Source: Oscillospiraceae bacterium (GTDB taxonomy: Bacteria; Bacillota; Clostridia; Oscillospirales; CAG-272). Taken from it: a DNA stretch of 64,000 nucleotides. The stretch lies in assembly GCA_015064415.1 (NCBI GenBank), contig SVSG01000005.1, positions 29,273-93,272 of the forward strand. Direction: 5' to 3'. The notes under the pieces were generated by a model that was not told where the DNA came from, searched no databases, and saw nothing but the letters and a program-made list of their open reading frames with translations. The position numbers were made by a program, and so were the translations under genes. Of the stretch, positions 1 to 64,000 are shown piece by piece; the stretch's first letter is position 1; each line of letters opens with the position of its first letter.

Positions 1-2
1 CT

Positions 3-3000
3 CCTACTGCAGCCAACACTGCAAACGGTGTAAGCATTACGCTCACTGATATTGCCATCGACAACCATACTTACGTAATTTCCAACAGCACTCTTGCGTG
101 CGACGTTACCGCTACTGTGGCAAATGTCAATGCTACCACCACGGACGGTTTCCTTAACGTCCACAAGGATTCCACCCATACTCTGAACGCAACTGTTACG
201 AACTCCACCTACACTGTGGGCGGCAAGACGTACAATGCGTCCGGCAAGTATGCCATCACCGGCGCTACCCTGACGCTGAGCGGCTATGCCGATCAGGCAA
301 CTGCCGATACCGTTGCCCTGAAGGCAGGCTACGTGGTACGTACCACTGCCGACGGCGCAACCAACTCTGTGTACTACAGAGCATTTAATGCAGCTGCGAT
401 CAACCACGCAACGGCAGACGCCACCAAGGCAGGCACGATCACTGTGCTGACCAATCTTACCGGTATTACCTTTACGCTGGGTGACGGCGCGGATGATGCC
501 AACTTCAAGCCCTACGACCTTACCATCGTCGGCGTGAAGCTTCTGGGTGCAACCGCTTGGCCCACGCTCTCTCCCTCCGGCGCTGATGCCATCAAGATGT
601 ATGACGGCTCTGACCTTACGTTCCGTAACATTACGGTTCAGGCAAGCTTCCGTTGGGTCCGTGTTTACAACACCAAGGGTGTAGCCGATGACTGTAATCT
701 GATCTTCGGTGAAAATTCCACCGCTTTGATGAACACCGCTTCCTCTACCACGGAAGACTTCATCTACGCTCAGAACGCCTCTTATACCAACTTCATTGTT
801 GAGCAGGGCGCAGCCATCCGTATGACGCAGACTGCCGCAACCGGCAGAAAAACCGTAATTGCCTTCAACGGCGCTTACGGTGACGTTATCATCCGCGGTA
901 CTGTGGATGCAAACATCACCACGGTAGACGGCGCTACCAATATCTTCTTCTGCCAGATGGGCAGCACCTCCGGCAACCTCATTATAGAATCCACCGCAGT
1001 GGTCAACTTCAAGGTTACCGGTGGTTATGGTAACTCCTACTTTGTGGGTAGTACCGGTCTCGCAATTATCGATGCTGCTGCCAAGATCAACGGTGCTGTT
1101 CTGAATGACACCACCGCCAAGGCAATCGGTTTCAACATCCGTAACAATGCAGCTGACGGCAAGACCGACTTCTATGCAAACATTATAGGCGCACTCGCAT
1201 ACAAGCATATGAGTGACGTTTCCACCTTCACTTTGTTGGGCAATGCAAACATTTACGTTTACGAAACCATCAAGGATAAGGAATTCACCATTACTTCTCT
1301 TGAGGGTAACAAGTTCACCCTTACCCTTCCCAGCACCTATGCCGCATTCAATCTCGGTGCTAACACCAAGTTGACGCTTACCAACCTCACGCTGAACCTC
1401 GGCGGCAACCGCTTTGCACGCGTAGACGGCAACACGCACGTTATCTTCGGTGACGGTGCTACCGTAAACTGCTCTGCAGGCATCTTCATCTACTCGAACT
1501 CCAATGGTGCTTTTGACATCACCGCAACCTATGACTTCCAGGCCGGCTCTGTGATCAACTGGACCTCTGCTTCCGGTAGCATGATCTATCACGACGGCAC
1601 CAAGGACCTCAACAATGACGGCGACGTCAAGGATTCCGGCGAAAAGCAAAAGCTGACCCTTAACGTCTACATCTCCGGCGAGATGAACATCTCCTCCACC
1701 TCTACCGGTGCGATCACGTACGACAAGAACGACAACAGCTCTTATATCGTTTGGATCGACTTCACCACCGCAAAGATCACCTGCACCGCCACGTACTGGT
1801 TCTACCATTGCGAGCAAAGAAGCCCTGTTTACATGACGGGTCTTGACACGATCGAGGAGTATGACGCCGTTGCGCGCAAGACCAGTCTTGCTGTGCGTTC
1901 CGGCGCAAAAATCGGCGAGGGCGTATGGGTTCCCTACACCGGCTTCCGCGGTCAGATCAACCAGGTCGCCATCGACGTTCTGCCCGAGGGCGAGAACACC
2001 CTTTACCTGCTTGAGGACATTACTTCCATCAACTCCACAATGCACTACAAGGATCGCGACAGCTTCCGCATCGTCAGCAACAAGGCAGACGGTACGCAGG
2101 CAACCATCAAGTTCCAAGGTGACGCTTACCGCTTCAGAGTATACTCCGGTTCTCCTTTGACTCTTGATAATGTTAACATCATCACCGGAAAGGGCTCCTC
2201 GGATGTGGGCAAGCTGTTCCAGTTCCATAACGGAACCTCTGCAGTTCCCGCCACGCTGATCCTGACGAACGGTTCGACCCTGACAAGCAAAGTTCCTGCA
2301 TCCGCACTCAATTTTGCTGACACCACTGCACTTGTCAAGATCGAGTCCACGGATACCTTGACCAATCTTGATACGTTCGCAGCCTCCTTCGCATTGAAGC
2401 TTCGCGTTGTTACTGAAACCGGAGCTAACTACTACAACACGCTGTCTCTGCATGCAGCAAATACTGCCACCGCGAACGCTACTAAGGCGGGCACTGTTAC
2501 CGCTCTGGCAAACTTCTCCGTGGCAAAGGAATATTTCGTGCTTGGCGACGGCAAGGATGATGCCAACTTCACCACCTACGATCTGACGGTCACCGGTATC
2601 AAGGTTGGCTCCGCTACCGAGTATCCCACCATCACTGTTTCTCAGGATGGTATCCGTCTGTATGACGGCTCTGACATCACGTTCACCAACGTCAACATCT
2701 ACTCCAACAACCGTTGGCTGAGAATTTACAACACCAAGTGCACGGATCCCTGTGATATCGTCTTCGGCGAGAACGTCACCGCTTCTCAGAAGACCGCCAC
2801 CTCCAACGATGACTTTATTCTGGTGACCTCCGGCTCTTACACCAACATCACCGTGGAAGAGGGTGCAACGCTGACCAGAACTCTGACGGCAGCTAACACC
2901 ACCGCTACGAAGAAGATGTTCTCCGCCGACAGCCTTCACGGTACCATTACCATTGCGGGTACTGTCACGTTCAACGCCGCTTGCACATTGAACAGCAATA

Positions 3001-6000
3001 ACAAGCCCACTCCCGCATATCTGTTCGCCACGAACGGCGCTGACAGCGCTGTGGTCATCAAATCCACCGCAAACGTGAACTTCTCCGCAACCGGTGAATC
3101 TGCCGGCTCTTCCATCCTCACCGGCGACACATACGTGACTATTGAAGACGGCGCAACCGTCAACGGCACCACCTACGAGTCCGCTCGTCTTGCCGCACAG
3201 CAGTTTGGTCTTGCGGCCGAGTACACGGACAAGGCAGACGGCAAGGTCTACTACGTTAACAATGTGGCCTATGCACTGAAGAATGCCAAGGATAAGACTG
3301 CCGTTACTCTGCTTCGCGACGCTTCCTTCAGCGGCGTTATTTCGCTTGAAGGCAGAGAGTTGACGATCGCCAGCATCCCCGGCAGCACCTACACCCTGAC
3401 GCACACCTCCGGTTGGGCAGCATTCTGGCTGCTGAGCGACTCCAAGCTGACGCTTGAGAACATTACTCTTACCCTTCAGGTCAACGCCGACTGCAACGGT
3501 CGCTTTGCACGTATCGACGGCAGCTCGCACGTTATCTTCGGTAACGGCGCTACCGTAAATACCGCCGGTGCGATCTTCATTTACAACAACGGCAACGGTC
3601 TTGCAGGCGGCTACGCTTACACCATCGACTTCCTTGCCGGCTCCGTGATCAACGCCACCGGTAGCATGAGCAACGGTTTGATCTACCACAACAGTGAATC
3701 GGCTGCCAATGCCGACGTCACCGTCAACATTGCCGGTACGATCAACATTCCGACCGCTTCTCCCATCACCAAGGACGCAGACGCGAATGGCAGATACGTC
3801 GTGAACTACGATGCAAGCACCGCTGACGTTACCTGCGGCGCTCCCATCTGGTTCTCTCACAACACTCTTGTTTACTTCAAGAACCTTGAGGGTGACGCTG
3901 TAACCGAGTTTGCTCTTGCATGCGGTCTTGCCGTCCGTTACGGCGACGTCTACGCATCCGGCATCTATACGCCTATGCTTGACCTCATCCCCGAGGGTGG
4001 CTCCGCTATCATTTACATCCTTCAGGATGTGAACACATTCTGCACTGCAGCATTCTCCAACAAGACCGTTACTGTCAAGAGCGATCCTGCTGCAGGCATC
4101 AACTACTATACTATCACCAGTGTCAGCACTGCCCCGATCTTTGCGATCGGCGAAAATGCACACCTCATCCTGGACAACATCAACATCGTATCCGGTTCCT
4201 TCATCCGCTTTGAGACTGTCAATGCGGACAATGCCACCATTACAGTTGATTTCAACTCTGGTGCGACTGTGACCGCATCCAAGTCCAGCTCCTACCCCAA
4301 CTTCATTTATGCAACCGGCGCCCAGAACAAGCCCGTTCTGCTGACGATCAACGTCAACTCCGGCGCTAAGCTGGGCCGTCCCGCTAACACGTGGGCCGTG
4401 ACCGGAAGTGACCGTAACTGCTATCTGTTCAACTTGAACAACTTTGGCACCAATCTTCTTGCCGGTTCTGCCATCAACGTGGCAGGTACGCTGGAAGAGC
4501 TGACCTCCTTCGAGGGCACCGGTGCAAGACGTAGCTCGATCATCCTTGCCAACAAGGATGCCGACCTTACCGTGAACATCACCCCCGGTGCTGTGTTCAA
4601 CTACAACGCAGGCACGCACGGCATCAACGCTGACGAGGGTATGATCAACACGATTGGTGCTGTGAACATCTCCGGCGGTGCATTCAACCTCTCCGGTGAA
4701 ACGGATATGCTCGCTCCCTTCTGGCTTGCATCTACTTCCGTTTATACCTTCACCGGCAACATCGTCTTCAACGCACCTTATCTGACTGAGTTCTTCTACT
4801 CTTACAGCTCTGAGGCGAAGGTTTACTTCGACAATGCAACTTTCCGCACGAACGTTCCTGCAAACATCAAGCTTGAATACGCAAACCGCAATCTGCCCGC
4901 TATCACGGTTGTGAACTCTACGTTCACGAGCGAGCACGTTGCTAACATACTCAATGCAACTGTCACGCTTGACAACGGCAATGCACTTTCCGGTCGTTAT
5001 GACCTTGCAAGCGCTATCGCACTTGTGGAAAGCGGCGCAACCATCTACCTGCAGGCAGACTCCATCATTTCCTCCACCATCGTTCTGGACGGCAAGGCAA
5101 TCACCATTGCTCCCATCGGTGACGAGGCAATGAAGCTTGCGCTTTACTCCAACACCGTGGGCAAGATGTTCGTTCTGAAGAACGGCGCTTCCCTTACCCT
5201 CAACAACCTTACCGTTACCATCACCGCTGACACGGTCGACCGCAAGGTCGAGACCGCCGGCTCTTTCATCACCGTTGATGAAGCAGAGCCCACCGGTGCT
5301 GTGAAGGTTAACCTCAATAACATCAACTTGACCGCAAGCGCTTCTATTCCCTTCTACTTCGGCGGCAATTCCGTTGTTGAAGTTGCTATCAACGGCGGTT
5401 CTTACGTTGGCGAGGGTATGTTCGCAATCGGTTACTACGCATCCGAGTCCGAAAAGGGCAAAGGCGACGGCGTTGACGTTACCTCCAACGCAACCGTTAC
5501 CGTTACTGTTACCGGTACGGAAGACGAGCACGTTCTGCTGAGAAGAACCGAAGCAGGCGACCAGAACGCCATCATCTTCATCAACTTCGCAGGCAAGGCA
5601 GCCAATCACAAGAATCAGGTCGTCTTCAACCTTACCCACGCCGACCTTGGTCGCGAGGGTGCAGCTTCTTACACGCATCCCATCTATCTGAGAGGCGCTG
5701 CCGCACTGACGCTCAATCAGACCTGCGGTCAGTTCTACACCGGCGGTTGGCTGATCGGCGGACAGTCCGGTGCTGCTCTCTACGTAACTCTTACCGACGT
5801 TGATATGACCTACACCGGCACCAGCTACTCGCTGCGTCCTTACGGTGTATCCGGCGCCGGCTCCTACTTCAAGATGGTAGGCGGCTCCGTCAACGCTAAC
5901 AGAGTTTCTGATTCCGGCTACGTTCTTTCCTTCAACGCTGATATCGCCGTGTCCTTCACCGGCACGACCTTCAACGTTGCAACCAACGCAACTCTCTTCA

Positions 6001-9000
6001 GCCGTGAGGGTGGCATTGCTCCTTCCATCGTGCTGGACGGCTGTACCTTCAATATGGCAGGTAAGATCGTTACCACCAGCAAGACCATGAACGTTATGGT
6101 CAAGGGCGAAACCAAGGTCCTTGAGGGCGAAGAGCTTGTAGCTATCACCCCCGAGATTGCTTTGGCACGCGGCTTCATCGTTGAGCTTGAAGGCACAAGC
6201 GTTTACGCCTCCAACCTGTTCACCGCGTTTGTGGCAGAGGCCAAGGCAGAGACCAACAAGGTCCTGATCCACGGCAATCTGGCACTCAGCTATCCCATTT
6301 ATGTCACCAACCAGAACATCACCTTTGCAGGTGTTGGTGAAAACATCACCATCACTGTAGGTGTCGGTCTGCGTCCGTTCTACATTGAGAACAACTCTAC
6401 CGTCACCTTCAAGGATCTGACCATCAACGCCTACCGCTTCTTCACCTTCAATGCGAGCAACAGCGACGTTCTGACCACCGTTACCCTGGAGAATACGGAC
6501 GTTATCGTTCCCGACTACTCCAAGGACATCGATGCGCTGATCTACAAGGGTCATACCGTTGGTAAGGCCGTTCTGAACATTGATGCAAACTCCTCTATCG
6601 TGATGAACTCCTCTGCGGCTCCCGCAACTGATAAAACCATCTACGCTCTTATCGCCATCTACAACGGCGAAGGCGCAACCGTCAACGTCTGGGGTACCAT
6701 TAAGAACCTGATGAAGACGAGCGAGAGCCAGAACGCGCAGGTCATCTCGATCAAGGGCGCGAAGAACAACGCTACCGTAAACATTTACGACGGTGCTGTG
6801 CTGGAGGGCACTTCCTCTTACGGCAAGTACACCGGCACGCACGGCGGTAGCTACTGCGGTATCATCTACTTCTCTCAGGGTACCAACACGCTGAACATCG
6901 AGGGCGGTACCATCACCGTTCACGGTGTCACCGGTCTTGCTTACACCGGCACCACGGCCACAATCAACATTTCCGGCAATGCTGTGATCAACAACGTGGA
7001 TGCCCAGTACGCGATGTTCTTCGGCGATAACCAGACTGCTCACATCACCGGCACTGCTGATGCAAAGCCCGTTATCAACACGCCCGCTAAGCTGATTGCA
7101 AGCGGCACGGCTTACGCTTACAACTTCTTCACCGAGGAAGAGTACGCAACCCTTGCCAAGACGCTTGGCTTCACGGTGCTGCTTGCCAGCTCCAACACGG
7201 CATGCACCACTTGGAACGCCACCATGCGCGACCTGATGGCCGCTGAGGAAACGTTGTATCTGCTGAACAACGTCAGCTCCAGCTCCAACTTCAGCGCAGC
7301 TTCTCTCACCGATACGAAGCTGACTATTACCAGCTACGGTAATGCGAAGTACACCTGGACGACAACCATCAGAGCGAATGCTGTTCTCTTCTTCGTGGCT
7401 TCCAACACGCATCTGATCATCGACAACGTCATTATGGACGTTGCGGCTCGCTTCATGCGCTTTGAAAGCGACGGCGAGACCGGCACCTCTATGAAGGTCG
7501 ACATCCTGGGCGGTGCTGAGATCTACGCACTTCCCGGCGGCGACGGCAACTTCATCTACTACAGCGCAGACCGTGTTCTGACTATGAACATTGAGGAAGG
7601 CGCTATCATCCAGCGCAAGGGTGATTCCGATGCCGCTACCGGTCACTTGATCAACCTTGGTGCCAACTTCGCCGAGGGCTCCGTGATCAATATCAAGGGT
7701 AAGATCTCCGATATCACCAACTACACCGGTACCGCTACTCGTGGCGGCAACCTCTTCGCAGTTCCCGGTGCAAACGTTGTGGTCAACATCTACAACACCG
7801 CAGAGCTTGAAATGGCTCTGACCACCGAGACCGGCAAGATCGGTGTGGTTCGCTTCGCTCCCGCAGGCCTTGTTTACTTCAAGAACTTCGCCGAGGGCAC
7901 CGATTACGACAAGCTTGCAACCAGCTACGGTCTGGCACTGCGCGCAGATGCTACTGCAACCGCAGACACCGCTTACGCTCGCAACCTTTCCGCTCAGCTG
8001 ATTGCTCTTGCCGAGAGCAACGGTACGATCTACGCTCTCAACGACTTCGTTCTGTCCGCTAACTTCACGATCGATAACAAGAACGTTGTGATCGAGCCCC
8101 TGCGCGACGGCATCACGATGACCCAGAGCGCAACCATCACGCTGATCAACGATTCCTCCCTTACCGTGAAGAATCTTGCGATCGTCTCCAGCGCTTGCTT
8201 CATCAACTCCTCTACCGTTACCAACGGTAACACCATTAAGCTGGAGAACGTAAAGGTCACCACTTCTGCCAAGAAGGACACCGACTTTATCACCGTTACC
8301 AACTCCAAGACTGCGATCGAGATCACGAACTTTGAGTTCCTTGCCACCGCTAACCGCGTTCGTGTGATCCGCGCAACCACCAACGGTGTTGTAACCTCCT
8401 TGAAGGTTACCAACGCTAAGCTGAACACCGCCCTCTTCCGTGTGGAAAACACCACGGGCGTGATCGGCTCTGCCGAGGCACCCGCAACGCTTACTGACGT
8501 AACCTTTGTTGCTGACGAAGTCATCGGTTCTGCCTTCATGTACGCTTACAACGCTGCCGCTTACGTGGATATCTTCGGCGGCTCCTACACCGGTCAGTTC
8601 ATTTACGGCGGTGACAACAACACCAACACGTTGCAGATCCGCGTGAATCCCATCGGTGACAAGACCACCACGATCTCTACGCTGACTCCCTCTACGACAA
8701 GCCAGTACACGGCACTGATTCACCTGAATCCCGCTGCCGCTGCGGACGTGACCCTTTCCTTCCGCAATGCTACGCTGTCTGACGTGGGCGGCAAGAGCGC
8801 ACTGATCCGCGTGATGAAGACCACCAGACTTACCATCTACGTGGATAACACCACTCTGAACGCAAACTCCTTCCTGAATGCATACCACTATTGCACTGTT
8901 TACGGTCACTTCAACAGTGCCGCAGAAGCAAAGACCTTCGGCTTCAACGTACGCCTTGGCGAAAACGTTGGCAAGGGTGTTTACTACTACTTCGTCAACC

Positions 9001-10265
9001 ATGCATTCGAGGCAGCGAAGGACGGCGACACCATCTACCTGATGGGCAACGCATCCTCTATCAACGTTGGTATCGACGATACCCTGTTTACCAAGAAGGT
9101 ACACGTCACCAGTGACGGCGGTCCTTACACGGTCACCACTCTGACGGGTATTGCCTTCTATCTGGGTGACGGCGCTGAGTTGAAGTTCACTAACGTGATC
9201 TACGACCTCTCCAACCGTCTTGCCCGTATCGACGGCAGCTGCTCGATCATCTTCGGTGCCGGCTCCGTGATGAACCACAAGAACACCATCTTCATTTACA
9301 ACAACGGTCAGGAATCCGTCAAGGGTGCCAAGTACACCATCGACATCCAGGCAGGTTCTACCATCAACGCTACCACCGCTCTTGCAAACGGCTTGATCTA
9401 CCACAACGGCGCGAACACCGCGGATAATGAAATTACCGTGAAGATCGCCGGTAAGATCAATATGCCCACCAAGTCTTACATCGTAAGATCTGTTGACAAG
9501 AACGGCAGATACCACATCTACTACGATGCATCCACCGCCGACGTTACCGTTGGTCAGGATCTGTGGTTCTCCAATGTCTTCCTTGGCAACCGCGACGGCG
9601 CTATGGCTGACGACGTGCTGTGGGCAACCGGCTTCAAGTCTCATGCAGAGGCAGACGAGTTCGGTTACAAGCACGTGGGCGCTTACTTCCGTACCTACGA
9701 CGCGAACCCCGAGGCAGAGTACGAATACAGCTTCGTGCTCCACACGCAGTTCGTTGATGTTATCACCGGTCACCTGACCTCCTACGGCGGCGAGGTTATG
9801 ATCCTTCGCAGCACGCAGAGCGTTTACGCCACCAGACACTTCGACTTCGGCGGCGTACTGACCTTCAAGTCCTACAACGGCGCTTACTTCGGTGCTCAGG
9901 ACGGTGCTTACCGCTTCCGCATCAAAAACGGCACGACCGTTATCCTTGACGGCGTTGAGTTCAGAACCAAGGGCGGCGCATTCATGCTCCACCAGGGCAC
10001 TGCAGCCAACCCCTCCGAGCTCAAGCTGATCAACGGCGCTAAGATCACCTCCACCGGTGAAATCGCAGGTGCCACGATGATCTCCTTCAACGACAAGGAT
10101 TGCGCCAACACCAACCTTTACGTTGACGAGACCTCCTCGATTACGCTGTCCGGCGCTAACACCGGATCCCTGAATATGATCTACGTGAACGCCGGCTGGT
10201 CCGGTACCATGACGATCAAGGGTACCCTTACCACCACGGCAGCTCCACCGGCTACGTTGTTCTGA
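3..10265 (+). CDS. Giant repetitive beta-helix-like extracellular protein, first frame (5'-partial; continues via frameshift into ~10236-17194)
   Basis: Frame is open from base 3 (cct act gca gcc aac...), so the GTG at 117 is not the true start. T/N/G/A/V/I-rich beta-strand periodicity, recurring internal modules, very strong codon bias (ACC, AAC, GGC/GGT, TCC). Confidence 0.85.
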   Translation, partial: PTAANTANGVSITLTDIAIDNHTYVISNSTLACDVTATVANVNATTTDGFLNVHKDSTHTLNATVTNSTYTVGGKTYNASGKYAITGATLTLSGYADQATADTVALKAGYVVRTTADGATNSVYYRAFNAAAINHATADATKAGTITVLTNLTGITFTLGDGADDANFKPYDLTIVGVKLLGATAWPTLSPSGADAIKMYDGSDLTFRNITVQASFRWVRVYNTKGVADDCNLIFGENSTALMNTASSTTEDFIYAQNASYTNFIVEQGAAIRMTQTAATGRKTVIAFNGAYGDVIIRGTVDANITTVDGATNIFFCQMGSTSGNLIIESTAVVNFKVTGGYGNSYFVGSTGLAIIDAAAKINGAVLNDTTAKAIGFNIRNNAADGKTDFYANIIGALAYKHMSDVSTFTLLGNANIYVYETIKDKEFTITSLEGNKFTLTLPSTYAAFNLGANTKLTLTNLTLNLGGNRFARVDGNTHVIFGDGATVNCSAGIFIYSNSNGAFDITATYDFQAGSVINWTSASGSMIYHDGTKDLNNDGDVKDSGEKQKLTLNVYISGEMNISSTSTGAITYDKNDNSSYIVWIDFTTAKITCTATYWFYHCEQRSPVYMTGLDTIEEYDAVARKTSLAVRSGAKIGEGVWVPYTGFRGQINQVAIDVLPEGENTLYLLEDITSINSTMHYKDRDSFRIVSNKADGTQATIKFQGDAYRFRVYSGSPLTLDNVNIITGKGSSDVGKLFQFHNGTSAVPATLILTNGSTLTSKVPASALNFADTTALVKIESTDTLTNLDTFAASFALKLRVVTETGANYYNTLSLHAANTATANATKAGTVTALANFSVAKEYFVLGDGKDDANFTTYDLTVTGIKVGSATEYPTITVSQDGIRLYDGSDITFTNVNIYSNNRWLRIYNTKCTDPCDIVFGENVTASQKTATSNDDFILVTSGSYTNITVEEGATLTRTLTAANTTATKKMFSADSLHGTITIAGTVTFNAACTLNSNNKPTPAYLFATNGADSAVVIKSTANVNFSATGESAGSSILTGDTYVTIEDGATVNGTTYESARLAAQQFGLAAEYTDKADGKVYYVNNVAYALKNAKDKTAVTLLRDASFSGVISLEGRELTIASIPGSTYTLTHTSGWAAFWLLSDSKLTLENITLTLQVNADCNGRFARIDGSSHVIFGNGATVNTAGAIFIYNNGNGLAGGYAYTIDFLAGSVINATGSMSNGLIYHNSESAANADVTVNIAGTINIPTASPITKDADANGRYVVNYDASTADVTCGAPIWFSHNTLVYFKNLEGDAVTEFALACGLAVRYGDVYASGIYTPMLDLIPEGGSAIIYILQDVNTFCTAAFSNKTVTVKSDPAAGINYYTITSVSTAPIFAIGENAHLILDNINIVSGSFIRFETVNADNATITVDFNSGATVTASKSSSYPNFIYATGAQNKPVLLTINVNSGAKLGRPANTWAVTGSDRNCYLFNLNNFGTNLLAGSAINVAGTLEELTSFEGTGARRSSIILANKDADLTVNITPGAVFNYNAGTHGINADEGMINTIGAVNISGGAFNLSGETDMLAPFWLASTSVYTFTGNIVFNAPYLTEFFYSYSSEAKVYFDNATFRTNVPANIKLEYANRNLPAITVVNSTFTSEHVANILNATVTLDNGNALSGRYDLASAIALVESGATIYLQADSIISSTIVLDGKAITIAPIGDEAMKLALYSNTVGKMFVLKNGASLTLNNLTVTITADTVDRKVETAGSFITVDEAEPTGAVKVNLNNINLTASASIPFYFGGNSVVEVAINGGSYVGEGMFAIGYYASESEKGKGDGVDVTSNATVTVTVTGTEDEHVLLRRTEAGDQNAIIFINFAGKAANHKNQVVFNLTHADLGREGAASYTHPIYLRGAAALTLNQTCGQFYTGGWLIGGQSGAALYVTLTDVDMTYTGTSYSLRPYGVSGAGSYFKMVGGSVNANRVSDSGYVLSFNADIAVSFTGTTFNVATNATLFSREGGIAPSIVLDGCTFNMAGKIVTTSKTMNVMVKGETKVLEGEELVAITPEIALARGFIVELEGTSVYASNLFTAFVAEAKAETNKVLIHGNLALSYPIYVTNQNITFAGVGENITITVGVGLRPFYIENNSTVTFKDLTINAYRFFTFNASNSDVLTTVTLENTDVIVPDYSKDIDALIYKGHTVGKAVLNIDANSSIVMNSSAAPATDKTIYALIAIYNGEGATVNVWGTIKNLMKTSESQNAQVISIKGAKNNATVNIYDGAVLEGTSSYGKYTGTHGGSYCGIIYFSQGTNTLNIEGGTITVHGVTGLAYTGTTATINISGNAVINNVDAQYAMFFGDNQTAHITGTADAKPVINTPAKLIASGTAYAYNFFTEEEYATLAKTLGFTVLLASSNTACTTWNATMRDLMAAEETLYLLNNVSSSSNFSAASLTDTKLTITSYGNAKYTWTTTIRANAVLFFVASNTHLIIDNVIMDVAARFMRFESDGETGTSMKVDILGGAEIYALPGGDGNFIYYSADRVLTMNIEEGAIIQRKGDSDAATGHLINLGANFAEGSVINIKGKISDITNYTGTATRGGNLFAVPGANVVVNIYNTAELEMALTTETGKIGVVRFAPAGLVYFKNFAEGTDYDKLATSYGLALRADATATADTAYARNLSAQLIALAESNGTIYALNDFVLSANFTIDNKNVVIEPLRDGITMTQSATITLINDSSLTVKNLAIVSSACFINSSTVTNGNTIKLENVKVTTSAKKDTDFITVTNSKTAIEITNFEFLATANRVRVIRATTNGVVTSLKVTNAKLNTALFRVENTTGVIGSAEAPATLTDVTFVADEVIGSAFMYAYNAAAYVDIFGGSYTGQFIYGGDNNTNTLQIRVNPIGDKTTTISTLTPSTTSQYTALIHLNPAAAADVTLSFRNATLSDVGGKSALIRVMKTTRLTIYVDNTTLNANSFLNAYHYCTVYGHFNSAAEAKTFGFNVRLGENVGKGVYYYFVNHAFEAAKDGDTIYLMGNASSINVGIDDTLFTKKVHVTSDGGPYTVTTLTGIAFYLGDGAELKFTNVIYDLSNRLARIDGSCSIIFGAGSVMNHKNTIFIYNNGQESVKGAKYTIDIQAGSTINATTALANGLIYHNGANTADNEITVKIAGKINMPTKSYIVRSVDKNGRYHIYYDASTADVTVGQDLWFSNVFLGNRDGAMADDVLWATGFKSHAEADEFGYKHVGAYFRTYDANPEAEYEYSFVLHTQFVDVITGHLTSYGGEVMILRSTQSVYATRHFDFGGVLTFKSYNGAYFGAQDGAYRFRIKNGTTVILDGVEFRTKGGAFMLHQGTAANPSELKLINGAKITSTGEIAGATMISFNDKDCANTNLYVDETSSITLSGANTGSLNMIYVNAGWSGTMTIKGTLTTTAAPPATLF

Positions 10266-13200
10266 TCAACATCGGCGGTGCTGATTCCACCGGTAACATC
10301 ATCCTTGATGGTGCTACCATCAACCTGAACAGCACCAAGGGCACCGAGGCCATCATGATCGATGCCGATGCCTCCAACAATACGGGTACGATCACGATCA
10401 AGAACGCGACGCTGAACAACAACGCCGTATGCACGGGCACCACCGCATTCGTGCGCACCGGCGAGCTGGTCAACATCGAGATCTACACGAAGGGTCTTAC
10501 CGCAAACTACAATCCCACCAACTCCTACAAGTACTCTGCTCCCTTCTTCGGAACGGGTCTTGTGTACTTCAAGGACGTTACCGGTGCTGAGGCCGATGCA
10601 ATGGCCGTTGAGCTTGGTACGGGCGTTCGCTACGGCGACGTTTACTCCGCCGCACTTTCCACCCGCATGGTCAACCTGATCCCCGTGGGCGGCTCCGGCG
10701 AGATCCACTTCCTGTGCCCTGCTTACGTTCCTACGCACATCACCATCTTCAACCGTCACGTCACTCTTGTTGGCGTTGAGAACAACACCGCTTACAATTA
10801 CTTCTACACGCCCACCGCTAACTACATGTTCTACATCCAGAACGTCGGCTCGCTGATCTTCAAGAACATGAACATTACCGGTGCAAGACCTCTGATCAAC
10901 TATCAGGCAATCGATGCCGCAACCGTTGCACAGGCAGACAGAGACATTCTGATCAGCTTCATCGCATCCAACGTGAAGATCACCGGTTCCTCCGTGCTGA
11001 TCAACTCCAACGCACACCACGGCAGCGTTGCGAACAAGAAGTGTGATACCATCACGCTCCTTATCGACAAGGATACTACCATTGACTACACGGCCAACTC
11101 CTCCGGTACGAGCACTGATATCTACTGCTTCAGCTTCAACCACAACACGCATCCCACCGTGTACGTCAATATCGAAGGTACCGTGAACTTCGCTTGTGTC
11201 GGTGCTACCGTCAGGGACGTCTTCTTCATCCGCGACAACAACCCGTCCACTACGACCGTCAACATCGCACAGACCGCGAACATCTCGCTTCGCGTCACCT
11301 CTACGGTCGGCGGCCACAAGTTCTTCGCTTCCGCAACCGGTGGTTCCGAAACCTCCAACAAGATGAACATCCATCTGGATGCCATCACCGATGAGAACGG
11401 TCTGACGATCGACAACTTCACGCTGTTCAGCCTGTACAGAGCTACCAATATGTACGATCTGTGCATCACCGCTACCACAGACAAGTGGACTGCTGAGCTG
11501 CAGAAGCTCATCGCCGTGTCGGCAGGTGCTGAGGTTCCCGCGATCGGTGCTTACGCTGAGATCGACGGCACTTACTACTACTCTTCCATCATTGGTCACT
11601 CGCTGATCTCCAAGATTACCGACGAGGCAACCGTTTACATCCTGAACGATTGCACCACCAGCAGAGAGATCGTGCTTGAGGGCATGAAGATCACCTTCAA
11701 GAGCTTCGGCGACAAGATCTACACGGTAACCAGCAACTACATCAGTGTTTCCCCGATCTTCAAGGTGCTTGGCGACGTGCATCTGGTCTTCGAGAACGTC
11801 ACCTTTGTGGCAGGTCGCTTCGCACGTATCGACGACGTGACCAAGGTTGACTCCTACTTCACGGTTGACGTGAACAAGGGCGCAAGCCTGATCGCATCCG
11901 ATCCCGCGAAGGACCCCAACTTCATCTACGGTTCCACTACCGTTGACAGACTGGTAACCATCAACATCAATGAGGGCGGTTACATGGGTCGTCCCGCATA
12001 CGACTGGGCTTCCGGCACTGCCTTCATCCTCAACTTCGACTCGCTTAAGCTGTCTCCCGGTTCTTCCGTGAACGTAGCGGGCACGATGGAGGATCTGATC
12101 AACTTCACCGCAACCTCCGGTACGAGAAAGAGTGCTATCATCCTGAACCGTACCGACTCCGACCTGACGGTCAACATTCTGCCCGGTGCTGTATTCAACT
12201 ACAACGGCGGCAGACACTCCGTCAACCAGGGTCAGGGTCTGATCAACGTTGCAGGTAAGATCAACATCTCCGGCGGTACGTTCAACATCTCCGGCACCGC
12301 AGAGGTTCTGCCGATCTTCTGGCTGAACACCGGCGCTTCCATGTACCTCACCGGTGAGATCACCATCAATGCACCTGCCCTCAAGCAGCTCTGCTACACG
12401 TACACCGCACCCACCACGATCACCGTGGACGGTGCCACCATCCTTGGTGCTGCCGCTGATAATGCGGTCACCACCAGCACGACCAACTATCCCACGCTCA
12501 AGGTCATCGACGCCACCTTCGGCAACGAGAACCTTGCATCCATGTTCGGCGGTACCGCTTGCGTAGGCGAGCTTGATGCTGAGAATCCTCTGGCTCACCG
12601 CTACGACTTCAGCTCCGCAGTCAAGATCGCACTTTCCAAGGGTATCGAGCTTGTTACCATCACCGGTAACACCATCATGAACGAGGGTATCGTTCTGAAC
12701 GGTCAGACGCTGAAGCTGATCTGCTCTGCACAGACTGCTCCCACCGTCTATGCAAGCCCCAACGTTCTGAAGGCATTCACCCTCCAGAACGGCGCAACCC
12801 TTGAGATCCGCAACATCAACTTCAACCTGAGAGCCAACACCGTTGACCGCCAGGTCGAGACCGCAGGTGTGTTCATCACCGCTGATGAGACCGCACCCAA
12901 CGGCGCTAACAATGTCCTGCTTGACAACGTCACTCTCACCGCCGGTTACGGTATTCCCTTCTACTTCGGCGGAAACACTATCGTGAACCTCACCATCAAC
13001 GGCGGTTCTTACACGGGCGGGGGTATGTTCGCTATCGGCTACACCGCTACCGAGTCCGCAACGGGCAAGGGCGACGGCGTTGACGTATTCTCCAATGCAA
13101 CCGTTCGTGTGACCATCACCGGTACTCACGACAAGCACGTTGTAATCAAGAGAACCGTTGGCGGCGACCAGAACTCCATCATCTTCGTGAATCAGACAGG

Positions 13201-16200
13201 TTCCGCTCTTGAGAACAAGGGCAAGGTTGCCTTCACCATGACTCACGTGGATCTGGATTCCTCTGCTACCAGCTATCCCATGTATCTGCGCACCAGAGCG
13301 GCTCTCACCGTGGATTACACCTGCGGTAAGATGTCCTCCACCGCTTGGTTGTTTGCAAGCCAGGCAAACTGCGCATTCTACGCAAACTTCACCGACGTTG
13401 ATATGACCAGTACCAGAACCAGCTACATCGCACGTCCTTACGGCGCAGCCGGCTCCGGTTCTTACGTCAACATCACCGGCGGTACCATTACCGGTGACAA
13501 GGTTAAGGCAACGGAATACATGCTGTCCTTCAACAATGATATCGACGTTACCCTTACCGGCGTTAAGATCGTCAGTGCCCTGGGCGCTCCCATCTTCGGT
13601 TCCGAAACCCAGACGGGTCTGTCCATCACCATTTCCGATCTTGACATCTCCGAGGCAGGCGCTCTGGTCCATGCAACCAAGACTCCTGTTCTCCACAACA
13701 ACGGTATCGTCATGGAGAATGACGCAGCTGCTATTGCTAAGGGCCTTGTCTTCCGCGTTGGTCCCGAGGGCGGCAAGTACTTCCACTCCATCGCCTCCGC
13801 TGTTGCAGCAGTGGCTGATGGCGGCGTGATCTACGTCCTTGCCAACTCCACCGAGCCCTCCAGCAACATCGCACTGAACAAGTACATCACCTTCGAGCTG
13901 GTCAACGCTCCCGCAACCGGTTACACCATCACGCACACCGGCACCGGCAATCTGTTCCTTGTGACCGATAGCACGGAAGCCGCTCCCGCACGTCTTGTCA
14001 TCAGCAACATGAAGTTCGTCAGCACCGTTGCCACCGGCGCGATCTTCGCTACCGCAGGCAATGGCTACGCCATCATCGAGCTGACCAACTGTGAGGTAAG
14101 CACCTCCAAGGGCGGTGTGTTCAACTTCAGTGGCAAGTCCTCTGCAGTTGTTACCATCAACGGTGGTTACTTCAAGGCATACTACCGTCCCGTTTACACT
14201 GTTGAAGAGTCCGCAGTTCAGTTCACCGCATCCGACGTGACCTTCGAGGGTCTGGGTGCAGGTAACGACGGTACCATCTTCTTCTTCGACAACACCAACG
14301 GTAACACCGGTGCCGTTGCGTTCCGCTTCACCGACTGTAAGATCGTCAACACGACCTCCAGCGGTCACGGTATCTACGCAATGAACACCTCCAAGGTTGA
14401 CCTTGACATGACCAACTGTACCATCAACGTACGCGGCTGGTGCTTGTCTTCTCAGTCGAACACCACCTGGCACGCAAATCTCACGAACGTCAGCTTCACC
14501 ACGAACAGTAACAACCACGCCGTAAGACTTTACGGTACCGCAGGTTCTTACCTGAACGTGATGGGTGGTACCTTCCATCAGACCGGCACTACCTCCACTA
14601 ACGAAGGCGTGCTCTCTGTTGGTAACTCCATCGTGCTGAACTTCTTCGACGGTTACATCGAATCCGACGAGATCGCATGTATCACCGCTCTCACCGCAAC
14701 CGTACAGATCAACATTTACGGCGGTACCTTCCGTTACACCGGTAACAAGGATGGCGGTGCTCCCGTAGCACTTCCCAGCCGCGGTATGATCACCGTGAAT
14801 GGCGGTAACTTCATTACCGAAAGCTCTGTCGGCCCCGTATTCAGCAACGTCGCGAACACCGCGAACTCGCTGATCCTCAACGCATTCAATGCATACGGCA
14901 ACGCTAACCTGATCACCAACCTTGGCGCAGGCACGCCCACTGCCGATCACGATGCATACGGTCGCACCTCTCTCAACACGATCGTGATGACTACGGGTGC
15001 AACTCCCATCCTTACCGAGGGTGCTGCGGGTCTTGGCTTCAAGGCATCTCTCAGCGCTAACGCTTACGCTTACCTCACCGGTCTTGCAGTTGACCGCGTT
15101 GTCAAGTTCGGTATGCTGGTCATCCCGACCGAAGAGCTTGATGAAACCAGATTCAACCACTACGGTTTCCAGACCGCAGGTCTTGTTGAAGGTGTCGATT
15201 ACTTCGACATCAAGGCAGGCGAGTCCGATGTCACTCTGGCAGACGACGGTTGCGTCGTGGTGAAGCTGGCTCTCACCGGCATCTCCGAGGCAGACTACAG
15301 CACCGCTTACTCCGTGGTATTCTACGCATCCTACGATGTGAACTTCGAGCTCAACGGCGAGCTTATAAGCACTCATAACGTGTACCAGTACGCTGATTAT
15401 GAGAGAAGCGAGAACTCCAGAAGCCTTGCACAGGTTGCACGTGCCGCTTATAACGACACCTCCGCAACGCAGGACTCCTACTACGTCAACCCCGTAGAAA
15501 ACACCGCACTCTACAGCCACTACACCACCGAGGAGCTGGCTCAGCTGGCTATCTTCTGTGGCGGCGATACCACTCAGCAGACCCTGGATATCTTCCTTGT
15601 TGCAGGCGGCTCCAACGCTGTCGGTAACACCGTATACGGCGACGCATTTGCTTCCGCGTTCGATCAGAACAGCATCTCCTCCAACGTATTCTACTCCGGC
15701 ATGATCTGTGATTACGCCGCTCAGACTTACGGCGCGACGACGCTGAACTTCGTAACCAGCAAGTACACCGCTATCGGCTCCACTCCTGCTCTTGGCATGG
15801 GCTGGCTCGCCGACTCTATGGGTCCCGAGGTCGGTATGGCTAAGGAACTTTCCAAGTATTACAACTCCGAATCCGGCAAGTATGCCGCAATCATGAAGTA
15901 TGCATTCAACAACGTCAGCCTTGTTGACGATGCTGAGTTCTGCAACAACTTCATGCAGATGGTAGCCGATCAGATCGCTGATTACCAGTCTCAGGGCTAC
16001 AAGGTGAACGTCGTTGGCCTGTACTGGCTGCAGGGCGAGGCCGACGTTGAGAATGTAAGCGCTTACGCCGCAGCATTCAACACGATGGTATCCAACGTAC
16101 GCAGCAACCTGTCCTCCATCACCGGCGCGGATCTTTCCTCCATGCCCGTGGTTGCAGGCGAGATCGCTAACTTCCTTGGCTTCAATACCGCAGACGCTCA

Positions 16201-17194
16201 GACCGCATTTGTGACCATGCAGAACACCCTCACCTCCGTGAACGGCGTGAAGGTAGACGCAACCTCCAAGTACGTGGCTGATGCAAACGGCATCTTCGTA
16301 AATCCTGCCGACGTTCTTGCTACCGGCGAGCGCGTTGCAGCTACGTTGATCACCAGTGGTACGAACACGCTTGATCCCGACGTTTCCGCCGAGATCACCG
16401 TTCCCACCATTGAGAACACCAACGAGATCTACGATGCAGAAGGTAATCCCTTCACCGACGCAGAAGGCAATGTCATCGGCTTCACGTCTCTCGTGATGGC
16501 CGCTGCTAAGGCCCCTGCCGGCTCTACCATCAAGCTGACTGCAGATCAGACGGTATACACTTCCATCCAGTTCGTCAACTCCGACAATCTTACCATCGAC
16601 GGTAACGGTAAGGTTATCACCGTGAACGGTAACGAAGCAGGTATCATTCTGCAGAACGCGAACGTAACGTTGAACAACTTCAAGCTTGACCACAAGGGCA
16701 ATGCAGTCGCCATCATGGTCGACGAAACCTCCAGTGTCGTCATCGACGGCAACTCCTCTATCATCGCCGAGAGCACCGCAATCGAGCTGACCGGTAGAGA
16801 CTCCATGCTGACGGTGAAGAACGGCGAGTTCCAGACCAGATCCGCTAACAACTATGCAGACGCTATCATCCGCACCGTTTCCGCTCACGTCACCATCGAA
16901 GGTGGTACGTTTGTGGCAGCCGCAGGTGGCTCTTGTGTCTACATCGGTAAGCTCGCATCCGACAAGCTGACCGTTAACATCAAGGGTGGTACCTTCACCA
17001 CCATCGATGTGGTCGCTCCCGTGATGACTGCTGACGGTCTGCAGGAAGTTGACGCCAATGGCGTAGCTCTCACCGCTACTGTTCAGGCAATCGCCTTCGT
17101 AAACGAGTACGTCCTGGCAATCCTTGTCATTTCTCCCGACGCCGTGGTTAACTCCAGCATCGTTTCCAACAATGCCGGTATCGGCCAGAACTGA
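10236..17194 (+). CDS. Giant protein, C-terminal part (beta-helix modules, unnamed domain, SASA/SGNH-like domain, final beta-rich module)
   Basis: The frame of ORF 10355-17194 is open back to 10160 and reads GSSTGYVVLINIGGADSTGNIILDGATINLN with the same codon bias from about 10238. It contains copies of modules seen in the first frame and has no signal peptide at 10355. Confidence 0.85.
15584..16360 (+). other. Sialate O-acetylesterase (SASA/CE6, SGNH)-like domain within the giant protein, probably inactive
   Basis: Motifs DIFLVAGGSNAVG (cf. GQSN), GPEVGMAKEL, GLYWLQGEAD (cf. WxQGEsD) and PVVAGEI are present; the DxxH position reads NGIF. Confidence 0.8.
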
Positions 17195-17248
17195 TTTGGT
17201 CACCAAGAAATCGTTTTGAAACGATTGTCAGCTAAATAAAATTTAGCG

Positions 17249-17280
17249 AACACCCCCGCCAATCGGCGGGGGTGTTTTTT
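17249..17280 (+). terminator. Rho-independent terminator after the giant gene
   Basis: AACACCCCCGCC-aatc-GGCGGGGGTGTT followed by a T run. Confidence 0.9.
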
Positions 17281-17300
17281 CCCTTTCTTTAGAAAACCAC

Positions 17301-17328
17301 TTGACAATTTTTTTTAATGTGTTATAAT
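17301..17328 (+). promoter_or_regulatory. sigmaA promoter of the T-box leader
   Basis: TTGACA (17301-17306), 16 bp spacer, TATAAT (17323-17328) with extended -10 TG. Confidence 0.85.
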
Positions 17329-17348
17329 GTTGTAGTAAGATTATAAGC

Positions 17349-17613
17349 CCACGAAAGAAGGTTATCCGCCTTACGTCTCACCGCAAAAAGTGCCGCCATC
17401 ACTTGCAAGCGGCCGTGCGAGGGGATGCGGTATTTCCCTTTGAAGTGGATGCAGGAAAACCCCGTTTTCGGGCAGGTAGTTGCATACGGCAGGCACCGTT
17501 ACCCACCAACAGACCTTGTGTGTCGAGTGTTGCCCGACGGGCTTCCATTCGGGTGGTACCGCGAGCGACCTTTCGCCTCGTCCTGATTTATTCGGGATGG
17601 AGGTTCTTTTTTT
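17349..17613 (+). ncRNA. T-box riboswitch (transcriptional), specifier probably Phe
   Basis: Stem I base CCAC-gaa-AGAAGG ... CCTT-tgaa-GTGG (17349-17448); stem II; CCGTTA (17496-17501); T-box GGGTGGTACCGCG (17551-17563) pairing with CTCGTCCTGA (17577-17586); competing terminator 17576-17613 with T run. Confidence 0.9.
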
Positions 17614-17645
17614 ACTTGAAACAAAGGAAAGGATAAATAGACAAA

Positions 17646-17846
17646 ATGGAAAAAGAAAAAGTAGCCCGCATCAACGAGCTGGCGCACCTTTCCAAGGAGC
17701 GTACGCTTACGGATGCGGAAAAAGCGGAGCAGGCCGCGCTTCGTGCGGAATATATTGCCGAGATCCGTGCTTCCTTCGGCGGCATGCTGGAGAACACGGT
17801 GATCGAGCGTCCTGACGGCACGCGAGAAAAGCTGCCGAAAAAATAA
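17646..17846 (+). CDS. DUF896 / YnzC-family small protein
   Basis: ARINELAHLSKERTLTDAEKAEQAALRAEYI signature; 66 aa. Confidence 0.85.
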   Translation: MEKEKVARINELAHLSKERTLTDAEKAEQAALRAEYIAEIRASFGGMLENTVIERPDGTREKLPKK

Positions 17847-17864
17847 CGAAAAAGGAGGGGTTTG

Positions 17865-18317
17865 ATGGAACCCGTAAAGTTATATACCGCAAGCCCCGAT
17901 GACACTGAGCGCGTGGGCGCTGAGCTTGCGGAAAAGCTGCTTGCTGACAGCGCGCTCCCCCGTTATATCGCACTTTACGGCGATCTCGGCGTGGGAAAAA
18001 CTGCCTTTGTACGGGGAGTGGCAAGTGTGCTGTGCCCCGGTGCGGCGGTGCGCTCCCCCACCTTTGCCCTTGTGAACGAATACCGCGGCAAGCTGCCGAT
18101 CTTCCACTTCGACATGTACCGCATCACGGATGAGGACGATCTGTATTCGATCGGATATGACGATTACCTTTTGCGCGACGGCGTGATCCTGGTGGAATGG
18201 AGTGAAAATATCCCTTATGCCCTGCCTGAGCACTATTTGCGCGTAACGATCACCAAAAATGACCCAAAAGCGCCGGAAAGCCGCGAAATTTTGATGGAGG
18301 AGGTATCTTTATGCTGA
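17865..18317 (+). CDS. tsaE: tRNA t6A37 biosynthesis ATPase TsaE
   Basis: LYGDLGVGKT Walker A, SPTFALVNEY, HFDMYR, LVEW; RBS AAGGAGG. Confidence 0.95.
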   Translation: MEPVKLYTASPDDTERVGAELAEKLLADSALPRYIALYGDLGVGKTAFVRGVASVLCPGAAVRSPTFALVNEYRGKLPIFHFDMYRITDEDDLYSIGYDDYLLRDGVILVEWSENIPYALPEHYLRVTITKNDPKAPESREILMEEVSLC

Positions 18318-19006
18318 TACTGGCTTTGGACAGCACCGCCATTGTTGCAAGCGTGGCACTTTGCCGTGACGAGCGTGTGATCGCCTCCTTCACCGTGAAA
18401 AACGGCAACACGCACAGCGAAACGCTCTTACCGATGGTAGAGGCGGTATTGAGATCCGCCAATCTGAAGATCGAGGATATCGATCTGTTTGCCTGCAGCG
18501 TGGGCCCCGGCTCCTTTACCGGTGTGCGCATCGGCACGGCAACCGTGAAGGGGCTTGCTTTTGGACAAAATAAAAACTGCATCGGCGTTTCCACGCTGGA
18601 AGCACTTGCAGAGAATCTGTTTCCCTTTGACGGGATCATCTGCCCCGTCATGAACGCCCGTCGCGGTCAGGTCTACAACGCGCTGTTCCGCTGTGAAAAC
18701 GGTACGCTTATCCGCCTTTGCGAGGACCGTGCGCTCTCGGTAGCAGACCTTGCCGCCGAGCTTGCCGAAGCGGGACTTCCCTTTGCCCTTTGCGGCGACG
18801 GTGTAGAGGAATTCAAGCGTCTTGCGCCCAATTCCGTCCCTGTGAGCGTCTCTGCGCTTTTGGAGGATCAATCTGCCGTCTCGGTCGCAAAGGTCGCTTT
18901 GCGCCGCGCAAATGCGGGCGAGAGCGGCACGGACTCAGCGCTTGTACCCGTTTATCTGCGCATGCCGCAGGCAGAACGCGAAAGACTGGAAAAATTAAAA
19001 CAATAA
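18311..19006 (+). CDS. tsaB: tRNA t6A37 biosynthesis subunit TsaB
   Basis: LILALDST, HSETLLP, GPGSFTGVRIG, NARRGQVY, PVYLRMPQAER. Confidence 0.95.
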   Translation: MLILALDSTAIVASVALCRDERVIASFTVKNGNTHSETLLPMVEAVLRSANLKIEDIDLFACSVGPGSFTGVRIGTATVKGLAFGQNKNCIGVSTLEALAENLFPFDGIICPVMNARRGQVYNALFRCENGTLIRLCEDRALSVADLAAELAEAGLPFALCGDGVEEFKRLAPNSVPVSVSALLEDQSAVSVAKVALRRANAGESGTDSALVPVYLRMPQAERERLEKLKQ

Positions 19007-19030
19007 ATCCTTCCCTGAAAGGAGCATATC

Positions 19031-19483
19031 ATGAAAAAACTGATTATCGGATGTGACCACGCCGCCCCCGAGCTGAAAAACATTGTGCGCGACCATCTGA
19101 TCGCGCGCGGCTTTGACGTGGAGGACGTGGGCGTACACACCACAGATAGCTGTCATTACCCCGATATTGCGCGCAAGGTTTGCGAAAAGGTGCAAAACGG
19201 CGAGCGCGAAATGGGGATTCTTGTGTGCGGCACGGGCATCGGCATGTCGATGGCCGCCAACAAGCACACGGGCATCCGTGCTGCCTGCTGCTCGGACACC
19301 TTCAGCGCGCGCCTGACGCGTGCACACAATAACGCCAACGTGCTGTGCTTCGGCGCACGCGTGGTGGGTGCGGGTCTTGCCCTTGATCTGGTGGACGCCT
19401 TTGTGGACACCGCGTTTGAGGGCGGCAAGCACCAGACTCGCGTCGATATGGTGATGCAGATCGAGCGCGAGCAAAAAGCGTGA
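19031..19483 (+). CDS. rpiB: Ribose-5-phosphate isomerase B
   Basis: GCDHA, CGTGIGMSMAANK, HNNANVLCFGAR, FEGGKH. Confidence 0.95.
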   Translation: MKKLIIGCDHAAPELKNIVRDHLIARGFDVEDVGVHTTDSCHYPDIARKVCEKVQNGEREMGILVCGTGIGMSMAANKHTGIRAACCSDTFSARLTRAHNNANVLCFGARVVGAGLALDLVDAFVDTAFEGGKHQTRVDMVMQIEREQKA

Positions 19484-19484
19484 T

Positions 19485-20234
19485 ATGCTGAGCTTTTCTA
19501 CCGTTGCCGACGTCCTGCGCGCGACCGCAGGAACGGATATGGCACCCGCCACCTCCGCCGTGATCGTGGCGGCTGGTAGCTCCACTCGCATGGGAAAGGG
19601 CGTTTCCAAGCAATTACTGAAGCTCGCGGGCGTGCCCGTTCTGGCGCGCACCCTACGCGCCTTTCAGCAATCCGGCTATATCGACGAGATCGTGGTCGTC
19701 TCTCGCCCCGAGGACATGCGCGAGATCAGCGAGCTCCTGACGAAATACGGCATCACCAAGCCCGTACGCCTTGTGGCAGGCGGTGCCACGCGTGCCGACT
19801 CCGTCAAGCGCGGCTTTGCCGCCATCAGCAAAAAAGCCAAATATGTGGCCATTCACGACGGCGCACGTTGCCTTATCACCCCCGCAATGATCAAAAAGGT
19901 GCTGCGCGCGGCATATCTGCACCGCGCGGCCACGGCCGCCTGCACGGTCACGGACACGGTAAAGATCGCCACCAAGCGCGGCTTTATCGAGCGCACCGAA
20001 GACCGCGAGCGCGTGTGGCTGGCGCAAACGCCGCAGGTGTTTCACACCAACCTTTACCGCGCGGCGCTGGCAAACGTCAAGGACAACACCCTGACCGACG
20101 ATAACCAGTTGATCGAGGCGATCGGTTATCCCGTCAAGCTGGTGGATTGCGGCGCAGAAAACCTCAAGATCACAAGACCCGAGGACCTGCCCCGCGCCGA
20201 GGCAATTCTTGCTGCAAGGAGGGCCAAAAAATGA
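19485..20234 (+). CDS. ispD: 2-C-methyl-D-erythritol 4-phosphate cytidylyltransferase
   Basis: [39 protein letters not shown]. Confidence 0.95.
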
Positions 20235-20731
20235 GGATCGGACACGGTTACGACGTACACCGATTGGTACACGGGCGCGCGCTCATTCTCGGCGGTGTGA
20301 ACATCCCTTTTGAAAAAGGGTTACTTGGACACTCCGACGCGGACGTGCTGACACACGCCGTGATGGACGCCTTGCTCGGTGCCGCCGCGCTCGGTGATAT
20401 CGGCAAGCATTTCCCCGACAGCGATCCCGCCTACAAGGGCGCGGACAGTCTGATGCTTGCGCGCGAGGTGGCGAAGCTGCTTCTCGCCCAAAATTACCGC
20501 GTTTGCAACGTGGACGCCACCGTATTGGCGCAAGCGCCCAAGCTCGCGCCCCACATCCCGCAAATGCGCGAAAATCTGGCGCTGGCGCTGGGGCTCCCCG
20601 TGGATGCCGTCAGCGTAAAGGCAACCACCGAGGAGGGGCTCGGCTTTACCGGCACCGGTGAGGGCATTGCCGCCCATGCGGTGTGCCTCTTGGAACAGCT
20701 CCCCCACGCGCAAAAATTGCAGACGCTATAA
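20231..20731 (+). CDS. ispF: 2-C-methyl-D-erythritol 2,4-cyclodiphosphate synthase
   Basis: [38 protein letters not shown]; ATG at 20231 overlaps the ispD stop (ATGA). Confidence 0.95.
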
Positions 20732-20732
20732 G

Positions 20733-20757
20733 CGGGCGATTCGTGAATCGCCCCTAC
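20733..20757 (-). repeat. GTAG-type REP palindrome (single copy in window)
   Basis: Minus strand reads GTAG-GGGCGATTCACGAATCGCCC-G: a GTAG tetranucleotide followed by a GC-rich palindrome, right after the ispF stop. Confidence 0.75.
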
Positions 20758-20924
20758 AAGATCGTGCGATACAAAAAGGCCGCACCAAGGCGCCTTGATG
20801 CGGCCAAAAGCAAGGGGCGCGGGCGACTTTCCCACTTCCTTTGCCTTTCACCCCCACCCGTCACCCCATGCGGGCTTTACACTTGTCATACTATGTCGAA
20901 AAAATTTATTTGTGAGGTATTATT

Positions 20925-21575
20925 ATGAAAATTTCCCCTTCTCTTTTGGCGGCTGACTTCAAAAAACTGGGCGAAGAGGTCGCTCGCATTACCGCCGCAG
21001 GTGCAGAGATGCTGCATCTTGACGTCATGGACGGCAATTTCGTACCGAACATGAGCTTCGGCCCCGACGTGATCAAGGCCATCCGTCCCGTTTCCGATAT
21101 TTTCTTTGACGTGCACCTGATGATCGACCGCCCTGAGCGTTATATTGACAAATTCATCGCGGCGGGCGCCGATGGCGTGACCATCCACTTTGAGAGCACC
21201 GAGCAGCCCGCAGAGGTCCTCAAGGCCATCCGTGCGGCAGGCAAAAAGGCCGGCCTTTCCATCTCCCCCGACACGCCCGCAGAGGCCATTGAGAAGCTTC
21301 TTCCCCTTGCCGATATGGTGCTGGTTATGACTGTATACCCCGGTTTTGGCGGTCAGAAGCTGATCCCCGCACAGCTGGAAAAGGCACAGAAGGTGCGCAA
21401 CATGCTTGACGCCAAGGGTCTTACCGCCGTTGACGTGCAGGCAGACGGCGGCATCGGCCTTGGCAACCTTTCCGACGTGCTCGCCCACGGCATCAATGTG
21501 GTGGTTGCAGGTACCGCCGTGTTCGGCGCGCCCGATCCTGCCGCCGTGATCGCAGAAATGCGCAAGCTGGCATAA
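20925..21575 (+). CDS. rpe: Ribulose-phosphate 3-epimerase
   Basis: ISPSLLAADF, HLDVMDGNFVPN, DVHLM, VMTVYPGFGGQ, DGG. Confidence 0.95.
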   Translation: MKISPSLLAADFKKLGEEVARITAAGAEMLHLDVMDGNFVPNMSFGPDVIKAIRPVSDIFFDVHLMIDRPERYIDKFIAAGADGVTIHFESTEQPAEVLKAIRAAGKKAGLSISPDTPAEAIEKLLPLADMVLVMTVYPGFGGQKLIPAQLEKAQKVRNMLDAKGLTAVDVQADGGIGLGNLSDVLAHGINVVVAGTAVFGAPDPAAVIAEMRKLA

Positions 21576-21639
21576 GTTAGTATCTGAAAAGAACGTGGGG
21601 AGGACTTTTGCAAAAAGCCCTCCCCCTTTACAAATTCCC

Positions 21640-21675
21640 AACAAAAAAAGCCGCCCGCGGGCGGCTTTTTTTGTT
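21640..21675. terminator. Bidirectional terminator between rpe and the LRR lipoprotein gene
   Basis: AACAAAAAAAGCCGCCC-gc-GGGCGGCTTTTTTTGTT between convergent genes. Confidence 0.85.
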
Positions 21676-21682
21676 ATGGTTA

Positions 21683-22984
21683 TCAGTTCATTTCTTGCGG
21701 TATACGCGTGCATTTCCAAATTTCTACACAATAGTCATCCGTCAAAAACTCTGCTGCCTTTTCGGGGTTCGAAAGCCCCTCAGCGGGAATGTCGCGCTCC
21801 TCTTTACCGTAAACCGCCACCCAATCCGCTGTATTGATAAAGACCGCCGAGGCAAGAGAGGTGCAATTTGCAAAGGCGTATTCGCCGATCCAATTCACGC
21901 ATGCAGGGATCGTGATCTCACGTAATGCAACGCACTCGTAAAAAGCAGAGTCGGCAATGCTCGTTACACTGCCATCAGCAGGGATCACACTTGTTTTACA
22001 CCCGGCAATCAAGGTGCGGCTTTGTGTTTCGATCAAGCAATTTCCCTCTGCGTGATATTTTGCGTTTCCGTCGGCCACCGTAATACGCTCCAACATAGCG
22101 CAGTTTGCGAAAAGACCGGGAAGTACCTCAGTCACGCTTGCCGGAATAAGGACGGAGGTCAGCGCCGTTTCAAAAAACGCCCACTCACCGATACGGCAAA
22201 GCCCCTCGGGAAATGCAATTGTTGCAAAGGACGCGCATTGGTAAAATGCATAATTGCCAATCATCTTGAGCTGACTGTCAGCTTCAAACACGACCTCCGA
22301 AAGCAACTCGCATTCGGAAAAAGCACTTTCGCAGATCAAATTGACGCTTGCGGGAATGGTGATCGTTTTGACCTTTTTACATTTTGCAAATGCGCCGCCC
22401 GCAATGATCTTTGTGTCCTTGTGGATCTCATACGCGTCCATCGATTTCGCAGTGCATTCATACAGCAAGAAATACGGATTGTCAACGCTTGCAATATAAG
22501 AACAGGCATCATACTCCGTTTTGGCAAGCTTTGTGCAACTATAAAATACATTTTCATCAATATGCCCGAGGAACCCCTTTTCAAACACCGCGTTTTCCAA
22601 TGCGGTACACATATAAAAGGCGCGGGTACGGATATCGGTCACGCTGCTTGGAATCACCACGGTGGTAATGTCTGCATGCTTGAACGCCTCCACACCGATC
22701 TCCTTCACAGGCGATCCCTGATACGTATTTGCGATCACCACATGCTTTGCTTCCCCGTTATAGCCCTTCACCGTGGCATAGGTGCCGTCTTTTGATTTTT
22801 CATAGACCACACCCTCCGTCGGTTTTGTCAAGTCTTCGGTACCTTCCTCTTGCTGACCTTCCCCCGGTGTTTGTTCGGTGTCGGGAGCGGCGTCATTCGT
22901 ATTCGGTTTTTGCGTTTCCTCGCACGCAACAAATACCAAAAACAAGACGATCAATACGCCAAAAATACAACACAGCTTTTTCAT
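21683..22984 (-). CDS. BspA-type (LRR_5) leucine-rich-repeat lipoprotein
   Basis: Signal peptide ending FVAC; repeats of the form ITIPASVNLICESAFSEC, IPACVNWIGEYAFANCTSL. Confidence 0.9.
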   Translation of the reverse strand: MKKLCCIFGVLIVLFLVFVACEETQKPNTNDAAPDTEQTPGEGQQEEGTEDLTKPTEGVVYEKSKDGTYATVKGYNGEAKHVVIANTYQGSPVKEIGVEAFKHADITTVVIPSSVTDIRTRAFYMCTALENAVFEKGFLGHIDENVFYSCTKLAKTEYDACSYIASVDNPYFLLYECTAKSMDAYEIHKDTKIIAGGAFAKCKKVKTITIPASVNLICESAFSECELLSEVVFEADSQLKMIGNYAFYQCASFATIAFPEGLCRIGEWAFFETALTSVLIPASVTEVLPGLFANCAMLERITVADGNAKYHAEGNCLIETQSRTLIAGCKTSVIPADGSVTSIADSAFYECVALREITIPACVNWIGEYAFANCTSLASAVFINTADWVAVYGKEERDIPAEGLSNPEKAAEFLTDDYCVEIWKCTRIPQEMN

Positions 22985-23029
22985 GGTGTTTTTCCTCGTT
23001 TTCTCAAAGTGCTTTAAATTCTTATACGG

Positions 23030-25366
23030 TTACTTTTTGACACGGTGATAGTTATCGTGCTCAAGCGCCTCGTCAGCGCCTGCGTTATACAGATTTTCGT
23101 AATCGGGACCCGCGGCACGCAGGTACAGCGTGGTGTTGCCGCCGCTGGAGCAATAGACATACTTCACGGAAGGAAGGTTGTACAAATGCTGATCGACGAC
23201 ACAGTACCAATCCATGCTTTTGAGGTAGAAGGAATGCACGCGGGAGGCGGCATGCGGCCACCAGACGGTGGTGGGCGCCACCAGCGTATAGAACAGCTTA
23301 TCCACGTTCGGACCACCGTGGTGTCCGACCGTGACCATATCTGATTGCAAAGTTTCGCCGTACATAGCACTGCACCATTTGCCCGAATAGCGGAACGCGT
23401 CGCCCGTGGAAAGGAAGGTCACGTCCTCACCACCCGTAACGCGCAACGTCAGGCGCATGATGGAGGAAGAATCGTTGAGCGTAACGATGTTATGGGGATT
23501 CAGATCCTCGTGGGTAAACAGTGTCTCGATCTCCATATTGGCGAAATACAAACGCTGCCCCGTATGCACGCGGACAAAGGTAAAGGGCTTGGCGCAAAGT
23601 CTTTGATAGGCCTCCATTTTAGAGTTCATCGAGTTATCGCTGCCCGTGGTGTTATACAGCTGGCTGTTCGACGGGAAGCTGCCAAGCACGTATTCGATCT
23701 CCAAAAGTCCCGTCGCGCCGTAGCTCTGTAAGAGATGTGTGAAAACACCGTAATGATCGGCGTGGCTGTGGGTCAGGATCCATGCGGCGATCTTCACGGG
23801 ATTGGAGATACTTACCGCAAGTCCGGTATTCTTTTGGTGCAGATCCGTCAGTGCATTCCAAAGATTCGGCATTTCCGAGCCGGTGAGCGGATTGCCGCTG
23901 TCGATCATCACGAAGCGGCCGTCCTCCAGCGTAATGATGTAGCCCGTACCCGAACTGGAGGCGGGCAGTTCCACCGCAGTGATGGCAGAATCGTTTTTCT
24001 TTTGCGCCGCGGTATAGCTATCGCTCAGCAAGGAGGTCGCGGGAACAGTGGTGGCATTGATCGGAGAGGAAACGATGCGCAGCGCGGGATCGGCATTTTC
24101 GTACTCACTGCCCGCGGCGTGCTTGAAGGCATTGTAGGCAACGTAAAGCGAAATGCCCACCTTCTCGTTCACGTAGGTGGCAAAAAGACTGTCCTCGATC
24201 TCATTTTCCTCGGTTTGACGGTACCCTGCATTCTCCAGCAGCGCGCAATAGCTCTCAAACGCGGCGGCGTTCACGTTGTCACCGAGATACAGATACTCCA
24301 GCGAATCGTCCGCCACGTCCACGGTATTGTAAAGCGTAAGTCCCTCGGGCTTCGGGAAGTCAAGCTTCCATTTTTCATTGGCTTTGCCCGTGATCTTCAG
24401 GGACTTTGGCATCTGAATGGAAACGTTCCCCGCCTCGTCAGTCACGAGAGATTCGTACAGATAATCCTGAAATGCCTCGGCGGCAAGCATCAATCCCACA
24501 ACGTTCCATGCAATGACGGCAACGTTGCCATCCTTGACAAAGACGCCGTATTCATTTGGGGAAAGCTCGGTCAGGGCTTGCTGAGAGACGGGGCGTTGTG
24601 TAATGCCCACGACCAACTCCTTTTCCCCGATCGCGGCGCTGTCATCCATAACGGTAAGCGCCTTTTTCTTCAGGGAAAACTGCTTGAGCATCTTTTCTCC
24701 GATCGCCTCTGTGGCATCAAAGGCGTAATCGTTGAAGGTCATGGAGCCCGGAGCGCTTCCTGCATCATATTCCGAGGTGCCGTCGGTGTCCAGCATATCG
24801 TCATACACCAAAGAATAATAAATACCGGCACTGTCTGCCAGTGTCACCATCTCCATTTTCTCGGCCATGACCTCCTCGTGCACCGTGACGGTCTTGGAGG
24901 AGCCGTTCCCCGTCAGATAATTCTCCTTGAAATAGCTAACGGCCTGCAGGGTAAGAAGGGGCGTTGTGCCCACGATCACAATTTTGTTGTTGATGACCTG
25001 AACGGTGTATCCGTTCCCCTCAATAGAGGCGTGCGCTTCCACGCTTTCCGCGCGAGAGGTAAGCCCCACCAAAATTTCAGGGGAAGCCGCATTGCTTCTG
25101 GTCTTGCTTTCCGAAAAAGCGCGCAGATTGAGCCCCGTCGCGGTATTGATCGCCGAGGCAAGATCGCTCATCGCGCCTTGAAAGGTTCTGGAGTAAGCAC
25201 CCTCTTTTTTGGTGTCGGGATAGACGAGTGAATATTCGGTCAGATCCACATCGACCTTTTTGCCGCTCAACGAGACCTCCCCGCCCTCGCTACACGAGGC
25301 AAAGAGGACGAGTGTTGCAAAAAGCAGGCAAACGGCAAGAATCAAGCTTAGAATTTTACAGTTCAT
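23030..25366 (-). CDS. Lipoprotein with C-terminal ComEC-like metallo-beta-lactamase-fold hydrolase
   Basis: ATG at 25366 after GGAGG; lipobox FASC; MIDSG, THSHADH, NDSS, TGD, VGHHG motifs. Confidence 0.85.
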   Translation of the reverse strand: MNCKILSLILAVCLLFATLVLFASCSEGGEVSLSGKKVDVDLTEYSLVYPDTKKEGAYSRTFQGAMSDLASAINTATGLNLRAFSESKTRSNAASPEILVGLTSRAESVEAHASIEGNGYTVQVINNKIVIVGTTPLLTLQAVSYFKENYLTGNGSSKTVTVHEEVMAEKMEMVTLADSAGIYYSLVYDDMLDTDGTSEYDAGSAPGSMTFNDYAFDATEAIGEKMLKQFSLKKKALTVMDDSAAIGEKELVVGITQRPVSQQALTELSPNEYGVFVKDGNVAVIAWNVVGLMLAAEAFQDYLYESLVTDEAGNVSIQMPKSLKITGKANEKWKLDFPKPEGLTLYNTVDVADDSLEYLYLGDNVNAAAFESYCALLENAGYRQTEENEIEDSLFATYVNEKVGISLYVAYNAFKHAAGSEYENADPALRIVSSPINATTVPATSLLSDSYTAAQKKNDSAITAVELPASSSGTGYIITLEDGRFVMIDSGNPLTGSEMPNLWNALTDLHQKNTGLAVSISNPVKIAAWILTHSHADHYGVFTHLLQSYGATGLLEIEYVLGSFPSNSQLYNTTGSDNSMNSKMEAYQRLCAKPFTFVRVHTGQRLYFANMEIETLFTHEDLNPHNIVTLNDSSSIMRLTLRVTGGEDVTFLSTGDAFRYSGKWCSAMYGETLQSDMVTVGHHGGPNVDKLFYTLVAPTTVWWPHAASRVHSFYLKSMDWYCVVDQHLYNLPSVKYVYCSSGGNTTLYLRAAGPDYENLYNAGADEALEHDNYHRVKK

Positions 25367-25385
25367 ATGTAATCCTCCCCTTATG

Positions 25386-27521
25386 TCACGGTGAAAAATC
25401 AAACACGGCGTTGCCGTCCTTCTCCAAGCGCAAATAGGCGTCGAAGGCCTTGCCCGATTTGCGGGAGATGAAATTCTTGATCTTGGCGGTGCGCCCCGTT
25501 TCCAAAAGAAGCTTTGCGTTCGAAACGGAAATGGCGCGATTGCAGATGAACAGATTCAAACGGAATTTGCACCCCTCGCGGTAGCCCTTGCAACCGTAGC
25601 TGAACTTGCCGCGCACGACCTCCTTGCCGCAAAGCGGGCATTTGCCCACAACGTCACCGTAGAGCCCGATATCCTTGTCCTCCTCGATCGGGGCCGCCTG
25701 TTGCTCGAAAACGGCGCGCACCTCGGCGGCGGCCAGTGCCACGCTCTCCTCTACGCTCATCTGTCCGCGGAACACGCGCTTCAGCGCGCGGCCAAGCTCG
25801 CTTGTGCGGTGCTTATCCATGCGGATCTCCAAATGATCCAACGACTCGATCAGATATTCCCCGCCCGGCAGGATGGTATACACATCCTTATTGAGCGCGA
25901 TATACTGACTTTTTCTTGCATTGTCAATAATGCCCGTGCGCGTGGCCTCGGTGCCAAGCTCCAGGCCCTCCAGCACGGCGCGGTATTCCTCGGTATCGTC
26001 CGCGTTCTCCTCGTCCTCGGCGTGCTCTGCCTGCTCGGCGGCGGCCTTTTCCTCGCGGAAGGGATTTTTGAGGTAGTTGTTCAGCGTTTCAATGGTATAA
26101 TGCTTCGGGGGCGAGGTCTCCTTTTCCACGGGAGCGAAGGCGATCTCCACCTTATCCCCTTTTTCCAGCTTGGGCAGCATCTTGTCCTTTTGCGTGGCAT
26201 CATCATACTTCATCCAGCCGCGCTCCACAATAACAAGCCCCTTGAGGGTAAATTCTTCAAAATCTCCCACCTTGATGGTGATCTCGGTGCGCTCCGCCAC
26301 ACACGGCTCGGCGCAAAAGACTGCCACAAAGCGGCGAAAAACGGTGGCGTAAACCAGATTTTCGCGGTCGGAAAGATCACCCTTTCCGGGGATCTTATAG
26401 GTCGGGGTTAGCGCCGAGTGCGACTCGATCTTGCTGTCATCGAAGATCTTGGGGCTATCCTTGAATTTTACGGGATAGCCGATCTTCTGGATCTGGGCAA
26501 GGATCTTTTTCATCTTATCCTTCTCGGCGGTGGCAAGATATTCGGAGTTGGTACGCGGATAGGTCAGATACCCCTTTTCGTAAAGCCCCTGAATGATCTC
26601 CAAGCTGTCGCTCATCGACATTTTATGCTTTTTGCCAAGCAGATTTTGCAGTTTGGAAAGCGAAAAAAGCTTACCGGGTGCAAGATTGTCCTTTTTGCGC
26701 TTGACGTTGGTGACAACGGCGCCTGCGGCGTTGTAGGCGGCGCAAAGCGCCTCTGCCTTTTCTTTTTCCTTTTGATCGAACTTTTTCTTGGAGGTCAGCT
26801 CCACCTTCTCGCCGTTTGTTTCCGCATTGCTGACAATGGCAAGATATTTTCCCGGCACAAAATGGCGGATCGCCATGTCGCGCTCATAAATGGCGCGTAC
26901 GATGGGGATGATCACGCGCCCCACCCGCAACAGCGTCCCGCACTTCAACGTGGCGTAGCGGGTCAGATTGACGCCGTAAAGCCAGTCGACGTAGGTGCGC
27001 GCATAGCCCTCGCCGGCGAGGTTTTCATATTCCGCCTCGTCCTTCATGTCCGCGAGCGCCGCCGCCACCGTTTCGGGGGTCTGATCGGGCAACCACAGGC
27101 GCTTCAAGACCTTCTTAGAGGTAAGCGCGTGACGGATGCAAAGCCGCACGATGATCTCTCCCTCGCGATCCGCGTCCCCCGCGTTCACGATGGTGTCCAC
27201 GTCGGGGCGGTTGCACAAATATTTGATAGTCTCAAACTGCTTTTTCACACCCGCATCCACACCCTTTTTGTCGCTCGTACGCCGCAGCTCGAAGCGGAAC
27301 TCCTCGGGAATGCAGGGCAGGTTTTCCATGCACCAATGCCCGTTTGCAGAGGCGGGCGCGGGAGAATACGCCTCGATATCCGCAAGAGAAAACAGATGCC
27401 CGAAGGCCCACGTAATAAAATAGCCGCACCCCTCCAGATAACCGTCGCGCCGCTGCATCTGCCCGATGCCCGCCGCGATGTTGCGCGCCAGACTTGGCTT
27501 TTCCGCAATGATCAGAACCAT
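25386..27521 (-). CDS. topB: Type IA DNA topoisomerase (topoisomerase III-like)
   Basis: IAEKPS, WAFGHL, DADREGE, TYPRT (catalytic Tyr), LGTEATR, C-terminal CPLCG zinc ribbon and toprim C-terminal repeat. Confidence 0.9.
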   Translation of the reverse strand: MVLIIAEKPSLARNIAAGIGQMQRRDGYLEGCGYFITWAFGHLFSLADIEAYSPAPASANGHWCMENLPCIPEEFRFELRRTSDKKGVDAGVKKQFETIKYLCNRPDVDTIVNAGDADREGEIIVRLCIRHALTSKKVLKRLWLPDQTPETVAAALADMKDEAEYENLAGEGYARTYVDWLYGVNLTRYATLKCGTLLRVGRVIIPIVRAIYERDMAIRHFVPGKYLAIVSNAETNGEKVELTSKKKFDQKEKEKAEALCAAYNAAGAVVTNVKRKKDNLAPGKLFSLSKLQNLLGKKHKMSMSDSLEIIQGLYEKGYLTYPRTNSEYLATAEKDKMKKILAQIQKIGYPVKFKDSPKIFDDSKIESHSALTPTYKIPGKGDLSDRENLVYATVFRRFVAVFCAEPCVAERTEITIKVGDFEEFTLKGLVIVERGWMKYDDATQKDKMLPKLEKGDKVEIAFAPVEKETSPPKHYTIETLNNYLKNPFREEKAAAEQAEHAEDEENADDTEEYRAVLEGLELGTEATRTGIIDNARKSQYIALNKDVYTILPGGEYLIESLDHLEIRMDKHRTSELGRALKRVFRGQMSVEESVALAAAEVRAVFEQQAAPIEEDKDIGLYGDVVGKCPLCGKEVVRGKFSYGCKGYREGCKFRLNLFICNRAISVSNAKLLLETGRTAKIKNFISRKSGKAFDAYLRLEKDGNAVFDFSP

Positions 27522-27550
27522 ATCCTCACCTCCTTTTACACAATCAATTT

Positions 27551-27579
27551 ATTGTACCATATTTTTGCCGCAAAGTCAA
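27551..27579 (-). promoter_or_regulatory. sigmaA promoter for topB
   Basis: Minus strand TTGACT-17 bp-TACAAT. Confidence 0.65.
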
Positions 27580-27617
27580 TTCACGCAAGATATATTTCCC
27601 ATTTACCGCGACACGTC

Positions 27618-27646
27618 TTGACAAAAAGGCATTATCTTGTTATAAT
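27618..27646 (+). promoter_or_regulatory. sigmaA promoter for the flippase-pssA-psd operon
   Basis: TTGACA-17 bp-TATAAT with extended TG. Confidence 0.8.
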
Positions 27647-27709
27647 AAATTAGTTAGTGTATGCAAAATACTTTTTTAAAAACATACAAGGAGAATTTTT
27701 CTTCCCTTC

Positions 27710-28834
27710 ATGAAAAAATCACATAAAAAACAACTTTTAAACATCGCGTTCGTGGTGCTTCTGGCAGGGCTTACCTTCCTCATGCTGTTTTTGAGCAGCG
27801 ATGAGTTGAATATGGAAAGTCTCACGTCCTTCTTTGCAGATTGCAATCTGTGGCTGATCGCGGCCGCCGTCGGCTGTATGCTGCTTTACATTGTAATGGA
27901 GGCGGCCAGCTTGCATATCATCCTGTACCGCTTCGGGCATCGGCCTCGGCTTTCCGCTTCGCTTGCCTATTCTGCCTCCGACGTCTATTATTCCGCCATC
28001 ACCCCTTCGGCCACGGGCGGCCAGCCCGCCTCCGCCTTTTACATGATCCGTGACGGCGTTTCGGGCGGAACGGCTTGCTTTGCGCTGGTCTTTAATCTTC
28101 TGGCCTACACCGCATCTCTTCTCACGATCGGCACGGTGGTGCTGGCACTCAACTTCCCGCTCTTCCTTTCCTTTTCGATCTGGGTCAAGCTTTTCATCAT
28201 TGCGGGCTTTGTGGCCCAGCTCTCGCTTTTGTTCCTTTTCATTGCCTGCATCCGTCACCCCGGTGCCGTGCTGCGTCTCGGCAATTTCCTGATCACCGTT
28301 CTTGTGCGCATCCGCATCATCCGCAAGGAGGAAAAATGGCGCGGCAAGCTGGACAGAATGGTGAAAAAATACCGTGGCTGCTACGAATGCTTCCAGCACC
28401 AACGCGGGCTTTTCTGGCAGGTGTTCCTTTGCAATGTTCTGCAACGCGCCTCATTGATCTTTGTTTCCGCGCTTGTGTGCTTTTCGGCCACCGACTGCTC
28501 CCTTTGGGATATGTTCGTCATGCAGACCTTTGCCATGATCGGCTACAACTCCATTCCTCTGCCCGGCGGCTCGGGGGCGTATGAATTTTTGTATATCAAC
28601 ATTTACGAAAAGGCATTTGGCTCCGATTTTATTCTGATCGCCATGATGGTCACACGTGTGATCTCCTACTATCTCTCCATGCTGCTAAGCGGTCTTTACA
28701 CCGCGCTGTATCACGTCCTTGCGCCCAATCGCCGCAAGGAGGCAGCATCCCCCGCAGATACACAAGCCCCTGCCGCTGTCGCGCAGGAAGTAACGTCAAC
28801 AGAAACGGAAGGTGACTCCAATGAAAAAGCGTAA
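27710..28834 (+). CDS. Lysylphosphatidylglycerol-synthase TM (flippase-like, UPF0104) membrane protein
   Basis: Multi-TM; YYSAITPSATGGQP and PLPGGSGAYE motifs. Confidence 0.85.
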   Translation: MKKSHKKQLLNIAFVVLLAGLTFLMLFLSSDELNMESLTSFFADCNLWLIAAAVGCMLLYIVMEAASLHIILYRFGHRPRLSASLAYSASDVYYSAITPSATGGQPASAFYMIRDGVSGGTACFALVFNLLAYTASLLTIGTVVLALNFPLFLSFSIWVKLFIIAGFVAQLSLLFLFIACIRHPGAVLRLGNFLITVLVRIRIIRKEEKWRGKLDRMVKKYRGCYECFQHQRGLFWQVFLCNVLQRASLIFVSALVCFSATDCSLWDMFVMQTFAMIGYNSIPLPGGSGAYEFLYINIYEKAFGSDFILIAMMVTRVISYYLSMLLSGLYTALYHVLAPNRRKEAASPADTQAPAAVAQEVTSTETEGDSNEKA

Positions 28835-29489
28835 TCCCTTTATCGGATTTTATCATTACGGCGTTATTCTGACTTATCTTTCCCTTGCCTCTGCCATCGT
28901 CGGCATCTGCTTTTCCGTGGGAGGAAACAGAGCGGCTTATCCCGAAATCGGCGTGATCTGTCTTTTGATCTCCGGCATTTGCGACGCATTTGACGGTGCC
29001 GTGGCTCGCACGCGCAAAAACAGAACGCGCGAGGACCGCATGTTCGGCGAGCGCATCGACTCGCTCGCGGACCTCATTGCCTTTGGCGTGGCCCCCGCCA
29101 TGATCGGCTTCGGCATGCAGATCAACCGCTGGTTCTACATTCCCGTTTACGTCATTTTCGTGCTTTGCGGCCTTATCCGTCTTGCCTACTTTGACGTGAC
29201 CGAGCAGATCCGTACCGAGGATCCCAACTGCGGCAAGCGCACCTACTACGAGGGCATGCCCATCACCAACGTGGCCTTTTTCCTGCCCATCTTCTTCCTT
29301 GTGGCCACCCTGTTCGATCCTTATTCCTTCGGCCGCACCGCCGTGATGCTTGGCGGCTATCTGCTGATGGCGGTTCTCTTTATTCTCCGCTTTAAAACGC
29401 CCAAGCCCGGCATCAAGGGCATCCTTGCCCTGATCGGTATTCTGACCGTCATTCTGGCAGCGCTTGTCGCGCTTCACGTCGTGTTATGA
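28821..29489 (+). CDS. pssA: CDP-alcohol phosphatidyltransferase, likely phosphatidylserine synthase
   Basis: DAFDGAVAR...FGERIDSLADLIAFG, RLAYF, YEGMPI; coupled to psd. Confidence 0.85.
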   Translation: MKKRNPFIGFYHYGVILTYLSLASAIVGICFSVGGNRAAYPEIGVICLLISGICDAFDGAVARTRKNRTREDRMFGERIDSLADLIAFGVAPAMIGFGMQINRWFYIPVYVIFVLCGLIRLAYFDVTEQIRTEDPNCGKRTYYEGMPITNVAFFLPIFFLVATLFDPYSFGRTAVMLGGYLLMAVLFILRFKTPKPGIKGILALIGILTVILAALVALHVVL

Positions 29490-30334
29490 GAAAGGTGATC
29501 GCCAAGGAAGCGCTACAACCGGGTAAGTTCCTGCGCTTGTGCTACCGCTCCCGTCTCGGCAAGCCGCTTTTGTGGCTTTCCACCCGCCGCTTTGTTTCCA
29601 AAATTGCCGGATGCTATCTGGACAGCCGCCTCTCGCGCGGTATGATCAAGGGCTACGCCAAGCGCAACAACATTGACCTTTCGCAGTACGAAGAAGGGCC
29701 CTTCCCCTCCTTCAACGCGTTTTTTACGCGCCGCATCCGCCCTGAGCTGCGCCCCTTTTGTGCTGATCCCTGCGCCTTCCCCTCCCCTTGCGACAGCAAG
29801 CTTTCCGTTTACCGCATCGACGGGGACTGCCGCTTTGAGATCAAGGGCTTCACCTACACCGCACAAACGCTTTTGAAAAACGAGGAGCTTGCCGCACGCT
29901 ATGCGGGCGGACTTTGCCTTGTATTCCGCCTTTGCGTGGACGATTACCACCGCTACCATTACCCCGACAACTGCACGCACGGCGCGCCCGTATTTCTCAA
30001 GGGTCGCCTGCATACAGTGCAGCCCATCGCACTTGAAAATCGCCGCGTATTCACGGAAAACTGCCGCGAATACACCGTGCTTCACACGGAAAATTTCGGG
30101 GATATCACGCAGGTGGAGGTCGGGGCCTTGATGGTTGGCCGTATCGTCAACAATCACAAGGACGGCGCCCACAAGCGCGGCGAGGAAAAGGGCCGGTTTG
30201 AATTCGGTGGCTCAACCATCGTGCTCCTCGTGGAAAAGGACCGCGTATGCTTGGATGAAGAATTTTTCCAAAACACCGAAAACGGCAACGAGACCGTTGT
30301 TCGCTGCGGCGAGCGGATCGGTTGCAAGCTTTGA
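29486..30334 (+). CDS. psd: Phosphatidylserine decarboxylase
   Basis: FNAFFTR, SPCD, DYHRYH, VGALMVG, FGGST autocleavage motif. Confidence 0.92.
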   Translation: MRKVIAKEALQPGKFLRLCYRSRLGKPLLWLSTRRFVSKIAGCYLDSRLSRGMIKGYAKRNNIDLSQYEEGPFPSFNAFFTRRIRPELRPFCADPCAFPSPCDSKLSVYRIDGDCRFEIKGFTYTAQTLLKNEELAARYAGGLCLVFRLCVDDYHRYHYPDNCTHGAPVFLKGRLHTVQPIALENRRVFTENCREYTVLHTENFGDITQVEVGALMVGRIVNNHKDGAHKRGEEKGRFEFGGSTIVLLVEKDRVCLDEEFFQNTENGNETVVRCGERIGCKL

Positions 30335-30337
30335 AAT

Positions 30338-30379
30338 AACAAAAGAAGTGCTTGGCAAATGCCAAGCACTTCTTTTGTT
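30338..30379. terminator. Bidirectional terminator between psd and DUF1385
   Basis: AACAAAAGAAGTGCTTGGC-aaat-GCCAAGCACTTCTTTTGTT. Confidence 0.85.
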
Positions 30380-31419
30380 TATTCTTCACACGATGCGGCC
30401 TGCGCGGCGGCGATCTCCGCGTCCTTTTCCTCTTCGGGAAGGACGGCGATGAAGGCCTTGATGGCGCATTCGATCATATCGTCGGTGGGCTCCTTCACGG
30501 TGACGCGCTGCAGCCACAGCCCGGGCGCCGAGAGGATACGGGTGAAAATATTATCGTATCGCCCCGCAAGCTTCAAAATCTCGTAGCCGACCCCCATATT
30601 GATGGGGAAAAGCAAGAGCTTGAGCAGGGTGCGAAGCACGGTATACAGTGTGGGGGAAATGCCGTCAAACTCCGCGGGGATCAAAAATCCGATCAGGATG
30701 CTGACCAGCATCATCAAAATCAGGAAAGAGGTGCCGCAACGGGGGTGGAAGCGGCGCTGTTCCCTCACGTTTGCCACGGTAAGGGGAACACCGTTCTCGT
30801 AGCAGAAGATGGTTTTATGCTCGGCCCCATGGTACATGAAGGTGCGGCGAATATCCTTCATCAAAAGCATCGCCGCCATATAGGCCACGATGATCAGAAT
30901 CTTCAAAACGCCCTCAAAGGCGGAGCGCAACCAGCGATTTCCGACCCAAGCTTCAGGGAACAAAAGCTCCAGCTTGGAATATAGAAAGGCGGGCAGCCAC
31001 ATGAACAGAAAGAGCGCCAGCAAAACGGCAAACACCACGGAGAAAATCTTCACCGCAAGCATCGCCCCGTCACTGATCCCCTTTTGCGGCTCCTGCACGG
31101 TTTTTTCGCCCTCAGAGCCATTCTGCGCCGCATCCTCATCCGGCATTTCCTCAAGGGCAATGTCAGCAGAGCGCATCAACGCCTTATAACCGATCACCAT
31201 AGAATCAATAAAGCCAAATACACCGCGCACGATCGGCCAGCGGCAGATCGCGGGGCGCTTCTTCTTTTTGATCTCCTCTTCCTCGAAAAAGATCTCGCCG
31301 TTCGGGCGGCGCACCGCCATCGCGCTCTTTTTCGGGCCGCGCATCATAATGCCCTCCATCAGCGCCTGACCGCCGATCGAGGTTTTACGCCGCGCGCAAC
31401 ATACTTCCTTATCTTTCAT
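30379..31419 (-). CDS. DUF1385 (YqhQ-like) membrane protein
   Basis: IGGQALMEGIMMR, YHGAEHK, HPRCGTSF, PGLWLQ..T.KEP. Confidence 0.9.
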   Translation of the reverse strand: MKDKEVCCARRKTSIGGQALMEGIMMRGPKKSAMAVRRPNGEIFFEEEEIKKKKRPAICRWPIVRGVFGFIDSMVIGYKALMRSADIALEEMPDEDAAQNGSEGEKTVQEPQKGISDGAMLAVKIFSVVFAVLLALFLFMWLPAFLYSKLELLFPEAWVGNRWLRSAFEGVLKILIIVAYMAAMLLMKDIRRTFMYHGAEHKTIFCYENGVPLTVANVREQRRFHPRCGTSFLILMMLVSILIGFLIPAEFDGISPTLYTVLRTLLKLLLFPINMGVGYEILKLAGRYDNIFTRILSAPGLWLQRVTVKEPTDDMIECAIKAFIAVLPEEEKDAEIAAAQAASCEE

Positions 31420-31505
31420 ACAGTTCCTTTCACGGGGAAATGGCCGTTACAGTTTGAAACCCATGCTGCAACGGCCATTTATGAATTCACGTCTGTTATC
31501 TTGTT

Positions 31506-32630
31506 TTACTTGCTGCCCATGGACTTGCGGTGCTTCTCCAACAGGTTGTGGATACGCTTGGCAGGATTGAGCAGATTGCTGATGGTCTCGTCATGGTTCA
31601 ACGTGTCGATGATGTATGCCACGTACTTGCACATATTGACCTCTACGTACCACTCCTTGGAAAGCAGCTCGGGAGAGCGGTAAACCAGGTTGGTGGTGAA
31701 GATGCGGTCGATGATACCGTCCTTGAAGGCCTTATCGAACTTTTCCAGACCGTCGGTAAACAGACCGAAGGTATCGAAGCAGAAGATGCGCTTTGCGCCC
31801 TTCTCCTTGAGCTGCTGCGCCACGTCAAGCAAGGACTCACCGGAGGAGATCATATCGTCCACGATGATGGCATCCTTACCGTGCAGGTCACGGCCAAGGT
31901 ATTCGTGTGCCTCAATGGGGTTGCGGCCGTTCACGATCTTGGCGTAGTTACGGCGCTTGTAGAACATACCGATGTCCAGACCCATCATAGAGGAGAAGTA
32001 CATGCAACGGCCCATAGCGCCCTCATCGGGAGAAATGATGACCATATCCTCTTTGTCGATGGAAATATCGGGATACTGACGGACCAGCGCCTTGATCATC
32101 TGATAGGTGGGACGCACGTCGTCAAAGCCGTTGAGCGGGATGGCATTCTGAATGCGGGGGTCGTGTGCATCAAAGGTGATGAAGTTCTGCACGCCCATAC
32201 CGACAAGCTCCTGCAGCATCAGTGCGCAGTCCAACGACTCGCGGTGAGAGCGTCTGTGCTGACGTCCCTCGTAGAGCATCGGCATAATGACCGAGACGCG
32301 GCGTGCCTTGCCTGCGATGGCGGCGATCACGCGCTTGAGGTCGGCGTAATGGTCATCGGGGCTCATGGGCACCTGTTTACCGTACATATTATAGGTAACG
32401 CTGTAATTAAAGGGATCGCACACGATATAAACGTCGTGTCCGCGCAAGGACTGGTGAAGCATACCCTTTGCCTCGCCCGTGCTAAAACGGGGGCACTCTG
32501 CCTTGGCAAGGAAGGATTCCTCACCGCCGTGGCGGCGCCATTCCTTCAAATAGTTGTCAACCTGGGTCACGAACTGCTCGCAACCGCTCATACCGATGAC
32601 ACTGAGTTCCCCGAAAAGTACTTCCTTCAT
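31506..32630 (-). CDS. prs: Ribose-phosphate pyrophosphokinase (long clostridial type)
   Basis: RFSTGEAK, MPMLYEGRQHR, FDAH, SPDEGA, IIVDDMISSGES. Confidence 0.92.
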   Translation of the reverse strand: MKEVLFGELSVIGMSGCEQFVTQVDNYLKEWRRHGGEESFLAKAECPRFSTGEAKGMLHQSLRGHDVYIVCDPFNYSVTYNMYGKQVPMSPDDHYADLKRVIAAIAGKARRVSVIMPMLYEGRQHRRSHRESLDCALMLQELVGMGVQNFITFDAHDPRIQNAIPLNGFDDVRPTYQMIKALVRQYPDISIDKEDMVIISPDEGAMGRCMYFSSMMGLDIGMFYKRRNYAKIVNGRNPIEAHEYLGRDLHGKDAIIVDDMISSGESLLDVAQQLKEKGAKRIFCFDTFGLFTDGLEKFDKAFKDGIIDRIFTTNLVYRSPELLSKEWYVEVNMCKYVAYIIDTLNHDETISNLLNPAKRIHNLLEKHRKSMGSK

Positions 32631-32768
32631 AAAAAACCTCCGCGCTGAAAATTATTGATTGATCGGGACCGTGTTTTCATCACGAAAACAGATGTAAGTA
32701 TATTATAACATATTATTTCCGTTTTGAAAACCCCCTTTTCGGGATTTTTTGACGGAAAAACGATAAAT

Positions 32769-34250
32769 TTAGATCTGTGCGTCGCAAATCTTACAGAACC
32801 GGGCGTAGGCATCCTCCCACTCGGCACGGTCTGCGGTGGGCTCGTAAACCACGGGGTCGAAGGAGTCGCGCACAAGAGCACGTGCCTCGGAAAGGTCCTT
32901 GAGCTCGCCTGCTGCAATGTACTGCATGCAAAGGTTACCGATGGCAGTTGCCTCCACAGGGCCTGCAATCACGGGTACGTTGCACGCGTGCGCGGCAAGC
33001 TGGCAAAGGAAGGTATCCTTGGTGCCGCCGCCCACGATGTGAATGGCCTTGACGGGCTTACCGCGCAGCGCAGAGATGCCGTCCATGGTATAGCGGTAAC
33101 GAAGTGCCAGGCTTTCCATAATGACGCGCACGATCTGACCCTCGTTTTCCGGCACGTGCTGGCCCGTCAGCTCGCAGAAGCGACGGATGCGCTCGGGCAT
33201 GTTGCCGGGCGTGGCGAACATCGGATGGTCGGGATTGATGAAGGAGACAAGCGGCTTCTCTGCCTCGGCAAAATTCTGCAGATCGGCAAAGCTGAAGTCC
33301 TTGCCCTCACGCTTCCATTGACGGCGGGATTCCTGCACCGTCCAAAGGCCCATAATGTTCTTGAGGAAACGGATGGTGCCCATCGCGCCGCCCTCGTTGG
33401 AGAAGTTGAGTGCGCGGCACTGCTCGTTATTGAGGGGAGCATTCAGCTCGGCACCCATCAGCGACCACGTACCGCTGGAAATGTAGATGAAATCATCCTG
33501 CGCGGCGGGCACGGCGATGACGGCACTTGCCGTATCGTGAGAGGCCACGTTGAACACCTTGAAATTCACGCCGCCCAGCTCCTCGCTGACCTCGCGGGAA
33601 AGGGTGCCAAGGCAGTTGCCGGGCTCGACCAGATTGTCGATCAACTGCGGGAGCCCCAGCTTTTGGAAGATCTCGGGTGCGACCTTACGGGTGGCGGCGT
33701 TGAGCAACGCGCCCGTGGAGGCGATGGTGTACTCGGTCGCCTTCACGCCCGTGAGGAAGTAGTTGAGCAGATCGGGGATAAACAGCATCTGCTTGGCGGC
33801 GGCCTGCAATTCGGGGTTGTCGCGCTGATCGGCAACAAGCTGATATACGGTATTGAAATTCAGGGTCTGAATGCCCGTGATATCATACAGCTCCTTGGCA
33901 GAGATCTTGTCCTCAATGGCGGCGGGAAGCCCGTCGGTGCGAGTGTCACGGTAGTGCATCGGGTTACCAAGCAGCTGACCGTACTTGTCGATATAGCCGT
34001 AGTCCACGCCCCAGGTGTCAATGCCCATACCCACGATCTTCTCGCCGGAAAGGCCCGCTTCGCGGATCGACTGCTTGATCTCGTGGAAGATGCGCAGGAT
34101 ATCCCAACGGAAATGCCCCGAAACGGTAACGGGATCGTTGGAAAAACGATGATTTTCGCGCAGGGTGAGTTTGCTGCCGTTGTAGCTGCCCACGATGCCG
34201 CGGCCGCTGGAAGCGCCCAGGTCGATGGCTAACATTTTCAAGTCTTTCAT
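32769..34250 (-). CDS. rhaB: Rhamnulokinase-family FGGY sugar kinase
   Basis: AIDLGASSGR, GIDTWGVDY, YRDTRT, HDTASAV, SSGTWSLMG, NIMGLW, GPVEATAIGN. Confidence 0.85.
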   Translation of the reverse strand: MKDLKMLAIDLGASSGRGIVGSYNGSKLTLRENHRFSNDPVTVSGHFRWDILRIFHEIKQSIREAGLSGEKIVGMGIDTWGVDYGYIDKYGQLLGNPMHYRDTRTDGLPAAIEDKISAKELYDITGIQTLNFNTVYQLVADQRDNPELQAAAKQMLFIPDLLNYFLTGVKATEYTIASTGALLNAATRKVAPEIFQKLGLPQLIDNLVEPGNCLGTLSREVSEELGGVNFKVFNVASHDTASAVIAVPAAQDDFIYISSGTWSLMGAELNAPLNNEQCRALNFSNEGGAMGTIRFLKNIMGLWTVQESRRQWKREGKDFSFADLQNFAEAEKPLVSFINPDHPMFATPGNMPERIRRFCELTGQHVPENEGQIVRVIMESLALRYRYTMDGISALRGKPVKAIHIVGGGTKDTFLCQLAAHACNVPVIAGPVEATAIGNLCMQYIAAGELKDLSEARALVRDSFDPVVYEPTADRAEWEDAYARFCKICDAQI

Positions 34251-34281
34251 AATTGTAAACTCCTTTATTTCAAATGCAAAT

Positions 34282-36657
34282 TTATTTCAGTTCTACCACG
34301 GTCACGCCGCTGTCCCCTTCACCGAACTGGCCGATGCGGAAGCTCGCAATACGCTTGTCTTTTTTCAGATATTTCCAAAGCGCCTGGCGCAGCATGCCTG
34401 TGCCCTTGCCGTGAATGAGGCGCACGGTATGGAAGCCCGCGATGATGGCAGTGTCAAAGTACTTATCCACCATAAACCACGCTTCGTCTCCCATTTTGCC
34501 GCGCAGGTCGATCTCGCCGTGGAAATCGCGCGACACCATCGCGCGCACGTTGCCGGAGCTCGTCTTTTTGTCCTTTTCCTGCTTTTTCTCGACAAGGCGC
34601 AGATTTTCTATCTTTGTTTTCGTACGGAATGCCCCTGCCTGCACCATCACGGTGCCGCGGTCGGGATCGGAGAGCAGCGTGCCCTCCTTGCCGATGTCCA
34701 CAAGGAACACGGTGTCGCCCTTTTTGAGCGGGCGCGGCAGGACGTAATCCTCATTAGAGCGCTCCTCCACGGGATTGAACTTTTCCTCGTTCTCACGCAG
34801 ATGCGCGCGCACGGCACGGCGCGTGGCGTCCAGATGCTCGCCAAGGCGCTCGCTTTCGCGTTGCTTGCGCACCTCCTCAAGCTGAGCGAAGATAAATTCG
34901 CTCGACGCTCTCGCGCTCTCCACCATGGCCGTAGCGCGGGATTGTGCGCTGTTCAGCGCCTTTTCGGCGTCCTCGCGCAGCTTTGCGGCATCGCGCTCGG
35001 CGGCCGCCTGTGTGCTTTCAATATGAATACGCAATCGCTCTGCCTCGTCGCGCTGACGCTCCATTTCAAGGCGCGCCGCCTCCAGCTGCTCGATCACGTT
35101 TTCAAATCGGCGGTTTTCGCTGCTGATCAGCGACTTGGCCTCCGCAACCACGCGTGGGGGCAGACCCAGCTTTTCCGAAATGGCAAACGCGTTGGATTTA
35201 CCCGGTGTGCCGATGATCAAACGGTAGGTGGGGCGCAGCGTCGCCACGTCAAACTCGCAGGAGGCGTTCTGCACCCCCTCGGTATCCAGCGCAAAGGCCT
35301 TCAGCTCCGCATAGTGGGTGGTCACGGCACAAAGCGCGCCTGCGCGCCTTGCCTCCGAAATGATCGCCACCGCCAGCGCCGCGCCCTCCACGGGGTCGGT
35401 GCCGGCGCCCAGCTCGTCGAAAAGCACCAACGCGTTCGGCGAGAGCGCTTGCACGATGGAAACGATGTGCACCATGTGCGAGGAGAAGGTGGAAAGCGAT
35501 TGCTCGATGCTCTGCTCGTCACCCAGATCCACCAGCACGCGGTCAAAAAGGCAAAGCTTAGAGCCCTCCGCGGCGGGGATAAACAAGCCGGATTGCGCCA
35601 TCAGCGCAAAAAGGCCGAGCGTTTTGAGCGTGACGGTCTTGCCGCCCGTGTTGGGACCCGTGATGATGAGCGCATCCCACGCGCCGCCAAGCGAAACCGT
35701 GATCGGCACCACGCGCTCCTTGTCGATCAGCGGATGGCGCGCCGAAAGCAAGCGCACCTCGCGCTCGCGGCAGATGATGGGGCGCACCGCCTGCATATTT
35801 TCCGCCAGCTTGCCGCAGGCAAACAAAAAGGCAAGCTCGGTGATATTGCGATAATTGAGATTGAGCGCGCCCGTTTGCACGGCGACGGCGCCTGAAAGCT
35901 CAAAAAGAATGCGGTCGATCTCGTGCTGCTCCTTCGCCTCCAGCATGCGGAGCTCGTTGTTGGCATCCACCACCGCCATCGGCTCGACGAAGATCGTCGC
36001 GCCCGAGGAGGAGGTGTCGTGAATGAGGCCCTTGATCTCGTTTTTGCTCTCCACGCGCACGGGTATAACGTAGCGCCCCCCACGTTGGGTGACGATATGC
36101 TCCTGCAAGTGGCGGGAGTAGGTACTGCTTGTGATATAATGCTGCAAGGTCTCCTTAATGCGGTTGTTTGCCGCGCGGATCTTGCGGCGGATGTCACCGA
36201 GCGCGGGGCTTGCCTCGTCGGCGATCGTTTCCTCCGAGATGATGGCGCGATAGATCTTGTCCTCTAGCTTGCGGTCGGGCATCAGTCGCTCAAAGATCTC
36301 ATCCAGCACCGTTTCAAAATGGCGGTTGGTGCGGCTGTACTCCGAAAGCCCGCGCGCGGTGCGCAAGATATTGCCCACGTCCAAAAGCTCACGCGTGGTG
36401 AGGGTCGCTCCCTTCCCCGCGCGCTCCAGAGCGTCCGCAGGATCCTTGACGTGCCCGAAGGAGGGCATGCCCTTATCCGAGAGCAACGCCATCGCGTCAC
36501 CCGTGCGGGCAAGGCGCCGTTCCACCGTTTGCTCGTCGTCATCGGGCAAAAGCGCCAACGCCAGCTCCCGCGCGCCCACCGTCGGGGCGCAGGCGGCAAG
36601 CATCGCAAGGACCTTGTCATATTCCAATGTATTTTTCGTTCGTTCGTCTGTTCTCAT
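34282..36657 (-). CDS. mutS2: Endonuclease MutS2
   Basis: TGPNTGGKT, SLSTFSSHM, DELGAGTDP, C-terminal Smr domain (DLRG...IHGKGTG). Confidence 0.95.
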   Translation of the reverse strand: MRTDERTKNTLEYDKVLAMLAACAPTVGARELALALLPDDDEQTVERRLARTGDAMALLSDKGMPSFGHVKDPADALERAGKGATLTTRELLDVGNILRTARGLSEYSRTNRHFETVLDEIFERLMPDRKLEDKIYRAIISEETIADEASPALGDIRRKIRAANNRIKETLQHYITSSTYSRHLQEHIVTQRGGRYVIPVRVESKNEIKGLIHDTSSSGATIFVEPMAVVDANNELRMLEAKEQHEIDRILFELSGAVAVQTGALNLNYRNITELAFLFACGKLAENMQAVRPIICREREVRLLSARHPLIDKERVVPITVSLGGAWDALIITGPNTGGKTVTLKTLGLFALMAQSGLFIPAAEGSKLCLFDRVLVDLGDEQSIEQSLSTFSSHMVHIVSIVQALSPNALVLFDELGAGTDPVEGAALAVAIISEARRAGALCAVTTHYAELKAFALDTEGVQNASCEFDVATLRPTYRLIIGTPGKSNAFAISEKLGLPPRVVAEAKSLISSENRRFENVIEQLEAARLEMERQRDEAERLRIHIESTQAAAERDAAKLREDAEKALNSAQSRATAMVESARASSEFIFAQLEEVRKQRESERLGEHLDATRRAVRAHLRENEEKFNPVEERSNEDYVLPRPLKKGDTVFLVDIGKEGTLLSDPDRGTVMVQAGAFRTKTKIENLRLVEKKQEKDKKTSSGNVRAMVSRDFHGEIDLRGKMGDEAWFMVDKYFDTAIIAGFHTVRLIHGKGTGMLRQALWKYLKKDKRIASFRIGQFGEGDSGVTVVELK

Positions 36658-37472
36658 ATTCCCTCTTTTTTGGGTATCAGGGCTTCCAATTTCTTATAGT
36701 TTTCCAGCGAGACAAAGCTGCGCTCCAGATGATGCAGCAAATAGGCCTCGGCGGCGCGCGAAAACTCCTCTTGCACACGCGCATCCGTGATGCGGAAGGC
36801 AAAAATGCGCTTTGGGCTTGCCGTGGCCACAAAGGAGATCGCCGCCGCGCCGCCCGCCGACAAGGGGCAAAGCAACGTGCGCTCGCCAAGATCATCGATC
36901 TCGGGCAAGGGCACGAGCGCCGTGCGCTTGGAAAGGCACCCCGCGCACACAAACGCGCCGTTCATCACGTCAAGATATCCATCCCCCGCCACGGGAGCGT
37001 GGCAATCGTGACAATGAGAAAGATCGGGCGCAAATCCCGCAACACATGCCGCGCGCAACTCAAACGCCGCCTTGATGCGGGCGTTTTCCCCCTCCGTATT
37101 GGCCAGCGCGTGCAGGGTGTTCAGCGTCAAGGGCAGGATCTCCCCCGCGGGCTCGCGCTCGTCGGAAAGCTCGCTTGCGACCTCCGCCACGTAGGCCGCC
37201 AGAAACAGCTTGTCCATATCGTAGCGCAACCCCGCAAAGCTTTCGCGGCTGGTGGCGTTTTTGACCCACTTGACACCGTTTTTTTCGTAAAATTCAATAT
37301 TGCTCCAGGTATAGGGCTCGGTTGCCGCGACCTCACGTCGGTGGATCGAGCCCGCGCCCTTCACAATGGCATAAAAGCGGCCGAAATCCGCGGTCAGCAC
37401 CGTGATCAGCCGATCGTGCTCGCCGCGCTCGATCGAACGCAATATCAAAGCGTCAGCCGTAAAATGCTGCAC
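36654..37472 (-). CDS. recO: DNA repair protein RecO
   Basis: GEHDRLITVLT..FG, zinc motifs CHDC/CAGC; follows era. Confidence 0.9.
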   Translation of the reverse strand: MQHFTADALILRSIERGEHDRLITVLTADFGRFYAIVKGAGSIHRREVAATEPYTWSNIEFYEKNGVKWVKNATSRESFAGLRYDMDKLFLAAYVAEVASELSDEREPAGEILPLTLNTLHALANTEGENARIKAAFELRAACVAGFAPDLSHCHDCHAPVAGDGYLDVMNGAFVCAGCLSKRTALVPLPEIDDLGERTLLCPLSAGGAAAISFVATASPKRIFAFRITDARVQEEFSRAAEAYLLHHLERSFVSLENYKKLEALIPKKEGI

Positions 37473-37475
37473 GGC

Positions 37476-38363
37476 TTATTTCTCCTCGCGGTAGCCGAAA
37501 TTGCCCACGGCGGCAGCGCTTTCGCGCCAGTTTTCCTTCACCTTGACCCACAAATCCAAAAAGACCTTGGTGCCGAACAGCTTTTCCAGATCCTCGCGTG
37601 CATAGGTGCCCACGCGCTTGAGCTCCGCGCCGCCCTTGCCGACAATGATGCCCTTGTGTGAGGCCTTCTCACAGAAGATCTCGGCACGGATGCGGATCAA
37701 GGATTTTTCATCCTTGAACTCCTCGATCACCACGGCAACGCCGTGCGGCACCTCCTTGTTGAGCGTGCGCAACAGCTTTTCGCGGATGATCTCAGCGGCC
37801 ATCTGGCGCTCGGGCTGGTCGGTCATCATATCCTCGGGGAAGAACCACTCCCCCTCACCAAGCAACTTTTCACACTCCGCAAGCACGGCGCTCACCAGCT
37901 TGCCGTTTTTCGCGCAGGTGGGTACCACCGCCTCGAAATCATGCTTTTCGGCATAGCTCTTGATCGCCTCCGCCACGGCGGCACCGTCCACAAGATCGGT
38001 TTTGTTCAGCGCCAGCACGCAAGGGGTACCGGATTGCTTCAGATAGGTGATGACGTTTTCCTCCACGGAGGAAATGGGGCGCCCCACGTCCGCCATCAGC
38101 ACCACCACGTCCGCCTCCAGCATCGAGGACTTGGCCGCCTCGACCATATAATCGCCAAGACGGTTTTGCGGGCGATGAATGCCTGGGGTGTCCACGAAAA
38201 TAAACTGTGTTTCCCCTTGGGTCAGAATGCCGAGAATGCGGTTTCTGGTGGTCTGGGGCTTGGCTGAAACGATCGCCACCTTTTCCCCAAGCAGCGCATT
38301 CAAAAGGGTGGATTTGCCCACGTTGGGGCGACCGACGATCGCAATATATCCTGCTTTTTTCAT
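37476..38363 (-). CDS. era: GTPase Era
   Basis: GRPNVGKST, QTTRN, DTPG, NKTD, KH domain; ATG at 38363. Confidence 0.95.
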   Translation of the reverse strand: MKKAGYIAIVGRPNVGKSTLLNALLGEKVAIVSAKPQTTRNRILGILTQGETQFIFVDTPGIHRPQNRLGDYMVEAAKSSMLEADVVVLMADVGRPISSVEENVITYLKQSGTPCVLALNKTDLVDGAAVAEAIKSYAEKHDFEAVVPTCAKNGKLVSAVLAECEKLLGEGEWFFPEDMMTDQPERQMAAEIIREKLLRTLNKEVPHGVAVVIEEFKDEKSLIRIRAEIFCEKASHKGIIVGKGGAELKRVGTYAREDLEKLFGTKVFLDLWVKVKENWRESAAAVGNFGYREEK

Positions 38364-38827
38364 ACTGTCTCCTTCTGCACGCCAAGGCCCATTTTCTCGA
38401 CGATGGCGGTCTGTCTTTGTCTCATATCCTGTTCCTCTTCCTCGCCGTTCACGTGATCGTATCCAAGCAAATGCAGGGTGGAATGCACGGTAAGAAAGGC
38501 GCATTCGCGCTCAAAGCTGTGGCCGAACTCCTCAGCCTGTGCCGCACACTTTTCCAGCGAGAGCACGATGTCACCCAGCTGCTTCGTGCCGCCACACGTC
38601 TCGAAAAGCGGGAAGGAAAGCACGTCGGTGGGGGCATCGATCTCGCGGTATTCGCGATTGATGGCACGGATTCCGTCGTTATCGGTAAAGGTCACAGAGA
38701 CCTCAGAGGGGTCCGTCACGCCCTCAAAGGAAAGTGCGGCCTCAATGGCGCGACGCACCAGTATCTTCAGCGCGTAATTCACGCGATATTTCCCTTGGGA
38801 ATCCTCAAAATAAATATGCAAGCTCAT
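38360..38827 (-). CDS. ybeY: rRNA maturation RNase YbeY
   Basis: PTDVLSFP, LGDIV, HSTLHLLGYDH. Confidence 0.95.
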   Translation of the reverse strand: MSLHIYFEDSQGKYRVNYALKILVRRAIEAALSFEGVTDPSEVSVTFTDNDGIRAINREYREIDAPTDVLSFPLFETCGGTKQLGDIVLSLEKCAAQAEEFGHSFERECAFLTVHSTLHLLGYDHVNGEEEEQDMRQRQTAIVEKMGLGVQKETV

Positions 38828-39840
38828 TTGCCGCCCTCCTCTTTTTTCTTTTGCTTTGCCTGGGGCTTGCGGCTCTCGCGCTCAAAGCGCTCGTAGGCGA
38901 GGATGATCTCCTGCACCAGCTTATGCCGCACCACGTCCTTGTCGGTGAACTGATGGATGAAAATATCCTCGATCCCCGCAAGGATCTTCACCGCCATGGC
39001 AAGGCCGCTTTTTTGCCCCGATGGCAGGTCCGTTTGTGTCAGGTCGCCCGTCACCACCGCCTTGGAGCGGAAGCCCAGACGCGTGAGGAACATTTTCATT
39101 TGTTCGGGCGTGGCGTTCTGTGCCTCGTCCAGAATGATAAAACTGTCATCGAGCGTGCGCCCGCGCATGTAAGCAAGCGGTGCCACCTCGATCACCTGCT
39201 TTTCCACCAGCTTGGCATAATTCTCCGGCCCCATCATCTCGTAAAGCGCATCGTAAAGGGGACGCAGATAGGGGTCGATCTTGCTTTGCAGGTCACCGGG
39301 CAAAAAGCCGAGCTTTTCCCCCGCCTCGATCGCAGGACGCGTCAGAATGATGCGGCTGACCTCTCCCGCGCGCAAGGCCTTGACGGCCATGGCCACGGCA
39401 AGAAAGGTCTTGCCCGTTCCCGCAGGCCCCACGCCAAGCACGATGGTGTTTTTGGCAATGGCGTTGACGTATTTTCTCTGTCCGACGGTCTTGGCGCGCA
39501 CAGGTTTTCCACGCGAGGTAATGCAGATCGCACTGTCATCCAGCGCGCTCAGCTCCTCGGCGCGTCCGTCGCGCACCATACCGATCAGGTAGGAAACGCG
39601 CTGCTCCGGAATCTCCTCGGCGCGTCCCGCCTCATCCTTCAGCCGCTCCATCACAATGGCGGCCCCGCGCACGCGATCCGCGTCAAGCCCGCTGATCAGC
39701 ACCGTGTCTCCCATGGCGTCCGAGCGGTTGCGAATATCCACGCCAAAGGCGTTTTCCACCGCGCGCACGTGCGCGTCGCACGCGCCAAACATACGCGCTG
39801 TCAGGTCACTGTGGCCGATCCGTACGATTTCCTGAGCCAT
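38824..39840 (-). CDS. phoH: PhoH-family ATPase
   Basis: GPAGTGKT, RPAIEAGEKLGFLPG, LAYMRGRT, DEAQN. Confidence 0.95.
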   Translation of the reverse strand: MAQEIVRIGHSDLTARMFGACDAHVRAVENAFGVDIRNRSDAMGDTVLISGLDADRVRGAAIVMERLKDEAGRAEEIPEQRVSYLIGMVRDGRAEELSALDDSAICITSRGKPVRAKTVGQRKYVNAIAKNTIVLGVGPAGTGKTFLAVAMAVKALRAGEVSRIILTRPAIEAGEKLGFLPGDLQSKIDPYLRPLYDALYEMMGPENYAKLVEKQVIEVAPLAYMRGRTLDDSFIILDEAQNATPEQMKMFLTRLGFRSKAVVTGDLTQTDLPSGQKSGLAMAVKILAGIEDIFIHQFTDKDVVRHKLVQEIILAYERFERESRKPQAKQKKKEEGGK

Positions 39841-39852
39841 AAAATTCCTCCA

Positions 39853-41034
39853 TCAGGGTTGTAATGTAAACTCCGCCACCTCGGCAATATCCTCCTCGTA
39901 CACAACGGTACAGGTAAGCGTCACGCCGTCGGCATTCTCGTGTACGGCGACGCTCGTCTGCAGGACGGTGCGGCCCGCACACTCCTTGGAAAGCAACAAA
40001 CGAAGCTCCTCTTCGGCCGCCGCACGTGCTTGCGCACACGTCCGTGAAACGGGTACGAGGCAGTATTCCGCCACGCTTTTTATGTGATAGCCGAAGGGCA
40101 ATTTTTCGCCCGAGGGCAGAGTGATCCATTCTGTTTTCTCTATTATATCACATTTATCTATATAATTTCCAGTATTTTTAAAAACTTTTTGCCGCCAATC
40201 GAACAAAATCAGCGAAATTTCCTTTTTCTCCTCGCCCGTGTAGCGCTTTTCCTCAAAAACAAGCGGTGCCCGCACCGTATAGGTCCGCACCGTTCTTGCC
40301 AACACCTGCCCCGCGGCGCGCGTCACGCGGTATCCGTGATTTTGCGTGTCGATCACTCCGCCCGCAAGGATCTGCCCCTTGCGCACCACCTCGCCCTCGC
40401 TGACGAGGCAAAGTCCCTGGAAAACAAGCGGCATGGTCACAACGCCGTCGCATTTGGCAACCAGATTGGCGGGTTTCTTGCTTGCCGCGGGCAGCGCGCT
40501 CTGCGCTTCTCTGATCTGCACGTAAACGACCGTTCCCACACGGTTGATCGCGGCATATGCCACGCGTCCGTCCTCCCCGCGCAAGGCAAGCGCCGCCGCA
40601 TCCACGTCCAGCGCGGGCAAAAAGCATCCCTTGAAAACGCCGCAGGCGGCAAGCTCACGCTCAAGCTCCTCCAAGGGCAGGGTCACGTTCCCCTCGACCC
40701 GCACGTCCCAGGCCACAAGCCGTGCTCCAAAGAAAAGAAAAAGCGACAAAATAACACCGACAACAAGGCCCGGAGAGTGCAGAAAATGTTGCAAAATCAA
40801 GGGGACGCCTCCCCTTTTTTCGCACAAAAAGGGCAATTCGTGCTCCCGCGCCCTTTGGGCAAAGCGCTCCCCTTCCTTCCCCGAAAGAAGGAAGCGGATC
40901 TCCCCCTCGCGCGACGCTTTTTTTAAATATTTCGGGGAGAAGTTTTCCGCCTTCAACAACTGAAAAAGCGCGGAAGCGTGCGCCCCATCCACGCGATAGG
41001 AGGCATACCCCTTCAAAAAAAGATCAACCCGCAT
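39853..41034 (-). CDS. yqfD: Sporulation protein YqfD
   Basis: WDVRVEGN, PANLVAKCDGVV, GEVVRKGQILAGG, RAAGQVLART; position between yqfC and phoH. Confidence 0.85.
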   Translation of the reverse strand: MRVDLFLKGYASYRVDGAHASALFQLLKAENFSPKYLKKASREGEIRFLLSGKEGERFAQRAREHELPFLCEKRGGVPLILQHFLHSPGLVVGVILSLFLFFGARLVAWDVRVEGNVTLPLEELERELAACGVFKGCFLPALDVDAAALALRGEDGRVAYAAINRVGTVVYVQIREAQSALPAASKKPANLVAKCDGVVTMPLVFQGLCLVSEGEVVRKGQILAGGVIDTQNHGYRVTRAAGQVLARTVRTYTVRAPLVFEEKRYTGEEKKEISLILFDWRQKVFKNTGNYIDKCDIIEKTEWITLPSGEKLPFGYHIKSVAEYCLVPVSRTCAQARAAAEEELRLLLSKECAGRTVLQTSVAVHENADGVTLTCTVVYEEDIAEVAEFTLQP

Positions 41035-41317
41035 TCCCCGCCTCCTTTTCAAAGGATAACGAGAAAACGGTACCAATGATCTGTAATTTATCCGTCTCAA
41101 ATTCACTGCAAAGCAGATCCTCACCTTCCACGTGCAAGCGTCTTTTCCCCACAAGCAGCACCACGCGTGTTTCGGTATATTCGCAGATCCGCACCTTCCC
41201 GTGTAAGATCAAGGAGCTTTGCCCGTAAAGTGAAAGCGAAAAACCGCCGGGCAACGCCTCGGCGGGGATATCCAGATGTTTGCCGAGGCGCGCGAAAAAG
41301 TCTCGTTTTTTTCTCAT
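41024..41317 (-). CDS. yqfC: YabP/YqfC-family sporulation protein
   Basis: LDIPAEAL, I.EY, VEGEDL, L.IIG pattern; upstream of yqfD. Confidence 0.8.
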   Translation of the reverse strand: MRKKRDFFARLGKHLDIPAEALPGGFSLSLYGQSSLILHGKVRICEYTETRVVLLVGKRRLHVEGEDLLCSEFETDKLQIIGTVFSLSFEKEAGNAG

Positions 41318-41380
41318 ATTTTTCTCCTCCCTGCATAAGATTTCACGTCTACATTATGCCGCATGAGGGGGGATTATGCC

Positions 41381-42469
41381 ATGAAAAAGCGCAAATTTTG
41401 CCACACTGCTCTGCCGATTTTCTTGCTTACGGTGCTGTCCGTTTTGTTGCTTTCCAATACACAAGCGGCCATGGACGGGATCCGACGCGGATTGACGCTT
41501 TGCGCACAAACGGTGATCCCCGCGCTCTTCCCCTTTCTGGTGCTTTCCGAATTGATCGTGAGCTCCGGCGTCGGAGAAACGCTTGGACGTATGCTCGGAA
41601 AACCGCTTTCCGCCCTGCTCGGCATCTCGCAAAACGCCGCAAGCGCCGTACTGCTCGGCGTTCTTTGCGGGCAACCTATCTCTAGCGTTACGGCGCTTGC
41701 CTTTCTCCGTCAAAAGGAACTGGAGGAAAAGGAGCTGCAGCGCATCTCGCTTTTCGCCAACAACCCAAGCAGCGGTTTTCTGATCGGCGCGGTCGGCGTC
41801 GCGCTTTTCGGCAACAAACAGGCGGGCGTTGCCCTTTTTTGCATCACCACACTCTCCGCGCTTCTTGTGGCCTTAGGCCTCCGTTTTTTCGGTGGAAAAA
41901 TCGTTCAAAATGAAAAAAAGCCCCCAAACGGGGCGAGAAAAACGCTTTCCTTTTCCGATCTGACAGACAGCGTCAAGCGCGCCTTTCGCACACTTTTGCA
42001 GATCTGTGCCTTCCTGCTTTTTTTCTGTGCGCTCGGCAACGTACTGGGGGAGCTTTTTGCCGCGCTCGCCTTCCCCGCCGTTTTTCGGGTACTCGTATTC
42101 GGAATTTTGGAAATGACCTGCGGCGTCAGTTACGCCGTCACCGCACTGCCTGCGCGTGCGGCCTTTCGCTGTACGGCATTTTTTTGCGGTTTTGCGGGGC
42201 TTTCCGTTTGCATGCAGATCTTCTCCCTCACCGAAGGGCACAGCCCGCCATTCACCGCTTATTTCCTTGCCAAGTTGGTACAAGGCGCGCTGAACCTTTT
42301 GCTGTGCGAAATCTATTTGCGCCTTTTTGATCCCGCGCTCTCTCCCGCAACCAGCATTCCGACGTTTTTCACTTCAAGGGGTGTCGGTATTTCTCATTAT
42401 ATATTATGCGCGCTTATCCTTTTGTCGGTCGCCGCGTACAGCGTCAAAAAAAGGGAAAAGGGGACGTAA
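41381..42469 (+). CDS. ylbJ: Sporulation integral membrane protein YlbJ-like
   Basis: GLTLCAQTVIPALFPF, LCGQP, NNPSSGFLIGAVG, GILEMTCG, FAGLSVCMQ; divergent from yqfC. Confidence 0.8.
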   Translation: MKKRKFCHTALPIFLLTVLSVLLLSNTQAAMDGIRRGLTLCAQTVIPALFPFLVLSELIVSSGVGETLGRMLGKPLSALLGISQNAASAVLLGVLCGQPISSVTALAFLRQKELEEKELQRISLFANNPSSGFLIGAVGVALFGNKQAGVALFCITTLSALLVALGLRFFGGKIVQNEKKPPNGARKTLSFSDLTDSVKRAFRTLLQICAFLLFFCALGNVLGELFAALAFPAVFRVLVFGILEMTCGVSYAVTALPARAAFRCTAFFCGFAGLSVCMQIFSLTEGHSPPFTAYFLAKLVQGALNLLLCEIYLRLFDPALSPATSIPTFFTSRGVGISHYILCALILLSVAAYSVKKREKGT

Positions 42470-42491
42470 CCGTCCCCTTTTCCCTTTTTTG
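42446..42491. terminator. Bidirectional terminator between ylbJ and rpmF
   Basis: AAAAAAGGGAAAAGGGGACG-taac-CGTCCCCTTTTCCCTTTTTT overlapping the ylbJ stop. Confidence 0.85.
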
Positions 42492-42494
42492 TCA

Positions 42495-42677
42495 TCAAGC
42501 GTCCTGCTTGATAACTTCTTTCCCGTCGTAAGTCCCGCAGGCCTTGCAAACGCGATGAGCGAGTACGTACTCGCCGCACTTAGCGCACTTGACCATGCCG
42601 GGCATTTCGAGCTTAGAATTGTTGGAGCGACGCTTGTCACGGCGAGCGCTGGAAACCTTTTTCTTCGGAACTGCCAT
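42495..42677 (-). CDS. rpmF: 50S ribosomal protein L32
   Basis: [21 protein letters not shown]...[10 protein letters not shown]. Confidence 0.97.
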
Positions 42678-42716
42678 TGTTACCTACACCTCCTCTGGGT
42701 TCGTTGTTTATTAAAA

Positions 42717-43235
42717 TTATTTTTCTTCTTCATTGCTTTGCCAGTTCAAAAGCACGGCAAGACGCGGGTCGATCTCTTTTTGCGAGCAACCGCAGTCTCC
42801 ATCGCGCTTGGGTTTGCCGCACTTGGGGCAAAGTCCCTGGCAATCTTCGTCACACAAAAGGCGCATCGGGAAAGAGATCAACAGCTCCTCGCGAAGCGGT
42901 TCGTCCACGTCAAGCTTGCCGTCGCGGATCATCACGTAGGAATCGATGTTTTCCTCCAGCTGCTCTTCGGAGATCGTTCCCTCCGCAGCAACGGTGCGTT
43001 CAAATTCCAGCGTGAATACGCCATAAACGGGTGCAAGACAACGGGCGCACTGTCCCTTGTAGGGCAGTGTGGCGGTTAGATACAGGCGCATGTAGCCCGC
43101 ATCGTCGGTAAGATAGCCGCTTACCTTGGCATTTTCGGGGAAGGTAACGTCAAAAATCGGTTCGGGTGTGAGTTCATATGCAATATCCATACGCGTGATT
43201 TCGCCACGCAGAATGGGGCCCATATTCAAAATCAT
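42717..43235 (-). CDS. yceD: YceD/DUF177 protein
   Basis: CARCL, LCDEDCQGLCPKCG, DPRLAVL; upstream of rpmF. Confidence 0.9.
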   Translation of the reverse strand: MILNMGPILRGEITRMDIAYELTPEPIFDVTFPENAKVSGYLTDDAGYMRLYLTATLPYKGQCARCLAPVYGVFTLEFERTVAAEGTISEEQLEENIDSYVMIRDGKLDVDEPLREELLISFPMRLLCDEDCQGLCPKCGKPKRDGDCGCSQKEIDPRLAVLLNWQSNEEEK

Positions 43236-43296
43236 ATCCTCGCCTCCTCCACCTTTTTATCCCCAAAATTCGGTTGCGGAAAAAGCAACACATAAT

Positions 43297-43325
43297 ATTA
43301 TAATCAAATCATGAGAAAATGTCAA
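43297..43325 (-). promoter_or_regulatory. sigmaA promoter for yceD-rpmF
   Basis: Minus strand TTGACA-17 bp-TATAAT. Confidence 0.8.
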
Positions 43326-43368
43326 GAGTTTTTCCCGATTTTTTTCGTCTTTTTGTAAAACTTTTTTA

Positions 43369-45861
43369 TTATTGCATCACGTATTTGCCCGCGCCAAGCT
43401 CAAAGACCGCTTTGCCGTTCAAAATTTCACCGCCCAGCTCCTCTACGCGGAAGGTCTTGGCGTTGAGTGTGACCTCTTTCCTGCCGTTGAGCAACGGAAA
43501 TTCCACGCGCGCAGTGGTTCCCGTCGGGATGCGGAAGGTATAGGTGAACTTACCCTCGCGCCAATCCCACGCGCTTTCGATACGGCCCTTAGCGGAATCG
43601 TAATGCGCCTTCACGTACATGATGCGCTCCTGCCCCTTCGGCATCTCCTCCTCGGTTCTCACGTCGGGTCTGGGAGAAAGCACGAAATGCGCAAAGCCGG
43701 GGTGTGCGGGATCGACCGCAATACCTGCCGCGTAAGCGTAGATCCATTCCACCACCGAGCCGAAGGCGTAGTGGTTGAAGGAGTTCATATTCACCGCGCC
43801 AAAGCCGCGTGCATACGTGTAAGAATTCCAGCGCTCCCAGACCGTGGTCGCGCCCTGACGGACGCTGTAAAGCCAGGAGGGGTCCTTCGTTTGCAGAAGC
43901 AAGGAATAGGCAAGGCCGTCCAACCCCACCGCAGAAAGCGTCTGTGCGAGCATATAGGTACCAACAAAGCCCGTGGAAAGCGTGTAATCGTTGGCGATCA
44001 CGTTCTTCTCAAGCGTCTTGATCACGTTCTCGCGCACGGTTCCCTCCACCAGCTCAAAGGCGATGGCCAGCACGCAGGCGGTCTGCGTTTTGACGGTCAG
44101 CTCGTCGTTTTTGACAAACTGCTCGTTCCACTCGCGCTTGAGGCGTGCGTTCAGCTCTTCGTAATACGCGGCGCGCTCCCCCTTGCCGAGAACACGCGCC
44201 ATTCTTGCCATCAGAAGAGCGTCATACGCGTAATATGCCTGACAAACAAGCGCATCGTCGGTCGGCTCATACGCCAGCCAGTCACCGTAGCGCTTGCGCG
44301 GGCCGCCGATGGATGCCAGATACGTCATGTAGCGTTCCATCGAATCGTAATGCTCGGCCATTGTTTCGGTATCGTTGTATTTCAGATACAGCATATACGG
44401 CACAAGGATGCCCGCATCTCCCCAAGCTGCCGCAGCATCCTTCATGGACCCGCTTCGCGACATTTTTTCAATGACGGGGATCACATCCCAATAGCCGTCG
44501 CACACGCGCTGTCCGTCACGGGCATCCCCCAGCCACTTGCGAAGAAATCCGCGTGCATTGGCATTATAGGTGCCCGCGCCGCAGAACATTTGCGTGTCAC
44601 CCGACCAGCCCAAACGCTCGTCACGCTGAGGGCAGTCGGTGGGAACGGAAAGGTAGTTGCAGCGCTGTCCCCAGAACACGTTTTCAATAAAGCGGTTCAG
44701 CTCGGTGTTGCTGGTTTCCAGATAGCCCGTCTCCTGCATATCCGTGCTGACGAACACACCCTCGACAGAGATCAGCTCGACGTCCGCGTCCGTCCAGAGG
44801 CAAAGGTAGCGGAAGGCGGAAAAGCTGTGCGTGGGCTGATAATCCTCCACGCCCTCGCCTTTGGCCACGTAAACAGTACGTGCCAGCGCGGTGCGGTAGT
44901 TGGCGGTGTACAGCATGCCCTTAGGGCCGTCATTGCCGCGCGCCTTATCGCCGCTGTCATTCAGCATCTCGGATACCATCACCTCAACGCGGGCGCGGCG
45001 GGGGGCCTTCACCGTGATATGCGGGCGGCCTGCGATCTCCTGACCAAGATCAATGATCAATCTCTCGCCCTTGTGCAGTACGGTCTTTTCACAACCGTCA
45101 CCCACGCGGGTGAAAAGCGGCACGATCTCACCGAATTCGGTACCGTTGTCCGCCACGTCGCGATAAAGCACGGCACTCTTGGGGGTCTGATTGAACTGCG
45201 GGCGCACGCGCATGGGCTCGCCCACGTGAGGCACGATGGCGGGAAATTTTCCCTCAATGCCCTCAAACAAGGTGACGGGCTTCCACGCGTAAGCGCCGGG
45301 GAAGCTGTGTGCATCCGGCATGGTGGCATCGTAATACTCACCGTCCCAGATGTCGGCGGAAAGCACGCGACCGCCGATCACGGTCAACCAGCTTTCATCG
45401 GTCACGAAGGAAAGCAGCTCTTTGCCGTCCTTATCAAAGCAACGAACCTCGGCGGCGAAGGCGGGCTCAAGCCAACCGTACTCGCCCATCGTGATACGCC
45501 CGGAGAACCATCCGCGGGAGACCTCAGCGGTGATCACGCTCTCCTTTACGCAAAGATCGGTAATATCATATTCAAACTCGAACACGCGGCAATGATAATC
45601 CGTCCAACCGGGCTTCAACTCCTCGTTGCCGACGCGATGGCCGTTTACGAACACGTTGAACACACCGAGTGCCGTGGCGGCAAGCGTCACCTTGGCCGTG
45701 CCCTCGGGCAGGTCGAAATCACCGCGGAACAGCGAAAGGCCGTTCCCGGGTTGCAGGGTGATATCGGGATTATTGAAATAGCGCACCGAGTGGTCCCACG
45801 GATGCGGCAGGGGCGTGGGGCGGTCCTTTGGATTGCAGATAAATTTGGCTTTGGAATTCAT
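43369..45861 (-). CDS. Alpha-L-rhamnosidase (GH78)
   Basis: PGWTDY, DLGQEIAG, PTDCPQRDERLGWSGD, YGDW, GATTVWERW, MNSFNHYAFG; ATG at 45861 after GGAGG; no signal peptide. Confidence 0.92.
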   Translation of the reverse strand: MNSKAKFICNPKDRPTPLPHPWDHSVRYFNNPDITLQPGNGLSLFRGDFDLPEGTAKVTLAATALGVFNVFVNGHRVGNEELKPGWTDYHCRVFEFEYDITDLCVKESVITAEVSRGWFSGRITMGEYGWLEPAFAAEVRCFDKDGKELLSFVTDESWLTVIGGRVLSADIWDGEYYDATMPDAHSFPGAYAWKPVTLFEGIEGKFPAIVPHVGEPMRVRPQFNQTPKSAVLYRDVADNGTEFGEIVPLFTRVGDGCEKTVLHKGERLIIDLGQEIAGRPHITVKAPRRARVEVMVSEMLNDSGDKARGNDGPKGMLYTANYRTALARTVYVAKGEGVEDYQPTHSFSAFRYLCLWTDADVELISVEGVFVSTDMQETGYLETSNTELNRFIENVFWGQRCNYLSVPTDCPQRDERLGWSGDTQMFCGAGTYNANARGFLRKWLGDARDGQRVCDGYWDVIPVIEKMSRSGSMKDAAAAWGDAGILVPYMLYLKYNDTETMAEHYDSMERYMTYLASIGGPRKRYGDWLAYEPTDDALVCQAYYAYDALLMARMARVLGKGERAAYYEELNARLKREWNEQFVKNDELTVKTQTACVLAIAFELVEGTVRENVIKTLEKNVIANDYTLSTGFVGTYMLAQTLSAVGLDGLAYSLLLQTKDPSWLYSVRQGATTVWERWNSYTYARGFGAVNMNSFNHYAFGSVVEWIYAYAAGIAVDPAHPGFAHFVLSPRPDVRTEEEMPKGQERIMYVKAHYDSAKGRIESAWDWREGKFTYTFRIPTGTTARVEFPLLNGRKEVTLNAKTFRVEELGGEILNGKAVFELGAGKYVMQ

Positions 45862-46022
45862 AGCGCGAACCTCCGTTGTGTATAAGTACTTCTCCATTAT
45901 AACATGCTTTCGTCCGTTTGTCCAGTCTTGAATATAACCCAAAAGCGCGCGTTTTTAAGAAAACACTTTTCTTTTTGCGGGAAATGTGCTATACTGAAGA
46001 AAAGAAGCAAGGAGGTGGCGCT

Positions 46023-47510
46023 ATGACCAACATTTTGACCGCCGCGCAAATGAAGCAAGCGGATGAGGAAAAAATCAACCGCGGCACCCCGTCCCGCGTT
46101 CTCATGGAACGCGCAGCCATGGGAGCATTGAAGCTTTTGGAATCGGAATTTCCCACAAATCACGTGCTGTTTTTGTGCGGGAACGGCAACAATGGCGGTG
46201 ACGGATTTGCCATGGCAAGGTTTTTCGCCGAGAAGGGCGGAAACGCGACGGTATGCTACACGGGCGAATGGAAGGACGGCGAGCCCGACGCCGAAAAAAT
46301 GAGCGTAGAGTGTGCGCGCCAGTTCTCTCTTTTACCGAAGCCTCTTCCCCTTTGCGACACGCCTGATTTCCAAGGCGTGAGCGCCGTGGTGGACGCCATG
46401 TTCGGCATTGGACTTTTCCGCCCCATCACAGGAAAAAATGCCGAGCTGATCCAAGCGCTGAACGATGCAAAGCTCCCCGTGCTTGCCATCGATATCCCCT
46501 CCGGTATCAACGCAGACACCGGTGCCGTGTGCGGGATTGCCGTGCAAGCCACACATACGGTCGCCATATCCGATTATAAATTCGGCCATTATCTTTATCC
46601 GGGTACCGAGCTGTGCGGCATACTGCACTGCGAGCGCATCGGCGTTTGCCCTCCCTTGGGATGCGCTCAAATATTGGAAAAGGAGGACATTTCTCAGCTG
46701 CTTTCCCGCCCCGCCAACACCCACAAGGGGAGCTTTGGACGCGTGCTTGTTATCGGCGGCTCCAAGGGGATGAGCGGTGCGGGCTATCTGTGTGCCAAAG
46801 CCGCCTATCGCGCAGGGGCGGGGCTTGTAGAGATCATGACGCACAGCCAAAACCGCGTCATCTATCAGACACAGCTGCCTGAGGCCATTGTCACAACGTA
46901 TGATTTGAATGAGACGGACGAAAACGCCATATATGACGCCATCTGGCGTGCCGATGCCATCGCCATCGGCATGGGGCTCGGAAGCTCCCGCACCACCGCT
47001 TTCCTTGTGGATGCGGTGCTGAAATACGCGCGTTGCCCTGTTGTCATGGACGCAGATGCCTTAAACGAGCTTGCCCGCAGCGAGAACCTTGCCGCCCGTC
47101 TTTCCGTGTGCCGTTTCCCCTTGATCTTCACGCCTCACTTGGGCGAGGCAAGCCGCCTGTTGGATCTTCCGATCGACACTGTTTCCGCCGACCTTGTCAC
47201 GCATGCCAAATTGCTTGCCGAGAAAAGCGGCGCCCTTGTCGTGCTGAAAAGCGCGCGTACGCTGATCACAGACGGCAAACGCGTCACGCTGAATCCCTTC
47301 GGCAACAACGGTATGGCAACGGGTGGCAGCGGTGACGTACTGAGCGGCATTATTGCCGGCCTGAGCGCCGGTGGCAACCCGCATCGGATCGCGGCAGAAC
47401 TCGGCGTGCTGGCTCATGCACTTGCCGGAGACGTCGCACGGGAGAAGTGCGGCTTGCACGGCTTGATGGCTTCCGACATCATCGACGGACTTTGCAAGTT
47501 TTTGCCTTAA
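46023..47510 (+). CDS. nnr: Bifunctional NAD(P)H-hydrate epimerase/dehydratase (YjeF)
   Basis: LMERA, GNGNNGGDG, DIPSG, HKGSFG, DADALN, TPHLGE, ATGGSGDVL. Confidence 0.93.
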   Translation: MTNILTAAQMKQADEEKINRGTPSRVLMERAAMGALKLLESEFPTNHVLFLCGNGNNGGDGFAMARFFAEKGGNATVCYTGEWKDGEPDAEKMSVECARQFSLLPKPLPLCDTPDFQGVSAVVDAMFGIGLFRPITGKNAELIQALNDAKLPVLAIDIPSGINADTGAVCGIAVQATHTVAISDYKFGHYLYPGTELCGILHCERIGVCPPLGCAQILEKEDISQLLSRPANTHKGSFGRVLVIGGSKGMSGAGYLCAKAAYRAGAGLVEIMTHSQNRVIYQTQLPEAIVTTYDLNETDENAIYDAIWRADAIAIGMGLGSSRTTAFLVDAVLKYARCPVVMDADALNELARSENLAARLSVCRFPLIFTPHLGEASRLLDLPIDTVSADLVTHAKLLAEKSGALVVLKSARTLITDGKRVTLNPFGNNGMATGGSGDVLSGIIAGLSAGGNPHRIAAELGVLAHALAGDVAREKCGLHGLMASDIIDGLCKFLP

Positions 47511-47585
47511 TTCCGAACATTTTTTGTTATTTTCCAATTATTTTTATCATTTTTCCATTTTATCGAATAAAAAGAGGCTCGAACG

Positions 47586-47630
47586 TCAAAAAAAGCGTGT
47601 GTTTCGTCACGAAACACACGCTTTTTTTGA
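47586..47630. terminator. Bidirectional terminator between nnr and coaD
   Basis: TCAAAAAAAGCGTGTGTTTCGT-c-ACGAAACACACGCTTTTTTTGA near-perfect inverted repeat. Confidence 0.8.
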
Positions 47631-47661
47631 ATTATTTTTTCTTAAAGGTGAGAGGATATCC

Positions 47662-48150
47662 TCAGCAAGCGTTGCACTCGCCTCTCGTCACCAGATACTC
47701 TATCACTGCGGGGGCAACCAGCCCCTCGGGGCATTTTTTCTCAGCCAACAGTGCGCGCACGCCGGTGGAATTCAGATTTTCAAGATCGTCGCAGGCCTGC
47801 AGGAAAACGGTTTTTGCGCGGGGATTTTTGGAAAGGTTATAGGCGGCCATCTGCTCCTCGTACGCGCGGTCCACCTCGTTACGAATACCCTTCACGATCA
47901 CGTCGGCGCCGATACGATCAAACAGATCCACCAGCATGCCGTCATCGGTGATCACTTCCACGTTGGGAAGCCCGCTCAGCGTCAAGCGTGCCATTTCGGC
48001 GCGCTCCTCAATCGTGTGCGTATAGGTCTTGCTTCTGTTGATCATCACAGCCACTGTCACCTTGTCGTAATGCTTCAAGGCGCGCTTGACGATGTCAAGA
48101 TGGCCCAATGTCATGGGATCAAAGCTTCCGGGAATCAACGCGTGACTCAT
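47662..48150 (-). CDS. coaD: Pantetheine-phosphate adenylyltransferase
   Basis: PGSFDPMTLGH, KGIRN..D..YE; follows rsmD. Confidence 0.9.
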   Translation of the reverse strand: MSHALIPGSFDPMTLGHLDIVKRALKHYDKVTVAVMINRSKTYTHTIEERAEMARLTLSGLPNVEVITDDGMLVDLFDRIGADVIVKGIRNEVDRAYEEQMAAYNLSKNPRAKTVFLQACDDLENLNSTGVRALLAEKKCPEGLVAPAVIEYLVTRGECNAC

Positions 48151-48725
48151 AGTTCCTCCTTGCGCTGTGCGGGGCTCAAAAAGAATACGTGAGCCGCGCC
48201 ATAGCGTTTGTTTTTGATAATTTCATAACGTGTGGGGAGCTCCACGTCTCCTCCAAAAAGGTCCTGCGGATCTCCGCACTCCACCACCACGGTGGCGCCG
48301 GGCGCGAGAAGCTCGCGCGCAAGCAAGGTGCGAAGCACCGAGGGCAGCAATCCCGCCGCATAGGGCGGGTCCAGAAAGACCAAATGAAAGGGACCGTCCT
48401 TGCAGGAGGCAAGATAAGCGTTTGCATCAAGAGAAAGGATCTTCGTCCGGGATATCAACTTGGTTTTTTCGGCATTTTTGCGGATCACCGCGCACGCTTC
48501 GCGGGCGCGATCCACCATTACGGCAAGGGATGCTCCTCTGCTCAACGCCTCAAGGCCCAATTGACCCGAGCCGGCAAAAAGATCCAGCACGCGTCGCCCC
48601 TCCAGATCGAATTGGAGCATGGAGAAAACGGCCTCCTTCGTGCGCTCTGCCGTGGGGCGGGTCGCTTCCCCCGGCAAGGTCTCCAGGCGCACGCCGCGCG
48701 CACTACCGGTAATAATATGCATCAT
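48147..48725 (-). CDS. rsmD: 16S rRNA m2G966 methyltransferase
   Basis: TRPT..R.KEAVF, LDLFAGSGQLGLEALSRGA, DPPY. Confidence 0.93.
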   Translation of the reverse strand: MMHIITGSARGVRLETLPGEATRPTAERTKEAVFSMLQFDLEGRRVLDLFAGSGQLGLEALSRGASLAVMVDRAREACAVIRKNAEKTKLISRTKILSLDANAYLASCKDGPFHLVFLDPPYAAGLLPSVLRTLLARELLAPGATVVVECGDPQDLFGGDVELPTRYEIIKNKRYGAAHVFFLSPAQRKEEL

Positions 48726-48728
48726 GGC

Positions 48729-50573
48729 TTATTCTTCCTTCCCCTGTTTGTGAAAATGCGCGTATACGGCGCGTGCCAGCACGGGCCCGATGCCGGGGGC
48801 CGCCGCGATCTGTTCTTCGCTTGCCCGCTTGAGGGGCGCAAGGCCGCCGAAATGCGACAAAAGGCATTTTGCCTTGGCACTTCCCACGCCCGGTATTTTC
48901 TCTAGCGCGGAGGTGCGCAAGCTGCCGCGCTTGGCGTCGCTCATGCGCTTCACAGAATAGCGGTGGACCTCCTCCTGAATGCGGTAGATCACCGTGAACA
49001 GTGCGCGATCCGTGGCAATGGAAATTTCCTCGTGCTCGCTGCAAAGCGCGCGCGTTTTGTGAAAATCGTCCTTCACCATGCCAAAGACGGGAATGGAAAG
49101 CTCCATCTCCTCCAGCAATCGGCGTATCACACCCACGTGCGCGGCACCGCCGTCCAAAAGGATCAGATCGGGCATCTTGGCAAAGCTGCCCTCTGCATCC
49201 TGTAAATGTGCAAGACGGCGTGAAAGCGCCTCGCGCATGCTGGCGTAATCATCCGTGCCCTCAATGTCGCGGATGCGGAAGGTGCGATATTCGGAGCGGG
49301 CAAACTTGCCGTCCTCCCACACGATCATGCCACAGGTCTTGTATTCGTTGCCAAAGTTGGAAATATCGTAGCTTTCGATGCGGTTGGGCACCACTTCCAG
49401 CGCAAGCAGGGAGGCAAGGCGGATCATCGCGTCGTCGTTTTTTTCCGTTTCGCGTCTTGTGGCGGCCAGCTTTTCTGCGGCGTTCTGCACCGCAAGCTCG
49501 CACAGCTTTTTCCGCTCTCCGCGCTGGGGAGGATAGACCTGCACCTTTCTTCCCGCGGCCTCGGAGAGCAAAGCCGCAAGCGGCTCCACGTCCTCGTCCT
49601 GCGCCTCAAAAGAAAGCAGAACGCGCGGGGGGATATCAGGGCGGGTGCGGTAATGATCAAATACGAAGGAGATCAGCGCCTCACTGTCCGTGATCTGATC
49701 GTTACCGAACACCACCTCGTATTTGTCCAGAAGGGCACCGCCGCGCACGTAAAACACGACCATGGCAGCACCGTAATCGTCGCGGTAAAAGCCGAAAATA
49801 TCCTCTGCGGTATCGGGGGATGCCACCACCTTCTGCTTTTGCGAAAGCTTCTGCAAGGCAAAAAGGCGATCGCGGTAAATGGCCGCCGCCTCAAAGCGCT
49901 CTTCCATGGCGGCGTGTTCCATCTTCTCGCGCACGGCGGCCTCGGCCGCGGCGCTGTTTCCGCGCAGGATCTCCGTCGCGCATTGGATCAACTCGGCATA
50001 CTCCTCTTCGCTCACCTTGCCGGTGCAGGGCGCACAGCATTGCCCCAACTGATGGTACAGGCACGGACGCTCTTTCCCGATGTCGCGCGGGAAACGGCGA
50101 TTGCAGGTGGGTAAACCCAGTGCCTTTTCCAGCGTGCGGATCACCCCGCCGGCCACAGAGGCGCCGGAATACGGGCCGAAATATCTTCCTTTATCCTTTT
50201 GACGCGTGCGCGTGAACTGCAGGCGCGGATAGGGCTCGGCCGTAATTTTGATATAAGGATAGGATTTTGCATCCTTCAATCTGATATTATATTTGGGAGT
50301 GTGCTGTTTGATGAGTGTATTTTCCAGCGTCAGCGCTTCCATTTCGGTGTCGCAAAGGAAATACTCGAAATCCGCGACCTGTGAAACCATGCGCTCGGTC
50401 TTATAGCCCTTGTGGCTGTTTTGAAAATACTGTGAGACGCGGTTTTTCAGCTTGCGCGATTTGCCCACGTAGATCACGCGCCCTTCGCGATTTTTCATGA
50501 TATAGACACCGGGACAAAGAGGTAGCTCGTTTGCCTTTTGCAAAAGCCGCTTGCGTTCTTCTTGTGTTTGCAT
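48729..50573 (-). CDS. uvrC: Excinuclease ABC subunit C
   Basis: PGVY...IYVGK GIY-YIG, ESYDISN, PDLILLDGG, C-terminal HhH. Confidence 0.96.
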   Translation of the reverse strand: MQTQEERKRLLQKANELPLCPGVYIMKNREGRVIYVGKSRKLKNRVSQYFQNSHKGYKTERMVSQVADFEYFLCDTEMEALTLENTLIKQHTPKYNIRLKDAKSYPYIKITAEPYPRLQFTRTRQKDKGRYFGPYSGASVAGGVIRTLEKALGLPTCNRRFPRDIGKERPCLYHQLGQCCAPCTGKVSEEEYAELIQCATEILRGNSAAAEAAVREKMEHAAMEERFEAAAIYRDRLFALQKLSQKQKVVASPDTAEDIFGFYRDDYGAAMVVFYVRGGALLDKYEVVFGNDQITDSEALISFVFDHYRTRPDIPPRVLLSFEAQDEDVEPLAALLSEAAGRKVQVYPPQRGERKKLCELAVQNAAEKLAATRRETEKNDDAMIRLASLLALEVVPNRIESYDISNFGNEYKTCGMIVWEDGKFARSEYRTFRIRDIEGTDDYASMREALSRRLAHLQDAEGSFAKMPDLILLDGGAAHVGVIRRLLEEMELSIPVFGMVKDDFHKTRALCSEHEEISIATDRALFTVIYRIQEEVHRYSVKRMSDAKRGSLRTSALEKIPGVGSAKAKCLLSHFGGLAPLKRASEEQIAAAPGIGPVLARAVYAHFHKQGKEE

Positions 50574-50638
50574 ACGCGTACCTCCCTAAAAATAGCGGGG
50601 TGTCGGTAAGGGACACCCCGCAGTTTTCAATTGTGCGA

Positions 50639-50902
50639 TTATTCGCGAAAACCGGTATTGACCAGTTCTTCCAATGCGTCGAGTGCCTCGTCCGCGTCGG
50701 ATCCTTCGGCAAGCAATTTGATGGTCATGCCCTGCGCAATGCCAAGCGAAAGAACGCCAAGCAAGCTTTTGGCATTCACCTTACGGTCCTCCTTTTCCAC
50801 CCAGATAGAAGATTTGAAGCTGTTCGCCTTCTGAATGAAAAAAGTAGCAGGACGTGCATGCAAGCCAATGGTGTTGGTAATGGTAACTTCCCTTGAAATC
50901 AT
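50639..50902 (-). CDS. ptsH: Phosphocarrier protein HPr
   Basis: GLHARPA (His15), NAKSLLGVLSL (Ser46); ATG at 50902. Confidence 0.95.
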   Translation of the reverse strand: MISREVTITNTIGLHARPATFFIQKANSFKSSIWVEKEDRKVNAKSLLGVLSLGIAQGMTIKLLAEGSDADEALDALEELVNTGFRE

Positions 50903-50951
50903 AGGTCGATTGCTCCATTTCTTTTCATTTACTAACAAAACACACAGTAAT

Positions 50952-50980
50952 AGTATAGCAAAATAGGACGAAAAAGTCAA
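50952..50980 (-). promoter_or_regulatory. sigmaA promoter for ptsH
   Basis: Minus strand TTGACT-17 bp-TATACT with extended TG. Confidence 0.7.
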
Positions 50981-51039
50981 TCGACAATTTGGTGGTATTT
51001 TATGCAAATCATGCACCAAACTTGTCTATTTTGACGATT

Positions 51040-51549
51040 TTATGCCAATTTTTTGTAACCGGTAATCGTAATGATCAGATCCACGGTCTCGGTCTGCACG
51101 CGAATCTCCTGCCCTTTGACCAGCAAAAGCTCTCCCCCTACGAAGAAGGATTGCTCACGCTCGATGCCAAGGCAGGAAAGCTCGCCGCTGACGTCCAGAA
51201 GATACTCGTACTCGTCCTGCGGATACACCGCCTCCACCGTTCCTTTTTCGGGATCGGGGTGAGGGAGATAAACGGTCGCCGCCGAGGTCGCCACCTGTTG
51301 TGTCAGCGCGCCGAGCGCCACGTGGCCATCAGCGGTATAAAACTCTACACCCTTGGTCAGAAGATCCGCCGTGGTGCTGCGCACCCGCTTCACCTCGAAG
51401 CTGATGATATAGGGCTCCATCAGTTCCTTTTTTGCAAAAAGATTTTTCAGATTGTTGCGCTGCCAGACGCCCACAATGGCGAGAATTGCCAGCAGGATCA
51501 GCACCGCATCCAGAAGGTTGAAATGACGTTCGCTTTTACTGTTCGCCAT
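51040..51549 (-). CDS. DUF4330-like membrane-anchored protein
   Basis: FNLLDAVLILL N-terminal TM, then a beta domain ending VKGQEIRVQT; ATG at 51549 after GGAGG. Confidence 0.6.
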   Translation of the reverse strand: MANSKSERHFNLLDAVLILLAILAIVGVWQRNNLKNLFAKKELMEPYIISFEVKRVRSTTADLLTKGVEFYTADGHVALGALTQQVATSAATVYLPHPDPEKGTVEAVYPQDEYEYLLDVSGELSCLGIEREQSFFVGGELLLVKGQEIRVQTETVDLIITITGYKKLA

Positions 51550-52148
51550 TACGGTTGCACCTCCTGTCTTGCGATCTGAACAAGGGAAAGGCATACGCCG
51601 TCCCCCGCAAAGGAGGGGAACAGAAGCTCGTACCGCGCGCCAACGGCGATGCGGCACTCCTCGGCCTCGTACCCGACGCCCTCCTCGTAATCCGCATTCA
51701 CGCGCACGGTGAGCGTCACCGTGTTCCATTCCTCGTTCGTCTCCTTGCGCACCACGTGCTTGCCAAGCTCCGCATCTATTTCCGGCGTGGGCAAGGAAAT
51801 ATACGCCTCATACGGACGGATCCGCACCTCGGTGACCGTACCGATCACGCTGCCCGTGGCAGCATCCTTTACGGTATCCCCTTCCTTCAGTAAGGAAACG
51901 AAGCTCTTATCCACCCCTGAAAGCTCCAGGGTATACACGATCTCGCGCTCCTCTGCCCTGTCGCCAAGCTGCAAGGGGGTAAACGCCAATATCAGAAAAA
52001 ATATCGCCGCCACGATACAGATCAGCAGCAAAAGGTCCATCATCAAAAATAGCCCTCTGCGCTTTTTTTCCATCGAGTGTACGCCGCGCGTGCGCAGGTA
52101 CAAGCCATCCTGCCCGCCCGACTTTACTCTATCCGTTTTGTTGTTCAT
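51549..52148 (-). CDS. DUF4330-like membrane-anchored protein (start 52148 or 52073)
   Basis: MDLLLLI TM, EGDTVKD..TGSVIGTVTEV, RIAVG; paralog-like to the downstream gene. Confidence 0.6.
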   Translation of the reverse strand: MNNKTDRVKSGGQDGLYLRTRGVHSMEKKRRGLFLMMDLLLLICIVAAIFFLILAFTPLQLGDRAEEREIVYTLELSGVDKSFVSLLKEGDTVKDAATGSVIGTVTEVRIRPYEAYISLPTPEIDAELGKHVVRKETNEEWNTVTLTVRVNADYEEGVGYEAEECRIAVGARYELLFPSFAGDGVCLSLVQIARQEVQP

Positions 52149-54114
52149 GGTCGACCTCCTTTCGTTTCGCCGCTTTCTTTCTGTGCTTTTCCTTCAAACG
52201 ATATTCAAACTCTGCGCACGCGTCGCTTTGCTCGATCTCTTCCTCTTCGCCACGGTTGCTTCTGCGCACGCGCGCGTCCGCGGTCACGATAGAGATTAAT
52301 ATGAAGAAAAGCAACAGTGCCACGGGATCCTGCCAGCAGGAGGTAAAAAACGAGATGGTGATCGCTCCCGTCACCATGGCGATACCGGAAACGGGTGCCA
52401 CGGCGCTCTGCTCCTTCGGGGTATGCGGCAAAAGCGAGAAGCAATTTTGCAAGAGGAAGAAAAAGAGTACCGCAGGCAGCAGCATACCAAGCACGCCGCT
52501 TTCCAGCCATTGCTCCCACCAGAAATTCAAGCTTTCACTGACAGCACTGACAGAGCCGCCGGTATACATCACGCCGATGCGCTCCGCACCGTCGGCACCG
52601 ACGCCGAAGAGCAAACGCATCACGCCGCCGTCCTCCCCGAAAAAGATCTTCATGGCCAATCCGGCGCCGGACAGCTCCACACCGTTGCGAAGGAAGGCAA
52701 AAAGTGCGGCGCGGTAGTGCGCGGGCAAAAAGAAGAGCGCGACGGGCACGGCAACAAGCCCCAGCACGAAATACGGGAAAAACGAGCGTTTGCAAAGCAA
52801 AAACAGCACCACGATCTCAAAAAGAATGGCCATCCATGCACCGGGCAACCACGTAAGCACCGTGGCCGCCAGCACAGCCATGCAGATAAAGCCCGCCGTC
52901 AAGCGGTGAGGGCTGTTTTTGGCACGGATAAACGCATGAAGCGAGAACGGGAAAACAAGCACCATGAAATAGGCAAACGTGACGTTCGACGCAAAGCCCG
53001 CGTGCACCTTTGTGCCCAGATCGATCATGTGAACGTCGCCCGTGCCCTGCACCGCGACCAGAAGTGCCACGGCAAATTGCAGCACGCCGATCAGTGCAAC
53101 CACGGCGGCAGAGAAAAGCAATCCCCAGCGGCAACGCTTCAGCCAAAGCGGTGTGGAAAGAATGTTGACCGCGGGAAAATACACCATCATCAGAAGCGCG
53201 CAAAGAAATGCCCCCAGCATAGCAGAGCCGCCCGCGGCGGAAACGCCGGACAAAAGCGTAAGCAGCAAAAGCAGCAGCACCGCGAAATCCTGAATTTCCA
53301 TGCGGAACGCCCGCGTGCCGCGCATCAGCTTAAACACGTAACCCGCAAAGGAAAGGAAAACGCCAAGCGCCAGCCACAACGCGCTGTAGGGCACGCTTTC
53401 AAGGAAAGGCGCAAACACCAGAAGCAACAGGATCCCCGCCTCGGGCGTGGTCAGCGTCAGCATCAGAAAAATGCAGACAAGAAGGGCACATAAGGGGTAC
53501 AAGGGTCCCCAAACAGCCGTCAGAACGCCAAGCAGCATACCAAGCGAAATGGCGACCGTATACATACTTTTCCCCTTTTCGGGAATGTTTTTGATCTCAT
53601 CGTCGGAAAGTCCCAGTGAGGTGTGCAGCAAAATGCCGATCAGCCGCCCCTTTGTCAGCATAAACGCCACGGAGCGGTCCGAAAACAGCAGCAAAATGCC
53701 GGGCAAGATCATGGCAAGCGCGAAAAAGAGCCGTGTGCCGTCCGGCGCGGCGTGCTGCCACACGCTGGCGATCAACCACGTGATCATGGCCGTATACACA
53801 CCCAAGGTCAGGAAAAAGGCACCGAGCGTGCGCATGCTGCAACGGCAAAGTCCGTTGATCGTGCCGTATGCGGCACGGCGCAAAAGACTTTGATCCATGG
53901 CGCAGGCCACACGTCGCCGCATCGTACGGTATCCAAGCTTTCCGCGCTTCCCGTGCATGGATCGCACAAGGGCGGTTTGATGGAAGTAGCAATCCGCTTT
54001 CTGATAGGAGGTAAACAAACGCCCCAGGGGACCTGCGCCGATCGCATGGTACACACGCCCGGTCGCGGACGCGATCGCATGCCCGACACGCGAAAAAATA
54101 TGATTTGAGCTCAC
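52129..54114 (-). CDS. O-antigen ligase/Wzy-like polytopic membrane protein
   Basis: Many TM helices; VALIGVLQ, VHAGFASNVTFAYFM, LTWLPGAW, LFGVG, NFWWEQWLESGVLG resemble Wzy_C ligase motifs. Confidence 0.65.
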   Translation of the reverse strand: MSSNHIFSRVGHAIASATGRVYHAIGAGPLGRLFTSYQKADCYFHQTALVRSMHGKRGKLGYRTMRRRVACAMDQSLLRRAAYGTINGLCRCSMRTLGAFFLTLGVYTAMITWLIASVWQHAAPDGTRLFFALAMILPGILLLFSDRSVAFMLTKGRLIGILLHTSLGLSDDEIKNIPEKGKSMYTVAISLGMLLGVLTAVWGPLYPLCALLVCIFLMLTLTTPEAGILLLLVFAPFLESVPYSALWLALGVFLSFAGYVFKLMRGTRAFRMEIQDFAVLLLLLLTLLSGVSAAGGSAMLGAFLCALLMMVYFPAVNILSTPLWLKRCRWGLLFSAAVVALIGVLQFAVALLVAVQGTGDVHMIDLGTKVHAGFASNVTFAYFMVLVFPFSLHAFIRAKNSPHRLTAGFICMAVLAATVLTWLPGAWMAILFEIVVLFLLCKRSFFPYFVLGLVAVPVALFFLPAHYRAALFAFLRNGVELSGAGLAMKIFFGEDGGVMRLLFGVGADGAERIGVMYTGGSVSAVSESLNFWWEQWLESGVLGMLLPAVLFFFLLQNCFSLLPHTPKEQSAVAPVSGIAMVTGAITISFFTSCWQDPVALLLFFILISIVTADARVRRSNRGEEEEIEQSDACAEFEYRLKEKHRKKAAKRKEVDHEQQNG

Positions 54115-54148
54115 GGTGATCCCCTCCTTTCACAAAAAACAGCAAGCA

Positions 54149-54832
54149 TCAGGACAGCAGATCCGGTCGCAGACGTGCGGTGATCTCCTTCGCCTGCTCC
54201 AGTCTCCATTTATCGATATTGGCATGATGGCCGGAAAGCAGCACCTCCGGCACAGTACGCCCGCGAAACTCCACGGGGCGCGTGTATTGCGGGTACTCCA
54301 GAAGTCCCGCACTGTGGCTTTCGTTTTCATAGCATTCCGGTGCCGCCAGTACGCCGTCGCAAAGGCGCGCCACCGCATCCACCAGAATACACGCGGGGAT
54401 CTCTCCCCCTGTCAGTACGTAATCGCCGATCGAGATCTCCTCGTCCACGATCTCCTCGATGATGCGGGTGTCCACACCCTCGTAATGGCCGCAAAGCAAT
54501 ATCAGATGATCCAGCTCGGCAAGCTCCCGGGCCTTGGCCTGATCAAGCACCTTCCCGCGCGGAGAAAGATATACCACGCGACGGCGCGGCATCTCCCCCG
54601 CCATCTCCAGAATGGCCTGATAGCAATCGTAAATGGGCGGCGCCATCATCAGCATCCCCTTGCCGCCGCCGTAAGGCGTATCGTCCACGCGGTGATGCTT
54701 GTCCTTGGAATAATCCCTTATATTGTGCGATCGCACCGTGATCGCACCGCTTTTTTGTGCGCGTCCGATCACGCTTTCCCCAAGCACGGTGTCTACAAGG
54801 CCGGGGAAAAGGGTCATGATATCAAATCTCAT
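54149..54832 (-). CDS. trmD: tRNA (guanine37-N1)-methyltransferase
   Basis: VDDTPYGGG.GM, CGHYEGVD.R, SIGDYVLTGGE, LEYPQYTRP. Confidence 0.97.
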   Translation of the reverse strand: MRFDIMTLFPGLVDTVLGESVIGRAQKSGAITVRSHNIRDYSKDKHHRVDDTPYGGGKGMLMMAPPIYDCYQAILEMAGEMPRRRVVYLSPRGKVLDQAKARELAELDHLILLCGHYEGVDTRIIEEIVDEEISIGDYVLTGGEIPACILVDAVARLCDGVLAAPECYENESHSAGLLEYPQYTRPVEFRGRTVPEVLLSGHHANIDKWRLEQAKEITARLRPDLLS

Positions 54833-55338
54833 TGCTCGAACATCCCTTCGATCGGGGAAAGGTATATCCCTTCCTCGCTCACGCGCTTCACAAACTCCTC
54901 AACCACGGGCACCATTGCTTCCCCCTTCGGCGTGGTGATGACGTAAATATCGGTATGTGCGGGGTGAATGACGTCCTTGAGGACGCCGAGCTTGTCCCCC
55001 GTGTTCACGTCGAATACGGGCAGCCCGATCATTTCCGCGATCAGCATACAGCCCTCGGGCAAGCGCAGATCCTCGCGGCGGGCATAAACCACCGTGCCGC
55101 GCAAAAGGTCGGCCGCCTCCATCGTGTCCACGCCCTCCAGCGTGGCGTACACCATGTTGCGCGAAACTGCCGTTTTTTGCAGCGAGACGCGACGGTAAGC
55201 ACCGTTATTTTTCAAGTACAGCGCAGGAAGCCCTGCAAGCACCTCGGGGGTGTCACACCAGCTTTCGATCTTCACACCGCCGTGACAGCCGTGTGTGGTG
55301 ACGATTTTTCCGCATTCGGGATAGGCGATCTTTGCCAT
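54829..55338 (-). CDS. rimM: Ribosome maturation factor RimM
   Basis: GKIVTTHG.HG, PRC barrel, I.L.PIEGM; upstream of trmD. Confidence 0.9.
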   Translation of the reverse strand: MAKIAYPECGKIVTTHGCHGGVKIESWCDTPEVLAGLPALYLKNNGAYRRVSLQKTAVSRNMVYATLEGVDTMEAADLLRGTVVYARREDLRLPEGCMLIAEMIGLPVFDVNTGDKLGVLKDVIHPAHTDIYVITTPKGEAMVPVVEEFVKRVSEEGIYLSPIEGMFEQ

Positions 55339-55368
55339 AAGCACTCCTTAAAATGTTATTCAAAGATT

Positions 55369-55397
55369 ATTATATCATACTTGCCGTTTTTTTTCAA
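55369..55397 (-). promoter_or_regulatory. sigmaA promoter for rimM-trmD
   Basis: Minus strand TTGAAA-17 bp-TATAAT with extended TG. Confidence 0.7.
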
Positions 55398-55465
55398 CAG
55401 GTTTACGGATTTTTGTGTGCAAAGCACAAGAAAGTGCGTTTTCGGAAAATTTTACATTTTTTCTA

Positions 55466-55494
55466 TTGCTTTTTATGTAAAAAGCGGGTATAAT
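55466..55494 (+). promoter_or_regulatory. sigmaA promoter for yajC
   Basis: TTGCTT-17 bp-TATAAT. Confidence 0.6.
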
Positions 55495-55538
55495 TGTTAT
55501 ATTATGTGCCGTCTGGCATTTTTTAAGGAGGATAAAAT

Positions 55539-55898
55539 ATGTTTTCCGTAACCCTTTCGACGGCCGCCAACGGTGGCGGCGGTTGGCTTTCCATCGCTCT
55601 GATGGTCGTGCTTTTCATCGGCGTTTTCTACTTCTTCGGCATCCGTCCGCAGAAAAAGCAGGAAAAAGAAGCCGCTGACATGCGCAACAGCCTGATGGTC
55701 GGCGACGAGATCACCACCATCGGCGGCATCATCGGCAAGATCGTCAGTCTCAAGGAGGAGACTATGGTCATCGAGACCACGCGCGATCACACCCGCATCC
55801 GCCTTTTGAAATCCGCCGTTCGCTCGGTTGACGTCCGCGTGGAGGAAACGCGCGCCCCCAAGGCGACCGAGGAAGAAAACAAAACCGAAAAAGACTGA
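55539..55898 (+). CDS. yajC: Preprotein translocase subunit YajC
   Basis: FYFFGIRPQKK, GDEITTIGGIIG. Confidence 0.95.
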   Translation: MFSVTLSTAANGGGGWLSIALMVVLFIGVFYFFGIRPQKKQEKEAADMRNSLMVGDEITTIGGIIGKIVSLKEETMVIETTRDHTRIRLLKSAVRSVDVRVEETRAPKATEEENKTEKD

Positions 55899-55955
55899 TA
55901 TTTCCGCTCTCCCCCGCATATGTTTTCATACAACGTATGTCGAAGGAGGAGAAAG

Positions 55956-56411
55956 ATGCTTCATTCCCGTCACAGGGCAGCGCACAAGCGCTTTGCCAAA
56001 GAAAAGGAACACCCCCAAAGCTTTTCCGCTCTGCTAAAAAGTGTGCTTTGCGCACTGCCGCTTACGGTGCTTTCGGGGGCGTTGCTTTTACTCGTCACCA
56101 CCGCCGTTTTGCTGAATACGGCCGATCCCGATCACTATCACGTGCCCGCAGGGATGCTGCTATCATATCTCACGGCCGCCATCGGCGGTATGCTGGCCAC
56201 TCTTTTTTACGGTCGCCGCTCCCCCGCTTTGTGCGGTTTTTTCGAGGGCGTATGCCTGTTTTTGTTACTTTCCGTCCCTGCGCTCTTTCTCAAAAGTGCG
56301 GACGGTAACGCCGCGCTTTCCCTTCTGTACCGCGTGCTGATCTTCCCCGCGTCGCTGGTGGGGGCATACCTCGGAAGCAGAAAAAAGACACGGCGCGGAC
56401 GCCGTTTTTAA
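55956..56411 (+). CDS. TIGR04086/DUF3792-like membrane protein
   Basis: Four TM helices, IGG...G...G pattern, basic tail; RBS AAGGAGG; follows yajC. Confidence 0.65.
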   Translation: MLHSRHRAAHKRFAKEKEHPQSFSALLKSVLCALPLTVLSGALLLLVTTAVLLNTADPDHYHVPAGMLLSYLTAAIGGMLATLFYGRRSPALCGFFEGVCLFLLLSVPALFLKSADGNAALSLLYRVLIFPASLVGAYLGSRKKTRRGRRF

Positions 56412-56449
56412 CGCGCATCACCAATTTTTAACATAAAGGAGAAGAAAAA

Positions 56450-56743
56450 ATGATCGCCACTTTGGTTTTTGTTGACGTCAAGCCCGAGAACGTGGAGGCC
56501 TTCCGCGCCATCACGGTCTACAATCACGATAACACCCGCAAGGAGCCCGGCAACGTCCGTTTCGACGTGCTGCAAAGCAACGATGACCCCACCAAGTTCA
56601 CCCTGATCGAGGTTTTTGAGAGTGAGGATGCCGCAAAGTTCCACAAAACCACCGCACACTATCTCCGTTGGAGAGACGAGGTGGCACCCTACATGGCTTC
56701 CCCCAGAAAAGCCATCCACAATACCCCCGTTGCCTTCGATTAA
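56450..56743 (+). CDS. Antibiotic-biosynthesis-monooxygenase-fold protein (LsrG-like)
   Basis: TRKEPGNVRFDVLQ, H.TTAHYLRWRDEV..YMA.PR. Confidence 0.85.
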   Translation: MIATLVFVDVKPENVEAFRAITVYNHDNTRKEPGNVRFDVLQSNDDPTKFTLIEVFESEDAAKFHKTTAHYLRWRDEVAPYMASPRKAIHNTPVAFD

Positions 56744-56755
56744 TGCCACAACGGT

Positions 56756-56788
56756 ATAAAAAAACCGCCTCTCGGCGGTTTTTTTATT
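56756..56788. terminator. Bidirectional terminator
   Basis: ATAAAAAAACCGCC-tctc-GGCGGTTTTTTTAT. Confidence 0.85.
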
Positions 56789-56807
56789 TCCTTTTATCAG
56801 CGTGCGC

Positions 56808-57629
56808 TCAAAGCTTTTTGTAAACGGAAAACTCCACGTCAACGTCCACGTCAAGGCGCTCCCTTTGCGAAAGACGCTGTATGCCCTCCTTTGAGGTGCG
56901 ATAAAAATACGGCGTCATGGCAAACAGGTGCTGCAAGGTGTCGTGGTCCGCCGAAAAGGTATACCGTACACGACTTTCCATGACGTTTTCCATCTTTTGC
57001 GGCGCGTCCGCGCGCGGCGCGTTGCGATACGGCACGTCATACAGCACACGCTTGAGCGAGAAAAGATGCTCGGGGCCTGCCCCTGCGAGAAGCAAAATGC
57101 CACCCGGCTTCAAAACGCGCAAAAACTCCTCTTCTGCGACCGGCGCAAACAAGCTGACCACCGCATCAAGGGAGGCGTCTGCCACGGGCAGATCAAAAAT
57201 GCCCGCAACGGCAAAAAACGCGTCTGCGCCCTCACGTATGCCGCTTTTTGCCGCATGCGTGATGCCTCTTTTGGACAGATCCACGCCAAACACCTTCATC
57301 CCCTCACGGGACATTTTCAACGAGTAATACCCCTCGCCGCATCCGGCGTCCAGCACCGTTCCCTGTGGAATGTGAGTCTGCAAAATGCGGCAAAGCTCGC
57401 GCGCCACCTCACCGTAATGCTCCCCGTTCAAAAACGCGGTACGCGCGGTGATCAGCGCGGCATCGTCACCGCCACCCGAGGCCTTGGAGGGAGCCAGATT
57501 CACATACCCTGCCTTGGAAAAATCATAGCAGTGTCGCCTTGCGCCAAGGCAAAAAAGCCCGTTCCCTTCGCGCATCATTTTCGCCCCGCACACGGGGCAC
57601 TTCAAAATCTCTTCCCACCAGCTTGCCAT
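56808..57629 (-). CDS. rlmA: RlmA-type 23S rRNA m1G methyltransferase
   Basis: CPVC...C...H.YD....GYVNL zinc finger, LDAGCGEGYY, HLFSLK, MTPYFY. Confidence 0.8.
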   Translation of the reverse strand: MASWWEEILKCPVCGAKMMREGNGLFCLGARRHCYDFSKAGYVNLAPSKASGGGDDAALITARTAFLNGEHYGEVARELCRILQTHIPQGTVLDAGCGEGYYSLKMSREGMKVFGVDLSKRGITHAAKSGIREGADAFFAVAGIFDLPVADASLDAVVSLFAPVAEEEFLRVLKPGGILLLAGAGPEHLFSLKRVLYDVPYRNAPRADAPQKMENVMESRVRYTFSADHDTLQHLFAMTPYFYRTSKEGIQRLSQRERLDVDVDVEFSVYKKL

Positions 57630-57695
57630 AGCACGTTCTCCTTTTGATAATGGCTTTATTTTATCACATTTCCCCACCGTTTGCAAGTACCTCTG

Positions 57696-57735
57696 AAAAA
57701 AGCCCGCCTTCTTTGCCGAAAGCGGGCTTTTTTTA
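57696..57735 (-). terminator. Terminator after the sensor kinase gene
   Basis: AAAAAAGCCCGC...GCGGGCTTTTTT inverted repeat at the kinase stop. Confidence 0.7.
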
Positions 57736-59226
57736 TCCTTCTTTTTTGATGACCGGGAGCTCAAACCAGAACACGCTTCCCGTTCCCACAGCGCTTTCCA
57801 CGCCGTAAGAGGCCTTGTGTGCCTCCATCACATTTTTCACGATCGAAAGCCCCAAGCCCGTTCCCATGACGGCGCAACGGTGCTCGCGGTCCACGCGATA
57901 GTAGCGATCCCAGATCTCGGGGATCTGCTCGGGAGGAATGCCCTCTCCGTCATCGGCCACTGCCAGACGTACCACGCCGTCTTTGACGGTCTGCGTCACA
58001 AGCACGCGATGGCTCTCTCCCGTGTAGTTCACGGCGTTGCCGACAAGATTATACAGAACCTGCAGGATCATCGTGCGATCCGCCTCCACAAAGACGGGGT
58101 TTTCCTCCACCACCGATTCGATGCGATATCCCTTGTGTTTGATCAGCGTATCGTATCTGTCCAACGCATCGTGTAAAAGCTCCGTCAGATCGAACACCGC
58201 AAGCTTTGGCTTCGTGGTGCCCGCTTGCAGCTTGGACAGATCCAGCAGATCGTTCACAAGATCGGAAAGGCGGGTGGTCTCATCGATCACGGCCTGAATA
58301 TTTTCGGGAGAGTTTTCGCCCGGAATATCCCGCATCATCTCGCTGTACCCCTTGATCATCGTCAAGGGTGTGCGCAGATCGTGCGAAATATTGGCAATCA
58401 GCTCACGCTGCAATCTGCCCGTGGCACCGATCTCCTTGGCGGCAAAGGAAAGTGCATCCGCCAGCTCCTGCACCTCGCGGTAGGCATCTCGCTCGGAAAA
58501 ATCAACCTTAAATTCTCCCCCCGCAAGCTTTTCCGCCTTCTGCGTGATCTGCACCAGCGGCTTTGCCACGATGTGAGAGAGCAACAGCGCCAGCAAAAAC
58601 GCACAGCAAAGCAGCGCGCCCGCGATCCACACGAATTGCATCTGCAGCGTGCGCACGGTGGCGTCCACCGGCATCAGCTCGCAATCCAGCAGCATGACGT
58701 ATTCCACGCCATTCCCCTCCACGATCCGCACGTGAATGGCATTGACGGAGGAACCTTTTTTCGGGAAGCCGGGAAAGCGCCCCTCCCCCTCTGCTTCACT
58801 CTCATCGTTGAATTCAAAGCGCTTGTTGTAGGTGCCGCCGTTTTGCTTGGCATCGGCATAAAGCTCCTCCAGCGTTTGCGCGTTGACGTGGTGAATGATG
58901 CAATCCGAGGTCGCGTCGGCACTTGCCAGAAGTCTGCCGTGCTCTTCCTCCAGTGCGATCACCAAAATGCAAATGTTTTTTTCCTTTGCATATTTGGCGA
59001 TGGCGTTGCGCGCATCCTCCGCGGCGACGTATTCCTTCAGCTCGTCCGCGCTTTTTTTCAGATCGGAAAACTTTTCCTTTTCATAAAAGGTGGAAAGCAG
59101 GCAGACCTGAAAGATCCAGATGGAGACCAGGATCAGAATCGTAAATAAGGCAAGACAGGCAAAAAGCCACCATCGAATGCCGACTCTTCCCCGTCTTTCC
59201 TTTTTCGTTCGCGCAGCACGGCTCAT
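57733..59226 (-). CDS. HAMP-domain sensor histidine kinase
   Basis: Two TMs, HAMP, ISHDLRTPLT (H box), NLVGNA, DDGEGI, GTGLGLSIVK. Confidence 0.95.
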   Translation of the reverse strand: MSRAARTKKERRGRVGIRWWLFACLALFTILILVSIWIFQVCLLSTFYEKEKFSDLKKSADELKEYVAAEDARNAIAKYAKEKNICILVIALEEEHGRLLASADATSDCIIHHVNAQTLEELYADAKQNGGTYNKRFEFNDESEAEGEGRFPGFPKKGSSVNAIHVRIVEGNGVEYVMLLDCELMPVDATVRTLQMQFVWIAGALLCCAFLLALLLSHIVAKPLVQITQKAEKLAGGEFKVDFSERDAYREVQELADALSFAAKEIGATGRLQRELIANISHDLRTPLTMIKGYSEMMRDIPGENSPENIQAVIDETTRLSDLVNDLLDLSKLQAGTTKPKLAVFDLTELLHDALDRYDTLIKHKGYRIESVVEENPVFVEADRTMILQVLYNLVGNAVNYTGESHRVLVTQTVKDGVVRLAVADDGEGIPPEQIPEIWDRYYRVDREHRCAVMGTGLGLSIVKNVMEAHKASYGVESAVGTGSVFWFELPVIKKEG

Positions 59227-59915
59227 TTTTTCTCTTCAAAGCGATAACCGACGCCGCGCAGCGTCACGATATAATCGCTGTATTTTCCCAAGCTTTTGCG
59301 AAGCAGCTTGATATGCGTGTCCAGCGTGCGGGCGTCTCCGTAAAAATCGTATCCCCACACCTCGCTGATCAGCGTTTCGCGCTTCAGTGCCACGTTGCGA
59401 TTGCGCAACAGATAGAAAAACAGCTCGTACTCCTTGGGGGACATTTCCACACGCGCACCGTCCACGTAAACGATGCGCGCCGTAAGGTCTGCCTTAAGAC
59501 CGCCGTTGTCAAACTCCAGCACTTGATTTTGCTGTGCGGCCACGGCTGCGGTATGCTTGGTGCGCTTCATCACTGCTTCCACGCGCAAAAGCAGTTCGCG
59601 CGGGGAAAAGGGCTTGACCACGTAATCATCCGCGCCGGATTCAAAGCCGTTGATCTTATCGTACTCTTCGCCTCTCGCGGAGAGCATGATGATCGGCGTT
59701 TGCGAGCTCTTGCGGATCTCGCGGCAAGCGGAAAAGCCATCCAGCTCCGGCATCATGATATCCAGAATAATGATGTCGAATTTCTCTTTTCGGCTCAGGC
59801 GAACGGCCTCCATGCCATCCCCTGCTTCCGTTACGGTATGCCCTTCAAATTCCGCATATTTGCGGATGATCGATCTGATACGGGCCTCATCGTCCACAAC
59901 CAAAATATGATACAT
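59223..59915 (-). CDS. OmpR/PhoB-family response regulator
   Basis: ILVVDD, LDIMMPELDG, KPFS, RTLDTHIK.LR, TLRGVGY. Confidence 0.95.
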   Translation of the reverse strand: MYHILVVDDEARIRSIIRKYAEFEGHTVTEAGDGMEAVRLSRKEKFDIIILDIMMPELDGFSACREIRKSSQTPIIMLSARGEEYDKINGFESGADDYVVKPFSPRELLLRVEAVMKRTKHTAAVAAQQNQVLEFDNGGLKADLTARIVYVDGARVEMSPKEYELFFYLLRNRNVALKRETLISEVWGYDFYGDARTLDTHIKLLRKSLGKYSDYIVTLRGVGYRFEEKK

Positions 59916-59932
59916 TCTAAGCCCACCTTTCT

Positions 59933-61372
59933 TTAGCCCTGAATTTTGGCAATGCTTTCGGGAACGTATTCCTGCAACACAACGGTGATCGTCAGCTGCT
60001 CGTCACCGCGTCTGACAACGACCTGCACGCTATCCCCCACCTGATGCCCGCGAAGAATGCTTCTGATGGCATCCAGGGGCGAGGTGGAGATTCCGTATAC
60101 CACGGTGCCGTCCACGCTGTAAATATAGTCGCCTTGCACAAAGCTTGTGTTTGCGTCGGCGTTATAGACGCAGGCGGCGTAAACGGTATTGAAAAAGCTG
60201 CCGCCCGTTTTTTCCACCAGCGCGATGCCAAGACTCGGCACGCCGCGCACGTATCCGTATTGCAGGATATCCTTGACGGATTTTTCGTATGCAACGTCGA
60301 TCGGGATGGCAAAGCCAAGCCCCTCCACACCGGAGGCGGCGTATTTGGCGTTCACGATGCCGATCAACTCACCCGCCAGATTGAAAAGCCCGCCGCCGGA
60401 GTTGCCCGAGTTGATGGCCGCGTTGGTCTGCAACAGCTTCATCGTGACGCCGTCCATATTGATCTCGCGCTCCGTGGCGCTGATGATGCCGTTGGTCACG
60501 GTGCCGCCAAGCTCACCCAGAGGATTGCCGATCGCAATGACCTCCTCACCCGGTGCCAGCGCTTTACTGTAGCCAAGCTTCGCCACCGTAAGGGGCTTGC
60601 CCTCCTGGGGGGTGATTTTCAGAATGGCGATATCTCCATCCTCGTCAGAGCCGCGCAGCACGGCCTCGTAGGTATCCCCGTTGGTCAGTCTCACGTAGAT
60701 CTGATCGCAATTCTCGATCACGTGATGGTTGGTGATCACAATGCCGTCCGCGTGAATGATCACACCGCTTCCCGCACCTGCCACCACGCTGGAGCCGCGA
60801 TTGGAGATCACGGTGGTGGTGATCTCCACCACGCTGTCCTTCACGGCCGCCGTCGCGCGGATCATGTCGGTCTTCTCTGCACCGGCGGAGCCGTTTTCCG
60901 ACGCCAGAAGCGCCTCGTCATTTCTTTTGACAATGCCGTTAAAAGCGGCGGCGTAGTCGTACCCTTTATCGGTATTTTCATAAGAAGAGGCGCTCATGTC
61001 ATTCAGATCGCCGTTTGTATTGCCCAGTGTCAGATTGCCGCCTGCGTCCTCTACGTCACTTTGCAGGTACTCCATCAAAAAGTACGCGCCAACGCCTGAA
61101 AAAGAGGAAATGATCATGCAAAGCACCAGCACGGCGGACAAAACGGCCACGCGCGTTCTGCGCTTTCTTTTCTTTTCCACGTTTCCGTCCAGGGGCATGA
61201 CCTCAGGGGACAGAGCGCCCTGTCCGTCATTTTGATAGGAAACGCCGTACCAGCGCGGGATCGGCGTTCTCTCCTGCGCTTTTGCCTCCTCGTCGGAGGC
61301 GGCAGAATTTTCACTCTTCAATATTTCTTTATCGTCACGATTACCGGTGGTGAAGTTTTCCGGGTCTTTCAT
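59933..61372 (-). CDS. htrA: HtrA/DegP-family membrane-anchored serine protease
   Basis: TM anchor, GSGVI, TNHHV, DIAILK, AINSGNSGG, C-terminal PDZ; ATG at 61372 after AAGGAG. Confidence 0.92.
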   Translation of the reverse strand: MKDPENFTTGNRDDKEILKSENSAASDEEAKAQERTPIPRWYGVSYQNDGQGALSPEVMPLDGNVEKKRKRRTRVAVLSAVLVLCMIISSFSGVGAYFLMEYLQSDVEDAGGNLTLGNTNGDLNDMSASSYENTDKGYDYAAAFNGIVKRNDEALLASENGSAGAEKTDMIRATAAVKDSVVEITTTVISNRGSSVVAGAGSGVIIHADGIVITNHHVIENCDQIYVRLTNGDTYEAVLRGSDEDGDIAILKITPQEGKPLTVAKLGYSKALAPGEEVIAIGNPLGELGGTVTNGIISATEREINMDGVTMKLLQTNAAINSGNSGGGLFNLAGELIGIVNAKYAASGVEGLGFAIPIDVAYEKSVKDILQYGYVRGVPSLGIALVEKTGGSFFNTVYAACVYNADANTSFVQGDYIYSVDGTVVYGISTSPLDAIRSILRGHQVGDSVQVVVRRGDEQLTITVVLQEYVPESIAKIQG

Positions 61373-61470
61373 TGCAAAACTCCTTCCGTATGATTCCTTA
61401 TTACTATACCACGCCTTTGTGACGGTTCTATGATTATGCCGCAAAAAACAATTGAATTTGCACTTTCCGG

Positions 61471-61499
61471 TTGCAAAAGCGATATATATATGTTATAAT
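61471..61499 (+). promoter_or_regulatory. sigmaA promoter for queG-addB
   Basis: TTGCAA-17 bp-TATAAT with extended TG; spacer contains (AT)5. Confidence 0.7.
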
Positions 61500-61534
61500 G
61501 ATTATATCAATAATATAATGGGGGGATTATACGC

Positions 61535-62359
61535 ATGAAAAAGACGGTGGAAAAGCTGTTGGCAGCACAAGGCATTTCCATGATGGCACCGCTCTCGCTT
61601 GCAGATTGCATCATACAAAAGCCCTATCTGTTGCAACGGGCGGGAATCGAAAAAGGTACGGCGTTTCTTTTTGCCGTACCCTATTATACCACAGAATGCG
61701 ACGCTTGCGCAAATAATATTTCCGCCTACGCCGTCTCCCGCGACTATCACGGATTTTTCAAAGCGCTTTTCGACACGCTTCTCCCCGTACTGCAGGAAAA
61801 ATTTCCGCAAAACCGTTTTGCGGGCTTTACCGATCACTCCCCCATCAACGAGGTGCACGCCGCCGTGCGCGCGGGGCTTGGTTTTTACGGAAAAAACCAC
61901 CTGTTTTTGACGCGGGCGCACAGCTCCTTCGTCTTTCTCGGTGAGATCATCACGGACGCGGTCTTCGAGATCCCGTTGCCGCCCCCGCAAAGCTGTGACG
62001 AGTGCGGAGCGTGCCTTGCCGCTTGCCCCGTCGCGCTGGATGCCTCGCGCTGCTATTCTGCGCTGACACAGAAAAAAGGTGCCCTTTCCGAGGAGGAAAT
62101 TGCCATTTTGCGCGCGCATGGGTGCGCATGGGGGTGCGATATCTGTCAGCGGGTATGCCCCATCACCCTGCGGGCCAAAGAGAACGGCACGCTTTACACC
62201 ACCATCCCGTATTTCAAGGAAAGTGCCCTATCCCCCCTCACCGCCGAGATCGTGGAAAAGATGTCGGAGGAGGAATTTGCCACGCGCGCCTACAGCTGGC
62301 GCGGCAGAAACACGATTTTACGAAATCTCAGACATTTGGAGAAAGGAGATCCCGAATGA
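61535..62359 (+). CDS. queG: Epoxyqueuosine reductase QueG-like 4Fe-4S protein
   Basis: ISAYAVSRDYH, AGLGFYGKN, SFVFLGEI, CDECGACLAACP, WGCDICQRVCP. Confidence 0.85.
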   Translation: MKKTVEKLLAAQGISMMAPLSLADCIIQKPYLLQRAGIEKGTAFLFAVPYYTTECDACANNISAYAVSRDYHGFFKALFDTLLPVLQEKFPQNRFAGFTDHSPINEVHAAVRAGLGFYGKNHLFLTRAHSSFVFLGEIITDAVFEIPLPPPQSCDECGACLAACPVALDASRCYSALTQKKGALSEEEIAILRAHGCAWGCDICQRVCPITLRAKENGTLYTTIPYFKESALSPLTAEIVEKMSEEEFATRAYSWRGRNTILRNLRHLEKGDPE

Positions 62360-64000
62360 TCCGTTTTTATTATCAGGCGGGCAGTACCGCCACCAACGAG
62401 GCGCTGACGAAAGCCATCCGCGCAGACCTGGACAATGGCCGCGAGGTGCTGTTGCTTGTTCCCGAGCAGCAGACGGTAAGCGTGGAGCGAAAGATGCTGG
62501 AGATCTTGCCCGCGAGCGCACAGCTTTCCTTTGAGGTGGTCAACTTTTCCCGCCTCGCCAACCGCACCTTCCGCATGCTTGGCGGACATCGTTGGAACAC
62601 CGCCACTCCTGCCGTCCGTGCCCTTCTCATGTGGCACACCCTGCGCGAGCTTGCCCCCACACTGCAGTGCTACGCCAACCACGCCACCGAGCCCAAGCTC
62701 TGCGACATGATGCTGCAGACCGCCAAGAGCCACCACGCCTACCAGATCCCCGGCGAGGCGTTGCTCAACGCGGCAGACAAGCTCCCCGCAGACGATCCGC
62801 TGAAAAACAAGCTCCTTGACGTGGGAACCATCCTCGGCTTCTTTGAAGGAAAGCTGAAAAACAGCTTTGATAACGGCGACGACGAGCTGGATCGCCTGTC
62901 CGACCTGCTTTTGGAAAGCGGGCGCGAGCTGATGAAAAACACCACGGTCTACGTGGACTCCTTTACGGACTATACCGCGCAGGAGTACGCCGTTTTGCGC
63001 GCGCTGGCGGGCTGTGTGCCGAAGCTCTCCTTCACCTTCCCGCTTTTCTATGCGCACGAGGAGGGGCTGCACCTCCACAGCGCAAAGCAAGCACACGCCT
63101 ATCTGCAGCTGATGGCAAAGGACCTGGGGCACGAGATCTATTTTGAAAAGCAGGAGGCGCGTCCTGCAAGCACGGCGCGCGAATATCTGACGGAGCACCT
63201 TTTCGACATGGATGCCGAGCCGATGCCCGAAGAGCTTCTGGAAAAGCCCGACGTCGAGCTGATGCTTTGCGCCAATCCCTTCTCTGAGGCAGAGGCCGTT
63301 GTCTCCAAGATCCACTCTTTGGTAAGAGGTGGTTGCCGTTACCGCGACATTACCGTGGTGCTGCGCGACGCCACCGCACGCTGCGGCATTCTGGACGCCG
63401 CGCTGGAGCGCGAGGGGATCCCCTTTTTCCTTTCCGAAAAAACCGACGTTACCGTGCGCCCGCTTGTCAAGCTGATTCTGCTGGCTCTTCGCATTTCGAT
63501 CCACGCTTGGCGCGACGAGGACACCGTTGCCTACCTCAAAACAGGACTTTGCGGCGTACCGCTTGACGAGGTCAACCATTTTGAGGACTACGTCGGCGTC
63601 TGGCACCCGCGCACCGAGCAGGCCTATCGCCAGCCGTTTTCCCGTAATCCCGACGGCTTTACCACCAAAAAGACCGCACGTGCCGAGCGCATTCTGGCGG
63701 GTGCCGAGCACGCACGCGCCAAAATGGTCGAGCCCCTTCTTGCCCTGCATGACGCGCTCGAAAACGCAGAAAACGTCACGGGGATGTGCACGGCGCTTTA
63801 TGATTTTCTGAACCGCCTTGACGTTGCCAAACAGCTCAAGGCCGAGGCAGAAAAGCGCCTGCTGGCAGGCGAGCGACGCGAGGCGGAGGAGCTGTCCAGG
63901 CTCTACACCGTGACCATCGAAGCACTGGAGCAGATCGCGCTGGCGCTGGGTGAGGAAAAGCTTACCGTTGCGCAGTTTGCCGAGGCGCTGAAGCTGGTCT
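62356..64000 (+). CDS. addB: ATP-dependent helicase/nuclease subunit B (3'-partial; absent from the ORF track)
   Basis: ATG at 62356 after AAAGGAG and overlapping the queG stop; reads MIRFYYQAGST...LLVPEQQTVSVER...VVNFSRLA...VYVDSFTDYTAQE...RYRDI...YLKTGL; runs off the window end. Confidence 0.9.
   Translation, partial: MIRFYYQAGSTATNEALTKAIRADLDNGREVLLLVPEQQTVSVERKMLEILPASAQLSFEVVNFSRLANRTFRMLGGHRWNTATPAVRALLMWHTLRELAPTLQCYANHATEPKLCDMMLQTAKSHHAYQIPGEALLNAADKLPADDPLKNKLLDVGTILGFFEGKLKNSFDNGDDELDRLSDLLLESGRELMKNTTVYVDSFTDYTAQEYAVLRALAGCVPKLSFTFPLFYAHEEGLHLHSAKQAHAYLQLMAKDLGHEIYFEKQEARPASTAREYLTEHLFDMDAEPMPEELLEKPDVELMLCANPFSEAEAVVSKIHSLVRGGCRYRDITVVLRDATARCGILDAALEREGIPFFLSEKTDVTVRPLVKLILLALRISIHAWRDEDTVAYLKTGLCGVPLDEVNHFEDYVGVWHPRTEQAYRQPFSRNPDGFTTKKTARAERILAGAEHARAKMVEPLLALHDALENAENVTGMCTALYDFLNRLDVAKQLKAEAEKRLLAGERREAEELSRLYTVTIEALEQIALALGEEKLTVAQFAEALKLV

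Follow-up and report, generated by a model that had tools for sequence, protein, structure and literature searches.

A giant exported β-helix protein of uncultured gut Clostridia with a SASA-like domain near its C-terminus: a candidate glycan-binding surface fibre

Background

What does a gut commensal do with a single gene that fills more than 17 kb of the window (the whole stretch of 64,000 nucleotides analysed here) and extends beyond its edge? Neither Pfam nor NCBIfam recognises about 96 % of the encoded 7,409-residue protein, although the protein displays a well-known glycan-handling fold. The original prediction, made from the window alone, was of an abundantly expressed, rod-like surface or secreted fibre such as an adhesin, an S-layer-associated protein or a glycan-binding scaffold. 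According to the available portions of a preprint, gut Clostridia in mammalian gut metagenomes encode very large extracellular repeat proteins without transmembrane anchors, which contain RCC1 propellers, Listeria-Bacteroides repeats, YG repeats, dockerins or LRRs; a chain of capped β-helices with a SASA-like end, as found in the present protein, is not described in those portions (West-Roberts et al. 2023, bioRxiv 10.1101/2023.11.21.568195).

Results and discussion

Extent and integrity of the gene

The whole region is one gene, and its exported product has about 7,409 residues. Reading of the open frames bore out the earlier claim of a frame open from base 3 with one frameshift: frame A (frame 0) comprises 3,420 codons from that base to its TGA, and frame B comprises 2,279 codons from its internal ATG plus about 65 open codons further upstream, its C-terminus reading ...NSSIVSNNAGIGQN (Table 1). 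The protein is indeed giant, but the size then given, ~5,700 residues, was too small, as the true ATG precedes window base 1 by 5,034 bases (contig position 24238) and the full protein reaches ~7,409 residues when read through a 1-nt deletion near window position 10244. The start codon and a signal peptide were recovered on the upstream contig, together with a GAGAGG ribosome-binding site and a TTGACT-17-TAAAAT promoter-like site upstream of the gene, and the terminator noted earlier behind the gene was found as well. No paralogue of the gene was detected elsewhere in the genome at E <= 1e-5; the other giant open reading frames of the genome encode BspA-LRR or Listeria-Bacteroides-repeat proteins, or have no Pfam match.

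Table 1. Features of the giant gene and its surroundings (window coordinates)
Feature	Position	Strand	Basis or remark
Frame A, in-window part	1..10265	+	Precursor residues ~1679-5099; premature TGA at 10263-10265
Twelve β-helix module starts (cap motif ~A..A..G.TI.LL......I....K.ITI)	402, 1197, 1986, 2460, 3267, 4002, 5007, 6222, 7233, 7992, 8997, 9804 (span 402..9950)	+	Self-trained HMM
Frameshift site	10242..10247	+	Window GCTCCA; contig of a relative has an extra C behind 10244
Frame B, continuation of the giant protein	10247..17194	+	Stop 17192-17194; internal ATG 10355
β-rich module, first domain of model 2	11552..12451	+	β-helix, moderate confidence
Right-handed parallel β-helix, second domain of model 2	12584..13756	+	pLDDT ~88; model residues ~345-735
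Right-handed parallel β-helix, model 1 residues 18-418	13745..14947	+	pLDDT ~90
β-sandwich-like connecting domain with short helices, model 1 residues 423-610	14960..15523	+	Model secondary structure
SASA-like (SGNH-type) domain	15584..16342	+	Pfam match; GGSN and QGE kept; block V D-A-N-G, not D-x-x-H
C-terminal short β-helix domain, own cap motif at 16496	16421..17173	+	Conserved in homologues; followed by a poorly conserved ~20-aa tail
Intrinsic terminator-like hairpin	17248-17277	+	13-bp stem with 9 G-C pairs, then a T-run
Two codon-aligned antisense open frames	3-9992 (3,330 codons) and 10181-17206 (2,341 codons); overall 3..17206	-	By-products, not genes

The two frames result from a 1-nt deletion, which is absent from a close relative: in an RNA-seq library contig of 96 % identity (run X11, record 13, aligned to window 8988-10371 with 46 mismatches and 4 gaps) the extra C fuses frames A and B (...TLTTTAAPTGYVVLINIGG...). 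Homologue P0003 is continuous over the same junction, and the homologues of 3,251, 5,193 (P0009) and 6,482 residues (P0008) are uninterrupted frames, the latter two running from signal peptide to the same C-terminus. Such single open frames speak against two separate genes, with frame B beginning at its own ATG, and against programmed -1 frameshifting near 10244. Although that ATG is present at 10355 and frames A and B overlap by ~35 codons, frame B begins with neither a signal peptide nor a hydrophobic segment, β-helix sequence continues in it upstream of the ATG, and no slippery heptamer of the form X XXY YYZ was seen by eye in 10230-10265, so that both readings are very improbable. The frameshift in this strain may nevertheless be genuine, and the gene could then be decaying, with a truncated secreted product of 5,099 residues that lacks the conserved C-terminal unit, or with none, and with the locus heading for loss. 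The stop is present in the window sequence, the DNA contigs of run X1, which are 100 % identical, leave a gap at the site (10230-10422), and the slot is empty in a same-genus genome while the gene was not found in 200 other genomes sampled from the family (query and threshold below), which indicates that gain and loss occur. However, the 2,279 codons past the shift are still open and have the highest codon adaptation of the gene (self-consistent CAI, scCAI, 0.62), and therefore any inactivation would be very recent; the frame is intact in the 96 %-identical relative; and the break coincides with a strain-variable segment, where contigs of runs X2 and X3 cover 10244 without the extra C but are unlike the window from 10256 and rejoin it at 10688, a pattern typical of a chimeric metagenome-assembly join. 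On this evidence decay appears unlikely. The gene also offers a natural case on which to study how giant repetitive genes come to be broken or mis-joined in metagenome assemblies.

A chain of capped β-helices

The protein contains about two dozen separately capped right-handed parallel β-helix domains in one chain. The cap motif occurs ~22-25 times, with 25 of the 51 rows of matches at E <= 1e-9, the counts being descriptive only, as the HMM was trained on the same giant protein. Duplicated blocks are 30-69 % identical to each other in window-by-window BLASTP, and the gene has grown by large internal segmental duplications that have since diverged.

The β-helix fold that had been predicted was confirmed on both AlphaFold models, which cover four modules and have mean pLDDT of 79.8 (model 1) and 73.6 (model 2) from alignments of 7-8 sequences only. 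Structure comparison revealed a three-sheet right-handed solenoid in residues 18-418 of model 1 and residues ~345-735 of model 2. The helix of model 1 matches Sf6 tailspike (2vbk, Z 27.4, rmsd 3.1, 350 aligned), CBA120 TSP3 (6nw9, Z 27.2) and AlgE4 (2pyh, Z 25.7), and the second domain of model 2 matches Vag8 (7akv, Z 26.1), the lyase RbmB (9ozl, Z 24.2), pertactin (2iou, Z 24.0), Sf6 tailspike (4urr, Z 23.9) and PfbA (3zpp, Z 23.8). Matches also extend over several domains: the PL6 lyases 7dmk and 5gkq span model 1 residues 27-1166 and two-domain PL6 alginate lyases align over both domains of model 2 (model residues 1-647). The linker between the modules of model 2 has pLDDT < 50, and the models give no packing of the modules, whether as a rod or as beads.

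Sequence identity to the structurally matched enzymes is 8-16 %, and the catalytic residues of these enzymes are therefore not traceable in the modules. Searches with eight pieces, together all of the protein outside the SASA-like stretch, gave no match to Pfam Beta_helix (PF13229), NosD or Pectate_lyase_3 even at E <= 10, and NCBIfam likewise gave no β-helix family match; in the whole protein, Pfam recognises the SASA esterase domain only. In a protein atlas a module lies nearest to the Beta_helix/NosD and DUF1565 clusters, with a feature-level similarity of 0.93-0.94 that serves as a lead only.

The C-terminal unit and its SASA-like domain

The SASA domain at 15584-16342 had been missed in the earlier reading, and the C-terminus is not featureless: the last ~1,150 residues are a conserved unit of β-helix, β-sandwich, SASA-like domain and short β-helix, common to the homologues. 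Pfam SASA (PF03629) matches residues 1744-1996 of frame B with 35.4 bits, against a cut-off of 24.8, over profile positions 2-222 of 226. A single-sequence search of this region against solved structures gave nothing at E <= 1, and a 16-sequence profile found 1zmb at E 3.3e-10. Foldseek comparison of the fold points to the same family, with matches to 1zmb (E 3.9e-5), 8f9p (4.3e-5), 7kmm (4.7e-5), 2apj (4.6e-4) and 3pt5 (1.1e-3). The domain is thus homologous by Pfam, profile and fold to the SASA/SGNH acetylesterases, amongst which 1zmb, 2apj, SIAE (8f9o), XAC1771 (7kmm) and NanS (3pt5) may be cited.

The GxSN and QGE blocks are shared with these enzymes, blocks I and III reading GGSN and YWLQGEAD here and GQSN and WMQGE in canonical relatives. 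In contrast, the catalytic histidine of block V (D-x-x-H) is missing from the domain in the giant protein. Its column, which the profile alignment places at DGIH of 1zmb and DNLH of 2apj, holds histidine in 12/12 canonical relatives and glycine in 4/4 members of the giant-protein clade (the window and the loci L022, L023 and L024; D-A/T-N/D-G), and the 281-aa domain contains no histidine at all. Judged from these residues, the domain is a homologue within the family but is not to be filed as an active esterase; most likely it binds acetylated sugars as a pseudo-esterase and does not work as a Ser-His-Asp enzyme. If this is true, the histidine-less SASA domain would be a case of an esterase turned lectin.

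Export and anchoring

Secretion or export to the surface, as originally proposed, is supported by an N-terminal Sec-type signal peptide, MNVLKRRALILTLLVLCLFGLTILGASA, encoded upstream of the window. Its residues 1-28 are unusually conserved, with 13 to 27 of 28 identical in five homologues as against 24-45 % identity over residues 29-160. Two features of this segment point in different directions: the ordinary A-S-A cleavage motif argues for release from the membrane, whereas the unusual conservation and the long hydrophobic stretch, the sole hint of this kind, suggest that the signal peptide may act as an N-terminal membrane tether. In lipoproteins the hydrophobic region closes with a lipobox, L-[ASTVI]-[GAS]-C; none was found here, where LVLC is followed by 12 more hydrophobic residues and A-S-A.

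That the protein has no recognisable C-terminal anchor holds, as neither LPxTG with a hydrophobic tail nor a Pfam anchor domain was found. The sole LPxTG-like string, LPYTG at residue 1244, is internal and lies within a repeated module. A weak hydrophobic stretch near the C-terminus (ATVQAIAFVNEYVLAILVI) was considered as membrane anchor and rejected, as it falls inside strands of the modelled terminal β-helix and has no basic tail. In the genome, which is 81 % complete, no sortase was matched, and Pfam SLH and CW_binding_2 were matched neither in the protein nor anywhere else; the suggested association with an S-layer thus found nothing in its support.

Homologues and genomic context

Homologues in the same chromosomal slot range from 1,435 to 7,409 residues, a five-fold range of length, and the slot is empty in one genome of the same genus (G192). 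The neighbours, ABC exporters, tsaE, tsaB, rpiB and ispD, are syntenic with those of relatives. The upstream ABC exporter pair was rejected as a dedicated exporter and is considered backbone synteny, because it is kept beside the slot with or without the giant gene, as in G192.

The family is rare: 1.84 billion clusters yielded 5 matching representatives, and 5.8 billion yielded 5 relatives of near length. It is confined to uncultured gut Clostridia. At E <= 1e-10, the module at 11552-13804 was found in 0/100 and the helix and sandwich region at 13694-15574 in 0/200 of the other genomes of the GTDB family sampled for the respective query. A full-text literature search found no description of a giant β-helix/SASA family. 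RNA-library contigs match the gene; DNA can occur in such libraries, hence these contigs are no proof of transcription.

Proposed function

Taken together, the giant protein is most likely a glycan-binding surface fibre, judging by analogy with proteins of the same fold. The original interpretation as a fibre is partly upheld, by the β-helix fold, export, codon adaptation (see below) and the want of a classical C-terminal anchor; its S-layer link is not. The exported chain would form a long extracellular fibre, for which ~130 nm is a rough ceiling if all modules are assumed to be stacked end to end (β-helices rise by 4.8 Å per coil). The grooves of its helices would be polysaccharide-binding sites like those of tailspikes, PfbA and the SRRP binding region, resulting in a polyvalent glycan-binding or adhesive fibre, with the SASA-like domain as a module for acetylated sugars and the signal peptide possibly retained as membrane tether. 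We assign a probability of roughly 0.55 to this proposal as a whole, that is, an exported ~7,409-residue β-helix chain serving as polyvalent glycan-binding or adhesive fibre with a pseudo-esterase. If the modules are glycan receptors, the protein would illustrate a way in which gut Firmicutes with small genomes and no sortase adhere to food particles, to mucus or to other microbes.

For a gut commensal, the nearest functional parallel lies in the Firmicute surface β-helices of Streptococcus pneumoniae PfbA (3zpp, 4mr0; Z 23.8) and the Lactobacillus reuteri SRRP binding region (5ny0; Z 23.0). PfbA and SRRP are wall-anchored via LPXTG and sortase and have one helix each, whereas the giant protein is 10-20 times longer and has no C-terminal LPXTG, and no sortase was found in its 81 %-complete genome. 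Phage tailspikes and depolymerases such as those of Sf6 (2vbk) and CBA120 (TSP3, 6nw9) are alike in their right-handed parallel β-helix of ~350 residues, and tailspike β-helix domains bind glycans along grooves. However, tailspikes have one helix per trimer subunit as against about two dozen in one chain, identity is 10-12 %, and here the context is chromosomal and housekeeping with no traceable catalytic residues. An identity as phage tailspike was rejected, given the non-phage neighbours and an N-terminus that is a signal peptide and not a particle-binding domain.

The β-helix is just as typical a fold among polysaccharide lyases, hydrolases and epimerases, and some of the modules may be catalytic. 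Extended to many modules, this would make the protein a poly-enzyme of active depolymerases, lyases or epimerases, comparable to tailspikes, PL6, RbmB and AlgE4, for multi-specific degradation of dietary, host or microbial glycans, with the SASA-like domain deacetylating by a non-canonical mechanism. Most of the best structural matches are to enzymes (the tailspikes of Sf6 and CBA120, AlgE4, RbmB, inulin and PL6 lyases, and capsule depolymerases), and an esterase-family domain that retains the nucleophile serine and the QGE block is fused at the C-terminal end. Nevertheless adhesins of the same fold, such as PfbA, SRRP, Vag8, pertactin and EtpA, score equally well, no catalytic family of Pfam or NCBIfam was matched by any module even at E <= 10, the low identity (8-16 %) leaves catalytic residues untraceable, and the SASA-like domain has no histidine; a poly-enzyme is hence a doubtful reading. 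A bolder form of the glycan-binding fibre, to which we give little credence, is an expandable chromosomal array of tailspike-like receptor-binding modules, about two dozen, duplicated at one syntenic slot (empty, 1,435 or 7,409 residues), in which each module would have its own glycan, the degenerated esterase would be an acetyl-sugar lectin and the uncleaved signal peptide would be the tether. If true, such an array would be a new architecture by which gut Clostridia without sortase and SLH capture glycans polyvalently or recognise other cells.

Codon adaptation along the gene

The codon use is restricted, with TCA for 0/531 serines, TTA for 1/504 and CTA for 2/504 leucines, AAG at 91 % and TTC at 86 %. 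Adaptation was measured with a self-consistent reference set, the top genes of which were checked by Pfam and include GroEL, PGK, GAPDH and PFOR; it replaced a ribosomal-protein reference, as Ribosomal_L5_C gave no match in the 81 %-complete genome. The scCAI is 0.58 for window 3-10262 and 0.62 for 10355-17191, against a genome median of 0.377 (sd 0.114); the gene itself, with values of 0.53 and 0.62, ranks as 156 and 46 among 1,474 genes. Its distal part is on par with EF-G (0.656) and RpoC/RpoB (0.650/0.647). Thus the claim of restricted codon use stands in so far as adaptation exceeds that of most of the genome, but "extreme" is too strong a word, since the best genes reach 0.70-0.75 as against 0.53-0.62 and, while most neighbours have values of 0.27-0.49, two are comparable (0.615 at 31506-32630 and 0.556 at 28812-29489). 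Codon bias is the sole observation from which abundant expression may be suggested.

Codon adaptation climbs along the gene from 0.36 to ~0.63 (rho 0.83, 24 windows), and paralogous blocks have scCAI of 0.386 when early versus 0.624 when late. The genome has two other high-CAI giants, and neither shows this gradient. High and rising adaptation is in keeping with genuine translation of the gene, and the rise also fits selection against costly late ribosome drop-off in a very long gene, with other causes possible; the gene lends itself naturally to tests of position-dependent codon selection in genes of great length.

The two long antisense open frames were considered as genes and rejected, as they share codon boundaries with the sense frame. 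They are open because the sense codons TTA, CTA and TCA are used three times in 7,378 codons, and antisense open frames are likewise present at the homologous loci L022, L023 and L024.

Gene model and the frameshift

The window (C32:29273-93272, C32 being contig SVSG01000005.1) belongs to a metagenome-assembled genome of 2.25 Mb in 43 contigs, with 81% completeness and 0.2% contamination, as against 1.5-1.7 Mb at 97-98% for three same-genus representatives. On walking up the contig, frame 0 was found to stay open for ~5 kb beyond the window, to an ATG that has GAGAGG and a TTGACT-17-TAAAAT site in front of it. The N-terminus, MNVLKRRALILTLLVLCLFGLTILGASA/AVD, is a signal peptide, basic and hydrophobic with an A-x-A motif. 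Taken together, the results give good support to one exported protein of ~7,400 aa, made up of beta-helices in a chain and carrying a histidine-less SASA-like domain (Pfam PF03629, an SGNH-type carbohydrate acetylesterase family) near its end. Thr, Ala, Gly, Asn, Val and Ser abound in the protein, whose net charge is acidic.

The assembled gene is broken by a premature TGA into frames A and B (see table), and a real strain-specific truncation at this point is an unlikely alternative. The protein sequence carries on in frame B on the 5' side of its ATG (...GSSTGYVVLINIGGADSTGNIILDG...), homologue P0003 is unbroken across the junction, and two others, P0008 (6,482 aa) and P0009 (5,193 aa), run in a single frame from the same signal peptide through to the same C-terminus. 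Amongst public contigs compared with window 7000-13500, one of 1,382 nt from an RNA-seq library (run X11) aligns to 8988-10371 (46 mismatches, 4 gaps); in it, an extra C after 10244 changes GCTCCA to GCTCCCA and joins frames A and B into one (...TLTTTAAPTGYVVLINIGG...). Contigs from DNA run X1 match the window exactly but end at 10230 and restart at 10422; those from DNA runs X2 and X3 that span 10244 are unlike the window over 10256-10688 and match again from 10688. The break thus falls in a strain-variable segment (10256-10688, adjoining the frameshift), and the contig may have been mis-joined there. No slippery heptamer was visible on reading the overlap of the two frames by eye. Repair of the frameshift gives a protein of about 7,409 aa.

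Coordinates of the giant gene and related features (window positions unless a contig or locus is named; G000, source genome; duplicated blocks from BLASTP, in residues of the concatenated frames)
Feature	Location	Strand	Remark
Giant gene, ATG	contig 24238 (window -5034)
Frame A (frame 0)	open from window base 3; TGA 10263-10265		5,099 aa
Frame B	~10160-17194; ATG 10355		2,279 aa from its ATG
Terminator-like hairpin	17248-17277		13-bp stem, after frame B
Duplicated block	60-720; 3750-4390
Duplicated block	1000-1350; 2150-2420, 2790-3030, 4660-5030
Duplicated block	1700-2120; 2520-2900
Duplicated block	3000-3740; 5520-6235
Antisense open frames	3-9992; 10181-17206	-	codon-aligned with giant gene
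Antisense open frames, homologous loci	L022 2-13642; L024 2-7513; L023 4469-8848	-
Slot	window		ABC-ABC-giant-tsaE-tsaB-rpiB-ispD
Slot	L023		ABC-ABC-1,435-aa homologue-pheS
Slot	L022 (at least 4,538 aa), L024 (at least 2,488 aa)		homologue, then pheS-pheT...tsaB
Slot	G192 (same genus)		ABC-ABC-pheS-pheT-tsaE-tsaB-rpiB-ispD; no gene between ABC and pheS
Two BspA-type LRR + Listeria-Bacteroides-repeat proteins	G000:C31:103261-112551; C24:23376-32540		~3,050-3,100 aa; CAI 0.58-0.59
Four ORFs without Pfam match	G000 C16:77930-86182; C41:43831-50373; C28:7959-13811; C13:17753-23437		1,894-2,749 aa; low CAI
BspA-type LRR protein	21683-22984	-	433 aa; LRR_5, E 7e-51
ORF without Pfam match	G000:C9:16224-18233	-	668 aa; outside window

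Domain architecture and predicted structure

SASA was the only Pfam family recognised (35.4 bits, frame B residues 1744-1996); no other was matched in eight pieces of the protein even at E <= 10, and NCBIfam gave no match. Window-by-window BLASTP revealed large, diverged internal duplications (30-69% identity). An HMM of a cap motif of the type ...A..A..G.TI.LL......I....K.ITI... gave 25 matches at E <= 1e-9 among 51 rows, ~22 of them spaced as starts of modules (capped beta-helix units), a count that is descriptive as the HMM was built from the first module start of the protein itself.

Two stretches of frame B were modelled with AlphaFold. Model 1 (residues 1114-2279, 8-sequence alignment; mean pLDDT 79.8, pTM 0.58) begins with a right-handed beta-helix (model residues 18-418, pLDDT ~90), for which the best match was the Sf6 tailspike 2vbk (Z 27.4, rmsd 3.1, 350 aligned), followed by CBA120 TSP3 (Z 27.2) and the AlgE4 A-module (Z 25.7). 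A beta-sandwich-like region (423-610), an alpha/beta SASA fold (612-900; Foldseek 1zmb at 3.9e-5, also SIAE, XAC1771, 2apj and NanS) and a short second beta-helix (910-1160) follow. Model 2 (residues 400-1150, 7 sequences; mean pLDDT 73.6) has as its second domain a beta-helix matching Vag8 (Z 26.1), RbmB lyase (24.2), pertactin (24.0), the Sf6 tailspike (23.9), PfbA (23.8) and SRRP (23.0); its inter-domain linker has pLDDT < 50, and the mutual placing of modules is not predicted.

By analogy with beta-helix adhesins and tailspikes, the protein is perhaps best regarded as a polyvalent glycan-binding surface fibre (probability roughly 0.55). Two-domain PL6 lyases align over model 1 residues 27-1166 and over both domains of model 2, and a poly-enzyme could be imagined from such matches, though we consider this improbable. 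The SASA-like domains of the window and three close loci were aligned with 12 canonical relatives. Block III QGE is kept, block I reads GGSN as against GQSN in canonical relatives, and the His column of block V (D-x-x-H), matched by the alignment profile to 1zmb DGIH and 2apj DNLH, holds Gly in 4/4 clade members as against His in 12/12 canonical relatives. Not one histidine occurs in the 281 aa of the window's domain, so a classical Ser-His-Asp triad within it is impossible; it may be a pseudo-esterase, perhaps still binding acetylated sugars. In the homologues P0003 and P0005, a Cys-rich insertion (repeated CxCGYTC-like motifs), absent from the window protein, splits the SASA domain after block I.

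Relatives and chromosomal slot

A module query against 1.84 billion cluster representatives detected only 5 proteins, all of 3,983-6,482 aa; a near-length search with frame B gave 5 proteins, with SASA in all. P0010 (LRR-like end), P0011 and P0012 combine the beta-helix modules with other C-terminal ends. Amongst GTDB representative genomes, the C-terminal unit has full-length relatives at three loci of uncultured gut Eubacteriales and Clostridia MAGs, L022, L023 and L024 (35-41% identity), and partial ones at ~8 more loci (26-29%). The slot of the gene is syntenic among the window, these three loci and G192. In the source genome, pheS and pheT are absent from their usual slot beside tsaE. In another same-genus genome, G130, contig C8 ends at 9886, 176 bases past the orthologous ABC exporter gene, which is the giant-gene position; a similar gene may have been left unassembled there.

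Our literature search found no description of this kind of giant beta-helix/SASA protein; the Clostridia giants in the portion of West-Roberts et al. (bioRxiv 10.1101/2023.11.21.568195) available to us are built of other repeat types, unlike the beta-helix chain described here.

Export and anchoring

Apart from the signal peptide, no segment is strongly hydrophobic; the one LPxTG-like string lies inside the protein, and no sorting signal is present in the C-terminal tail. No match to sortase, SLH or CW_binding_2 was found in the source genome (81% complete). Since the other giants of this genome likewise carry no known wall anchor, the missing anchor is a trait of the organism and not of this gene alone. 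Residues 1-28 are identical to those of five homologues at 27, 24, 17, 17 and 13 of 28 positions, and residues 29-160 of the mature N-terminus at 24-45%. This conservation is unusual and offers the only hint that the N-terminus might act as a tether or that export might involve a dedicated step; against this stands the A-S-A cleavage motif.

Codon usage

Amongst 1,699 ORFs called, a self-consistent codon adaptation index (CAI) was derived from the 1,474 that reach 150 codons (genome median 0.377, sd 0.114). The top 20 include GroEL, PGK, GAPDH, PFOR and IleRS, and EF-G (0.656), RpoC (0.650), RpoB (0.647), ValRS (0.642) and acetate kinase (0.639) also score high, so the axis looks like one of translational selection. 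The score is 0.53 for frame A (rank 156/1,474) and 0.62 for frame B (rank 46/1,474). Over the first 600 codons the index is 0.35-0.39, and it rises to 0.60-0.68 past ~codon 4,000 (Spearman rho 0.83, 24 windows of 300 codons), and paralogous blocks score 0.386 when early versus 0.624 when late. As a hypothesis, selection against late ribosome drop-off, a concept that appears in the abstract of PMC13271495, would be expected to give such a gradient. The two BspA-LRR giants (3,096 and 3,054 aa) show no gradient, and the four giants without Pfam match score 0.32-0.36; with high- and low-CAI giants side by side, length alone does not set the level.

TCA occurs in 0/531 Ser codons, TTA once and CTA twice; together they amount to 0.41 per 1,000 codons, compared with 6.9 across the genome and 1.1 among the top-CAI genes. 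Because these codons are nearly unused in sense, two antisense frames that share the sense codon boundaries meet no stop for 3,330 and 2,341 codons, and gene callers could mis-annotate such frames opposite the giant gene and its homologues.

A smaller BspA-type LRR protein is encoded 4.5 kb downstream of the giant gene, on the other strand. The second highest CAI in the genome (0.751) belongs to the 668-aa ORF on contig C9, which may encode a structural or surface protein made in large amounts.
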